From: Opitutales bacterium
GTDB lineage: Bacteria > Verrucomicrobiota > Verrucomicrobiia > Opitutales > PNEW01
NCBI GenBank assembly: GCA_965219535.1
Contig: CBDCNV010000002.1
Span: 1,200,001-1,232,000, forward strand
Direction: 5' to 3'
DNA: 32,000 nt
Each line of letters starts with the position of its first letter. Positions within the stretch are counted from its first letter, which is position 1. The position numbers were made by a program, and so were the translations under genes. Under the pieces are notes generated by a model that was given only the letters and a program-made list of their open reading frames with translations, made no database searches and was not told the origin of the DNA. Positions 1 through 32,000 of the stretch are shown here, piece after piece.

Positions 1-76
1 GCTTTCTTCTTTCACGTTACGCTTGACCTCTATTCTTAATTCTTGAGATTAATTTGTGGGAGCATAAGAAGAAGTA

Positions 77-862
77 ATGAAAGTAGATCTTAAGGGTAAA
101 ATTGCTTTAGTGACGGGCGCGGGGAAGGGAATTGGACGCGCAATCGCGGAAACCTTTACAGAAAATGGTGCCCATGTCGCCTATACGGATGTCGATGAGG
201 CACTGCTTAGGGAGAATCCTCCAAAAGGTGATAATCATAGTGTCTACGAGTTAGATGTTCGCAACGACGATCATATCGAGGAGACCATTTCCAGGATTAT
301 AAAAGAATGCGGCCCTATCGATATCCTGGTTAATAATGCCGGGGGTGGTGATCCCAACCAGCGGGTGACAGGTGACCGTCTTCCCGATAAATCGTGGGCG
401 ATGGCAGTCGACATGAATTTAAATAGTCCGTTCAAAATATCTAAGAAGGTGTTAACGGATTGTATGATCCCACAGAAGTCCGGCCGCATCATTAACATCG
501 CTTCTGTCGCGGGCATCGTGCCACTGCAGTTGCAATGTGCCTATAATGCGTCCAAAGCCGGACTCATTCAACTAACCAAGGCTTTGGCGGTCGAAATGGG
601 AAGTCATGGAATAACGATCAATGCGATTGCGCCAGGGTCTACCTTGACCGACGGGACACGTAAAATATTTTATAGCGAGGACGGCAGCTTTTCTGAACAT
701 GTGCAGCGCCACTTGGATCATGTGCCCTTAGGTAGGCCCGCCCAGCCGGAGGAAATTGCTCATGCAGTCCTTTTTTTAGCGGCTCCAGAGAGCGCGTATA
801 TAACGGGCCACGTGTTGGCTGTTGACGGTGGATGGACGACAGGTTTTATTCGTGATTTTTAG
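77..862 (+). CDS. Classical SDR-family NAD(P)-dependent oxidoreductase (FabG-like)
   Basis: 261-aa ORF. Has the TGAGKGIGRAIA Rossmann motif, NNAG, the catalytic Ser in NIASVAG, YNASK (Tyr-x3-Lys) and IAPG. Confidence 0.9.
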   Translation: MKVDLKGKIALVTGAGKGIGRAIAETFTENGAHVAYTDVDEALLRENPPKGDNHSVYELDVRNDDHIEETISRIIKECGPIDILVNNAGGGDPNQRVTGDRLPDKSWAMAVDMNLNSPFKISKKVLTDCMIPQKSGRIINIASVAGIVPLQLQCAYNASKAGLIQLTKALAVEMGSHGITINAIAPGSTLTDGTRKIFYSEDGSFSEHVQRHLDHVPLGRPAQPEEIAHAVLFLAAPESAYITGHVLAVDGGWTTGFIRDF

Positions 863-899
863 TAACTGGGTAAGATAAACAATTCAAATCGAGGGAAAG

Positions 900-1331
900 A
901 TGTCTAAGATAGAAGACTTTAAAAGTTATGCACCGAAGGATTACGTTCCTGAAATACCTAAACCCGATCACCCCGTATTCCCGAAGATTGTATCGGCAAA
1001 AAACGGCAGGCCCGTAAGGTATAAAGGGTGTCAGGGTGTTGGCGTGCGTATCGTTCACCCTTCAAACCCGGAAGCACCTGCAAAGAACCTCGGCCTCGTG
1101 ATGTTTTGTCTACCGCCGCACGCGACACTCTTGCCACCGGGTTCACATGAGACGGAGGAAACTTATGTTATCATGAGAGGTGAGGGGATGATGACTTTTG
1201 CCGAGGGCAAGCAAGAGAAAGTTAAAGCCGGAGATTTTGTGTATTTGCCTCCCTGGTGTGAGCACGGCGTCGAGAACACGGGTAATGTCAGCCTCGAAAT
1301 ACTAATCTGCACTTCGCCACCGAATCCTTGA
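900..1331 (+). CDS. Cupin-domain protein
   Basis: 143-aa ORF 38 nt after the SDR. Cupin_2-like motifs GSHETEETYVIMRGEG ... GDFVYLPPWCEHGVENTG. Confidence 0.75.
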   Translation: MSKIEDFKSYAPKDYVPEIPKPDHPVFPKIVSAKNGRPVRYKGCQGVGVRIVHPSNPEAPAKNLGLVMFCLPPHATLLPPGSHETEETYVIMRGEGMMTFAEGKQEKVKAGDFVYLPPWCEHGVENTGNVSLEILICTSPPNP

Positions 1332-1392
1332 ATTGGGCGAAATCTTCGTCTTAAATTATTTAATAACTAAATCATTATTGATCTAGTGACGA

Positions 1393-1501
1393 AAGGTGGA
1401 GCGGGCTGCCTGTCCGTCATAGCCTTGGCGACGGCTGATCCCTAGCACGCTTCTTCAAATGCGACATTCACAAACGCGCTAGGGACAGCGCGTTCCACCT
1501 T
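1393..1501. repeat. Family-B structured intergenic element, full palindromic copy
   Basis: The outer arm AAGGTGGAGCGGGCTG pairs with CAGCGCGTTCCACCTT. The inner arm CCCTAGCACGC pairs with GCGCTAGGG. An internal hairpin CCGTC-ATAGCCTTGGC-GACGG is present. It lies between convergent cupin genes. Related left halves occur at 3785..3808 and 29492..29548. Confidence 0.65.
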
Positions 1502-1547
1502 AATATTGATTCTTCAATCTACCATGGACGAACACGAAGATGCCATT

Positions 1548-1934
1548 TCATCTCGATTCGTCCTGTGTGGGAAAGTCGGCTGGCATCGTGATCTCGATAA
1601 CCTCAAAGTCGTCGGAGTACTCCAGTACCTCGTGTTTGATTCCAGACGGCTGGTACCAAGCATCACCGGCCTCGACGCGGATCTCGCCGATGTCTTCAAA
1701 GTCTAAGCGCGCCCACCCGTGGAGCAGGTAGTTCCATTGGAAATCCAGAACATGGGAGTGGTAACCCATGGCTTCCGCGCAAGGTTGAACGGCCCGAATG
1801 ACGTGCGCCATAACTTTACCTTCGGTTGCATCCTTAATTCCCAAATCACGGTATTTAAAATAAGGTCGTAATCCATTTTCCCAATTTGCGTCCTTTGCAT
1901 GTGAAGCAAAAGCCTTGGTTGTTTTCTCGGTCAT
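1548..1934 (-). CDS. Cupin-domain protein
   Basis: 128-aa ORF with a cupin-like HSHVLDFQ ... GDAWYQPSGIKHEV pattern. Longest coherent ORF in the region; overlapping ORFs look spurious. Confidence 0.7.
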   Translation of the reverse strand: MTEKTTKAFASHAKDANWENGLRPYFKYRDLGIKDATEGKVMAHVIRAVQPCAEAMGYHSHVLDFQWNYLLHGWARLDFEDIGEIRVEAGDAWYQPSGIKHEVLEYSDDFEVIEITMPADFPTQDESR

Positions 1935-1985
1935 TGTCTTGTTCCTCCTCTTGAGTTATTTATATCCTTGTCGCTTTAGCAGTTG

Positions 1986-2876
1986 CTAACCCTTTTTTGT
2001 TTCTGTGTCCACACCTGAGCGTTGCAGGTAATCGCGAATTATCTCATTAATATCTGCCTGACCTTGTCCGCTATCGCTAAAACGGGTAATGATCTCTTCC
2101 GCCAGCGGACTGAGTTCTAACGGCACCCCTAGTTCACGCCCGAGTTCAACACCAAGATGCATGTCCTTGACGGCCAGTTCCGTGGCAGAGTACATCCTTT
2201 CATTTTTTAGCAGCAAGGTCATACAGCGTTCCATCATCACGCTCTGACCCATACTCCGTGTAATTACATCGAGCAGAACCTGTAGATTAATGCCGGCTTT
2301 AGCCCCTATCGACATACCCTCGCACGCTCCTATTAAATTAATGAACAGCATCAGATTATTTACCAGCTTAGTTACATTGCCACTTCCAGCTGGACCCATA
2401 TAGAAGACATTTTTACCAATGATTTGCAACAGAGCTTGATAGCGGTCGAAGGTTTCCTTTGTGCCTCCCACAAAAATGGAAAGCGTTGCGTCCCTGGCAC
2501 CGAATATACCGCCGCTGATTGGGGCATCGAGCACATGAAATCCACTCGACGATCCGATCTCAGCGAGGTTTCGCATCGTGTCCGGCGAATTGGTAGTGGT
2601 GTCGATGTAAGCCGCACCTTTAGCCAACCCTGCAAAAACACCCGTTTCACCAAGAACCACGGTTTCGACTTCTTTAGGTCCAGGCAACGATGACAGCACC
2701 ACTTCGGAGCATGTCGCTACGTCCCGCGGACTTATCGCCCAGTTGGCACCGACTTTTTCGAGGTTCCTTCCCTTGTCACGATCGATGTCGAAGATGGTTA
2801 ATTTATGCCCTGCCTTTAGGACATTGTGTGCCATCGCATTACCCATATTTCCCAGACCTATAAAACCAACTTTCAT
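1986..2876 (-). CDS. NAD(P)-dependent dehydrogenase, 3-hydroxyisobutyrate / 6-phosphogluconate dehydrogenase-like (HIBADH family)
   Basis: 296-aa ORF. N-terminal MKVGFIGLGNMGNAMAHN dinucleotide-binding motif, DAPISGG, and GSGNVTKLVNN typical of the HIBADH family. Confidence 0.85.
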   Translation of the reverse strand: MKVGFIGLGNMGNAMAHNVLKAGHKLTIFDIDRDKGRNLEKVGANWAISPRDVATCSEVVLSSLPGPKEVETVVLGETGVFAGLAKGAAYIDTTTNSPDTMRNLAEIGSSSGFHVLDAPISGGIFGARDATLSIFVGGTKETFDRYQALLQIIGKNVFYMGPAGSGNVTKLVNNLMLFINLIGACEGMSIGAKAGINLQVLLDVITRSMGQSVMMERCMTLLLKNERMYSATELAVKDMHLGVELGRELGVPLELSPLAEEIITRFSDSGQGQADINEIIRDYLQRSGVDTETKKG

Positions 2877-2932
2877 AAGGGGGATTCCATTAATTCAGAT
2901 AGGGATTTGTATCGATAATTATAAATATGCAT

Positions 2933-3721
2933 TTATGGCGTGCCCCGTCTTTCTCCCCCATCCATGTAAAGAGAACTGCCGAACATATAAGAACACGGTT
3001 CAGAGGCCAGGAAGGTTACAATGCTGGCAATTTCCTCCGGCTCAGCGATGCGTCCGGCGGGAAGGTCAGCTCCGAGTTCCCGTAGAATCTCCTCAACGTC
3101 TCGACCTTCTTTATCCGCTCTCGCCTGGTGTATATTGCGCGCCCGTTGCGTATTGGTAATTCCCGGACAGATCGCATTTACGAGGATACCATATTTGGAA
3201 GTCGCATCCGAGAGAGCGCGTGTCATATTCAGGATACTGATATTGGCGAGACTAACAGGAATGTTTTTTTGGGTGGGACTCGTTCCCGCTCCACCGGCGA
3301 TATTAATGATACGACCCCAATTGTTTTTCTTCATATGAGGAAAAACCAATTGCGACAGGCGCAGGTAGCTATAGCTCTTTAAACCCAGAGCGTCATCGAT
3401 CAATTCAGTGGGAAGATCCAGGATATCACCACCCTTCGCGGCACCGGCACAATTGACGAGGATGTCAACGCCGCCGAACGCCTCCACCGTTTCATCGACA
3501 ACTTTTTTACAGTTTTCCAGTTCGGTCAGGTCGGCGGTAACCGCATACCCGTCTCCACCGGCTTCTTTAATCTCATCAAGGGTCTTATCCAGGAGTTTCT
3601 CGTCGCGGGCAGTGATACAAATTCGAGCTCCTTCGCGGGCTAGCGCCAGCGCACAACACCGCCCGATTCCACGATTTCCGCCCGTTACTATCGCCCGTTT
3701 TCCTTTTATGCCTAAATTCAT
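2933..3721 (-). CDS. SDR-fold protein lacking the canonical Ser/Tyr/Lys catalytic triad
   Basis: 262-aa ORF with TGGNRGIGRCCA Rossmann motif and NCAG. A gapless 52-aa alignment to the SDR at 77..862 (GRIINIA..NAI.PG) shows Ser to Gly, Tyr to Val and Lys to Asn. Confidence 0.85.
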   Translation of the reverse strand: MNLGIKGKRAIVTGGNRGIGRCCALALAREGARICITARDEKLLDKTLDEIKEAGGDGYAVTADLTELENCKKVVDETVEAFGGVDILVNCAGAAKGGDILDLPTELIDDALGLKSYSYLRLSQLVFPHMKKNNWGRIINIAGGAGTSPTQKNIPVSLANISILNMTRALSDATSKYGILVNAICPGITNTQRARNIHQARADKEGRDVEEILRELGADLPAGRIAEPEEIASIVTFLASEPCSYMFGSSLYMDGGERRGTP

Positions 3722-3740
3722 TATCCGATTGGATAGAGTT

Positions 3741-3763
3741 AAAAGGTCAAAAAGTCAAAAGGG
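3741..3763 (-). promoter_or_regulatory. TTTTGAC(C/T) octamer array upstream of SDR 2933..3721
   Basis: The sense (minus) strand reads CCCTTTTGACTTTTTGACCTTTTAAC. It ends about 20 nt before the ATG and is followed by TATCCAATCGGATA. Confidence 0.5.
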
Positions 3764-3784
3764 AGATGCAGTAAACATTTAGTA

Positions 3785-3808
3785 AAGGTGGAACTCGCTG
3801 CCTGTCTG
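3785..3808 (+). repeat. Family-B element, partial left arm
   Basis: AAGGTGGAACTCGCTGCCTGTCTGG matches the first ~24 nt of the copies at 1393 and 29492. It abuts REP-A copies. Confidence 0.5.
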
Positions 3809-3854
3809 GCTTGGAAGATGTCGTTCCGCGACAGCGGAACTCGGAACCGGAACG
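3809..3854 (+). repeat. REP-A hairpin repeat, copy 1
   Basis: GCTTGGAAGATGTCGTTCCGCGACAGCGGAACTCGGAACCGGAACG. The stem is GTTCCGC/GCGGAAC with a 4-nt loop. Confidence 0.85.
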
Positions 3855-3857
3855 CGG

Positions 3858-3903
3858 GCTTGGAAGATGTCGTTCCGCGATTGCGGAACTCGGAACCGGA
3901 ACG
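3858..3903 (+). repeat. REP-A hairpin repeat, copy 2 (tandem to copy 1)
   Basis: Same 46-nt unit as copy 1 with loop GATT, separated from copy 1 by 3 nt. Confidence 0.85.
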
Positions 3904-4036
3904 CTGGTCTTAAGGGTAACACGTTTGGATTTAAATCAATTATTCATAAACGCTTGAAATATGTTTATTTGACATTTAAATATAAGTTCTCTCGTCGAGC
4001 ACACATTAAATCACATCACAGAATTATGGGGGAAAT

Positions 4037-6244
4037 ATGAGCACAAAAAATCTAGTATCACTAACATTAATTTTCCTAGCACTACCGACTCTACTCTCAG
4101 CACTTCCTCAAGACCTTGAGGTATTCACGGATTTCGAGGACATCAGTGGAGCAGGTGAATTTTTCATTGGGGAAGAACCCAATAGGATCAAGATAGTTGG
4201 ATTCACGGTGGAAACGCTGGAAGATTCTGCGCTCTTACACTCCGGAACAAAGGCGATAACCCTCGGGCCCGGTCAGGAAGGGGTTTTTGTATCGGAAAGA
4301 GGAATGGATGAAATCCAATTCTATGTAGCCGAGAATACAGGAGCCGGAAGGATCGAGCCGAGAGGAAATATCAATCAACCGCCAGATATTCTATTTGTTC
4401 TAGCGGATAATGGGATTGTCGAAGGTCTACCCACCAATATCAGCCCCGGCGCCAATCCCCCATTACAAAGTTTTGTTGCCGACAGTGATATGATCCTCGA
4501 CGCCAGCGATTTTGACTTTCTAGACGGTATTAAAGAATTAAAGTTCAGAAATGTTTCTGGAAAATTATCCCTTGACGATCTTGGTTTCACCATAACGGAT
4601 AGACCGTCCAATAACACCGTAGTCACGTCTTTCGAGGTATTTAGCGTGGGTGCAGGACTTATTGATCCCCTTGTTATTGGGGAATCACCCATTACTGCCA
4701 CCTTCGATGGAGGCTCGGTTCTAGCTGGAGCTTCAGAAGATCCAACGCGTTCGGGAGCACACTCCTATGGGATTGCTAACGGAGAAAGCTTCACCGTCAC
4801 TTTTGAAACCCCGGCATTTGAGATCGATGTTTTTGCAGCAGCTTTTGTATCGACTGGCCAAAATGATCCCGATGGGTCAATTGAAGTTTACGATACTAAT
4901 GATAACCTTCTTGCTACCTTTTCGGACTTGGAAAGTGCTGGGGGGCTTAATTCTAATTTCAAACCCCGTCAAACTACGATTAATGCGGTGGAGTTGGGCG
5001 CTCCCGGAGGTATTGGCAGTATTATTGCCAGGGACAATCCCAATGTAAATCCAGGGAGAAGCAGAGTCGTTTTCGATGATTTTGGTTTTACACCGATCGG
5101 AGCTCCCGGCACAGGTTCCGAGGGGCCCCCACCCGTTGCTGCTCCCGCTATCACTACCCAACCGGCAAACCAGGAGATCGCGTCCGGAGCATCGGCGAAC
5201 TTATCAGTGGCTGCCAGCGGTGATGATCTTACTTACCAGTGGTATACCGGCAACAGTGGCGACACCGTTGCTCCCGTCGCCGGTGCGACCGCTGGCACCC
5301 TGGATACGGGCGCTCTCACCGCGAGCACAAGCTTCTGGGTGCAGATAACTAACGCCGGCGGGACAGCGGACAGCGATACCGCGGTCGTCACGGTAGCGGC
5401 CCCGGCCATTCCCCTCGTTCTCGACGGCTCGGGCGATATCGCGGGTGAGAATATTCAGCATGCCAACGGCAACGTCTTCGACCAGATATTACTCACCGGA
5501 GAGTCCGTCCAACTCCAGGCCAAACCGGGACAGATCACCCGCGTTTCCTTTATGGACGAAAACGAGGATATTGTGCAGGTAGAATTTTCAGGTAATGGGA
5601 ACTTTACCGTAACCCTCGACCCGGCTACCTTCCTGCCCCCAGCCATCCCCCCACGCTACAACCAGACCGTAGAGTATGTGACGGGCAAACCGAGCGTGGT
5701 CATCGACGGCGCGGATGCCAATACCTTCTTCAGCATCTTCACTGTGGGCACGATCAACGCGTTTAACCAGACACTGTTCCCCGAAGGACAGGTCTATGAC
5801 GCCCAGGCCGATGTGGCCCTCGTGGAAGTAGTCAACTCCACGGGACTGGGAGGGGTACAGTTATCGAACACCGCGTTTAGTGGAAGCACGGGCAAGGTCG
5901 GTGTTGATGCGCGCGGCGTGCCGATCGCGGTACGCTTAACCATCGGTGATATCGATGCCGATGGCGATGCAGTACCTCACATTCTCTTCGGTGAAGGCTC
6001 CTTTACCGTAGCAGCCGGCAATCCCGGGTTGAGAATCACCGGTGGTGACCTCTTGCAGACGAACGGCGCCGCGGTTGTTGTCGCGGAGAGTGGATCGACA
6101 ACGACCGGGTTTGATACCCTGATCACCCAGAACAACTTCAAATCCGACAACACCCCCCAGCCGACACTGAGCATCGACGCCACCTTCGCCAATGAAGACG
6201 GCGATGCGATCGAGGTTGTTACCGAGGAGATCACTATAGAATGA
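4037..6244 (+). CDS. Secreted protein of unknown function with a central Ig-like domain
   Basis: 735-aa ORF. N-terminal signal peptide MSTKNLVSLTLIFLALPTLLSA. The central segment ITTQPANQEIASGASANLSVAASGDDLTYQWY...AVVTV matches the Ig-like repeat pattern common in PVC surface proteins. No other motif was recognised. Confidence 0.7.
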   Translation: MSTKNLVSLTLIFLALPTLLSALPQDLEVFTDFEDISGAGEFFIGEEPNRIKIVGFTVETLEDSALLHSGTKAITLGPGQEGVFVSERGMDEIQFYVAENTGAGRIEPRGNINQPPDILFVLADNGIVEGLPTNISPGANPPLQSFVADSDMILDASDFDFLDGIKELKFRNVSGKLSLDDLGFTITDRPSNNTVVTSFEVFSVGAGLIDPLVIGESPITATFDGGSVLAGASEDPTRSGAHSYGIANGESFTVTFETPAFEIDVFAAAFVSTGQNDPDGSIEVYDTNDNLLATFSDLESAGGLNSNFKPRQTTINAVELGAPGGIGSIIARDNPNVNPGRSRVVFDDFGFTPIGAPGTGSEGPPPVAAPAITTQPANQEIASGASANLSVAASGDDLTYQWYTGNSGDTVAPVAGATAGTLDTGALTASTSFWVQITNAGGTADSDTAVVTVAAPAIPLVLDGSGDIAGENIQHANGNVFDQILLTGESVQLQAKPGQITRVSFMDENEDIVQVEFSGNGNFTVTLDPATFLPPAIPPRYNQTVEYVTGKPSVVIDGADANTFFSIFTVGTINAFNQTLFPEGQVYDAQADVALVEVVNSTGLGGVQLSNTAFSGSTGKVGVDARGVPIAVRLTIGDIDADGDAVPHILFGEGSFTVAAGNPGLRITGGDLLQTNGAAVVVAESGSTTTGFDTLITQNNFKSDNTPQPTLSIDATFANEDGDAIEVVTEEITIE

Positions 6245-6330
6245 TCTATCGATCAGTGTTAAGTTTTAGGTGTTAGGTTTTAAGTGAAGAATGAACCCTT
6301 CGGCTTAGCTCAGGGCAGGTAGGCCTTCCG

Positions 6331-6376
6331 GCTTGGAAGATGTCGTTCCGCGATAACGGAACTCGGAACCGGAACG
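6331..6376 (+). repeat. REP-A hairpin repeat, copy 3
   Basis: GCTTGGAAGATGTCGTTCCGCGATAACGGAACTCGGAACCGGAACG, between convergent genes. Confidence 0.85.
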
Positions 6377-6429
6377 TTGGCCTTCCTGTTCTCTGGCTTT
6401 CTGGTCTTCCGGCCCTCCGGCCCTCCGGC

Positions 6430-7296
6430 TCACCGGAGGATGCGTTGATCGCTTAGGTCTTTGCCTCCAACACTCTTCGTAATAGTTGCGCCGCGGTATT
6501 CCTTAATTTCTAGTTCATGAAAGGCGTTGACGATTGAGTACTGCGTTGGGAGGTCTTCCCAGCGAGCTTTATGAAACTGCACGGTTCCTTCTCCCTCCCA
6601 TGATTCTTGCATTTTGGAATTAGGTGTAGCTTCTGGTGTCATAACAATGTAATTGGCATCGGCAACTCCCCACTCACCCGTTCGAGGCATATACTTATAG
6701 TGCAGGATTCCTGTCAAAACATCACCGGCCTGATTATCAGCGTTTTGATCCACCGGTGGATCAGATGGGTTATTCATTTCCACGGGTTTCATGTTATGAA
6801 GATGCATATCCATAAACTTGAAGCCCAGCCAACTGGCAATACAATGTGTTTCTCCATCCAGCACCGTCGGCTCTGGTAGTTCGCAATAGATTTTAGAGAA
6901 ACCCAATTGCTCACGCCCTGTCAGTATCGGATCGGTTAAATTTTCCCAGAGCACGGTAAGAAAGCTGCCAACAGCGCGGTCCTGTTTTCCATTAAAAATA
7001 ACGGGAAAACTTACACCAAGGACATTGTATCCACGACCGGCCAACCATTCGATCTCTGTCATGTTGGTGGCATAAACGGTAACAATAGGTTCCTCACCAA
7101 GCTCCAGGCCCATGCCATCGGGGATCAGGGCGTCTAACTGTTCGCGATTGCTTAAGAAACTGACTGACCTCGACGTCACCTTGGGTGAGTCTATGCATTC
7201 GAATTTTCTTCCGTCCGGTCCCTGCCTCGGGCCCATACCCGGGCCAAAGTGTGTCGGCATCATGTACATTTTATTTGGATCTAATTTATAGGCCAT
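6430..7296 (-). CDS. Acetoacetate decarboxylase (ADC) family protein
   Basis: 288-aa ORF. The segment VIFNGKQDRAVGSFLTVLWENLTDPILTGREQLGFSKIY resembles the ADC-family core (V.FNG..G.Y ... GRE..G.PK). Assigned from memory of the family pattern only. Confidence 0.55.
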   Translation of the reverse strand: MAYKLDPNKMYMMPTHFGPGMGPRQGPDGRKFECIDSPKVTSRSVSFLSNREQLDALIPDGMGLELGEEPIVTVYATNMTEIEWLAGRGYNVLGVSFPVIFNGKQDRAVGSFLTVLWENLTDPILTGREQLGFSKIYCELPEPTVLDGETHCIASWLGFKFMDMHLHNMKPVEMNNPSDPPVDQNADNQAGDVLTGILHYKYMPRTGEWGVADANYIVMTPEATPNSKMQESWEGEGTVQFHKARWEDLPTQYSIVNAFHELEIKEYRGATITKSVGGKDLSDQRILR

Positions 7297-7308
7297 TGTG
7301 CTTACTCG

Positions 7309-8820
7309 TTATAATTTATTTCGCTTGGATAAGGTTGAGGGAAAGTCTTGAAGATCCAAATTTTTATCGAGCGGATAGATAGGGCGGCGAACATTTTTGT
7401 AGTCGTAGCTCAATAGATTTGGACTATGCACACCGGGTGTATCGACTTCCAGAATTTCGTGTGCGAGGGGTGTGAAATCCGCGCGAAAGTGAACTGCGGA
7501 TTTGAGGACAATTATCTTCCGGTCCACGGGTTCAATACCGACGCTTCGTAGAACTTCGGCGTCAAAAGGTTGCGTCCGATTTTCAGTCAGGATGATTTCG
7601 ATACCACCGGTTTCAATTACTGCGGTTCGTCCCATTCCCGATTTTATTCCCCGGCTCATTGGGCCTTTGTGGACAAAACTTCCATCGGAAATTAATTTCA
7701 CATAACCATCAATTGCGACGGGTTCACCATGCCTGGGGTCTGTCTTGCCCCCAACTTGGAGTGAAACCGTGTTACCGACACCTGCTTCAATCGCGAGATT
7801 AACGGATTCAGGATCAGTAATGATCGCAAAAACCGCGTCCTGCACTCCAGCTTCAATAAATGCGCGGAGAATATGCGTACCATCACAGGGCGCTCCACCA
7901 CCGGGGTTGTCCGATCCTTCAGCGAGCACGATCGGTTTTCCTTCAGTCTTATTGGCGTGCGCGATGGCCTCATCGATCGAAACAAGGTTGCCCTGGAATG
8001 CTTCTCGAATTTTCCACACGTGGCTTGAAAATTCATCGGCCAATCTATCGGCAAGCGCTTGATCATTGTTTGTCGTCACCAACACCGTTACGCCGGCAAT
8101 AGAAATGTCGGCAAAGGGAAATCCCATTGACAGGGTCGCGGTCTCCACTCCGGGCCCCTCTTCGAGAGCGTGAAGTTTTTCCATAACGGCAATCATCGGC
8201 TGTTTCATCGTGCACTGACCGGGTGGTGACGTCAGCAATGGAAGCTGTCGGTAAGCCATTGTCGGCACAACTTTACCTTCGATGACTTTATGCAGCAATT
8301 GTCCGGCCTCGTACCCGCGATCATACATATCGATATGCGGATAAGTATCGTACCCTATAATGACATCGGAAAATTCTGCCATTTTAGGTCCTATATTTGC
8401 ATGGAGATCAAGCGTTGTGACTATGGGTATTGCGCCGACATATTCGCGAACAGCAGCAATTAAATCTGCCTCGCCGTCTTCGATTTCTTCCACCGCCATC
8501 GCCCCGTGCAAATCAAGAAGAACGCCGTCAAGATTTCCTGCATTGTGCAGTATTTCCATGAATTCAGATTTGAGAGTGTCGTAGGCAGAATGCTCCACAA
8601 TTCCTGAGGGAGTGGCGAAAGTCCAGAGGAGGGGAACGAGCTCGATACCTCGTTCCTCAGCGGCGTCCATGTACCCGCCCATGATCGTGTTCGTATTTCT
8701 AAAGACCGGGAACATTTCCTCGCCAACATAATACTGCCGTTCCTTGAAACTATCAATCGTCGTCGGGACTAGGGAAAAGGTATTGGTTTCATGTCCAATA
8801 CAGCCAACAGCTATTTGCAT
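7309..8820 (-). CDS. M81-family metallopeptidase (MlrC-like, microcystinase C family)
   Basis: 503-aa ORF. The N-terminus IAVGCIGHETNTFS is the characteristic MlrC N-terminal domain signature, and length and layout fit the family. Confidence 0.8.
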   Translation of the reverse strand: MQIAVGCIGHETNTFSLVPTTIDSFKERQYYVGEEMFPVFRNTNTIMGGYMDAAEERGIELVPLLWTFATPSGIVEHSAYDTLKSEFMEILHNAGNLDGVLLDLHGAMAVEEIEDGEADLIAAVREYVGAIPIVTTLDLHANIGPKMAEFSDVIIGYDTYPHIDMYDRGYEAGQLLHKVIEGKVVPTMAYRQLPLLTSPPGQCTMKQPMIAVMEKLHALEEGPGVETATLSMGFPFADISIAGVTVLVTTNNDQALADRLADEFSSHVWKIREAFQGNLVSIDEAIAHANKTEGKPIVLAEGSDNPGGGAPCDGTHILRAFIEAGVQDAVFAIITDPESVNLAIEAGVGNTVSLQVGGKTDPRHGEPVAIDGYVKLISDGSFVHKGPMSRGIKSGMGRTAVIETGGIEIILTENRTQPFDAEVLRSVGIEPVDRKIIVLKSAVHFRADFTPLAHEILEVDTPGVHSPNLLSYDYKNVRRPIYPLDKNLDLQDFPSTLSKRNKL

Positions 8821-8822
8821 CC

Positions 8823-8859
8823 ATCGATTGTCGATTTTCGAATGTCGATTGTCGATTGG
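8823..8859 (-). promoter_or_regulatory. AATCGAC word array immediately upstream of the MlrC-like start codon
   Basis: The sense strand reads CCAATCGACAATCGACATTCGAAAATCGACAATCGAT and ends 2-3 nt before the ATG at 8820. Confidence 0.4.
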
Positions 8860-8871
8860 ATAATGTTAGAA

Positions 8872-8889
8872 GATCAAAAAGTTAAAAGA
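8872..8889 (-). promoter_or_regulatory. Degenerate TTTTRAC array upstream of the MlrC-like gene
   Basis: The sense strand reads TCTTTTAACTTTTTGATC, about 52 nt upstream of the ATG. Confidence 0.35.
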
Positions 8890-9005
8890 TTCAGAATGAA
8901 ATATTCACTGGCAATTTTCGTAATTCGTACTCTCATGAATCAGTCTCATTCGATCGCGCACCTGTCGTCCATAGTCCAACTGTCACAGTCAATGACTGCA
9001 CGCGT

Positions 9006-9458
9006 TTAATTCAAAAGATAAATACAATTACCTAATCCCAATTGGCCGATAAATATACCGCTGCTGAGATCTCCATCATCAATCTTCATGTCTATGGACA
9101 AAAGTTGAGCAGCTGATATAGAGTAGCCATTTACCGTAATACTGCCGCTTATACCATTAAAATTATCCCAGTCCCACATACCTCCAATGGTGGTCGATTC
9201 GGTCCATGGAAAATCTTTTAAGTAATAAGCCATACCATCCGGCACCACGGATACAACGGCATCAGGTGGATAGACTCCTTTATCAAAGCTGTAAAATTCA
9301 AATGCATTGCTAACCACTTTAATGTCATTTAAAAAGCGATTTACTTTCGTCGAATCGATTATCTTAAAGAACGCCGGTATCGCCGCGCTCATCAATAATC
9401 CGATCACGGTAATCGCGATCATGATTTCAACTAAAGTAAAACTCTTTTTACTTCTCAA
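9006..9458 (-). CDS. Prepilin-type N-terminal cleavage/methylation domain protein (pseudopilin-like)
   Basis: 150-aa ORF. The N-terminus MRSKKSFTLVEIMIAITVIGLL carries the canonical prepilin motif. Confidence 0.85.
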   Translation of the reverse strand: MRSKKSFTLVEIMIAITVIGLLMSAAIPAFFKIIDSTKVNRFLNDIKVVSNAFEFYSFDKGVYPPDAVVSVVPDGMAYYLKDFPWTESTTIGGMWDWDNFNGISGSITVNGYSISAAQLLSIDMKIDDGDLSSGIFIGQLGLGNCIYLLN

Positions 9459-9560
9459 AACGTAACTGATTTTAATTAGGGGATAGTGGGGTTTTAACTA
9501 CGTCGCAAAGATTATATGATATATTACTCTCAAAAGCAATATGAAAATCCTGACAAACAG

Positions 9561-9598
9561 TACCGAGTTCCGCAATCGCGGAACGACATCTTCCAAGC
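9561..9598 (-). repeat. REP-A hairpin repeat, copy 4 (inverted orientation)
   Basis: TACCGAGTTCCGCAATCGCGGAACGACATCTTCCAAGC is the reverse complement of the REP-A unit. Confidence 0.85.
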
Positions 9599-9784
9599 TG
9601 GAGAGCACTGATCAGTTATCAGTGAACAGTAATCAGTAGTAGAAAGGATGAATGGATGGATGGAAGGTTGTGTTTTAAAATATTATCATACATTCATCCA
9701 ACCATCCAGTAACCGTTGAACCGTGAACCCAGAACCCTCTTACCTAACACCTAACACACGCGTAGACGCTATCGCGCGTTACCG

Positions 9785-10864
9785 TTAATTCTCAATCAGC
9801 GGCGCTCCGTCGCTGCGACGCTGACGGGGATGATGATGGCGACCTGAGAGCAAGTCAGCAGCGGTCCACCCTAATTGACCGTGACGCACGACACCATAAC
9901 GGATGATGGACTCATCGGTGAAAGGGCGAACATTCGGTATATCAATCCAGATGCGCAGTAAGAGTCGTTTGAGTGATTCGTCGTCAACCGGTTCATGGGC
10001 GGCCCGACCATGCATCACAAGGTAGTTATTACAAAATTGAATATCACCTGATGGAAATTCAAATTCAAATCGGTTTTCAAATGTCATTTGATCGATGAAG
10101 TCCAGGACTTCAGTCTCCTCTGGTGTAAATTCCTGACCCCTTCGTTCGAATCCCTTTCGAATCCAAGCCCGATTGTAGCGACATGATAATATTCCTTCCT
10201 CCTCGCTAAAAAAAGGGACGGCATAGTTTGATGTAGGCGTTTCGCCATCTCCTTCTTCATCCTGACGATCCCAAATAAAACCATTAAACAATCGAGGAAG
10301 GTATTCCGGATGCTGTCGCAGTATTTCATTAAATAGAGATGTAGAACTGGCAGCGTAACTGAGTGGACTATCAGGGGGTTGACGGACAGAGAGCAGAGAA
10401 ACACAATCTGTCAGATCGTTGTGGAGCGAAGCCGCTCGAGGATTACCTACTCTACGCGCGCCTTGTTGTGGCTGCAGGCGTCCATCGGTGACGTATTGGA
10501 CAAGGTCTCTCTGGCTGTTCTGCGTGACACCGACACCGAGATGGGCGCAGAGTCCCCAATAGAGCATTACCAGATCTTCCAAATTATATTTGTCTACCGG
10601 GAACCCATGCATTAAAGCAAAGCCGCGTCCTGTTCTCAGTTCGTCTTGAATCTCTTTCAGCGTAGGTTCAAGAACAGGAAGAGGAAAATTATTAGGTGTG
10701 ATCTCAGCCAACTGCAATTCAAGTCTTTTTACGCTTTGCAGCGCGTTATCGAGATCAGCTAAATGATTATCAGACAAGGTATGTTCCCAGGATCTATCTT
10801 CCATGAGATCGTTTTTCCTCCACGCACTGGAATCCGTCACCGGTTCTGTCCTTACTACGGTCAT
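9785..10864 (-). CDS. TauD/TfdA-family Fe(II)/2-oxoglutarate dioxygenase
   Basis: 359-aa ORF with the HxD motif in SLHNDLTD and a distal His in NNYLVMHGRAAH. Size and layout fit the family. Confidence 0.75.
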   Translation of the reverse strand: MTVVRTEPVTDSSAWRKNDLMEDRSWEHTLSDNHLADLDNALQSVKRLELQLAEITPNNFPLPVLEPTLKEIQDELRTGRGFALMHGFPVDKYNLEDLVMLYWGLCAHLGVGVTQNSQRDLVQYVTDGRLQPQQGARRVGNPRAASLHNDLTDCVSLLSVRQPPDSPLSYAASSTSLFNEILRQHPEYLPRLFNGFIWDRQDEEGDGETPTSNYAVPFFSEEEGILSCRYNRAWIRKGFERRGQEFTPEETEVLDFIDQMTFENRFEFEFPSGDIQFCNNYLVMHGRAAHEPVDDESLKRLLLRIWIDIPNVRPFTDESIIRYGVVRHGQLGWTAADLLSGRHHHPRQRRSDGAPLIEN

Positions 10865-10963
10865 TATTTTTAATGAATATATATTAAAGATAAACGGTCA
10901 ATCACCTTCAATATTGCTATAAATCGTGGTTGGGATCAGTGAGAAAGTAAATGCGTGCATTGA

Positions 10964-10996
10964 GTCAAAATGTCAAAAAGTCAAAAGGTCAAAAGG
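10964..10996 (-). promoter_or_regulatory. TTTTGAC(C/T/A) octamer array (4 units) upstream of the TauD-like gene
   Basis: The sense strand reads CCTTTTGACCTTTTGACTTTTTGACATTTTGAC, about 100 nt upstream of the ATG at 10864. Confidence 0.5.
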
Positions 10997-11087
10997 TTGG
11001 TGCTCTAACACAAGTTAAATTACTAATCACTGCTTTCCGGCCTTCCGACACGCTGGCTATCCGGTCTTCAGGCTTTCCGGAACGCTG

Positions 11088-11129
11088 GCTTGGAAGATGT
11101 CGTTCCGCGACGGCGGAACTCGGTACCGG
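11088..11129 (+). repeat. REP-A hairpin repeat, copy 5
   Basis: GCTTGGAAGATGTCGTTCCGCGACGGCGGAACTCGGTACCGG, 12 nt from the stop of the enolase-superfamily gene. Confidence 0.85.
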
Positions 11130-11140
11130 TTTTCCGGTCC

Positions 11141-12229
11141 TCAGGTTTCCCGGTATGGCGCAAGCGACTCGTAGTTGGGGTCAATGCCAATTCCCGGTAC
11201 GTCAGGTGGGTTCACCGTTCCATCCGCATTAAGGTTTAGGGTATGGAGAAATATTTTACCCCACATGGGATCAACGGTATCACGGTAAAACTCCAGAATC
11301 AGACCGTTGGCAATTGCCGCAACGAGGTGGACATGGATCTCCTGCGGACCGTGTGGCGCGATGTCCAAATTATAAGCGGATGCCAGTGCCGCTACTTTCA
11401 TAAACTCAGTTACACCGCCAAGTATAATCGCATCGGGATTAAAAATCGCCACTGCCTGCTGGGCGATCAGGTCACGGAATCCGTACCGGGTATATTCGTT
11501 TTCACCGGTGGCGATAGGGATCGAAGTGGCCGCCGCCAGTTTGCGGTGGCCCTCATAGTCGTCTGCGGCTACGGGTTCCTCAAACCAAAAGACATCGTAC
11601 TCCTCAACCTGCTTTGCTAACTGGATGGCCTCGTAGTAACGGTAGGCACAGTTAGCATCGATCATCAGTTTAATCTCAGTTCCAACAGCATGGCGGACAG
11701 TTTTTACTCGCTCGACGTCTTCACGGATTGAGACTCCGCCAACTTTCATCTTAATCGCCTTTGCTCCCATCTCGAGGCTCGTTATCATTTCCTCAGCCAG
11801 CTCTTTAAGACCCTTGCCTTCTTCATAGTACCCACCGGCGATATAGGTTGGGACGCGATCGCGATAGCCGCCCAGTAATTTGTAAAGTGGCATGCCGGCA
11901 ACCTTTGCCTTCAGGTCCCATAAACCGATGTCAATAGCGCTGATCGCACGGGTAGTCATGCCCCGTCTACCAATCAGTTTTGGAACCCACATCTTTTCCC
12001 ACAGGCGTTCAGCATCCAGTGGGTCTTCACCAATCAGTTCCGGCTTGAGATACTCAACGGTGGCTTTAGTGATGGGGTTTATGTCACCCAATCCGATTCC
12101 TGTTTGTCCCGTATCAGTTTCGATTTTAACCAGCCCCAGGCTCGCGTGAGTGTAAGTATGCTTGCCATTGGTAATCGGTATAGTAAGCGGCCAGCGATAG
12201 CTCTCGGTGGTGATTTCTGTAATTTTCAT
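11141..12229 (-). CDS. Enolase-superfamily enzyme (mandelate racemase / muconate lactonizing family, acid-sugar dehydratase-like)
   Basis: 362-aa ORF with IKMKVGG (KxK), MIDANCAY, FEEP and ATGENEY metal-ligand motifs. Confidence 0.9.
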   Translation of the reverse strand: MKITEITTESYRWPLTIPITNGKHTYTHASLGLVKIETDTGQTGIGLGDINPITKATVEYLKPELIGEDPLDAERLWEKMWVPKLIGRRGMTTRAISAIDIGLWDLKAKVAGMPLYKLLGGYRDRVPTYIAGGYYEEGKGLKELAEEMITSLEMGAKAIKMKVGGVSIREDVERVKTVRHAVGTEIKLMIDANCAYRYYEAIQLAKQVEEYDVFWFEEPVAADDYEGHRKLAAATSIPIATGENEYTRYGFRDLIAQQAVAIFNPDAIILGGVTEFMKVAALASAYNLDIAPHGPQEIHVHLVAAIANGLILEFYRDTVDPMWGKIFLHTLNLNADGTVNPPDVPGIGIDPNYESLAPYRET

Positions 12230-12401
12230 AACTCAACCTCTATAATTGTTCCACTGTGATTGCGACCGCGTGTTGACAAACGCTGATCTATGAAGAGATA
12301 AATATTACATAAGATACAACCTGCAATCTTAATCCTTTCTTCCCTTTAAAACATAACACGTAAAACCTAAAACGCGCGCTAGCGCTCCTTCGACTTTCGA
12401 C

Positions 12402-13177
12402 ATGATTTCAAAACCTATGCTGGTTGACTTGAAAGGCAGACATGCACTGGTGACGGGTGGTGGGACGGGTATTGGTAGCGCGATTTCGATTGGTTTGGCA
12501 CGTTGTGGTGCAAGTGTCGTTGTAAATTATTCGCGCAGTGAAAAAGGCGCGGAGGAAACGGTTGAATCGATAAAAGCTGAGGGGGGTAGGGCGATAGCGG
12601 TAAAAGCGGATTTAACCGATGAAGATCAAGTCGAGCAACTGGTGGATTCTTCTCTCCATGAATTCGGCGGTTTACATATTCTCGTGGCGAATGCTGGAGG
12701 GCCTACCGAGCATAAACCCACCGTTGATTTAGAGGAAGAAGATTGGAATCGAGGAATGGGAATAAACTGCAAATCAGTTTTTTACTGCGTAAAACACACC
12801 GTTCCTCATTTGCCTGATACTACCGGTCGGATCATTGTTAATTCTTCCGGCAGCGCGCGATCGGGTGCGGGACCGGGAATGATTACCTATGCCGCATCCA
12901 AGGGCGCGGTTAACAATATGGTGCGCGGTTGGGCCAAGGAATACGGCGCGCGCGGTATTACGGTAAATGCGATTGCGCCCGGCCCCATCTGGACTCGAAT
13001 ATTTAAAGGTAACATCGATCAGAAAGCATACGATGAGATTATTGCCCGCAGCCCCCTGGGTCGCTTGGCGAACCCGAAGATTGCGTGGGCCCAGTGCTCT
13101 TGCTCGCCAGTGACGATGGCAGCTACATTAATGGCCAGGTCATCGAAGTCGGTGGAGGAATAATCATGCCGTCATAA
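12402..13177 (+). pseudogene. Classical SDR oxidoreductase with an apparent 1-nt deletion (frameshift) near 13060..13070
   Basis: Frame 0 gives TGGGTGIGSAIS, NAGG and YAASK, then a nonsense tail LANPKIAWAQCSCSPVT. The -1 frame from about 13066 reads LGEPEDCVGPVLLLASDDGSYINGQVIEVGGGIIMPS*, the canonical SDR C-terminus, ending at 13177. Confidence 0.75.
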
Positions 13178-13283
13178 GTGGATGTGTGTATGCGAGTATG
13201 CGTGAAAGCGAAAAAGTGTGAATGCGTGAATGCGCAAGATTCAGGATACAGAATAAAGTTAATCCTGGCAATTCCAGCATTTC

Positions 13284-13306
13284 TTTTGACCTTTTAACTT
13301 TTTGAC
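13284..13306 (+). promoter_or_regulatory. TTTTGAC/TTTTAAC array upstream of paralog 1
   Basis: TTTTGACCTTTTAACTTTTTGAC, about 100 nt upstream of the ATG at 13407. Confidence 0.45.
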
Positions 13307-13406
13307 TATTCTCTCCGCTTTATCGCTTATACGCATTCACGCATTGTCGCTCCTTACCTTTTGTGGCTATCTCCTTCTAATCTAATTAAATAGCAAGAAG
13401 GTTTGA

Positions 13407-15095
13407 ATGAAAGAATTGCCTGAGAAAAAAACCCCGACTGAATCGCTTGATGTACGGCGCCGGATTGAAGAGACGATTGCCGGTACGCGGCCTATCGATG
13501 ATAACTACCCATATTTCGCGCCCGACTACACGGTACACACTTTACACATCGGCACGGAGAAGCAGTTGTTCCTAGATAATTTTATTCTCGATCACTTGGA
13601 AGCAGTCGAGCGTATCATCACCAAACCGGAGCGCCCCGATGCGCCTATTCTCAATGCCAGGGATCATCCCTGGGAGGTGGACGATGAAACTTTTCCCGCC
13701 GCCGCCCTCCATGATCCGGATGATGGTAAGTTCAAAATTTGGTACGTCCAATCTTCAGTTGATGAAGAAGATGTCGATAGGGCGTTTGGCGATTCAGGCA
13801 TGATTCTCTGCTATGCTGAATCGACCGACTGTCAACACTGGGAGAAACCTCTCAGTGAAAAGTGTCTCCCTTATAAAGAGCACAAAGCTACGAATATTGT
13901 TCTCGAAGATTCGGGCCACCACATTGCACTCGTTTTGAATCCCGATCAAAGCGATCCCGAAAGAAAGTACTTGATGGTCTATAACCCCCATGACTTGGCC
14001 CAATCGCGAGACCTCAAGTTCATGTCAACGATGGCCGTGTCACCCGACGGTCTGCGTTGGACAACGGTCAGCGAGGATTCAACGCAGCGTCATCACCATT
14101 TTCAGCGCGCCATCTGGGATGATTCGATAAATAAATGGATAACATACAGCCAGTACTCTCCTCACTGGAACTTTCTCCACCGCAAGCGACAGGTTGGCCG
14201 GCAGGAGAGTGAAGACTTTATTCACTGGTCGCCTAAAGAGGTGGTGCTCTCTGTGGATTGGGATCCCCACCTGCCGCCCAATGTAGAATTTCATGAAATG
14301 TCGGTACGAAAAGTGGGCGGTCTCTACATCGGAATAGCGACAGAATTTAATTCTGAACCGATCTGGGGTGCTTTTCGAGATGAGAATTGGCGCGATCATG
14401 CCTATGGGACCTTGAGTCTATATTCCAGCCGCGACGGTATTCGCTGGCAGCGGGCGAGTGGAGCTGAGCCATGGGTGGATACGGGACGGCCGGGAACTTA
14501 TGATTATGGGTTTGTCTGTGACACGGTTGCCGGGCAGCTCGTTCATAATGGAAGAACCTACATTGTTTACAGTGCGCGCACCGAAAAACAGAATTGGCAC
14601 GACATCGAGAGACCGGATGACAGGGGAGGTGAAGCATCATTTAAACCCGTGCCTGAATCAGTTTTTGAAAAAAGTAAACAAGACCATGCAAATTTAGCTA
14701 AATATGTTGGGAAATATCAGAAGTGGGATTATATAACGATCAGCACCCTTATCCTGCGCGAAGATGGTTGGGCGGAGTTGAAACCGACCTATGAAAATGG
14801 CAAGGTGATTACCCGGCAATTCGTCTTCGAAGGCGATACCTTAAAAATAAATGCCGAGGCCTATGGCGGGTACATTGAAGTTGAGATCGTCGATCCGCAA
14901 TTTAAACCCTTTGAGGGTTATTCCACTGAGGAATGTGATCCTGTCACCAGCGACGATCCCAATCAAATCTGGTACACCGTTAGTTGGAGAGGCAAATCAG
15001 ATGTGTGTGCTTTATGGAACAAACCGGTTCGCCTCGTCTTTCATCTCCATCAAGCCAGCCTCTACGCCTTCCAGTTTGTGGATAATAGCGTGTAA
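13407..15095 (+). CDS. Cytoplasmic glycoside-hydrolase-like beta-propeller protein with C-terminal beta-sandwich (paralog 1)
   Basis: 562-aa ORF with no signal peptide. The C-terminal GGYIEVEIVD...STEECDPVTSDD...VSWRGKSDVCALWNKPVRLVFHL..ASLYAFQF resembles the C-terminal module of GH32/GH43-clan enzymes. The family assignment is tentative. Confidence 0.6.
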   Translation: MKELPEKKTPTESLDVRRRIEETIAGTRPIDDNYPYFAPDYTVHTLHIGTEKQLFLDNFILDHLEAVERIITKPERPDAPILNARDHPWEVDDETFPAAALHDPDDGKFKIWYVQSSVDEEDVDRAFGDSGMILCYAESTDCQHWEKPLSEKCLPYKEHKATNIVLEDSGHHIALVLNPDQSDPERKYLMVYNPHDLAQSRDLKFMSTMAVSPDGLRWTTVSEDSTQRHHHFQRAIWDDSINKWITYSQYSPHWNFLHRKRQVGRQESEDFIHWSPKEVVLSVDWDPHLPPNVEFHEMSVRKVGGLYIGIATEFNSEPIWGAFRDENWRDHAYGTLSLYSSRDGIRWQRASGAEPWVDTGRPGTYDYGFVCDTVAGQLVHNGRTYIVYSARTEKQNWHDIERPDDRGGEASFKPVPESVFEKSKQDHANLAKYVGKYQKWDYITISTLILREDGWAELKPTYENGKVITRQFVFEGDTLKINAEAYGGYIEVEIVDPQFKPFEGYSTEECDPVTSDDPNQIWYTVSWRGKSDVCALWNKPVRLVFHLHQASLYAFQFVDNSV

Positions 15096-15231
15096 GCGGT
15101 AATGTGTGAACGCGATAATGCGTGAATGTACAGGGTTCAGGATACAGGATTCAAGACGACATGTAATCTTAACAATTTTCGCATTCTCTCATTTTCGCGT
15201 ACACGCATTTACGTATTTAAAGGCATTTCCT

Positions 15232-15270
15232 TTTTGACCTTTTGACCTTTTGACCTTTTGACTTTTTGAC
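15232..15270 (+). promoter_or_regulatory. TTTTGAC(C/T) array (5 units) directly upstream of paralog 2
   Basis: TTTTTGACC TTTGACC TTTTGACC TTTTGAC TTTTTGAC, ending 7 nt before the ATG at 15278. Confidence 0.55.
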
Positions 15271-15277
15271 TTACGTA

Positions 15278-16954
15278 ATGACAGAAAAACCTGAGAAAAA
15301 AAACCCGACTGAATCGCTTGATGTGCAGCGCAGGATCGAAGAGACGATTGCCGGCACGCGGCCCATCGATGACAACTACCCTTATTTCACGCCCGATTAC
15401 GCCTTACACAGTTTACACATTGGCACGGAGAGGCAGTTATTTGTTGATAACTTCATTCTCGATCACCTCGAAGATGTAAAGCGTGTCATATGCAAGCCCC
15501 AACGACCGAAAAATCCAATCTTCAAGTCGAGGGAACTACCCTGGGAATTGAAACCGGGTATTTTTCCTGCCGCGGCTCTCCAGGATCCGGATGACGGCAA
15601 GTTCATGCTCTGGTACTGCCAATCTTATGTCGGTGGAGCCTGGGGTGATTCGGGTATGATCCTTTGTTATGCCGAGTCACAGGATTGTCGGCATTGGGAA
15701 AAACCACTCAGTGAAAAATGTTTCCCTTATAAAGAACACAAAGCAACCAATATCGTTCTTGAAGATTCCGGTCATCATATTGCCCTGGTGGTGAATCCCG
15801 ACCAAAGCGATCCCGCACGTAAATTCATGATACTTTACAATCCTAATGACAAAGCGCAGGAGAGAGGGCAAAAAACAATGTCGACAGTGGCCGTCTCGCC
15901 AGACGGCTTGCAATGGACCACCGTCAGTGAGGATACGCCGATGCGCCATCATCATTATCAACGCGCGATCTGGGATGATTCGATAAATAAATGGATTGCT
16001 TACAGCCAGTATTCCCATCACTGGAACTTTCTCCACCTAAAGCGGCAGGTTGGCCGGCAGGTGAGTGAGGACTTCATCAATTGGTCACCTAAAGAGGTGG
16101 TGCTGTCGGTTGATGGTGACCCCCATTTACCGCCCAATGTAGAATTTCATGAAATGTCGGTGCGCAAGGTGGGTGGTCTCTACATCGGCATCGCGACAGA
16201 ATTTCACTCCGAACCGATTTGGGTTGTCGGTAAGACACGGAATTGGCGCGACCAGGCTTATGCGAACTTAAGTCTCTACGTCAGTCGCGATGGAATACAC
16301 TGGCAGCGGGCAAGCGGCTCGGAGCCATGGGTAGATAATGGACGGCCCGGCAGTTATAATAGTGGATTCGTAGCTGCTTCGGTTGCCGGGCAACTTGTCC
16401 ATGACGGTAAAATCTACATCGTCCACTCTACAGGTCCTAAAAAACAAAGTTGGCACGGCCGACCACCGCAACCGAAATATAAAAACATTCGCCCACTGCC
16501 TACAACCTTTGTGCCCGAAGAAAATTTTGAAAAAGGGGATCGCGATTACGCGCGCCTGGTTGAGAATATGGGTAAATTTCCGAGGGAAGATGGAGGGATC
16601 AGCACCCTCATCCTGCGCGAAGATGGCTGGGCGGAGTTGAAACCAACCTATGAAAACGGCAATGTGATTACCCGGCAGTTTGTCTTCGAAGGCGATACCT
16701 TAAAAGTAAATGCGGATGCCTATGGCGGATACATTGAGGTGGAGATAGTTGATCCTCACTTTAAACCCTTTGCCGGTTTTTCCACTGAGGACTGCGATCC
16801 CGTGGTAAGTGACGATCCCAATCAAATCTGGCACACCGTCAGTTGGAAAGGGAAATCAGATCTCTCCGCACTGTGGAACAAGCCAGTTCGCCTTATCTTC
16901 CATCTCCATCAAGCCAGTATTTTTGCATTTCAGTTTGTGGATAAGCAGGGTTAA
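15278..16954 (+). CDS. Glycoside-hydrolase-like beta-propeller protein (paralog 2)
   Basis: The track ORF starts at a TTG (15266) inside the repeat array. The ATG at 15278 gives MTEKPEKKNPTESLDV, aligning with MKELPEKKTPTESLDV of paralog 1. The two are collinear and roughly three-quarters identical by eye. Confidence 0.6.
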   Translation: MTEKPEKKNPTESLDVQRRIEETIAGTRPIDDNYPYFTPDYALHSLHIGTERQLFVDNFILDHLEDVKRVICKPQRPKNPIFKSRELPWELKPGIFPAAALQDPDDGKFMLWYCQSYVGGAWGDSGMILCYAESQDCRHWEKPLSEKCFPYKEHKATNIVLEDSGHHIALVVNPDQSDPARKFMILYNPNDKAQERGQKTMSTVAVSPDGLQWTTVSEDTPMRHHHYQRAIWDDSINKWIAYSQYSHHWNFLHLKRQVGRQVSEDFINWSPKEVVLSVDGDPHLPPNVEFHEMSVRKVGGLYIGIATEFHSEPIWVVGKTRNWRDQAYANLSLYVSRDGIHWQRASGSEPWVDNGRPGSYNSGFVAASVAGQLVHDGKIYIVHSTGPKKQSWHGRPPQPKYKNIRPLPTTFVPEENFEKGDRDYARLVENMGKFPREDGGISTLILREDGWAELKPTYENGNVITRQFVFEGDTLKVNADAYGGYIEVEIVDPHFKPFAGFSTEDCDPVVSDDPNQIWHTVSWKGKSDLSALWNKPVRLIFHLHQASIFAFQFVDKQG

Positions 16955-17064
16955 GATGCGATAATGTGTTTAAGCGAAAAAGCGTAGAAGTGGAAATATG
17001 TACCGAGGATATTGCCTGACATCGCTCAAAACGTTAGTGTTAATGCTATTGTAGAATCTCCAAT

Positions 17065-17204
17065 TTGTCATTGCGAGGAGCATTGCGACGAAGCTACCGA
17101 TTCCTGCAACAGCAGGACGACATCTTCCATTCCAGGGGGCTAACAACATGTGACCGAAATCCCCTGAATCGCCGCAGTCGGCTTCGCCTCCATCGCGATG
17201 ACAA
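17065..17204. repeat. MITE-like family-C element (about 140 nt) with terminal inverted repeats
   Basis: The left end is TTGTCATTGCGAGGAG and the right end is CCTCCATCGCGATGACAA. It contains a degenerate REP-A copy (17095..17133). Its right half, GCCGCAGTCGGCTTCGCCTCC, is the reverse complement of the left half of the copy at 26996. Confidence 0.55.
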
Positions 17205-17386
17205 TAAAAAATCAATCTAAAATGGGTAATTGTTTAAACCGTGAACCCTGCCTGCCCTGAGCATAGTCGAAGGGAACCGCTGAAACGCTGAACCGTGAAC
17301 CTCCAAACCTTCCCCCCCTCTTTTCCGGTTGCAAATGACCCTGTCGGTTGGTATTTCAAACTCCGGAATAAAGAAAGAAGAATTCC

Positions 17387-18490
17387 ATGAAACAATCACT
17401 TGCACCAGCCTCGGCGAATGGAGCTCATGAACGGACGGCTATTTCTCTTATCGATAGCGACGTCCACAATTACCCCGATTCGGTCGATGAGTTGATGCCC
17501 TATTTACCCGACAGGTGGCAGGCCTACATCAAGCAGTCGGGATTCAAGAGTCCGCCGGGGCCCGTCTACCCGAAAGGTTTTGATATGGCTGCGCGCCGGG
17601 ACGCCTGGCCGCCTAACGGAAAAAAACCGGGAAGCGATCCAGTCTTTGCAAGCCGCCAATTGCTGGACACATGGGGAATTGATCGGGCAATTCTTAATCC
17701 GCTATATGGAGTGTCGGCAGTGTTCAACCTTGACTTTGCCAATGCGCTGATGCGAGCGGTCAATGACTGGACAGCGAATGACTGGCTGAGTACTGATGAG
17801 CGCTGGCGAGGATCGATCGCAGTCAACGTGTGTGATGCTGCAAGTTCGGCCGAGGAAATAAAACGGGTGGCTCGTGACCCCCGCTTTGTCCAGGTGCTTT
17901 TACTCGTGCGTTCACATGCGCCCTATGGTCGACGTGAATTTCACCCCATTTTTCAGACGGCTGCCGAAGTGAATCTACCGATTGGTATTCATTTTGGTGG
18001 TAACGGAAACCCGATTACGGCATGCGGATGGCCTTCTTACTACATTGAGGACCACACCGCCATGGCGCAGGCATTTCAGGCCCAGGTTGTCAGCCTTGTA
18101 TGCGAGGGCGTGTTCGAAAAATATCCTCAGACACGGGTCTGTCTTATAGAAGGAGGCTTTGCCTGGCTGCCACCACTGATGTGGCGTCTGGACAAAAATT
18201 ACCGGGGATTGCGCAGTGAAGTGCCCTGGCTCAAGAAGCTACCAAGCGAGTACATCCAGGAACACTTTCGCGCCACGACCCAACCGATGGAAGAGCCGGC
18301 AAATCCCGAGCACCTGATGCAGATCATCGAGATGATCGGTCGAGATGACTTTCTCCTCTTTGCCACCGATTATCCTCACTGGGACTTCGATGCCCCGGAC
18401 AAGGCGATACCGGCCATCGTGCCGGATGCTTTACGCCGACGCATCATGGTTGATAACGCCGCGGACTTTTATGACTTCGAGCGAGCTTGA
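17387..18490 (+). CDS. Amidohydrolase_2-family metal-dependent hydrolase/decarboxylase (ACMSD-like fold)
   Basis: 367-aa ORF with IDSDVHNY (the metal-binding DxH at strand 1), a later HFGG, and a C-terminal FATDYPHWD typical of PF04909-type proteins. Confidence 0.8.
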
Positions 18491-18848
18491 TATAGGAACT
18501 GTCAACGACTTCGTTCAGGGCAAACCCAAACGGGTGGAAGTAAATGGCCGCGCTTTAGTGGTCGTACGCGAGCAGGATCAGTTTTACGCCCTCCACGATA
18601 CCTGCCCTCATCAAGGCGCCAGTCTATCCCAGGGTCACGTGAGCGGCACTACACTTTACTGCAAACCAGGAGAAAGCATACCTTACGGTTCTGATGGTCA
18701 GATTCTGGTCTGTCCGTGGCACGGCTACGAGTACAACTTGCGCACCGGGCGTTCAATTTTCGATCCTGAAACGATAAGAGTCCGCAGTTATCCCTTGCGC
18801 GTCGAAGGCGACCGGATTCTAATTAACCTCGATCCTGGCTCGCTGTAG
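18471..18848 (+). CDS. Rieske [2Fe-2S] domain protein with an unusually long inter-motif spacer
   Basis: CPHQG ... CPWHGYEY. I chose the in-frame ATG at 18471 (MTSSELDIG..., 125 aa), which overlaps the amidohydrolase stop by 20 nt. The track ORF start at 18345 lies inside the upstream gene. Confidence 0.8.
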
Positions 18849-18905
18849 TAGCAGTCTCAAGAAGAGGCACTTGAAAGTTAACTTTACTTCAATAAACTCT
18901 TAGCC

Positions 18906-19721
18906 ATGTTGTCAGCACTTGAAGTCGGTCAGTTTCACGCCTTTGGTTTTACCGTGATAAGAAATTGCTTGAGCGCCGATGAATTTGAGCAAATCGAAAA
19001 GGCCTATAGGCATATTATCCCGAGTGCTCCTCTTTATGACTATTTCACTAAAATCGGAACACGCATGACTTCCCGTTTTGTTTTTGAGGATGAAACCCTT
19101 GGGAATTTGATCGAGCACCCTAAAGTGATGGAGGTGATGCGCGACATATGGGGGACCGAATGCCTTTACAATGGGGGGCAGGATATGTGGGAAAACAGAG
19201 ATGAAACGCCCTGGCATTGCGATGGCCCCCCCGGACGGAAAACACTAACACTTAAAATCGCTCTTTACTTCGATGAAATGGATAAAAATTCGGGTTCATT
19301 AAATGTCATTCCCGGCAGCCATCACCCTGAATTTTCGGCTACCCTTTTCCAGTCTTGTGGTTACTGGGAAAAAGGGTCTCGCCCGCGCCTCCACCTCGAT
19401 CCGGATAATATTCCAGGAGCAATTTCCCTGCACACGCAGCCGGGCGATGTCGTTTTGTGGAACAACCATATCTGGCACTCAGCTTTTAAACGAGAAGATG
19501 GTCGCCCGCGAAGGACACTGTTTATCGGCTACACACCCGATCCCGGAAATGATCTGCTTGATATTTTGGAATTGAGAAATCAGGTGAAATATCATTTGAG
19601 TGAAGATCGACCCTACATGTATAGTGATGAGATGATTCGAAATGCCGGACCCGCACGTAAAAAGATGGTCGCTCGACTTGAGGAATTGGGTGTAGAAAAT
19701 ATACACGAGAAAAATTGTTAA
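18906..19721 (+). CDS. Phytanoyl-CoA dioxygenase (PhyH) family Fe(II)/2OG oxygenase
   Basis: 271-aa ORF with PWHCDG (HxD) and a distal NNHIWHSAF His. PhyH-like length and layout. Confidence 0.8.
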   Translation: MLSALEVGQFHAFGFTVIRNCLSADEFEQIEKAYRHIIPSAPLYDYFTKIGTRMTSRFVFEDETLGNLIEHPKVMEVMRDIWGTECLYNGGQDMWENRDETPWHCDGPPGRKTLTLKIALYFDEMDKNSGSLNVIPGSHHPEFSATLFQSCGYWEKGSRPRLHLDPDNIPGAISLHTQPGDVVLWNNHIWHSAFKREDGRPRRTLFIGYTPDPGNDLLDILELRNQVKYHLSEDRPYMYSDEMIRNAGPARKKMVARLEELGVENIHEKNC

Positions 19722-19739
19722 GTTGTAGGGAATTAACAG

Positions 19740-20114
19740 ATGAGTAAAAGTACGGCCCAATATTGGAATGTTCTAGCGGCCTCGAACGCGTGTGCCTGGG
19801 AAACTATCGATGACACAGACGGTATGATGGAGCAGTTAACTTTAGCGATCGATGATGAAACAGGAGACTACACGCGACTGACACGATTTAAAGTGGGCAC
19901 TAATACCAAAGATTTTGGCAGCAAGTCACATGACTATCCGGAGGAAATATATATTATTTCCGGTCGTTTATACGATGAGGCTTTTGATAGGTGGTTAGAA
20001 GCGGGTCATTATACCAGCCGACCCCCCGGCGAAATTCATGGCCCCTTTATTTGTGAACAGGATTGTTTGGTCTTGGAGATCTCTTATCCAAGCCAGTCCA
20101 ATAATACATCTTAA
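19740..20114 (+). CDS. Cupin-domain protein (ChrR-like cupin)
   Basis: 124-aa ORF 19 nt after the PhyH gene, with the HDYPEEIYIISGRLYD ... PPGEIHGPF cupin pattern. Confidence 0.7.
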   Translation: MSKSTAQYWNVLAASNACAWETIDDTDGMMEQLTLAIDDETGDYTRLTRFKVGTNTKDFGSKSHDYPEEIYIISGRLYDEAFDRWLEAGHYTSRPPGEIHGPFICEQDCLVLEISYPSQSNNTS

Positions 20115-20277
20115 CAGGTATATGTAGTAAGCGGTTCGCTCACTTTGTTAGCTGGACGATGTTGACGCGCTGTTACAATCGATAGATGAAGTTCTCCGAG
20201 TAGTAAGAACCAATGGTGTTGGACCTTTAATCATTAATCCAACAACTAAATAAGTATCTATAAAGTATAAGCTAAAT

Positions 20278-20541
20278 TTAAGCGGCTATTATACTTGAAC
20301 TATTCTCATCACAAACGACTCGGATTTTACCCCCGTTGGTGGCTTCCGCTTTTAGATGTGTTGCCGCGTAGTCTAAGGAATTCGGATTTACGAGGTGTGT
20401 TTCTTCTCCGCTCGTCTCACTGAGCATAACTTTTTTCGCTTTGCCCCATGAGTAAAAGGTAGAGACAACATAATATTGAAAGGTTAAGATTAGAACACCA
20501 GCCATTACCCATAAGATTGGGAGCATATTTGTTATTTCCAT
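20278..20541 (-). CDS. Small single-pass membrane protein, unknown function
   Basis: 87-aa ORF with one hydrophobic helix (MLPILWVMAGVLILTFQYYVVSTF). It lies in AT-rich DNA and has no recognisable motif. Confidence 0.35.
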   Translation of the reverse strand: MEITNMLPILWVMAGVLILTFQYYVVSTFYSWGKAKKVMLSETSGEETHLVNPNSLDYAATHLKAEATNGGKIRVVCDENSSSIIAA

Positions 20542-20975
20542 GATTATTGTTTTTATTAGGGTTTATACTTTATTTCTTGATACTTAATTAATAAAATAGC
20601 CATTTATTTCGTTTTGTATAGCTAAAATTCATAGTTTTTTTTTTTTATATATAATATAGGTAATATACACTATATTTATCATACTTAACTGTTTACAGTT
20701 ATTTGTAGAGGTAAAGAATGATTGAGGGGGGCTTAATTTAGCTGATAACCACTCAATCTCGCTTGATTGGCACTACGGCTGGTGAGTGCTATATTGAGCC
20801 CTCAGAAAAAAAGTGAATTTAAATAGATTAATCCACCTAATTATCCAATGAATGCCTTATGCCGGCATCCGCTCGTCACCCTGTTAAATTCTAATCGGTG
20901 CCCTATAAATATTTTATGATCTTTAATTCGCAAAAAAGAAATAATATTTTTATCACTTAAAAGATGTAGAGGCTG

Positions 20976-21440
20976 ATGAAAAATTTTTCAATGAATATAT
21001 ACCGTTCGATAAAGTTGCACTCCGGTAATTGTGCAGCAGCAACGCTTGTCGAAGTCATGGTCAGCGTAGTCATTTTCGGACTCGTCTTCGGCGCGGTCGC
21101 CTCTGTCCTCACACAGGGATATATGATCATGGAAACCGCGCGCGATAATACCCGTGTCTCTCAAGTGCTCCAAAGCGAAATTGAAAGACTGCGCTCCATG
21201 AGTTGGGCTGATCTGGATGGCTTGCCTAGTCCACAGCAGTACGTACCCCAATCGGGATTCAATGTTGCATTCAACAATCGCTATCAATGCACGAGAGTTA
21301 TCAATGCGCGCAAACCTGACCAAAAAGAGATTATCTTAACCGTCATTTGGGACGACAGTAAATCGATTAATCATGTGCGCCAGTTTGTTACGTATTACAC
21401 TAAGGAAGGATTAAATGACTATTTTTATCGATCGTTTTAA
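20976..21440 (+). CDS. Minor pseudopilin-like protein (GspI-like position), degenerate prepilin N-terminus
   Basis: 154-aa ORF. AATLVEVMVSVVIFGLVFG is a prepilin-like hydrophobic helix containing the conserved Glu. First gene of a tightly packed three-gene set. Confidence 0.6.
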   Translation: MKNFSMNIYRSIKLHSGNCAAATLVEVMVSVVIFGLVFGAVASVLTQGYMIMETARDNTRVSQVLQSEIERLRSMSWADLDGLPSPQQYVPQSGFNVAFNNRYQCTRVINARKPDQKEIILTVIWDDSKSINHVRQFVTYYTKEGLNDYFYRSF

Positions 21441-21966
21441 AAGTGTTCAACGACTGAAAAACCGGGCATTTACACTGGTGGAAGTGTTGATTGCAGTCAC
21501 TATCTCGATGATAGTAATCGGTGGAATTTCATCCGCCTTTTTAGTCTTTGCAAAAAGCACGATGAGCCTGGCTAACTATGCTGATATGAATGGTCAAAGC
21601 CGGACATTTTTAGAGCGTTTTGGAAGAGACATGCGAATGGCAGAAAAAGTATGGGTAGCAACCAGCGAGCGTATAGCGATCGATATTCCCATAACGGGTG
21701 GCAGCACAACCATTGATTATATTTTCGACCCGGACAACAAAAGGGTTCTTAGAGATGTGAATGCTGTGCAAATACCCGTTCTTAATAATGTTGAGGAATT
21801 TGATGTAACTTATTTTAATTTGCAGGGTAATCCGACTACCGCCTTGCTGGAAATTAAAGATGTTCAACTTGAAGCCAGAATTATGAAGAATGTTCTCTTT
21901 ATAGAAAATACTAATCAGATTGTTTCGGCGCGGTTTTTAATGCGAAATCACACCGTTAGTAACTGA
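21415..21966 (+). CDS. Minor pseudopilin (GspJ/PulJ-like), prepilin-type N-terminal domain
   Basis: 183-aa ORF with NRAFTLVEVLIAVTISMIVIGG. It overlaps the upstream gene by 26 nt. Confidence 0.75.
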   Translation: MTIFIDRFKSVQRLKNRAFTLVEVLIAVTISMIVIGGISSAFLVFAKSTMSLANYADMNGQSRTFLERFGRDMRMAEKVWVATSERIAIDIPITGGSTTIDYIFDPDNKRVLRDVNAVQIPVLNNVEEFDVTYFNLQGNPTTALLEIKDVQLEARIMKNVLFIENTNQIVSARFLMRNHTVSN

Positions 21967-21970
21967 TACG

Positions 21971-22368
21971 ATGAAAAATAGACAAACAATAATGCTTAAT
22001 AAAACTCGGGGTGCGGCTTTAGTCATTGCTGTCGTCTTTACTTTAATCATGTCAGCCTTGGTTGTCAGCTATCTCATAATAGTGAAAAATGAATTAAAAG
22101 CATCGAACCGTTTTTCGCTCTTTTTAGAAACCCTAAATATAGCTGAATCTGGAGTAGAAGAAGTTGCCTGGGCACTCAATAATAATGATTGGACGGATTG
22201 GGATGAAACGGGGATATATAAAGAACGAACATTAGATGGTTTTAATCTGAGCGCGAATAAAACGGGAAGCGTCACTATAATCGTAGAGGATTTTGCCAAC
22301 GATCCAACCGTTTATGCCGAAGGACATGTGCAAACTGTAGGTGGAGACGACATTAAAAAGCAAATTGA
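21971..22368 (+). pseudogene. N-terminal fragment of a GspK/PilX-like large minor pseudopilin, interrupted by the IS element
   Basis: RGAALVIAVVFTLIMSALVVSYL is a GspK/PilX-type N-terminus. The ORF continues into the IS (to 22480), producing a chimeric tail. The reading frame resumes at 25255. Confidence 0.8.
22361..22368. repeat. Left copy of the 8-bp target-site duplication, CAAATTGA
   Basis: An identical octamer lies at 25247..25254, immediately outside the other inverted repeat. Confidence 0.85.
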
Positions 22369-22390
22369 GGTAGTGTCTCAGTTTGAATTT
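22369..22390 (+). repeat. IRL of the IS1-family element
   Basis: GGTAGTGTCTCAGTTTGAATTT is the exact reverse complement of 25225..25246. It begins GGTRRTG like IS1 ends. Confidence 0.9.
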
Positions 22391-23220
22391 TCATCAATCA
22401 GGCTAACGATCCAAGCTATATCATGCAATTCGTTAGTCAAACCTGCTTCCATTGCCGGTGTTACTTTTAATGTCTTGTGAATACGAACAAAGTTATAATG
22501 CACGAAATACAGCGACAGCATGTGCAGATGATTTTCCAGTTTCTTAGAAAACGCATTTGTAAGCCGTGTAAAGCGTCTCATTCCCATATGCATAGATAGG
22601 TTGGAACGTTCAACATGTGACGTGCTCACAGCCGACTTGTCAGGTTTGCCAGCGATCAAATTCTTGTGTGTTCCTTTGCATACCGAAGGGCTATATTTAC
22701 GATCATGGCTTTGGCTTGAATCATCACTATAAAGCTTTACTAGTTGTGCATAGTCAACATCTCCCCCAAATGCCCCTTCAATAGCCTGTAAATAGGCACG
22801 GTGACCATCTGTAGTGAGTTGCACACGGTTTGCCAGACGTGACCGCAAATCAGACATAAAATCAAGAGCAGTATCAGCGGAGCGGTCACCCACTTCGTAA
22901 GACAAGATCATCTTGCTGGTGCTATCAAGAGCCGTCCAGGTCCAGACATCACCTGCATCTTGTGGTGCGGCCTTAGCGGTAGGAATATTTTTGTCCTTAG
23001 CGTAGCAGAATGACCAGATTTCATCACACTGGACACGCCGGGCTTTTACGTTGCGAACCTTCTCATTATGATAGGCAGCACAAGCTTTGCCAGCGTCTAC
23101 AAGTAGCTTGGTCACCGTGTTGATTGAAACATCCACAGTTCGGGAGATTGACCGCATGGACATACCTTCAACCAGCATCGAAAGGATCATTACGCGTTTT
23201 TCTAAGGGCAGTTTGTTCAT
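22378..23220 (-). CDS. IS1-family transposase (single-ORF type, HTH + DDE)
   Basis: 280-aa ORF with the N-terminal HTH MSMRSISRTVDVSINTVTKLL. Candidate DDE residues lie in QCDEIWSF, TTDGHRAY and VERSNLSMHMGMRRFTRLTNAFSKKLENH. The last matches the IS1 InsB pattern IERxNLxxRxxxxRLxRKxxxFSK. Confidence 0.85.
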   Translation of the reverse strand: MNKLPLEKRVMILSMLVEGMSMRSISRTVDVSINTVTKLLVDAGKACAAYHNEKVRNVKARRVQCDEIWSFCYAKDKNIPTAKAAPQDAGDVWTWTALDSTSKMILSYEVGDRSADTALDFMSDLRSRLANRVQLTTDGHRAYLQAIEGAFGGDVDYAQLVKLYSDDSSQSHDRKYSPSVCKGTHKNLIAGKPDKSAVSTSHVERSNLSMHMGMRRFTRLTNAFSKKLENHLHMLSLYFVHYNFVRIHKTLKVTPAMEAGLTNELHDIAWIVSLIDENSN

Positions 23221-23269
23221 GCCCTTAATATCGTATAATGACCCTTATTTATCAAGCATTAATTTCACT

Positions 23270-23470
23270 TTAAGTGAAATTATACGGCCTACTTTTATTG
23301 CTTCCATATGGAAATGGAATGCTTGCAGGTTCATTCTGGGTATCTTCTTCAAGATCACTTAGATAGTCTAAATCATCAAATTCTTCTTTAAGTCTTCGAT
23401 TAGCATCATCAAAGATCTTTATATATGGATTGGTTGATTTATCAGACTCTGGTGATTGATTTTTTTTCAT
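23270..23470 (-). CDS. Small acidic protein (66 aa), unknown function, IS cargo
   Basis: Its ATG overlaps the protease stop as ATGA (23467..23470). Rich in D/E (EEFDDLDYLSDLEEDTQNE). No known motif. Confidence 0.45.
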   Translation of the reverse strand: MKKNQSPESDKSTNPYIKIFDDANRRLKEEFDDLDYLSDLEEDTQNEPASIPFPYGSNKSRPYNFT

Positions 23471-24357
23471 ATTATTGTCCTTAGTCCTTGTTGTGAATGA
23501 ATATAACCTCTAATACCAGATTTTTTGGTATAATAATCGACGCAAAGACCATGATAATGTTTAATTGCGTTATTTAGTTCTTCGTTATTTCCATAATCGT
23601 CTACCTCTAATTTAATTTCAGGTCCCACCAATTCTCTCATAGGAATACCTCGACCATGTGAGTGCCATTTTTCAGCATTCCCTAAAATTTTGCTGATATC
23701 CTCTGCTCGTTTTTTCTTCATTTTATCAGTAACTTTCTCTTTTCTGGATCCAGTTTCATTCCAATCTTTAAATTTATATTTCGGGAGCCATTCCATAATA
23801 AGCGATCTACCATGATTAATCGCTTGTTCAATACGAAATAGTAGAGCTGGATCAAAATTTTTCACCAAATACGCCAATTCTGCATTTGATGGTAACTCAG
23901 GATTATTAATTATTTCTGTAAGGTCCTTATATTTTGAGAGATAACCAACACCAGGCAAAAGCTGCTTGCCTTCTGGGTCTTGATATTGAGGATCTATTGG
24001 CCCTAAAACAGAATAATAGTCCATGTAAATAGCATCACCAGAAAGAGCTAGAACTGTTCCTGCTGAATATGCATAGTTTGGTATTACAAAAGAAACTTTT
24101 TCGTATATAGAGCGCATAACAGAAACCAATCTTTCCACTGTTTCCATATATCCACCTAAAGTTTCAAGCATGACGATGAGATGCGTTTTCTCAGAATCGA
24201 TGGATACATTTTCAATGACGATTCTAAATTCATCGTCAAGAGGTGCCTGTAAGCCACAATTTATAAAGACACAATCCCCTTCCATCAACCTACTCAAATT
24301 CTTGTTTATATCTAGAAGAGTACATTGAATGAGTTGATCTACATTTATCCCCTCCAT
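23467..24357 (-). CDS. SDH-family ClpP/crotonase-fold serine proteinase (S49-like), IS cargo
   Basis: 296-aa ORF. LETLGGYMETVERLV ... NYAYSAGTVLALSGDAIYMDYYSVLGPIDPQ matches the ClpP-fold serine-protease core (nucleophile Ser in YSAGT). Confidence 0.75.
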   Translation of the reverse strand: MEGINVDQLIQCTLLDINKNLSRLMEGDCVFINCGLQAPLDDEFRIVIENVSIDSEKTHLIVMLETLGGYMETVERLVSVMRSIYEKVSFVIPNYAYSAGTVLALSGDAIYMDYYSVLGPIDPQYQDPEGKQLLPGVGYLSKYKDLTEIINNPELPSNAELAYLVKNFDPALLFRIEQAINHGRSLIMEWLPKYKFKDWNETGSRKEKVTDKMKKKRAEDISKILGNAEKWHSHGRGIPMRELVGPEIKLEVDDYGNNEELNNAIKHYHGLCVDYYTKKSGIRGYIHSQQGLRTII

Positions 24358-24566
24358 CTTTTCTCGGCTGCTTTCTTGGCAATCTTAGTCCTTTGCTCAC
24401 GCGTTAAGGATTCAGCACGTGCTTTACCTCCAACTAGTCCTCCATTGCGTTTTGCTGGTTGTTTGTAACCTGTTTCCTCGATTTCACCCGTCGCGATCTT
24501 TGCAACTGTTACAGCATTGCCAATCACGTCCGCAGGTCGTTTTTGTCCTTTTTGTCCTTTTGGCAT
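24345..24566 (-). CDS. Small basic protein (73 aa) with C-terminal GGKARAxxLTxEQRxxIAKKAAxKRW motif, IS cargo
   Basis: Lys/Arg-rich. ADVIGNAVTVAKIATGE plus the GGKARA...RW tail is a pattern I recall from small uncharacterised proteins on mobile DNA. The stop overlaps the protease start by 13 nt. Confidence 0.6.
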   Translation of the reverse strand: MPKGQKGQKRPADVIGNAVTVAKIATGEIEETGYKQPAKRNGGLVGGKARAESLTREQRTKIAKKAAEKRWRG

Positions 24567-24637
24567 TAGTTTTATGTTGGATTATTCGGCTGGTATATCC
24601 TTTAAAAATTGTGGACGGATAATATATTTATACAAAC

Positions 24638-24678
24638 AAAAAAAATTACATACCCGCAATCTGGCAGCGGGTATGTAA
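24638..24678 (-). terminator. Perfect 12-bp stem hairpin followed by U8 on the minus strand (intrinsic-terminator shape) in a divergent intergenic region
   Basis: TTACATACCCGC-AATCTGGCA-GCGGGTATGTAA, with A8 (24638..24645) on the plus strand, which is U8 after the stem on the minus strand. It lies upstream of the minus-strand cargo operon. Confidence 0.55.
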
Positions 24679-24718
24679 AAATAATATCATTACCCACATT
24701 TTGCAACAAAAAATCGAG

Positions 24719-25237
24719 ATGAACGATGCGAAGCAACTATTTTGGGAAGCCATCGACTGGTTGCGAGAAAGTTATTTTGAACATCGGTTCTTTGCCGAGC
24801 GGGATATTGTTTGGACGGTTCAGAAGCGCCTTATAGACGAGATTTCGCGGAAAGATCTACCGTATCGAGTATTTCATAACTACACTATAGAACTGAAAAA
24901 TGAAAATATCTACGCCGACCTTGTCCTGATCAGGCCAAAGGAAACAGTTGAAGTGGCGGCTGAATTCAAATATGAACCTGCGCATAGAAGAAGTAAAATA
25001 GATATACCTCCAGGGAAATTTAATGTCGTTAGGTGGCCCGAGGTCGAAAAAGATGTAGTTCGCATCAAGGATTGTGTGAATGAGAAACGTGTGCAATATG
25101 CTTGTTCTCTACTCATCGACGAAGGAGGTCATTTCAAAAAAAACGAACCTCCCCTTGGCGGTCGTTGGGAGAGGTGGTCGTCCGAAATCCATGTTCTCAT
25201 TTCGGAGGCAAAAAATCATTCCATAAATTCAAACTGA
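24719..25237 (+). CDS. Hypothetical protein with a PD-(D/E)xK-like motif, IS cargo
   Basis: The track ORF begins at a TTG (24701), so I prefer the ATG at 24719 (172 aa). IYADLVLIRPKETVEVAAEFKYEP fits D...ExK on consecutive beta-strands. The stop codon lies inside the IRR. Confidence 0.45.
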   Translation: MNDAKQLFWEAIDWLRESYFEHRFFAERDIVWTVQKRLIDEISRKDLPYRVFHNYTIELKNENIYADLVLIRPKETVEVAAEFKYEPAHRRSKIDIPPGKFNVVRWPEVEKDVVRIKDCVNEKRVQYACSLLIDEGGHFKKNEPPLGGRWERWSSEIHVLISEAKNHSINSN

Positions 25238-25246
25238 GACACTACC
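25225..25246 (-). repeat. IRR of the IS1-family element
   Basis: AAATTCAAACTGAGACACTACC is the exact reverse complement of the IRL. Confidence 0.9.
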
Positions 25247-25254
25247 CAAATTGA
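25247..25254. repeat. Right copy of the 8-bp target-site duplication, CAAATTGA
   Basis: Identical to 22361..22368. Confidence 0.85.
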
Positions 25255-26173
25255 GGTAAAATTGACGCGCCGTTCTCTATTTGCTAATTGTCTCACCGCC
25301 AAGGATTTTATAACCTTTATGGGTGCAAATGCTATGGTTGACAGTTTTGATTCCAATGACGGACCCTATGACCCATTTTTTAATCGTGGCGCTAATGCAA
25401 CGGTAGCGAGTCTTTCCGTAGGCGTAAGTATGGTCAATATACAAAATGCAAGTATCTTTGGCTATGTTGCCACGGGGGGTGGAGAGGTTGATGTCGGACC
25501 CAATGGTTTTGTTTCTGATATGGTTGATCCTCCGGTACACGATTCCACCAGGATCACAAATGATTTTAAGGCAGATTTAAAGAATGTATCTGCCCCCACT
25601 CTGAGTTCTCCCACAACCACATTGCCGGGTGGTAATGTCAAAACTATCGGAGTACCAAATGCTAATCCTCCTGATGAATTCCATTTCACAGACCTTACTA
25701 TCGGTAACAATGAAACCCTTATTATTGATGGGCCAGTTACTATTGTCGTAGATAATGAAGTTGATGCAAGAGGTGATATTACGGTGACACCCAATGGATC
25801 AGTCACATTTTATGTTGAAGGTGATTTCGAAACCAAGGGTGCCATAAATAATACTAACGTAGCTTCGTCACTTGTCATCTACGGCACAAATACCACACCT
25901 CTAGGTCAAAGTATAACCTTAGGTGGACAGGGTGACCTCACGGCGGTAGTATACGCTCCTAATGCAGAGTTAAAGTATGCTGGTGGTGGTGGTTCTGGGA
26001 CGTTTACTGGTGCTGCTGTTTGTTACAGTTCAAGTATCGGTGGAACCTATGAATTTCATTATGACGTAGCACTAAGGGACTTTTTTGGTTCGGATCCCTC
26101 CTTTAAGATGGTGAGTTATCGCGAACTTGAAGGGAACGATAGAATCGATTTCGCCACTTACATAAACCCGTAA
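25255..26173 (+). pseudogene. C-terminal fragment of the interrupted GspK/PilX-like pseudopilin (beta-helix-like tail)
   Basis: It has no ATG; the track ORF starts at a TTG (25262). It is in frame with 21971..22368 once the IS and one TSD copy are removed. VDSFDSNDGPYDP and LVIYGT...GGQGDLTAVVYAPNAELKYAGGG are typical of PilX-like tails downstream of minor pilins. Confidence 0.8.
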
Positions 26174-26203
26174 AGTCGGAAGGCCTGAGAATCGGACAAC
26201 CAG

Positions 26204-26241
26204 TACCGAGTTCCGCAGTTGCGGAACGACATCTTCCAAGC
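26204..26241 (-). repeat. REP-A hairpin repeat, copy 6 (inverted orientation)
   Basis: TACCGAGTTCCGCAGTTGCGGAACGACATCTTCCAAGC. Confidence 0.85.
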
Positions 26242-26362
26242 CTGAAAGTCGGAGAACCGGAAGGACAGAAAGTTAGAAGGCTAGAAAATGGAGGGCTGGA
26301 AAGCCAGATATCCAAAACCCCTGAACCGTGAACTATGAACCCTCTTCCCCTTTTGACTCTAT

Positions 26363-26956
26363 TCATTCGACCATCGGCAATCGGTATGCTCCAACGTTTC
26401 GCATCCAACTACTATCTCCCCAACGGGAGCAAGAGCTGAAAAAAAAGTTGGTTATCGCCGTCGTGCCTGACGGGGGGATCCACGTAGTTCTAACTTTGAT
26501 CTTTCGGGTCCTGATCTGGATAAAAGGAAGTGCGAGGGGATAGACGGGGAGGTCAGAGTCTCTTCTAAGATTCTTTTTGTAAATTAACCCGGTAGTGATT
26601 CCAAAGCCGAAGCTGAAGTTCTCGGTTTTATGCAAAAGGCGTGTGAAGGAGAAGCCGGCAGCGAAAGCCCAGTGGCGTTGGGAGTCATTAAAAATGTCAG
26701 CTTCCAAGGCGATCATTATTCTGTTTAAGAAACTGAATTGGGTATCCTGCGTATAGAACAAGTCGTAGTGAAATCCGACTCCATAAAGGTAATCGTTGGA
26801 GGTAGGATTTGCATCGAAATGATAATTTAGCCCATTAATATGAAGATAGGTAGAACGAATTGGAGAAATATGATCAGGGATATTCGCTTCGGCGAACACA
26901 CATAGACCAATCAATAAAATTGGACTTATGTACAATCTGTGAAAATTTATTTCCAT
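26363..26956 (-). CDS. PagP-family outer-membrane beta-barrel acyltransferase-like protein
   Basis: I prefer the start at Met12 of the track ORF (MEINFHRLYISPILLIGLCVFAEA signal peptide). YLHING (His), IFNDSQ (Asp-Ser) and FGFGITTGLIY...LPVYPLALPFIQIRTRKIKVRTTWIPP parallel E. coli PagP ITWH, FKDSW and LGLGFTAGV...[24 protein letters not shown]. The last ~25 aa look like read-through. Confidence 0.55.
   Translation of the reverse strand: MEINFHRLYISPILLIGLCVFAEANIPDHISPIRSTYLHINGLNYHFDANPTSNDYLYGVGFHYDLFYTQDTQFSFLNRIMIALEADIFNDSQRHWAFAAGFSFTRLLHKTENFSFGFGITTGLIYKKNLRRDSDLPVYPLALPFIQIRTRKIKVRTTWIPPSGTTAITNFFFSSCSRWGDSSWMRNVGAYRLPMVE
26386..26439 (+). pseudogene. Remnant of the 5' end of a PhyH-family gene (paralog of 28576..29400)
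   Basis: MLQRFASNYYLPNGSKS* against MSQRFESNYPLDPKQ of the 28576 gene. It is preceded by the same TTTTGAC plus AATCGG word architecture (26350..26385). Confidence 0.5.
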
Positions 26957-26995
26957 ACATCTCCCAATCCGCAATCGGCTATCCTGCATCCTCTC

Positions 26996-27066
26996 TTGTC
27001 ATTGCGAAGGAGGCAAAACCGACTGCGGCTACCGAGTCCCGCAACTGCGGGACTCGCGATGACAAT
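26996..27066. repeat. MITE-like family-C element (about 71 nt)
   Basis: The ends TTGTCATTGCGA and TCGCGATGACAA are inverted. There is an internal perfect hairpin GAGTCCCGC-AACT-GCGGGACTC. The left half matches the inverted right half of 17065..17204. Confidence 0.55.
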
Positions 27067-27092
27067 AGGAATCAATCGATAATCGCAATCGA

Positions 27093-27413
27093 TCATGTTT
27101 CTTCTTCGATTCGCTCGAGTAAGAAGAAGACGGGTCTGAAGCCGTCTGTGCAGTTAGTGACAAAGGTGCCCGGTTTCGTGCCGACCATATTACCGCCGCG
27201 TGCCAGGACAACAACGTATTTCTGGATGTCGGACCAGGCCCAGTCACTGAATCCCTCGGGCATATGGCCGTCAGAAATAAAACTTTGACCTACATCAAAG
27301 TCGTGACAACACCCCTCCGGCTTCCATTCTACCCCTTCGGTGTAGGCATCGACAAAATCCTGGTTAAACGTTTTTTTCAAAACCGTAATGCGCACTTTTT
27401 TCGGTTTCAGCAT
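27093..27413 (-). CDS. TIGR04076-family protein (function unknown)
   Basis: 106-aa ORF. The pattern VRITVLKKTF...PEGFSDWAWSDIQKYVVVLARGGN...CTDGFRPVFFLLERI matches my memory of the TIGR04076 family. Confidence 0.65.
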   Translation of the reverse strand: MLKPKKVRITVLKKTFNQDFVDAYTEGVEWKPEGCCHDFDVGQSFISDGHMPEGFSDWAWSDIQKYVVVLARGGNMVGTKPGTFVTNCTDGFRPVFFLLERIEEET

Positions 27414-27434
27414 CTAAATCACCTACCTTGTCAA

Positions 27435-28340
27435 TCAACTTAGTCGAGCCAGGTATTGACCGACAATATCTATCTTCACGAGTTTACTATAAGATTTTTG
27501 GAGACGATCGGTAATAGATCCAGGCACTTTACCATCACCGATGGCCGAACCGTTAATTGAGGAAACAGGGCAGATGCAGTAGCTGGTGGAGGTAATAAAC
27601 GCCTCGTCTGCAGTGTAAGCGTCATAAAGATCAATGTCGGTTTCTTGCACTGCCAATTTCAAATTTTGGGCTAACTCGATCGTAGTTTGACGGCTAATGC
27701 CTGCCAGAATGTACTGTTCTTTCGGCGTGATCACTACACCCTTCTTGACAATGAATATATTGCTTCCCTGCCCTTCGCACAGGTTGCCGTTGACGTCCTG
27801 TAAGATGGGTATAGCGTTCGGATTCTGAGCCTTTACCTCCTGTTCGGCAAGCCCGAGGTTGATGTAGTTGTGTACTTTGGCCCTGGGGCTCATCGACTGA
27901 GGTGGCGTCCGCCTTATTGAAGGGGTGACGACGAGTAGACCGTCACGATAATACTTGGCCCTCGCTTCAAATGGTAATGGTATGCACTCAATAATAACGG
28001 TTGGCTTTTGTTCGCCCGTTGCCACGGGCACACCACGGGTTACGCGCTGTCCTACCCAGTAGTCGTCGTTAGCTTCGAGGAGAGGTAGATTCACTTCGAC
28101 CACTTGCATTGTCAGTTCTGACATTTTGTCCTGAGGCATCCCCGGGTCCAGACGCATATACTTGAGTGAGTTATAGAATCGGTCCAGATGTTCCTTTAGT
28201 TTGAATACTATGCCGCCGAAGGTGCGGGTCATATCAAAGGCCGCATCACCCCACACAAATCCCCGGTCGCGGATGGAAATCTTTGCTTCGCTTTCCGGAA
28301 CTAGCTCACCGTTCATATATACTACACGTTCTTGGGCCAT
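27435..28340 (-). CDS. Class IV (fold type IV) aminotransferase, branched-chain / D-amino-acid aminotransferase family
   Basis: 301-aa ORF with YMNGELVPESEAKISIRDRGFVWGDAAFDMTRTF, LKEHLDRFYNSLKYMRL and LAGISRQTTIELA, all typical of the family. Confidence 0.9.
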   Translation of the reverse strand: MAQERVVYMNGELVPESEAKISIRDRGFVWGDAAFDMTRTFGGIVFKLKEHLDRFYNSLKYMRLDPGMPQDKMSELTMQVVEVNLPLLEANDDYWVGQRVTRGVPVATGEQKPTVIIECIPLPFEARAKYYRDGLLVVTPSIRRTPPQSMSPRAKVHNYINLGLAEQEVKAQNPNAIPILQDVNGNLCEGQGSNIFIVKKGVVITPKEQYILAGISRQTTIELAQNLKLAVQETDIDLYDAYTADEAFITSTSYCICPVSSINGSAIGDGKVPGSITDRLQKSYSKLVKIDIVGQYLARLS

Positions 28341-28423
28341 ATTGATTATCTTAGAATAATAATTTATTCGGGAGGGGAGATTTTCGATTGCCGACAGTGC
28401 GGTGTCGAGCCTTACTATCGTTA

Positions 28424-28453
28424 GTTGCGTCGCTACCCTCCCTGCAATGACAA
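28424..28453 (-). repeat. Family-C terminal repeat, solo copy
   Basis: The reverse complement TTGTCATTGCAGGGAGGGTAGCGACGCAAC resembles TTGTCATTGCGAGGAGCATTGCGACGAAGC at 17065. Confidence 0.4.
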
Positions 28454-28507
28454 GGAAGAGAGGGAAAAGGGAGATGTATTAATCCGCTTTCACTCATAAT
28501 CACATTT

Positions 28508-28540
28508 CTTTTTTGACCTTTTGACTTTTTATCTTTTGAC
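28508..28540 (+). promoter_or_regulatory. TTTTGAC array upstream of the PhyH gene, followed by AATCGGC words
   Basis: CTTTTTTGACCTTTTGACTTTTTATCTTTTGAC, then AATCAATCGGCAATCGCAAATCCGAAATCGGC up to the ATG at 28576. Confidence 0.5.
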
Positions 28541-28575
28541 GCTAATCAATCGGCAATCGCAAATCCGAAATCGGC

Positions 28576-29400
28576 ATGTCTCAACGCTTTGAATCCAACT
28601 ACCCGCTCGATCCCAAACAGATCGAGGAGTGGGTGGATACCTTTAACCGCCAGGGGTTCCTCTTCCTGGAAAATGTTCTGACCGAAGATCATGTTGCCCA
28701 GTTGAAAGCCGACTTCGAATGGTCGATGAACAATATCTCGTCAGGCGGCAATGAACCCGATGACCAACTCAGAACTAATAAAACAACAAATCTTCGTCTT
28801 TGTCACCGGATGTTCGAACACAGTCCGGCCAACTTGAGCCTTTTTGATCTCGAACCCATCGTCAGCTTTGCCGAAGCTCTGGTTGCGCCCAATTGCCATG
28901 TCATGCACAACAACTCATTTGTCACATTCCCGGGTGGTGGCATATCCAATTGGCACCAGGACGACGCTCCGCATATGATCGTCACCGAGGGGGAACCGCC
29001 CACGAATATTCAGCTGCCGGTTCTCGCCTTTACCTGCAACTATTATTTGACTGATGTCACGAAAATCGAGCAGGGCGGCACCGAAGTCATTCCCGGTTCG
29101 CATCTTTTTGGCGCGGATGCTCGCAAGGTTGATGTCAATGAGAATTGGGCGGATAAAATTCACTACAATTTGGGAAAGGCTGGCAGCGTTGTCATGTTCA
29201 ATAACCAGGTCTGGCACCGCGGTGGTCCCAATCGTACAGACAGGAAACGTTACATAACCCAGGTTTCTTATGCCCGTCGGTTTATTGGTCACAAATATTT
29301 CCCCTTTATGAATTACACCATGCCCGAGCATGTCTACAAGGACGCCAACCCCAGGCTCAAACGCCTGCTCGGTTTTCTCGAACACGGGGCCTACGGTTAG
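28576..29400 (+). CDS. Phytanoyl-CoA dioxygenase (PhyH) family Fe(II)/2OG oxygenase
   Basis: 274-aa ORF with NWHQDD (HxD) and a distal His in NNQVWHRGGPN. Confidence 0.85.
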   Translation: MSQRFESNYPLDPKQIEEWVDTFNRQGFLFLENVLTEDHVAQLKADFEWSMNNISSGGNEPDDQLRTNKTTNLRLCHRMFEHSPANLSLFDLEPIVSFAEALVAPNCHVMHNNSFVTFPGGGISNWHQDDAPHMIVTEGEPPTNIQLPVLAFTCNYYLTDVTKIEQGGTEVIPGSHLFGADARKVDVNENWADKIHYNLGKAGSVVMFNNQVWHRGGPNRTDRKRYITQVSYARRFIGHKYFPFMNYTMPEHVYKDANPRLKRLLGFLEHGAYG

Positions 29401-29491
29401 GAATAGGAAGGCCGGAAAGCCGATTTCCAGAAAGCCGGAAGGCTGGAGAGCCTGATGGCTCGCCTGTGGTGAAAGACTTGAGAAACTATAA

Positions 29492-29548
29492 AAGGTGGAA
29501 CGCGCTGCCTGTCCGACATAGCCTTCGCGACGGCTGATCCCTAGCGCG
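29492..29548 (+). repeat. Family-B element, left half only
   Basis: AAGGTGGAACGCGCTGCCTGTCCGACATAGCCTTCGCGACGGCTGATCCCTAGCGCG is collinear with 1393..1450. No right arm follows. Confidence 0.6.
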
Positions 29549-29650
29549 TTTCTTATAAGTAATAAAAAAGATGCGTATTGAGAACATCTGCACACTCAGT
29601 TATAAGTTAGTCTTGTGCATCTTGTGGCTATCATTCTTTGCCCAAAGACA

Positions 29651-32000
29651 ATGAAAAATGTACTCAAGCATCTCGGGTTTCTCGTTCTTGCGGGATGTTT
29701 TTTTTATGGATTCATCTACCTTTGGAGTCGTGTACTTAAAACGGATTTGCTGGAAGAGCCCCTTCAATACGCGCCGGAGATTATTGAAGAAACGAAAGCG
29801 GTTCGCGATAATCGTTTGGGTCCGGAAGATGAATACACTATTCAGGTCGATGTCGATTACACTGAAGGCGAGTCAGCGCGTTGGTACCCAAAAGGCGAGT
29901 CACCTATCATCGCGGAATTAGTCAAAGAGGGAAAGTTGCCACCGGTGGCAGAACGGGTTGGACCTGAACCGGTAGTGATCGAAGGAGTAGACGGCATCGG
30001 TAATTACGGTGGCACCTGGTTAGGTGTTTTAAACAGTCCACATTATCTTAAAGATTTGATTGGAAACCGGTATGGGGGGTCGCCCCTGGTTCGATGGTCT
30101 CCTCTCGGTTATCCGATTGTGCCCCACATCGCTAAGGGTTGGAATGTATCACCTGACCGCAAAGAGTGGACTGTTTACCTTCGCAAGGGGATGAAATGGT
30201 CTGATGGCCACCCTTTTACCGCGGATGACATTCTCTACCAATGGAAATTTGAATCGAAAATGTCGCTAAAGGCAATAAGCGCAGCGATGAAGATTGCCGG
30301 TCACACGGGTGAAATCATAAAAATAGACAGCCATACGGTTAAATTTGTCTTCCCCGTTCCACACGTGTTGTTTCTGGAGCGATTGACGGGTGATTACGGG
30401 TTCTGTGTCCCCCGCCATTACCTGGAAAAATATCACCCAGAATTCGGCGATGATGAACTGATTGAAGCCGAGATGAAGGCGAGAGACATTTCCACGCGAC
30501 GTGGGCTCTATGCGGAGCTTCAGCTCTTTGACAACGTTCAACATCCCCGACTATGGCCCTGGCTTTATCGCACAAATAAAGCTAATCCTCCAAAATCATA
30601 CTTACGCAATCCCTACTACTGGGCGGTCGATACCGAGGGTAATCAACTTCCCTATGTCGACCGTATTTTACTCGATGTTAAAAACGCGGCACTGGTTCCT
30701 ATCACCGCCGCAGAAGGAGGTATAACGATGCAGGCGATGAATATTTACCAAAGATATTACACCCTCCTCATGTCACAGCGTGAAGAAAATGATTATGAAG
30801 TCTACCACTGGTACGGTAATGAGGTATCCAGTTATGCGCTTTATCCCAATCTGAATCGTTACATCGATCCCGAGGATCCAAGAACAAAAAATAAATGGGA
30901 ATTGCTTAATGACAAGCGGTTCCGTAAAGCGCTTTCGCTGGCGATAAACAGGTGGGACATCATTGATGCGATCTATGATGGATGGGGAGAACCGGCGCAA
31001 GACGCGCCCGTTAGAAAATCTTATTTTTATCACGAAGAATTGCAAAAAGGTTATACCAAGTACGATCCCGAACGAGCCAACCGGATATTGGATGAGATAG
31101 GATTAACGGGGCGTGATGCTGAAGGGTATCGTACTTTTGCTGATGGTAGGCGGATGATTTGGAATCTCGAAATTATCCCTAACTTTGCTGAAGGCACGCT
31201 CTCCTTTATCGTCGAGGATTGGAAAAAAGTTGGCATCCATGCCATCGAGCGTCAAATGTCGGTCAATCTCAGAACGGTAATTCACCTTGCGCGAAAATCT
31301 GATTTTCTTATCTGGGGTGGGACGGGATCTAACAATCCACTGCTTAAAGGTGATGGTTTCCTCGGCAGTTCAGCCCAAGCGCTTGGCTATTACGCATGGT
31401 ATAATGATGGTGGACTTTACGGTAACCCCGAGGCGAAAAAAGTAGGCAGGATCGAGCCGCCTCCGGGCCACCCGGTGCGGCGAACGATGGAATTGTTTGA
31501 TGCTTCGCACCAGGCCCTCACCCTTCAAGAGCAGAGGAAGATTATTCGGGAAATCCAGGATATCATGGCTGATGAACGCTGGGTAATTGGCATCTCTACA
31601 GCGTTTCCCAAGCTTGCTATTGTGAAGAATGATTTCAAAAACGTGCCACGTAAACTTTTATATGGTGGTTGGTGGGCACCCTCTCATGGCGGCCCGGAAA
31701 CTTTCTATTTCGAAAACCCGAAAGATTCACTCGGAACAATTGCACAAATAAAAAAAGAAATAATTAAAATCACACCGCGAGGTAATGTCCCGATCAGGGA
31801 TTCACTTGAACGCCGTAATGGAGTTCCGTTTAGCAGGTTTGTTCGCCATCTGATCCTGGGTATATTTACATTGGGACTTATCCTTGCCGGTCTGAGACAT
31901 CCTTATATTGGACGACGCTTATTAATTATGCTGCCCACCCTCCTTTTCATGTCTATTGTTACCTTTACGATCATTCAACTTCCCCCAAGCAATTATATTG
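29651..32000 (+). CDS. ABC transporter family-5 solute-binding protein fused to an OppB/DppB-type permease (partial, continues past the window end)
   Basis: Not in the ORF track because it is open-ended. My translation from the ATG at 29651 gives MKNVLKHLGFLVLAGCFFYGFIYLW (TM anchor), then SBP_bac_5-like WSDGHPFTADDILYQWKF, RFRKALSLAINR and YDPERANRILDEIGL. From about 31900 it gives IGRRLLIMLPTLLFMSIVTFTIIQLPP, the canonical permease N-terminus. There is no stop in about 783 codons. Confidence 0.85.
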   Translation, partial: MKNVLKHLGFLVLAGCFFYGFIYLWSRVLKTDLLEEPLQYAPEIIEETKAVRDNRLGPEDEYTIQVDVDYTEGESARWYPKGESPIIAELVKEGKLPPVAERVGPEPVVIEGVDGIGNYGGTWLGVLNSPHYLKDLIGNRYGGSPLVRWSPLGYPIVPHIAKGWNVSPDRKEWTVYLRKGMKWSDGHPFTADDILYQWKFESKMSLKAISAAMKIAGHTGEIIKIDSHTVKFVFPVPHVLFLERLTGDYGFCVPRHYLEKYHPEFGDDELIEAEMKARDISTRRGLYAELQLFDNVQHPRLWPWLYRTNKANPPKSYLRNPYYWAVDTEGNQLPYVDRILLDVKNAALVPITAAEGGITMQAMNIYQRYYTLLMSQREENDYEVYHWYGNEVSSYALYPNLNRYIDPEDPRTKNKWELLNDKRFRKALSLAINRWDIIDAIYDGWGEPAQDAPVRKSYFYHEELQKGYTKYDPERANRILDEIGLTGRDAEGYRTFADGRRMIWNLEIIPNFAEGTLSFIVEDWKKVGIHAIERQMSVNLRTVIHLARKSDFLIWGGTGSNNPLLKGDGFLGSSAQALGYYAWYNDGGLYGNPEAKKVGRIEPPPGHPVRRTMELFDASHQALTLQEQRKIIREIQDIMADERWVIGISTAFPKLAIVKNDFKNVPRKLLYGGWWAPSHGGPETFYFENPKDSLGTIAQIKKEIIKITPRGNVPIRDSLERRNGVPFSRFVRHLILGIFTLGLILAGLRHPYIGRRLLIMLPTLLFMSIVTFTIIQLPPSNYI

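Follow-up and report, generated by a model that had tools for sequence, protein, structure and literature searches.

Oriented TTTTGAC octamer arrays at coding-sequence boundaries in marine Opitutales

Introduction

The locus described here raises the question of why a short tandem repeat, TTTTGAC followed by C or T, stands in front of so many of its genes. In the window, that is, the whole stretch of 32,000 nucleotides that was analysed, the original prediction described arrays of this octamer before six genes and a single unit before the remnant of a PhyH gene. The arrays were said to lie always upstream of a gene, with the T-rich strand as the sense strand. Two explanations were offered, a cis-regulatory code shared by a catabolic island, consisting of phased binding sites for one regulator, and a U-rich translational enhancer in an organism with weak Shine-Dalgarno (SD) usage.

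A search of the literature on the motif, on promoters and leaders in the PVC group and on octamer repeats found no description of such arrays. Likewise, we found no prior description in bacteria of oriented octamer arrays at a fixed distance from start codons with mirror copies at stop codons. The analysis below considers the arrays in the window, the larger family to which they belong, their turnover at orthologous genes and the readings that may account for them.

Data and methods

Arrays in the window were located with Tandem Repeats Finder and with our own scan at a period of 8. For the array family, about 0.5 Mb from relatives and from the window's own contig was compared. The window is contained in a 116-kb ENA metagenome contig and comes from an uncultured Opitutales-like bacterium. 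The nearest genome among the GTDB representatives is the Opitutales MAG OY829953.1, which is 74-89% identical in two common segments. A scan of the GTDB representative genomes for two and a half units returned at least 112 loci, and among the matches listed most were from OY829953.1, a second Opitutales MAG and several MAGs of the Phycisphaerae and Planctomycetaceae. In the JGI metagenomes, the pattern of four units followed by TA yielded 26 marine loci totalling 250 kb. These loci hold 91 arrays, 64 of which were unselected by the search pattern. The 560-aa paralog and two window proteins served to gather the flanks of the window's own contig and orthologous loci of species whose protein identity is 95%, 89% and 85%.

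Coding-sequence boundaries were assigned in two ways. The first was independent of any gene caller and asked for the start of a long ORF, or the end of a long ORF on the opposite strand, at most 40 nt away on one side of the array; the second used a codon-usage model. Rfam at gathering thresholds gave no match in the window, and in 17 related loci it gave only a cobalamin riboswitch, which is unrelated to the arrays. A 16S rRNA gene, sought for a test of complementarity to GUCAAAA, was absent from the 1.2 Mb examined.

Octamer arrays in the window

The repeats are real at all six sites of the original prediction. Five are clear arrays, and the one at 8864-8889 is degenerate, as had been claimed, with no exact TTTTGACY unit inside it. 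The single unit before the PhyH remnant is likewise present, and a seventh site, also degenerate, can be added (Table 1). All of these sites are intergenic, and without exception their T-rich strand is sense with respect to the gene that follows. The window contains 16 copies of TTTTGACY, compared with a mean of 3.42 (sd 1.82, maximum 9) in dinucleotide-preserving shuffles, none of which reached 16 in 100 trials. The arrays are thus an oriented and non-random cis feature, as first proposed. The gene names given in the original prediction were also borne out by Pfam, which recognised the SDR, MlrC/M81, TauD and PhyH proteins and left the two 560-aa paralogs without a family.

Table 1. Octamer arrays and neighbouring repeat features in the window, with the three stop-side arrays on the same contig (window coordinates).
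Feature	Position	Strand	Units	Last GAC to ATG (nt)	Context
Mirror-image array	-1226..-1197				At stop codon, outside the window
Three-unit array	3737..3760	-	TTTTGACT TTTTGACC TTTTAACT	24	16-24 nt before SDR gene start at 3721
CAATCGA heptamer array	8824..8858	-	CAATCGA x5		Reaches the MlrC start codon
Degenerate array	8864..8889	-	TTTTAACT TTTTGATC TTCTAACA	~45-50	Before MlrC/M81 gene start at 8820
Four-unit array	10963..10994	-	TTTTGACC, TTTTGACT, TTTTGACA, TTTTGACT	99	Before TauD-family gene start at 10864
Seventh site, degenerate	12389..12401	+	TTCGACTTTCGAC = TTCGAC-T-TTCGAC	0	Abuts SDR gene ATG at 12402
Three-unit array	13284..13307	+	TTTTGACC TTTTAACT TTTTGACT	100	Before paralog 1 ATG at 13407
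Long imperfect hairpin	15096..15214	+	Inverted octamer arrays, GTGAATGC-type versus GCATTCAC-type		Between paralog 1 stop codon and the five-unit array; MFE -45.9 kcal/mol, z = -2.3
Five-unit array	15232..15271	+	TTTTGACC x3, then TTTTGACT x2	7	7 nt (TTACGTA) to paralog 2 ATG at 15278
Single unit	26351..26358	+	TTTTGACT		28 nt before ATG at 26386 of truncated PhyH-like ORF
Four-unit array	28511..28540	+	TTTTGACC TTTTGACT TTTTATCT TTTTGAC	35	Before PhyH ATG at 28576
CAATCGR heptamer array	28547..28576	+			Occupies the gap from the octamer array to the PhyH start codon
Mirror-image array	32938-32951	-			At stop codon, outside the window
Mirror-image array	33035-33056	+			At stop codon, outside the window

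The five-unit array directly before paralog 2 is the clearest case. No SD lies upstream of this gene, and orthologous sites carry from two to five units with an identical 7-nt gap. The array units are nearly devoid of self-complementarity, and the array is predicted to be unpaired in both the MFE and the centroid RNA fold of positions 15096-15295. Paralog 1, in contrast, has an SD-like AAGAAGG of its own, and its distant array sits within the loop of a predicted hairpin made by GTGAATGC and GCATTCAC arrays. Further tandem families with units of 7-8 nt, among them GTGAATGC, CAATCGR and GGAARGCC, crowd the intergenic regions of the same genome.

The remaining sites have recognisable counterparts in relatives. 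The ortholog of the SDR gene at 3721 in locus L114 has four units at a distance of 23 nt. The added seventh site is preceded by a GCGCTAGCGC flank, as are the arrays of relatives, and the orthologs of its SDR gene have TTCGACC TTCGACT TTTGAC in locus L115 and four TTTTGAC units in L114. Upstream of PhyH, the combination of octamer and CAATCGR arrays is kept in L115 and L108, with two and three octamer units, respectively.

A clade-wide, oriented repeat family

Comparison with relatives shows that the window samples a repeat family larger than first noted, which punctuates coding-sequence boundaries in a clade of marine Opitutales. The unit consists of a conserved TTTTGAC heptamer and a free eighth base, and the period is 8 nt with occasional units of 7 nt. 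Covariation of the free eighth base between hairpin arms is confounded by the general T/C consensus and was not used. The canonical form in relatives is (TTTTGACN)4-TA-N5-8-ATG with a C/T-rich flank on its 5' side, and it is not accompanied by an SD. Arrays of four units followed by TA are on the start side of a gene in 24 of 27 cases. Distances to the start codon peak sharply, at 7 nt for the window lineage and the MAGs and at 8-9 nt for the metagenome loci.

The orientation of the arrays follows a general rule, that the GAC end faces the coding-sequence boundary. A boundary was found within 40 nt on the GAC side of 45 of 58 arrays in the two Opitutales MAGs and on the T side of only 2; the corresponding counts were 73 and 4 of 91 in the 26 metagenome loci, and 15 and 2 of 26 in Planctomycetota. 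The rule that arrays are always upstream and sense, which holds inside the window, is a special case of this. It is incomplete because mirror-image arrays abut stop codons, three of them just outside the window on the same contig. In relatives, about half of the unselected arrays follow stop codons in the opposite orientation. Specifically, 26 start-side and 21 stop-side arrays were counted among the 64 unselected arrays of the metagenome loci, and 22 and 23, respectively, among the 58 MAG arrays.

Two or more units lie within 50 nt upstream of 54 of 245 long genes (22%) in the sampled loci, and the genes concerned are varied. In relatives they encode MutS (mutS), LeuRS (leuS), an NtrC-type regulator, a GcvT-like protein, an M19 dipeptidase, a SASA esterase (acetylesterase), an EVE-domain protein, a PNPOx protein and many PhyH paralogs. 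Many of the genes with arrays come from expanded families, PhyH and the 560-aa family among them. Comparable T-rich octamer arrays are scattered across several phyla, including the Planctomycetota. The suggestion that the arrays form a cis code of the catabolic island, with phased sites for a regulator, does not survive this census, since they occur genome-wide in relatives, also before housekeeping genes, and their 8-bp period is unphased.

Stop-side copies and inverted pairs

The stop-side arrays lie from -1 to about 23 nt from the stop codon, and in the metagenome loci they mostly have two units. The genes that they follow are real and complete according to Pfam and include those for the delta' subunit of DNA polymerase III, ExbB, an amine oxidase and an ABC transporter. 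The array behind the ABC transporter is common to the window genome and OY829953.1 despite different downstream neighbours.

When one intergenic region holds both a stop-side and a start-side array, the inverted pair is predicted to form a near-perfect stem of 22-30 bp. Five such pairs were folded, giving free energies of -24 to -55 kcal/mol and z scores of -2.0 to -7.5, and four of the five were at or below -38 kcal/mol with z at or below -5.2. Pairs are a minority, with 13 among the 91 arrays of the metagenome loci and none inside the window; two of the three stop-side arrays just outside it are an inverted pair between convergent genes. The cores enclosed by the pairs cluster at lengths of 75-79 nt and are unrelated in sequence. 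A MITE origin, suggested by the TA ends and the inverted arrays, was considered and rejected, since the cores of 11 inverted pairs share only chance matches of 9-14 nt and the ABC-transporter array is kept where its neighbours differ.

Turnover at orthologous genes

Comparisons of orthologous genes show that slippage alters the number of units without changing the distance to the ATG. In six homologous upstream regions with 2, 3, 4, 4, 4 and 5 units, neither the last two units nor the 7-nt gap varies, whereas the flanks have diverged. Orthologs at 95% protein identity differ by five units versus three, and the intergenic regions of recent tandem duplicates in L115 differ only by two versus four units and by one other small repeat. 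The only second assembly of the window locus, L001, is identical to the window at all arrays. Presence and absence of arrays at orthologous sites are patchy, and the heptamer itself is conserved across species at about 74% nucleotide identity, amid diverging flanks.

The orthologs of paralog 1 are informative in another respect. The window has an array at -100 together with the AAGAAGG SD, L114 has the SD only and L115, without an SD, has four units at 7 nt. At orthologous genes, the SD and an array next to the ATG are alternatives to each other.

The surroundings of the start codon

Weak SD usage, as the original prediction had supposed, is seen in this lineage. GGAG or GAGG occurs at -18 to -4 in 18 of 245 genes, compared with 13 of 245 in a control window of sequence. 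The RNA form of the repeat, UUUUGAC, does not have the GGAGG-type complementarity to the CCUCC anti-SD, and the spacing of the arrays to the start falls within the SD-like range of about 5-10 nt. An array that ends 7-9 nt before the ATG leaves no space for an SD, and the footprint of the 30S subunit must cover the array if it is transcribed.

The start codon is enclosed by a perfect inverted repeat, 6 bp or longer, in 11 of 50 array-preceded genes (22%), compared with 1 of 184 controls (Fisher p = 1.7e-7). The stems are 6-10 bp long with the AUG in a loop of 3-7 nt, and the sequence differs from gene to gene. The 5' arm falls within the spacer that immediately follows the array, and for this reason the array itself is probably transcribed. 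In the region from -45 to +20, genes with arrays were not significantly less structured than other genes (Mann-Whitney p = 0.09 on MFE), nor was accessibility higher. The idea that these leaders are merely less structured than others is thus unsupported by the fold comparison. The palindromes at start codons could also be footprints of template-switch mutation instead of selected RNA structure.

A possible role in translation initiation

In Escherichia coli, unstructured repeat tails serve as ribosome standby sites, with a maximal effect at 16-18 nt or more (PMC5934652). By analogy, an unstructured tract beside a structured start region would have the geometry of a standby site. Based on the sequence comparisons, we tentatively favour the reading that the start-side copies are SD-independent landing or standby leaders for the ribosome, although our confidence in it is somewhat less than even. 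Of the two explanations in the original prediction, the second, a U-rich translational leader, is thus the best available reading for these copies.

On this reading, the start-side arrays would be transcribed as part of the 5' leader, where they would form a single-stranded, U-rich standby or landing site. Its binder would probably be protein S1 or else a different single-stranded-RNA-binding protein with an OB fold. With the array in place of the SD, the 30S subunit would be able to capture start codons, which small hairpins often enclose. In the window, the arrays 7-35 nt from the ATG would act as standby sites, and those at about 100 nt would be upstream parts of leaders or relics. These two distant arrays count against the reading, as do the stop-side copies, about half of the unselected arrays, for which a leader function offers no explanation. 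Where such a copy lies in one intergenic region with a start-side array, the resulting 22-30 bp hairpin may have a part in the insulation or processing of read-through transcripts.

A further difficulty is that GAC, and TTTTGAC as a whole beside a free eighth base, is more strictly conserved than an unstructured and U-rich tract would need, which implies a putative specific reader. A bolder reading, which we consider rather doubtful, is that (UUUUGACN)4-UA-N5-8-AUG is a sequence-specific, SD-independent start signal with a dedicated factor, and that together with the mirror copies at stops it makes up a genome-wide code of gene punctuation, shared by the Opitutales and related members of the PVC group. 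The putative reader could be an S1-like or cold-shock-like OB-fold protein with one heptamer per module, or an unrecognised segment of rRNA.

Alternative explanations

Two alternatives are serious rivals. Selfish or neutral repeats of the STRR/REP kind, spread by slippage, template switching and gene duplication with no dedicated function and placed only where they are tolerated, would account for the fast turnover of units, for the patchy presence at orthologous sites and for the existence of perfect inverted copies. The many other 7-8 nt tandem families in the same genome, the scatter of similar arrays over several phyla and the membership of many array genes in expanded families (PhyH, 560-aa) fit as well. 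Tolerance, however, does not predict an orientation bias of 73:4, nor does it predict the preference for exactly four units, the invariant gap to the ATG, the conservation of the heptamer across species amid diverging flanks or the alternation of array and SD. Neutrality of the whole family is therefore a doubtful, if serious, explanation. A boundary element at the level of DNA is unlikely too. A sequence-specific DNA-binding protein would coat two to four units and act as an oriented roadblock or insulator, a one-way gate that keeps RNA polymerase leaving a coding sequence out of the intergenic regulatory core, for which the TTF-I 'Sal box' terminator arrays flanking rDNA units and the polar Tus-Ter complexes are parallels. 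Such an element accounts for the GAC end facing boundaries at both starts and stops, whatever the orientation of the gene, and for the bracketing of intergenic cores, whose length clusters at 75-79 bp though their sequences are unrelated. The strict heptamer with its free eighth base is also explained, and the window shows no enrichment of canonical intrinsic terminators (6 versus 12.9, 1 versus 3.3 and 4 versus 5.0 expected). The roadblock nevertheless has no known candidate protein, and the 8-bp period places successive sites on different faces of the helix. It leaves unexplained the sharp start spacing of 7-9 nt, the four units at starts versus two at stops, the alternation with the SD and the hairpins at start codons.

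The other alternatives fare less well. Pairing of inverted arrays, or of 5' and 3' arrays across one mRNA, into double-stranded stems that terminate, stabilise or direct RNase III would make single arrays half-sites. The near-perfect stems of 22-30 bp, with z from -5 to -7.5, and the several transcription units with an array at both ends point in this direction, as do the cyanobacterial STRR hairpins between hupS and hupL, which were proposed to stabilise the transcript or couple translation (PMC2670836). Most arrays, however, are unpaired, including all of those in the window, and pairs also occur between divergent genes, which have no common transcript; as a general explanation, hairpins are improbable. 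A promoter role is less probable still. TTGACY fits the sigma-70 -35 consensus, a gap of 7-8 nt puts unit 1 of the four-unit form at -36 to -31 relative to the ATG with unit 4 as a surrogate -10, and leaderless mRNAs starting at the ATG would then be expected, as in the verrucomicrobium Akkermansia, where about 10% of transcription start sites are leaderless (PMC4782308). In the same organism, however, promoters show a canonical -35 and TATAAT (PMC4782308). Here, no array unit has a -10 (A at position 2, T at position 6) 16-18 nt downstream, and in none of the 34 promoter-like matches at 1-15400 and 25000-30000 is the first hexamer an array unit. The hexamer at -12 to -7 is TTGACT and does not have the essential A at -11. 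Moreover, arrays of two, three and five units share the same gap, the start-codon hairpins require the upstream spacer in the RNA, and half of the unselected arrays point into the 3' ends of genes. Nor was a consistent -10 element or a positional peak of TANNNT found upstream of the arrays. With no -10 partner and no such peak, the -35 and leaderless promoter was rejected, in agreement with the original prediction, which had argued that arrays ending 7-20 nt from a start codon cannot be -35 boxes for that start. Many arrays end 7 nt from the ATG. Least credible of all is an operator array through which one transcription factor co-regulates the catabolic island. Seven sites before genes of related catabolic themes in one 32-kb window suggested it, but arrays also stand before the genes for MutS, LeuRS, the NtrC-type regulator, the GcvT-like protein, the dipeptidase, the EVE-domain protein and many others in relatives, and 22% of the long genes in the sampled loci carry them. 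The 8-bp period is not helically phased, and an upstream operator predicts no arrays after stop codons. The diversity of genes and the stop-side copies led to its rejection.

Implications

How start codons are found in SD-poor bacterial lineages is an open question, and the arrays offer a conserved, countable module at an SD-like spacing. This module fronts about 22% of the long genes in the sampled loci and is interchangeable with the SD at orthologs, which makes the question directly testable in this clade. The mirror copies at stops and the 73:4 rule further suggest that a dedicated repeat can mark coding-sequence boundaries in bacterial DNA. The consequences would concern gene-start prediction in PVC metagenomes, the insulation of transcripts and synthetic expression signals for Verrucomicrobia and Planctomycetes. 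If the punctuation reading were true, the arrays would be a third kind of bacterial initiation signal, beside the SD and leaderless starts. If they were neutral products of slippage, they would still be a precise marker of gene starts in these genomes.

Comparison with known systems

By their observed properties, the arrays are neither -35 elements nor SD sequences, and neither REP units, MITEs nor operators of a pathway. The likeness to the sigma-70 -35 (TTGACA) and to the plant W-box (TTGACY) is confined to the sequence of the hexamer, and the arrays differ from the -35 in having no -10 partner and in lying too near the start codon. WRKY factors are eukaryotic, and the likeness to the W-box is coincidental.

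Standby sites and S1-dependent U-rich enhancers resemble the start-side arrays in placing a single-stranded repeat tract just before a start region whose ribosome-binding site is absent or hidden. The opitutal tracts are 16-40 nt long, and a hairpin enclosing the AUG often comes next; the E. coli tails reach their maximal effect at 16-18 nt or more (PMC5934652). The known tails, however, have no defined sequence, whereas here a conserved heptamer recurs genome-wide, with mirror copies at gene ends. The 7-bp repeats of the hmw genes of Haemophilus influenzae (PMC12721329) are likewise T-rich, with units of 7-8 nt, and are located between promoter and start codon and variable by slippage. As in such contingency loci, unit number in the opitutal arrays differs between close relatives (five versus three, and two versus four in duplicates). 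The hmw repeats, in contrast, belong to contingency loci, serve a few surface-protein genes and vary within populations; the opitutal arrays have a preferred unit number and stand before metabolic and housekeeping genes in their hundreds, and the two assemblies of the window locus do not differ at them. Eukaryotic gene-body STRs (PMC11686069) also shift in repeat content just upstream of starts and just downstream of stops, but they form a statistical landscape of mono- and dinucleotides and not a defined, oriented octamer.

The closest likenesses are to two kinds of bacterial extragenic repeats. The cyanobacterial STRRs are tandem 7-nt units, compared with 8 nt and sometimes 7 nt here, and are also intergenic, high in copy number and present as several families per genome. 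Their unit sequences were reportedly given by Mazel et al. in 1990. They differ in phylum, the present arrays being from Verrucomicrobiota and the PVC group, and in the unit itself. The boundary orientation, the preference for four units and the fixed start distance of 7-9 nt are features of the opitutal arrays, and to our knowledge none of the three has been reported for STRRs. As in the opitutal family, inverted STRR arrays form intergenic hairpins, for which roles in transcript stability or translational coupling have been proposed (PMC2670836).

The REP, BIME and REPIN elements are, like the opitutal arrays, abundant and lineage-specific extragenic sequences that often lie a few nucleotides from stop codons. 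They too occur as singlets and as inverted doublets, which form hairpins around a weakly conserved spacer of fixed length (about 70-110 nt). A single opitutal array differs from a REP or REPIN in being a direct repeat, with neither internal dyad symmetry nor a GTAG head, and half of the opitutal copies stand at a fixed distance before start codons. In the genome fragments covered, no RAYT transposase (IS200/IS605-like) was seen. Overall, the start-side and stop-side arrays taken together are best read as a repeat family of the STRR/REP kind.

Repeats at Gene Boundaries

In this genome, one set of repeat families seems to mark the 3′ ends of genes and another the 5′ ends. Octamer arrays of the GTGAATGC type begin immediately 3′ of three stop codons, that of the SDR gene and those of the two tandem paralogs. 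Pairing of these arrays with inverted GCATTCAC-type arrays gives long imperfect hairpins (z about -2.3). Additionally, G/C-richer octamer arrays (GGAARGCC, TCCGGCCC) lie immediately 3′ of other stop codons in the window.

At gene starts, a second repeat family occurs beside the TTTTGAC arrays, the tandem octamers found shortly before start codons. It consists of CAATCGR/AAATCGR heptamers, which extend to the start codons without a Shine-Dalgarno sequence and are frequently located between the TTTTGAC array and the ATG. Before PhyH genes, the order of TTTTGAC array, heptamers and ATG is kept across species. The original note already listed a PhyH remnant here. The truncated open reading frame (ORF) at 26386 begins with MLQRFASNYYL, resembling the MSQRFESNYPL of the PhyH gene at 28576, and it retains upstream a single TTTTGAC unit and CAATCGG repeats. 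It is a pseudogene remnant.

Two other features were observed in start regions. In the loci of relatives, the start codon lies inside a perfect inverted repeat of 6-10 bp in 11 of 50 array-preceded genes, compared with 1 of 184 controls; TATGACCC-ATG-GGGTCATA is an example. Many ATGs without a TTTTGAC array are preceded, about 30-40 nt upstream, by the motif YTTGTGSC(n)TTTGTGGCTATCT, which may be a promoter or other leader module.

Positions of the features in the window and in the compared loci (L-numbers)
Feature	Window	Strand	Other loci
GTGAATGC-type arrays	after stop codons at 13163, 15095, 16954		
GTGAATGC/GCATTCAC-type hairpin regions	13178-13234 with 13331-13346; 15096-15214		
G/C-richer octamer arrays	6408-6429; 29406-29452; after stop codons at 11141, 26173		
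CAATCGR/AAATCGR heptamers	8824-8858	-	
CAATCGR/AAATCGR heptamers	28547-28576	+	
CAATCGR/AAATCGR heptamers	26370-26385	+	
CAATCGR/AAATCGR heptamers			L108 3661-3702; L115 7617-7660; L088 about 180-233
Truncated PhyH-like N-terminus	26386 to about 26500		
Start-codon inverted repeats, relatives			L081 2369-2395; L127; L124; L129; L037 6410-6430; others
YTTGTGSC(n)TTTGTGGCTATCT motif	13350-13375; 29610-29635		L114 9960-9990; L116 9950-9980; L021 and L037 upstream regions
REP-like element	3808-3904 (two copies); 6335-6352; 11092-11109; about 26200-26250		
REP-like element	9577-9594	-	
Palindromic element	1398-1408 and 1475-1496		L114 about 930-1010; L037 about 960-1040; L119 about 10930-10990, 17540-17620
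IS1-like DDE transposase (inside low-GC island)	22378-23220		
Long drifting T-rich octamer arrays			L012, L011, L030, L033, L076, L102, L014

Other Intergenic Elements and Gene Content

At least six intergenic regions of the window contain a REP-like element, about 49 nt long, with the hairpin-forming core GGAAGATGTCGTTCCGCG...CGGAACTCGG. A palindromic element, GGTGGAGCGGGCTG...CAGCGCGTTCCACC (or GGAACGCGCTGTCCCTAGCGCG), lies between convergent genes and is common to several species.

The tandem paralogs (13407-15095 and 15278-16954) share 76.6% nucleotide identity and belong to a family of about 560 aa. A Pfam search with these two proteins gave no match, and some homologs of the family carry PF22847. 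Three tandem copies are found in both L114 and L115, loci that carry orthologs of the window genes, and homologs occur in MAGs of Chloroflexi, Latescibacteria, Planctomycetes and Armatimonadota.

The catabolic cluster is contiguous in L114 and is split in the window by a low-GC island (20000-25300; GC 0.36-0.42 vs. about 0.48 elsewhere), which contains prepilin-type N-methyl proteins and an SDH-protease/NfeD-like gene. A single 735-aa ORF with an Ig_7 domain occupies 4037-6244. In L001, a second assembly of the same contig, a homopolymer that differs by 1 nt breaks this ORF (630-2838) into pieces of 395 and 345 aa; a long-read assembly error is the probable source of the difference.

Comparison With Arrays Outside Opitutales

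T-rich octamer repeats are a class widespread outside Opitutales. Bacteroidales, Labilibaculum, Alcanivoracaceae and Planctomycetota genomes hold far longer arrays, with 9-30 units that drift in sequence (TTTCGAC, TTAGAC, CTCGAC, TTTTGTC).

Follow-up and report, generated by a model that had tools for sequence, protein, structure and literature searches.

A cargo-carrying transposon, probably from a distant single-ORF branch of IS1, inserted in a DUF7305 gene

Introduction

IS1 produces its transposase by a -1 frameshift between insA and insB', its InsA protein (zinc finger plus HTH) acts as a repressor, and DNA bounded by IS1 repeats is mobilised in trans (PMC12903888). Insertion sequences with passenger genes, termed transporter IS (tIS), have been described for IS1595 (Siguier, Gagnevin & Chandler 2009, as cited in PMC3129680), and the TnCentral preprint of 2021 restricts tIS to IS1595 and IS66 (10.1101/2021.05.26.445724). 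Tn7-like transposons join a conserved core to a variable set of defence and toxin-antitoxin genes carried as cargo (PMC8649781). We analysed a window of 32,000 nucleotides in which a first-pass annotation, made from the letters alone, had described a recent insertion of a cargo-carrying IS1-family element into a minor-pseudopilin gene.

Results

The element is 2878 bp long (22369-25246). Its ends are perfect 22-bp inverted repeats (IRs), GGTAGTGTCTCAGTTTGAATTT and the exact reverse complement, which were re-checked and found exact at the positions first proposed; complementarity ends at 22 bp. Searching the window for GGTAGTGTCTCAGTTTGAATTT with up to 3 mismatches allowed returned only the two element ends, against an expectation of 0.00 (100 shuffles). 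The family consensus of the repeat is GGTAGTGTCTCAGTTTGAAAT. The 8-bp target-site duplication (TSD), CAAATTGA, was likewise found again at both ends. The direct repeat flanking the element extends to 12 nt (CAAATTGAGGTA) because the target by chance carries on with GGTA. An uninterrupted site was found in a syntenic relative, L087, whose flanks are 93-96% identical to the window. This empty site reads ...AAGCAAATTGAGGTAAAAC..., so an 8-bp TSD followed by an IR tip of GGTAGTG is the correct parsing, and the window therefore holds a true insertion.

When the element and one TSD copy were excised, 21971-22368 and 25255-26173 joined to give 1317 nt (438 codons plus stop), reading ...DIKKQIE up to the junction and VKLTRRSLF... 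beyond it, which confirmed the in-frame rejoining proposed earlier. The L087 orthologue is intact (441 aa, 81% amino acid identity) and aligned without gaps over the junction, and full-length homologues of 441-443 aa span 100% of the rejoined protein. The 5' part has 93% nucleotide identity to the L087 orthologue. The 3' part is still without stops or frameshifts and has a dN/dS of 0.12 against the orthologue. These intact fragments and the low dN/dS support a recent insertion, but a transposase substitution discussed below (R211H) is possibly disabling. If the 2.9-kb segment were instead ancestral, the split gene would be two genes and the repeats would be coincidental. All assemblies of the exact lineage carry the segment, and nothing else favours this reading; it is refuted by the single uninterrupted site in L087 and by the full-length homologues. 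The chance expectation for the 22-bp repeat and the matching repeats that bound 58 other elements with perfect TSDs also speak against it, and we give it practically no weight.

The label of GspK/PilX-like minor pseudopilin is weakly supported: the target protein has a DUF7305 domain (Pfam, E 9e-26) and matched PilX_N at E 0.064, under the threshold. Two genes bearing prepilin N-methylation motifs precede the target gene.

Table 1. Features of the element and the interrupted gene (window coordinates)
Feature	Position	Strand	Basis or remarks
Target gene, 5' part	21971..22368	+	codons 1-132 plus 2 nt; hydrophobic PilX_N-like N-terminus
TSD, left copy, CAAATTGA	22361..22368		single copy at L087 empty site
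IR, transposase-proximal (IRR in transposase orientation)	22369..22390	+	GGTAGTGTCTCAGTTTGAATTT; includes transposase stop codon
Transposase, 280 aa, single ORF, DDE	22378..23220	-	Pfam PF03400, NCBIfam IS1, alignment
Transposase-proximal control region	23227..23284	-	AAAnTGAA box, then TTGATA-17 nt-GATATT; ends ~7 nt before ATG
Cargo ORF66, small acidic protein	23270..23470	-	C-terminal IPFPYG motif
Cargo ORF296, ClpP-fold SDH-type serine protease	23467..24357	-	profile matches; GC 35%
orfA, 73-aa basic core protein	24345..24566	-	in 70/70 related elements
Palindrome, perfect 12-bp stem	24646..24678		TTACATACCCGC-9 nt-GCGGGTATGTAA; divergent region between orfA and ORF178
Cargo ORF178	24701..25237	+	172 aa from ATG at 24719; stop codon inside terminal repeat
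IR, orfA-proximal (IRL in transposase orientation)	25225..25246	-	reverse complement of 22369..22390
TSD, right copy, CAAATTGA	25247..25254		direct repeat of left copy
Target gene, 3' part	25255..26173	+	1 nt plus 305 codons plus stop; DUF7305 domain

We surveyed 70 related elements with matching terminal repeats from other genomes. They range from 2118 to 5291 bp, and 58 have a perfect 8-bp TSD. Transposase and orfA are both present in all 70 with the variable cargo between them, and a bare ~1-kb IS was not seen among them. Cargo in these relatives includes MTase with HNH, XRE with M78, SocA/Panacea, RelE (toxin-antitoxin), and an aspartyl protease. One element, L002, has a 96%-identical transposase and different cargo, and splits a DUF4336 gene with its own 8-bp TSD. 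The pairs L037/L053 and L012/L048 each share a conserved whole unit, cargo included, although the species and the insertion sites differ. Metagenomes also hold IR-bounded derivatives without a transposase (117-1323 bp, and one of 2868 bp) that have perfect 8-bp TSDs; the smallest metagenome element with a transposase is 1992 bp. The element belongs to a very widespread, apparently uncatalogued IS1-type group in which one small conserved gene is always present beside swappable cargo.

An IR pair around the transposase alone was absent in all relatives checked, in agreement with a single unit. The unit could otherwise be secondary or nested: an ordinary ~1-kb IS would have been deprived of its inner repeat, or have taken up adjacent DNA, so that a distant surrogate repeat came to serve as its end, the cargo being an accident of the window copy and not a family trait. 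Consistent with that history, cargo GC (32-35%) is unlike that of the transposase (45%; flanks 47.5%), and the AAAnTGAA box, a short motif preceding the transposase, is partly like the inner part of the repeat. However, this box is oriented as the transposase-proximal repeat and not as a lost inner repeat would be, and no locus has a repeat beside the transposase start. The extra DNA lies inside one IR pair in every related element and in the transposase-bearing metagenome ones (1992 bp and above), and orfA is conserved in all elements. We consider a nested origin very improbable.

An HTH lies at the N-terminus of the transposase, and its catalytic residues are D66, D138, and E204. The protein matched PF03400 at 30.6 bits (gathering score 24.1), and NCBIfam gave IS1 at E 3.5e-20 versus IS1595 at E 1.2e-5, with an IS1 equivalog score of 72.8 bits, under the cutoff of 100. 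IS1 was the top transposase family in both Pfam and NCBIfam for the window protein and for 34 of 34 relatives, and all annotated PLSDB matches bearing a family name were IS1 family. We aligned the window transposase with those of the 70 relatives and with IS1A InsB, using a reference sequence confirmed as 100% IS1A. The three catalytic residues and an ER.NL...R...FSK block align with IS1A InsB; the VERSNL...R..RLTNAFSK motif noted at first pass is present and aligns to IERHNL...R..RKSLSFSK. The spacing from the second D to the E is 66 residues versus 25 in IS1A. The transposase has neither the insA/insB' frameshift nor the zinc finger, which makes its clade a remote branch, and by profile match and alignment it most probably represents a distant IS1-family lineage with a single transposase ORF.

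IS1595 is an IS1-related family already known for tIS derivatives, and a member of it would be an ordinary IS1595-type tIS and not an IS1-family element. The 8-bp TSD (58/70), the passenger genes, the long D2-E spacing, and a single ORF of roughly 295 aa all recall descriptions of IS1595, for which ISfinder and the 2009 account reportedly give these same traits. The NCBIfam IS1595 model was also a weak secondary match in 34 of 34 members (best E 1.4e-8). In contrast, IS1 models were ahead by ~47 bits for the window protein and, when best E-values are compared, by ~14 orders of magnitude, and Pfam DDE_Tnp_IS1595 matched 0 of 34 members at E<=0.01 whereas PF03400 matched all 34. The GGTAGTG tips agree with IS1-type GGnnnTG ends, and NCBI names the homologues as IS1 family. 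Assignment to IS1595 is, therefore, unlikely.

The element encodes four minus-strand ORFs (280, 66, 296, and 73 aa) and one plus-strand ORF (178 aa). Four of the five had been counted as extra; three are cargo, but the 73-aa ORF is orfA, the conserved core gene. OrfA is 72-80 aa long across the related elements, and the pattern for the element family is MPKG.KGQKRPADVIGNAV..AKIATGE...GGKARA..LT.EQR..IAKKAA..RW; its homologues fall into about 5000 clusters. In the window, orfA and the start of the protease gene share 13 nt, and the AlphaFold model of its product has three helices (pLDDT 80.6) with no fold match in PDB. ORF296 matched PF01972 (Pfam, E 5e-12), Clp_like_SDH (NCBIfam, E 3e-15), and PHROG 11747 (E 2.9e-42). 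ORF66 is translationally coupled to the protease gene (ATGA overlap), and its homologues in L007, L010, and L028 are always downstream of the protease; the module is 61-67% identical in these elements, whose transposases are 73-77% identical. ORF178 occupies a second cargo slot, flanked by the orfA-proximal repeat on one side and orfA on the other. Its family, conserved and uncharacterised (316 representative clusters), has a PD-(D/E)xK-like D...EFKYEP pattern, and some members are fused to DUF429 or DUF6946; the structure model of ORF178 was of low confidence, and no match was found in Pfam, PADLOC, or PHROG. PADLOC also returned no match for orfA or ORF296/ORF66.

The control region was defined from the upstream regions of 67 elements and a promoter scan. 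Its family consensus is cTTGaca...tAtatt, with a -35-like box in 63 of the 67, and it forms the right edge of the variable cargo slot, where homology to L002 resumes. The palindrome between orfA and ORF178 may serve as an operator or fold within a 5' leader.

Residue 211 of the window transposase, seven residues past the catalytic Glu (E+7), is His, and it is Arg in IS1A and in 68 of 71 aligned sequences; R211H may, therefore, have crippled or inactivated this copy. Only one copy per genome was seen, in the source genome and in a widespread marine relative, which counts against the main explanation. The exact protein occurs at a single site only, in three assemblies. This and R211H, together with the visible decay of a related element (L088) and the finding of no uninterrupted allele above 81% identity, would suit a dead relic that inserted once and became fixed and immobile in the lineage, its perfect repeats reflecting only a short time since insertion. 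Apart from R211H, however, the ORF runs to full length and keeps D, D, and E, both repeats are perfect, the TSD and split gene are undamaged as described above, and the change from Arg to His is a conservative one between basic residues. We regard a dead relic as possible but on balance doubtful. It touches present activity and not identity, and is thus compatible with our main explanation.

Discussion

Taken together, these data indicate that 22369-25246 is very probably one autonomous-type transposon, from a distant IS1 branch with a single-ORF transposase, inserted whole into a DUF7305/PilX-like gene. This bears out the core of the first-pass annotation, namely a single IS1-type unit with passenger genes that recently split the gene in frame. 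From the anatomy of the element and the biology of IS1, we infer that the DDE transposase would bind the ~21-bp terminal repeats via its N-terminal HTH, cleave at the GGTAGTG tips, and join them to target cuts with an 8-bp stagger, repair of which would give the CAAATTGA duplication. Targets are mildly AT-rich with a weak palindrome, about S-A-A-W-W-T-T-S. The family layout runs from the orfA-proximal repeat through optional cargo, orfA, obligatory variable cargo, and a conserved, putative sigma-70-like promoter to the transposase, whose stop codon lies within the other repeat. In the window copy, the predicted protease with its coupled acidic ORF66 fills the obligatory slot, and the divergent PD-(D/E)xK-like ORF178 the first one. 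Cargo exchange between related backbones appears to occur through recombination within two conserved segments, orfA and promoter/transposase. OrfA most likely acts as InsA does in IS1, as a small regulator or accessory factor that binds nucleic acid. For the window cargo, a selfish or defensive role (addiction or defence modules) is the most likely one, on the pattern of sister elements.

The window element resembles IS1 (IS1A/IS1E, Escherichia coli, the type member) in that the DDE block aligns, the terminal repeats begin GGT..TG, the TSD is 8 or 9 bp in IS1, and the transposase stop codon lies inside a terminal repeat in both. It differs in its single ORF, with no frameshift or zinc finger and a longer D2-E spacing, and has the unrelated small orfA in the upstream position where IS1 has insA. 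IS1 is 768 bp without passenger genes, whereas in the window clade cargo takes up 0.8 kb or more. The family table of "Everyman's guide" reportedly lists an ISMhu11 subgroup of IS1 (ISfinder) of about 900-4600 bp, with two ORFs and a frameshift. Such lengths, well beyond the 768 bp of IS1, would leave room for extra genes on an IS1-type element, but the window clade lacks the two ORFs and frameshift listed for that subgroup; ISMhu11 was not mentioned in open-access papers.

The first-pass annotation noted that cargo-bearing IS1 elements are not known to be a described class. Our literature search yielded no publication on IS1-family elements with passenger genes as a group; however, tIS are already described for IS1595 and IS66. 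In tIS, as in the window element, one IR pair encloses the transposase and unrelated genes, and the TSD is 8 bp; tIS passenger genes reportedly include methyltransferases and regulators in the 2009 account. In contrast to tIS, the window transposase matches IS1 and not IS1595 profiles, cargo is present throughout the sampled clade and not occasionally, and orfA is conserved clade-wide. The transposase-less metagenome relatives resemble MITEs and mobile insertion cassettes, but the window element encodes a transposase. Tn7-like transposons and the window family both have a conserved transposition core with highly variable addiction- or defence-type cargo. However, Tn7-like elements use multi-subunit TnsABC, are site-specific, and reach tens of kb, whereas the window family has a single DDE protein, little target specificity, and a size of 2-5 kb.

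Insertion of the element into a DUF7305 gene

The window element is 2878 bp long, with a GC content of 39.9% compared to 47.5% in its flanks. Its outer limits were as the first-pass annotation had described them. The 22-bp sequence GGTAGTGTCTCAGTTTGAATTT (22369-22390) recurs as its exact reverse complement at 25225-25246, and pairing stops at 22 bp; these perfect repeats, each with the tip GGTAGTG, were the only 2 sites in the window at up to 3 mismatches (0.00 expected in shuffles). The 8-bp duplication CAAATTGA borders both ends, and the direct repeat there in fact spans 12 nt, CAAATTGAGGTA, because the target goes on with GGTA. Joining 21971-22368 to 25255-26173 restored the claimed reading frame, a 1317-nt ORF of 438 codons (...DIKKQIE-VKLTRRSLF...), and the element-free sequence at the insertion point would read AAGCAAATTGAGGTAAAATTGACG.

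Full-length homologues, 441-443 aa long, cover 100% of the rejoined protein. P0121, the closest at 81% identity, aligns without a gap over the junction; no uninterrupted allele above 81% identity was found in the homologue search with the rejoined protein. The P0121 locus (L087) is syntenic with the window, from Amidohydro_2, Rieske and PhyH genes to 2 genes with prepilin motifs and then the DUF7305 gene. At the DNA level, window 20062-22372 aligned with L087 4088-6402 at 93%, and window 25247-26248 aligned with L087 6391-7401. L087 also supplies the empty site to which the first-pass annotation had pointed as a check: it has a single copy of the 12 shared bases, reading AAAAAGCAAATTGAGGTAAAAC, and the insertion is precise at the outer repeats.

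Pfam matched the rejoined protein to DUF7305 (E 9e-26) and, under threshold, to PilX_N (E 0.064), with no N_methyl match. The 2 genes upstream carry N_methyl motifs, and one JGI homologue of the protein bears the name "Tfp pilus assembly protein PilX". Judged by the names given to distant DUF7305 homologues, the host probably belongs to the Verrucomicrobiota. The consequence for this genome is the knockout of a pilus-like (DUF7305) gene. The 3' fragment has no stops, and its dN/dS relative to the orthologue was 0.12, compared to 0.15 for the 5' fragment, so the divergence arose while the gene was functional. A recent disruption would fit divergence gathered under function. The exact transposase and protease were found at a single site, in 3 or 4 assemblies, with no further copies of the window element; every assembly with the exact transposase has it at this one site.

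Identity of the DUF7305 orthologues fell from approximately 93% left of the insertion to 50-80% over the C-terminal domain (window 25255-26100, L087 6403-7250), with a dS of 1.49 versus 0.27 across the drop. The fall is gradual, and identity is back to approximately 95% in the last 100 nt of the gene. This pattern points to a hypervariable or recombining domain, and the start of the drop near the insertion point is probably a coincidence. Recombination mediated by the IS was considered as a cause of the jump in divergence and was rejected, since the fall is gradual, identity is regained on the 3' side, dN/dS stays near 0.12 throughout, and a naturally variable domain fits.

Past the target gene (window 26250-29550) synteny is broken, with PagP, Aminotran_4, and PhyH genes in the window and MR_MLE in L087; the element thus borders a rearranged region. 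Pieces of the 3 window genes map upstream in L087. Elsewhere in the window, 2 adjoining plus-strand ORFs of 562 aa each (13407-15095 and 15266-16954) had no Pfam match.

The transposase probably belongs with IS1

The transposase matched Pfam DDE_Tnp_IS1 (PF03400) at 30.6 bits, over a gathering score of 24.1, and the same model matched 34/34 relatives (best E 1.9e-9). Among NCBIfam models the best match was IS1 (NF033558; E 3.5e-20, 72.8 bits, under the equivalog cutoff of 100), with IS481 the runner-up at 29.6 bits, approximately 43 bits behind, and IS1595 (NF033547) at 25.3 bits against a cutoff of 75. IS1 again ranked first in all 34 relatives, and Pfam DDE_Tnp_IS1595 had no match in the 34 members at E ≤ 0.01. 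A best score that is nonetheless under the cutoff marks the clade as a probable remote branch of the IS1 family. NCBI and JGI both label homologues "IS1 family transposase".

For alignment, IS1A InsB served as the reference, a PLSDB search having given 100% IS1A. Residues D66, D138, and E204 of the transposase align with it, as does the block VERSNLSM.MGMRRFTRLTNAFSK. A PDB sequence search with the transposase returned no solved structure. Canonical IS1, 768 bp long, has insA/insB' joined by a -1 frameshift, is repressed by InsA, and makes duplications of 8/9 bp (PMC12903888). In contrast to those overlapping frames, the window transposase is a single ORF with no frameshift. Its spacing from the second D to E is 66 residues compared to 25 in IS1A, and its N-terminus has an HTH and lacks the zinc finger (Cys motif) that accompanies the HTH in InsA; HTH_Tnp_IS1 was weakly matched in 2/34 relatives. 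ISfinder accepts IS1 members with a single ORF, and the missing frameshift alone therefore does not bar membership. The ISfinder rule for terminal repeats of the family is a GGnnnTG tip, with which GGTAGTG agrees, and the 8-bp duplication compares with 8/9 bp in IS1.

A basic residue at E+7 is a general signature of DDE transposases. This position is Arg in 68 of the 71 family sequences, in IS1A InsB, and in the 96%-identical copy in L002 (the element with the closest backbone), and it is His in the window copy. On this substitution (R211H), the window transposase may be attenuated, disabled or dead.

Location of transposase features in the window and loci of transposase-less elements
Feature	Position or loci	Strand	Description or source
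Transposase	22378-23220	minus	280-aa single ORF
His at E204+7	codon 211, 22590-22592	minus	Alignment of family and IS1A InsB
Transposase-less loci (1/2)	L177, L156, L183, L094, L104, L122, L175, L188, L100, L152		JGI metagenome contigs
Transposase-less loci (2/2)	L124, L109, L180, L186, L137, L130, L167, L178, L142, L206		JGI metagenome contigs

A family of elements with two universal genes

With each GTDB species represented by one genome, the scan gave 511 tblastn-confirmed loci, and the best 80 of the 511 were fetched. These came mostly from Alphaproteobacteria, with some from Gammaproteobacteria, Latescibacterota, and Dehalococcoidia. In 70 of the best 80 of 511, the repeat GGTAGTGTCTCAGTTTGAA (at up to 4 mismatches) was present as a single inward-facing pair; the consensus terminal repeat across the family is GGTAGTGTCTCAGTTTGAAAT. 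The 70 elements so bounded measure 2118-5291 bp, and 58 have a perfect 8-bp duplication. Mean GC of the 58 duplications was 49%, compared to 60% in their own flanks, and they follow a weak S-A-A-W-W-T-T-S pattern, with which the window duplication agrees.

The first-pass annotation had allowed for a nested or composite event. That reading fails, since none of the loci examined has a repeat adjoining the transposase start; a composite transposon is also excluded by the single transposase gene and the presence of just 2 repeat copies in the window.

Clustering of all ORFs left exactly 2 universal genes among the 70 elements, the transposase and a homologue of orfA of 72-80 aa. In most elements the stop codon of the transposase is 9 bp away from the end of the element. 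Approximately 60 nt 5' of the transposase ATG is a conserved block, aaa.tgaa..t.aTGCTTGaca-(17)-tAtatt-7 nt-ATG, that looks like a sigma-70 promoter (23227-23284 in the window); being so near the ATG, it would leave the transposase mRNA nearly leaderless. The AAAnTGAA box in this block was also considered as a vestigial inner repeat and was rejected, as its orientation is wrong and it matches over just approximately 6-8 nt. The region from orfA to the promoter-like block is wholly variable, and some elements have extra variable DNA, either between the orfA-proximal repeat and orfA (the position of ORF178 in the window element) or after the transposase.

In the window element, the transposase and ORF178, which both read outward, end in ...NSN-stop (22378-22390 and 25225-25237) using AATTCAAACTGA encoded by the inverted repeat; the repeat therefore provides a stop codon at either end. 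A palindrome with a perfect 12-bp stem and a 9-nt loop lies between the divergent orfA and ORF178 (24646-24678), where it may act as an operator or leader structure; L002 has no such palindrome. An Rfam search of the window returned zero structured-RNA matches.

Two loci are on plasmids of cultured isolates. In L085 (Hoeflea sp. IMCC20628, NZ_CP011481.1), positions 1821-4876 hold a 78-aa hypothetical protein, a 216-aa hypothetical protein, an XRE family regulator, and an IS1 family transposase, and L086 (Acidiphilium multivorum) has the same architecture as the family. The records of these plasmids annotate no mobile element. P0014, for which 47 contigs were listed, was considered as a multi-copy relative and was rejected as a single locus seen in many samples.

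OrfA is a candidate regulator or accessory factor

The orfA consensus reads MPKGPQGQKRPADVIGNAVxVAKIATGEIE...GAKARA..LT.EERSEIA.KAA..RW. Its homologues form approximately 5000 clusters without a Pfam domain, which NCBI names "RNA-binding protein" or "histone H1". Searches of orfA against Pfam, NCBIfam, and PADLOC gave no match, and PHROG gave just a short one. The AlphaFold model of OrfA, from a 49-sequence alignment, has three helices (pLDDT 80.6), and a PDB fold search with it found no significant neighbour (best E 2.9). In the window element, orfA and the first cargo gene share 13 nt. OrfA is basic and universal, and its gene lies upstream, which together suggest a regulator or accessory factor like InsA. 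Being conserved, orfA may belong to a core for transposition or regulation rather than to the cargo.

Cargo and its probable exchange

Cargo that recurs in sister elements includes N6/N4 DNA methylase-HNH fusions, XRE-HTH with M78 (ImmA/IrrE) peptidase, SocA/Panacea antitoxin domains with small membrane proteins, RelE-type toxin-antitoxin pairs, aspartyl protease, and HTH proteins. In the window element, ORF296 encodes a serine protease of the SDH type with a ClpP fold (PF01972, E 5e-12; PHROG 11747, E 2.9e-42). ORF66 shows translational coupling to it and carries a conserved IPFPYG motif at its C-terminus. This pair occupies the same slot in 3 relatives (L007, L010, and L028), with proteases 61-67% and transposases 73-77% identical. 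ORF178 belongs to an unnamed conserved family of 316 representative clusters with the pattern ERD...D...EFKYEP...DEGG, fused in some proteins to DUF429 or DUF6946. The pattern is compatible with a putative PD-(D/E)xK nuclease; Pfam, NCBIfam, PADLOC, PHROG, and PDB sequence searches gave ORF178 no family or structure match, and its single-sequence structure model was poor (pLDDT 45.9). None of the window cargo proteins had a match in PADLOC.

L002 is the closest backbone, with transposase 96% and orfA 94% identical to the window element. This element, 2187 bp long, is flanked by an 8-bp duplication of its own, ATCGATTG, splits a DUF4336 gene, and has DUF6941 and a RelE pair as cargo. Homology to the window element is confined to 3 stretches, namely the tips of the repeats, orfA between -12 nt and the point 9 nt short of its stop, and the end section that starts 64 nt 5' of the transposase ATG. 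Different cargo also stands beside orfA of at least 90% identity in L089 (86+86 aa) and L091 (SocA_Panacea). Whole units with the same cargo are found at different sites, with different duplications and in different species (L037/L053 and L012/L048); like the precise empty site in L087, they speak indirectly for movement of the element with its cargo. The simplest reading of these comparisons is that the whole unit transposes, cargo included, and that cargo is exchanged through recombination in the conserved flanks.

A rearranged or decayed L002-type copy is present in the same DUF4336 site in another genome from the window's own sample (L088, 4943-6380). It retains orfA and DUF6941, and of its transposase a fragment of approximately 110 nt is left, interspersed with target-gene pieces. 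Decay or assembly of a mixed population could account for this arrangement.

Transposase-less derivatives

An exact search of JGI metagenomes with the 22-mer returned at least 120 contigs. Among the matches listed were many relatives, none with the cargo of the window element. Also listed were elements without transposase that lie between such repeats and perfect 8-bp duplications, 117-1323 bp long apart from one of 2868 bp; the smallest transposase-bearing element among the matches listed was 1992 bp. One locus, L094, contains 2 copies of 154 bp. By their structure, we classify the transposase-less elements as MITE- or MIC-like derivatives of the family.

Comparison with transporter insertion sequences

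Taken together, these data indicate that the element reported in the first-pass annotation is real and was read correctly; its boundaries, its empty site, and its IS1-best profile matches are shown. The further suggestion that cargo-bearing IS1 elements are an undescribed class stands in part. We found no description of IS1-family elements with passenger genes in the open-access literature; however, transporter IS (tIS) are already known, and the window element is therefore conceptually less unprecedented than first thought. As one member of a huge orfA-plus-cargo family, it is also a more general finding. The IS1 table of ISfinder has an ISMhu11 subgroup of up to approximately 4.6 kb, and the open-access literature searched had no mention of ISMhu11. 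There may therefore be a catalogued precedent in ISfinder.

For the clade, the searches gave 511 confirmed loci in the representatives of GTDB species, protein clusters by the thousand, and at least 120 metagenome contigs with the exact 22-mer. We tentatively propose, as a possibility that falls a little short of an even chance, that it is an uncatalogued and very large IS1-family clade that is never a bare IS. Each member would combine the transposase, OrfA as a structurally novel 3-helix protein and new IS accessory or regulatory factor, and a hot-swappable slot for toxin-antitoxin, restriction-modification-like, XRE-M78 or protease genes, with MITE/MIC offshoots. Such a minimal "cargo platform" of 2-5 kb would have cargo that stabilises or pays for the element.

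If confirmed, this would offer a compact natural system for the acquisition, swapping, and expression of addiction- or defence-type genes by a one-protein transposon, with the SDH-type protease plus small IPFPYG protein and the ORF178 family as candidate modules for functional tests. With the 21-bp repeat, the 8-bp duplication, and orfA, annotators could then easily set the limits of thousands of mobile units of 2-5 kb whose genes currently bear just the label "IS1 family transposase" beside "hypothetical protein", "RNA-binding protein" or "histone H1".

In the usual view, IS are bare transposase genes and tIS are rare derivatives in a couple of families. In contrast, every sampled element of this very widespread IS1 branch has cargo and a conserved small gene. 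IS with passenger genes are named transporter IS in 2 papers (PMC3129680, PMC9330008), the term having come with the IS1595 family, and a review of IS6 states that "a number of IS families" have members with passenger genes (PMC7986276). Confirmation of the clade would extend tIS to the IS1 family. As in tIS, the window element and its 70 relatives each have a single pair of terminal repeats and a single target duplication around a transposase and passenger genes, and, likewise, those genes are not tied to transposition, whether the ORF296 protease of the window element or the RelE, SocA/Panacea, MTase-HNH, and XRE-M78 proteins of its sisters.

Follow-up and report, generated by a model that had tools for sequence, protein, structure and literature searches.

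Three tightly packed minus-strand genes in a 32,000-nucleotide stretch of an Opitutales genome (the window) belong to two different units. The 296-aa serine protease and the partner of about 65 aa encoded directly behind it form a self-contained two-gene cassette, and the same pair moves independently on prophages, plasmids and chromosomal islands. The 73-aa basic protein in front of them is, judging from its distribution, a backbone gene of the clade of insertion elements in which the cassette sits, and no protease-specific partner. The element itself, 22369–25246, is a recent insertion of 2,878 bp (~2.9 kb) and belongs to the IS1 family; elements of its clade run from an inverted repeat through the small basic protein, a variable slot and a single-ORF transposase to the second inverted repeat. 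Read from its genomic context, the protease pair has about an even chance (roughly 0.5) of being an exchangeable toxin–antitoxin or abortive-infection-like cassette. The trio was compared with about 200 related loci, and the statistics for the protease pair come from 81 loci in many phyla.

One insertion contains the trio, the transposase and a divergent 178-aa ORF (Table 1). Its inverted repeats start with GGTAGTG. In-silico removal of 22369–25254 yields a single unbroken ORF of 438 aa, with the frame continuous across both parts of the host gene; the element splits a pilin-like gene. The same inverted repeat also bounds related elements in other genomes and on RefSeq plasmids, and the repeat sequence GGTAGTGTCTCAGTTTGAA could serve as an anchor for finding elements that combine the basic protein with an IS1-type transposase. 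One Limibaculum MAG holds four identical copies, each of 2,778 bp.

Table 1. The insertion element, its genes and the host gene that it interrupts (window positions).
Feature	Position	Strand	Remarks
Interrupted host gene, 5' part, PilX_N-like pseudopilin	21971–22368	+	Weak PilX_N match
Target-site duplication, copy 1, CAAATTGA	22361–22368		Identical 8-mer immediately outside both inverted repeats
Terminal inverted repeat, transposase end, GGTAGTGTCTCAGTTTGAATTT	22369–22390		22/22 match to other end
280-aa IS1-family DDE transposase ORF, N-terminal HTH	22378–23220	−	Pfam DDE_Tnp_IS1
66-aa partner ORF of protease	23270–23470	−	pI 4.5
296-aa protease ORF, SDH-type ClpP-fold serine protease	23467–24357	−	Pfam PF01972
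73-aa basic-protein ORF	24345–24566	−	pI 10.6, 18 K+R
AT-rich divergent intergenic region	24567–24700		Position between divergent starts
178-aa ORF (orf178), between inverted repeat and basic-protein gene	24701–25237	+	No family match
Terminal inverted repeat, basic-protein end	25225–25246		Perfect 22-bp repeat
Target-site duplication, copy 2, CAAATTGA	25247–25254		8 bp
Interrupted host gene, 3' part, DUF7305 domain	25255–26173	+	DUF7305, E=5e-26

The element combines an IS1-type DDE transposase with inverted repeats and a target duplication of 8 bp. The transposase passes the cutoff of Pfam DDE_Tnp_IS1 (PF03400; 30.6 bits, cutoff 24.1); its best NCBIfam match, transpos_IS1 (E=3.5e-20, 72.8 bits), lies below the cutoff of 100, and RefSeq homologues with 55–64% identity carry the name 'IS1 family transposase'. 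InsA and InsB frames with a programmed −1 frameshift were not found in the element. One ORF of 280 aa, which includes an HTH, encodes the whole transposase, and the element is therefore a single-ORF-type relative rather than a classical IS1.

How much lies between the basic-protein gene and its inverted repeat varies among relatives. In minimal elements the gap is only about 150–200 nt, and in a Limibaculum element the position equivalent to orf178 is taken by an unrelated ORF of 106 aa. One minimal element, of 2.4 kb, is found at L022 2781–5184. Homologues of orf178 were found at none of 86 related loci except its own, and at none on plasmids; it appears to be an extra passenger in variable space, unique to the window copy. 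The AT-rich region between the divergent starts is presumed to be the promoter region of orf178 and of the basic-protein operon. A promoter and terminator scan of the locus gave scores no higher than shuffled expectation, and upstream of the basic-protein gene no conservation was seen in related elements beyond the inverted repeat.

The preliminary description took the small basic protein, the protease and the small acidic protein as one translationally coupled module. Its gene geometry is correct: the 73-aa ORF runs 13 nt into the protease gene, an ATGA overlap joins the end of the protease gene to the start of the 66-aa ORF, and the transposase lies 49 nt further downstream on the same strand. 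The 13-nt overlap recurs in most IS-borne copies. The trio as one module did not survive the comparison of loci; the basic protein follows the transposase and the inverted repeats whatever the slot holds, and is missing off the element. Across the 81 loci, basic protein and transposase occur together in 28, the basic protein alone in 4, the transposase alone in 0 and neither in 49 (Fisher p = 8e-18 for co-occurrence); these 49 protease-pair loci are also devoid of the inverted repeats. In sister elements the same basic protein precedes PanA, Rosmer-like and other cassettes.

Relatives of the basic protein number at least 4,993 and go under the NCBI names 'RNA-binding protein' or 'histone H1'; the comparison gives this family a concrete putative genomic role, that of an IS backbone gene. 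Searches of Pfam, NCBIfam, PADLOC and PHROGs returned only a weak phrog_2384 match to its C-terminal motif, and a PDB sequence search returned no match. An AF2 model predicts three helices with low confidence (pTM 0.36). The protein may be a nucleic-acid-binding backbone factor that regulates expression or transposition of the element; functionally it would resemble InsA of IS1 and would stand outside the protease module.

What varies in this clade is the slot. The inverted repeat is common to the sister elements, and by BLAST among the related loci their basic proteins are about 70–75% and their transposases 54–75% identical. Some carry PanA (Panacea) with a membrane ORF in the slot, others a ~200-aa protein with an HTH/Peptidase_M78 protein (ImmA-type, Rosmer-like), and further ones hold other cassettes, some of them on the opposite strand. 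The SocA_Panacea domain (PF13274) is absent from the window; it was seen only in the sister elements L093–L100 and beside the protease in locus L074. There, the Panacea ORF follows the protease, an arrangement that at first suggested the protease as the toxin. PanA as a substitute partner was rejected, since the PanA of L074 has its own overlapping 103-aa membrane ORF and the syntenic relatives L204–L207 are devoid of PanA.

The protease was initially recognised by a ClpP-fold core, and this assignment is upheld by its match to Pfam SDH_protease (PF01972; 45.9 bits, cutoff 31.3), whose aligned part covers residues 58–127 only, and by a predicted fold that resembles SDH proteinases over its whole length. 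The AF2 model (pLDDT 87) matches giant-virus 'serine dehydrogenase proteinase' models full-length (280–290 columns, TM 0.55–0.6). Against the PDB, Foldseek matched ClpP, NfeD 1510-N and SppA over the core only (TM 0.3–0.45); a PDB sequence search found no solved SDH-family structure, and a literature search on the SDH protease family (PF01972) found no paper. The NCBIfam equivalog NF047768 scores 56.4 bits against a cutoff of 250, phrog_11747 matches with E=3e-42, and the E. coli homologue bears the RefSeq name 'SDH family Clp fold serine proteinase'. The sequence contains the motifs YSAGT and GPIDPQ. In an alignment of 26 homologues, S98, D113, D122, H182, H232 and H234 are invariant, as is WHSHGRGI at 231–238. 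S98 aligns to the ClpP segment that contains the catalytic serine; S98, D122 and H232/H234 are candidate catalytic residues, and judged by these residues the protease looks catalytically intact.

The tight coupling of protease and small ORF is no accident. A coupled ORF of 45–151 aa, homologous or analogous to the 66-aa partner, follows the protease in 77 of the 81 loci; the overlap is −4 (ATGA) in 44 of these 77 and −1 in 9. A natural fusion of protease and partner (P0245) also exists. The 66-aa partner matches 22 representative clusters at E≤1e-3 and no family in Pfam, NCBIfam, PADLOC or PHROGs; no DNA-binding domain was seen in it. Its N-terminal part is helical or acidic, and its C-terminal part bears the motif IPFPYGS...PY. 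Across the family this motif takes the form ΦP(Y/F)(G/S); the pattern [LIVFMA]P[YF][STGACV] is present in 62 loci, in most of them 14–20 residues from the C-terminus. The acidic character emphasised at the outset is real for the window protein but is not a family trait, as the pI of its relatives has a median of 6.2 and a range of 4.3–10.7. Because the basic protein tracks the insertion element and acidity is no constant property of the small partner, a basic/acidic pair around a protease is no conserved design.

Away from the insertion element, the pair is found in diverse mobile contexts. Two lambdoid prophages of E. coli that differ in their immunity regions carry it as the next genes downstream of cI, and in one of them HicAB adjoins it as well. 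The E. coli prophage pair at locus L089 (4812–5885) has the RefSeq accessions WP_021518647 and WP_167851737. On a Rhizobium plasmid it adjoins a multiubiquitin/ThiF/DUF6527 cluster. There are 27 viral contigs that contain the protease pair, and homologues occur in the lytic-capable Shewanella Mu-like phage MuM16-1 (p15) and Gordonia phage BeeGee (gp31).

A toxin–antitoxin or defence role, first proposed for all three genes, fits the context of the pair and not that of the trio: PanA and Rosmer-like proteins fill the slots of sister elements, and cI is a neighbour in prophages. The pair has the gene layout of type II toxin–antitoxin systems, with adjacent, co-oriented and coupled genes on mobile DNA. 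In line with the preliminary description, no named defence system matches, in that PADLOC has no hit for any window protein; PADLOC-DB v2 likewise gave none at E≤1 for the homologues from E. coli, Rhizobium and Methylosinus, and Pfam, NCBIfam and PADLOC revealed no toxin–antitoxin domain in the three window proteins. On the mechanism proposed here, the cassette would work as a toxin–antitoxin or abortive-infection module with the protease as effector. The co-translated partner would hold the protease inactive, its C-terminal ΦP(Y/F)(G/S) motif acting like a plug or pseudo-substrate. Once the partner is lost or titrated away, as might happen in a phage infection or when the element is lost, the protease would be free to cleave cellular or phage targets.

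A rather unlikely alternative reverses the roles. The small protein would be the harmful or regulated component, and the protease would neutralise or process it at the C-terminal motif, as a protease antitoxin or in a SocAB-like manner. The gene order agrees with this, since slots of the PanA type place the antitoxin before a small putative-toxin ORF, just as the protease precedes its small ORF. ImmA-type protease antitoxins fill the same slot in other elements; RmrA of Rosmer is a protease antitoxin. The ClpP-fold relatives NfeD 1510-N and SppA, both of them fold matches, cleave operon partners or their own C-termini. SocA-mediated proteolysis has been described (PMC8832971); in SocAB the toxin is removed by proteolysis. 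The small protein itself does not look the part, however; it is hydrophilic, has neither a membrane segment nor an enzymatic domain, and its conservation is confined to a short linear motif, a trait more typical of a ligand or inhibitor than of a toxin.

The pair could also be an offensive or counter-defence tool, with a protease that degrades a host or competitor factor (an immunity protein or a repressor) and a small protein that acts as adaptor, chaperone or specificity factor. The homologues in lytic-capable phages and in many viral contigs, together with the phrog_11747 match, speak for this. Yet the E. coli pair lies in the lysogeny-expressed region beside cI, the classic place of host-protective morons, and chromosomal IS copies and non-phage islands carry the pair stably. 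This use of the protease is judged improbable.

Less probable still is a service to the transposon itself, in which protease and partner would act, by processing or regulation, on the transposase, the basic protein or a host factor for transposition. This question bears on the term 'cargo', which was applied to the genes early on. The term is half right. The pair does occupy the slot as a cassette, but in comparisons with the window copy the protease and the transposase lose identity in step, from 67 and 75% through 62 and 69%, 57 and 68%, and 47 and 54% to 42 and 48%, respectively. The deepest branches of the transposase tree include protease-bearing elements, and all genes lie on one strand with overlaps or short gaps. 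The co-divergence and the deep branches would likewise agree with a function in the life of the element itself. Against such a role, many elements of the clade transpose with wholly different slot contents or with opposite-strand cassettes, and the pair does without any transposase in the 49 loci mentioned above as well as on prophages and plasmids.

An ordinary housekeeping protease of SppA, ClpP or NfeD type, acquired by chance and flanked by small ORFs that are no genes, is effectively refuted: the matches to SppA (SppA_dom, 16.1 bits, cutoff 155), ClpP (CLP_protease, 13.1 bits, cutoff 20.2) and NfeD1b_N are weak and all under their cutoffs, both small ORFs are conserved as proteins across phyla, and the protease gene is patchy, multi-copy and carried by mobile elements.

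A broader reading, held only tentatively and on balance doubtful, combines two proposals: the pair would be a new, widespread abortive-infection or toxin–antitoxin system with a protease effector, and the IS1 clade would be a dedicated shuttle for exchangeable toxin–antitoxin and defence cassettes, with the basic protein tying cassette expression to transposition. If the shuttle proposal is true, the clade is a minimal, IS-sized 'defence cassette carrier'. An element of 2.4–4 kb that acts as a modular carrier of toxin–antitoxin or defence genes (the protease pair, PanAT, Rosmer-like) would bear on how such modules spread and swap partners. If the function proposed for the pair holds, a protease-based toxin–antitoxin or defence system that has no match in PADLOC-DB v2 is added to those on record. 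The pair spans E. coli prophages to sponge-symbiont MAGs, which makes direct testing in E. coli feasible. Whatever the function, the separation of backbone gene and cassette corrects the annotation of these genes.

Several known systems can be set beside the cassette and its carrier. A precedent for a serine-protease toxin is IetAS, a two-gene module on a mobile element with a proposed toxic protease effector and an AAA-ATPase antitoxin, which confers plasmid stabilisation and anti-phage activity (PMC13069673, citing Yamamoto 2009). The window pair resembles it in being a two-gene module on a mobile element with a serine protease as the proposed toxic effector. It differs in that its partner is a peptide of about 65 aa and its protease has a ClpP fold; the PADLOC result indicates no sequence relationship. 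IetS resembles subtilisin and does not have the ClpP fold, and a large ATPase serves as its partner.

NfeD/1510-N, which is paired with stomatin, and SppA have the core fold of the window protease in common, and a weak NfeD1b_N match was noted above. Their paradigm, a protease that acts on the C-terminal region of an operon partner or on itself, fits the window pair. In contrast to them, the window protease is soluble and shows no sign of membrane segments or a signal peptide, its partner is no stomatin, and it has a distinct C-terminal helical half and the WHSHGRG motif. Phage lambda carries rexAB at the same place downstream of cI at which the two E. coli prophages carry the homologous pair; the likeness is one of position alone, as the proteins resemble RexA and RexB neither in sequence nor in domains.

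PanAT pairs frequently neighbour transposases, and integral toxin–antitoxin pairs in Tn3-family transposons have been cited in the same context (PMC8832971). As in the Tn3 family, a two-gene module of toxin–antitoxin type lies within the transposition unit of a small transposon, and sister elements of the window IS carry genuine Panacea-domain pairs. Unlike Tn3, the window element has a transposase of another family and neither a resolvase nor a res site; unlike PanAT, its cassette has neither a Panacea domain nor any other domain known from toxins or antitoxins.

IS1 elements, as described in ISfinder, have ends of the form GGnnnTG and duplicate 8–9 bp of target, and the window element shares with them the DDE transposase, the GGnnnTG ends and an 8-bp duplication. 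Within the family, it stands closest to variants with a single ORF and to those that carry passengers ('transporter IS'). A literature search on IS1 with passenger genes turned up nothing specific. Classical IS1 measures about 0.77 kb, whereas elements of the present clade span 2.4–4.2 kb and are without the InsA/InsB frameshift arrangement. Unlike classical IS1, they have a conserved, unrelated basic protein of about 70 aa at the far end and, between its gene and the transposase, an exchangeable cassette slot.

All four minus-strand ORFs, the 73-aa, protease and 66-aa genes and the downstream transposase gene, lie exactly where the preliminary description placed them, overlaps included: the 73-aa stop runs 13 nt into the protease start, the protease stop and the 66-aa start share 4 nt (ATGA), and 49 nt separate the 66-aa ORF from the transposase gene. 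Their assignment to a mobile element is also borne out. The terminal inverted repeats are perfect and bordered by an 8-bp target duplication, and removal of 22369-25254 turns the two flanking ORFs into one open frame for a 438-aa pseudopilin-like protein that contains a DUF7305 domain. These features mark the region as a recent insertion of 2,878 bp. The transposase fits IS1 models, its RefSeq homologues carry the name IS1 family transposase, and the repeat starts with GGnnnTG, as is typical of IS1 ends. The element's 178-aa ORF has no family matches and no homologues among the related loci or plasmids searched; its place in other IS copies is taken by unrelated ORFs or is empty.

Features of the insertion, with positions in the window
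Feature	Position	Strand	Description
Terminal inverted repeat	22369-22390 and 25225-25246		GGTAGTGTCTCAGTTTGAATTT, 22 bp, perfect
Target duplication	directly flanking both inverted repeats		CAAATTGA, 8 bp, identical copies
280-aa ORF (transposase)	22378-23220	minus	IS1-model match
66-aa ORF	23270-23470	minus	acidic, pI 4.5
296-aa ORF (protease)	23467-24357	minus	Pfam SDH_protease match
73-aa ORF	24345-24566	minus	strongly basic, pI 10.6, 18 K+R
178-aa ORF	24701-25237	plus	divergent from 73-aa gene; stop inside inverted repeat

Elsewhere in the window, a stretch of about 750 bp (20200-20950), upstream of the pseudopilin gene cluster, has a GC content of 0.30-0.35, against ~0.45-0.55 in its surroundings, and few long ORFs. 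Two adjacent plus-strand ORFs, both of 562 aa (13407-15095 and 15266-16954), may be tandem paralogues.

The protease passes the Pfam SDH_protease cutoff, with an alignment limited to residues 58-127. A housekeeping identity of the SppA type, raised earlier as an objection, does not hold, as the protein scores far under the SppA cutoff, and likewise under those for ClpP and NfeD. PADLOC matched none of the window proteins to a defence model. The family is large (1,912 clusters at E<=1e-3), with full-length identity of 57-70% among members from many phyla; S98 (YSAGT), D122 (GPIDPQ) and WHSHGRGI (231-238) are invariant in homologues. The AF2 model is confident (pLDDT 87, pTM 0.86). Superposition on ClpP, the NfeD 1510-N stomatin protease and SppA is confined to its N-terminal half (TM 0.3-0.45), and it is matched over its whole length by giant-virus 'serine dehydrogenase proteinase' models (TM 0.55-0.6); a sequence search found no solved SDH-family structure.

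Conservation was assessed in 81 non-redundant loci from species-representative genomes, and the proposed trio survives only as a pair. In 77 loci an ORF (median 65 aa) begins no more than a few bases from the protease stop, overlapping it by ATGA in 44 and by 1 nt in nine. The motif [LIVFMA]P[YF][STGACV] is present in 62 small ORFs, mostly 14-20 residues from the C-terminus, as FPYG or LPYSS, often with a Trp after it; distant clades have the variant GY(D/N)L..P(F/Y)S. A search with one sequence against 1.8 billion representatives returned 22 clusters. The small ORF is a genuine, fast-evolving gene. Its acidity, previously regarded as a design feature, is not conserved, since pI in the family spans 4.3 to 10.7. 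Tandem arrays of the pair, in which protease copies are truncated or decayed and the small ORFs intact, occur in Thermodesulfobacteriota and sponge-associated Rhodothermales MAGs (L011 5040-7250, L026 5001-7115 and L034 5001-6546). One protease relative (P0245, 389 aa) is a natural fusion to a C-terminal segment bearing the partner's LPYSS motif; its active-site motifs are degenerate (GLTYPQ, RWFSCGRN), and it could be an assembly frameshift.

The 73-aa protein tracks the transposase instead: of the 81 loci, 28 have both, four the 73-aa homologue alone, none the transposase alone and 49 neither (Fisher's exact test, p = 8e-18). Of these four, two sit at the end of a contig, and a third is a derivative without transposase that retains both inverted repeats. 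Loci with the repeat always have the 73-aa gene, and minimal elements (2.39-2.44 kb) consist of repeat, 73-aa gene, protease, small ORF, transposase and repeat; unrelated extra ORFs lie between repeat and 73-aa gene in the window copy, the Limibaculum copies and locus L037. The 73-aa protein is IS backbone and no member of the protease module. Its family has at least 4,993 relatives, which NCBI names 'RNA-binding protein' or 'histone H1'; AF2 gives three helices and no confident fold. P63C-domain proteins of 344-350 aa that occupy the IS slot (L129 1315-2367, L130 4321-5373, L167 696-1730) match a profile built from it, and phrog_2384 positions 5-37 align with its C-terminal residues 40-72; its arginine/alanine-rich motif may therefore be a portable module. 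In two of four otherwise identical Limibaculum MAG copies (L018 and L020, about 6622-7466), an insertion of ~844 bp interrupts the transposase gene; it could be another small mobile element lodged within the IS.

Relatives of the 73-aa gene have this repeat again in their surroundings, with a similar transposase (identity of 54-75% in BLAST hits to related loci) and differing genes in between. These include a Panacea-domain protein with a small membrane ORF, a ~200-aa protein with an HTH/Peptidase_M78 protein, proteins with a P63C domain, a DUF2335 membrane protein and numerous unknowns; an Acidiphilium element has a distant SDH-like protease with a 68-aa ORF on the opposite strand. The clade architecture is thus repeat, basic protein, variable slot, transposase and repeat. 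In the transposase tree, protease-bearing elements span the whole clade, deepest branches included, interleaved with PanA-type and other elements, and protease/transposase identity to the window copy declines jointly from 67/75% to 42/48%. The association of protease and IS is old, and the slot contents have been swapped time and again. On an Acidiphilium plasmid (L209 4383-5221), a RES-domain toxin and Xre/MbcA antitoxin pair starts at the IS outer edge and overlaps the transposase stop, a further toxin-antitoxin module touching this clade.

The protease and its small partner also travel on their own, as one unit. Two E. coli lambdoid prophages that differ in their immunity regions have a homologous pair (300 aa + 56 aa) immediately downstream of the gene for the cI repressor, in one case adjoining HicAB; lambda has rexAB at this position. 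Of 5,426 complete E. coli genomes, 17 have the pair. Its neighbour on a Rhizobium plasmid is a multiubiquitin/ThiF/DUF6527 cluster, on a Methylosinus plasmid it lies next to Fic and a helicase, and in a Pseudomonadales MAG it borders a variable island. The protease occurs in 27 viral contigs, 24 of which have the coupled small ORF as well, and there are distant homologues in a Mu-like Shewanella phage and Gordonia phage BeeGee. Among three contigs from one sample, L005 differs from L004 and L006 by a ~4-kb insertion right after the pair (7146-11011) with eight small ORFs, one of them a DUF6731 gene; the difference hints at a hotspot of variable genes.

We infer that the pair works in the manner of a toxin-antitoxin or abortive-infection cassette, because PanAT and Rosmer-like modules fill the same slot, because it is found in the immunity regions of prophages and close to toxin-antitoxin or defence genes, and because there are precedents in IetS, described as a serine-protease toxin (PMC13069673), and in PanAT pairs beside transposases (PMC8832971). 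This part of the earlier interpretation fits the context; membership of the 73-aa protein in the module does not hold. In this model the protease would act as effector, inhibited by the small protein, which would dock via its C-terminal motif. Reversed roles are unlikely. PanA following the protease in locus L074, an apparent pointer to which partner is the toxin, was checked and dropped. That the protease is offensive or counters host defence is about as unlikely. That the pair serves transposition is a less likely reading still of genes also found away from IS elements. Two things are new: a two-gene protease module that is uncharacterised, occurs widely and can be tested directly in E. coli, and an IS1 clade organised round an exchangeable cassette slot. 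Toxin-antitoxin or defence cassettes carried on transposable elements are already known in kind. The pair itself shows similarity to no known system.
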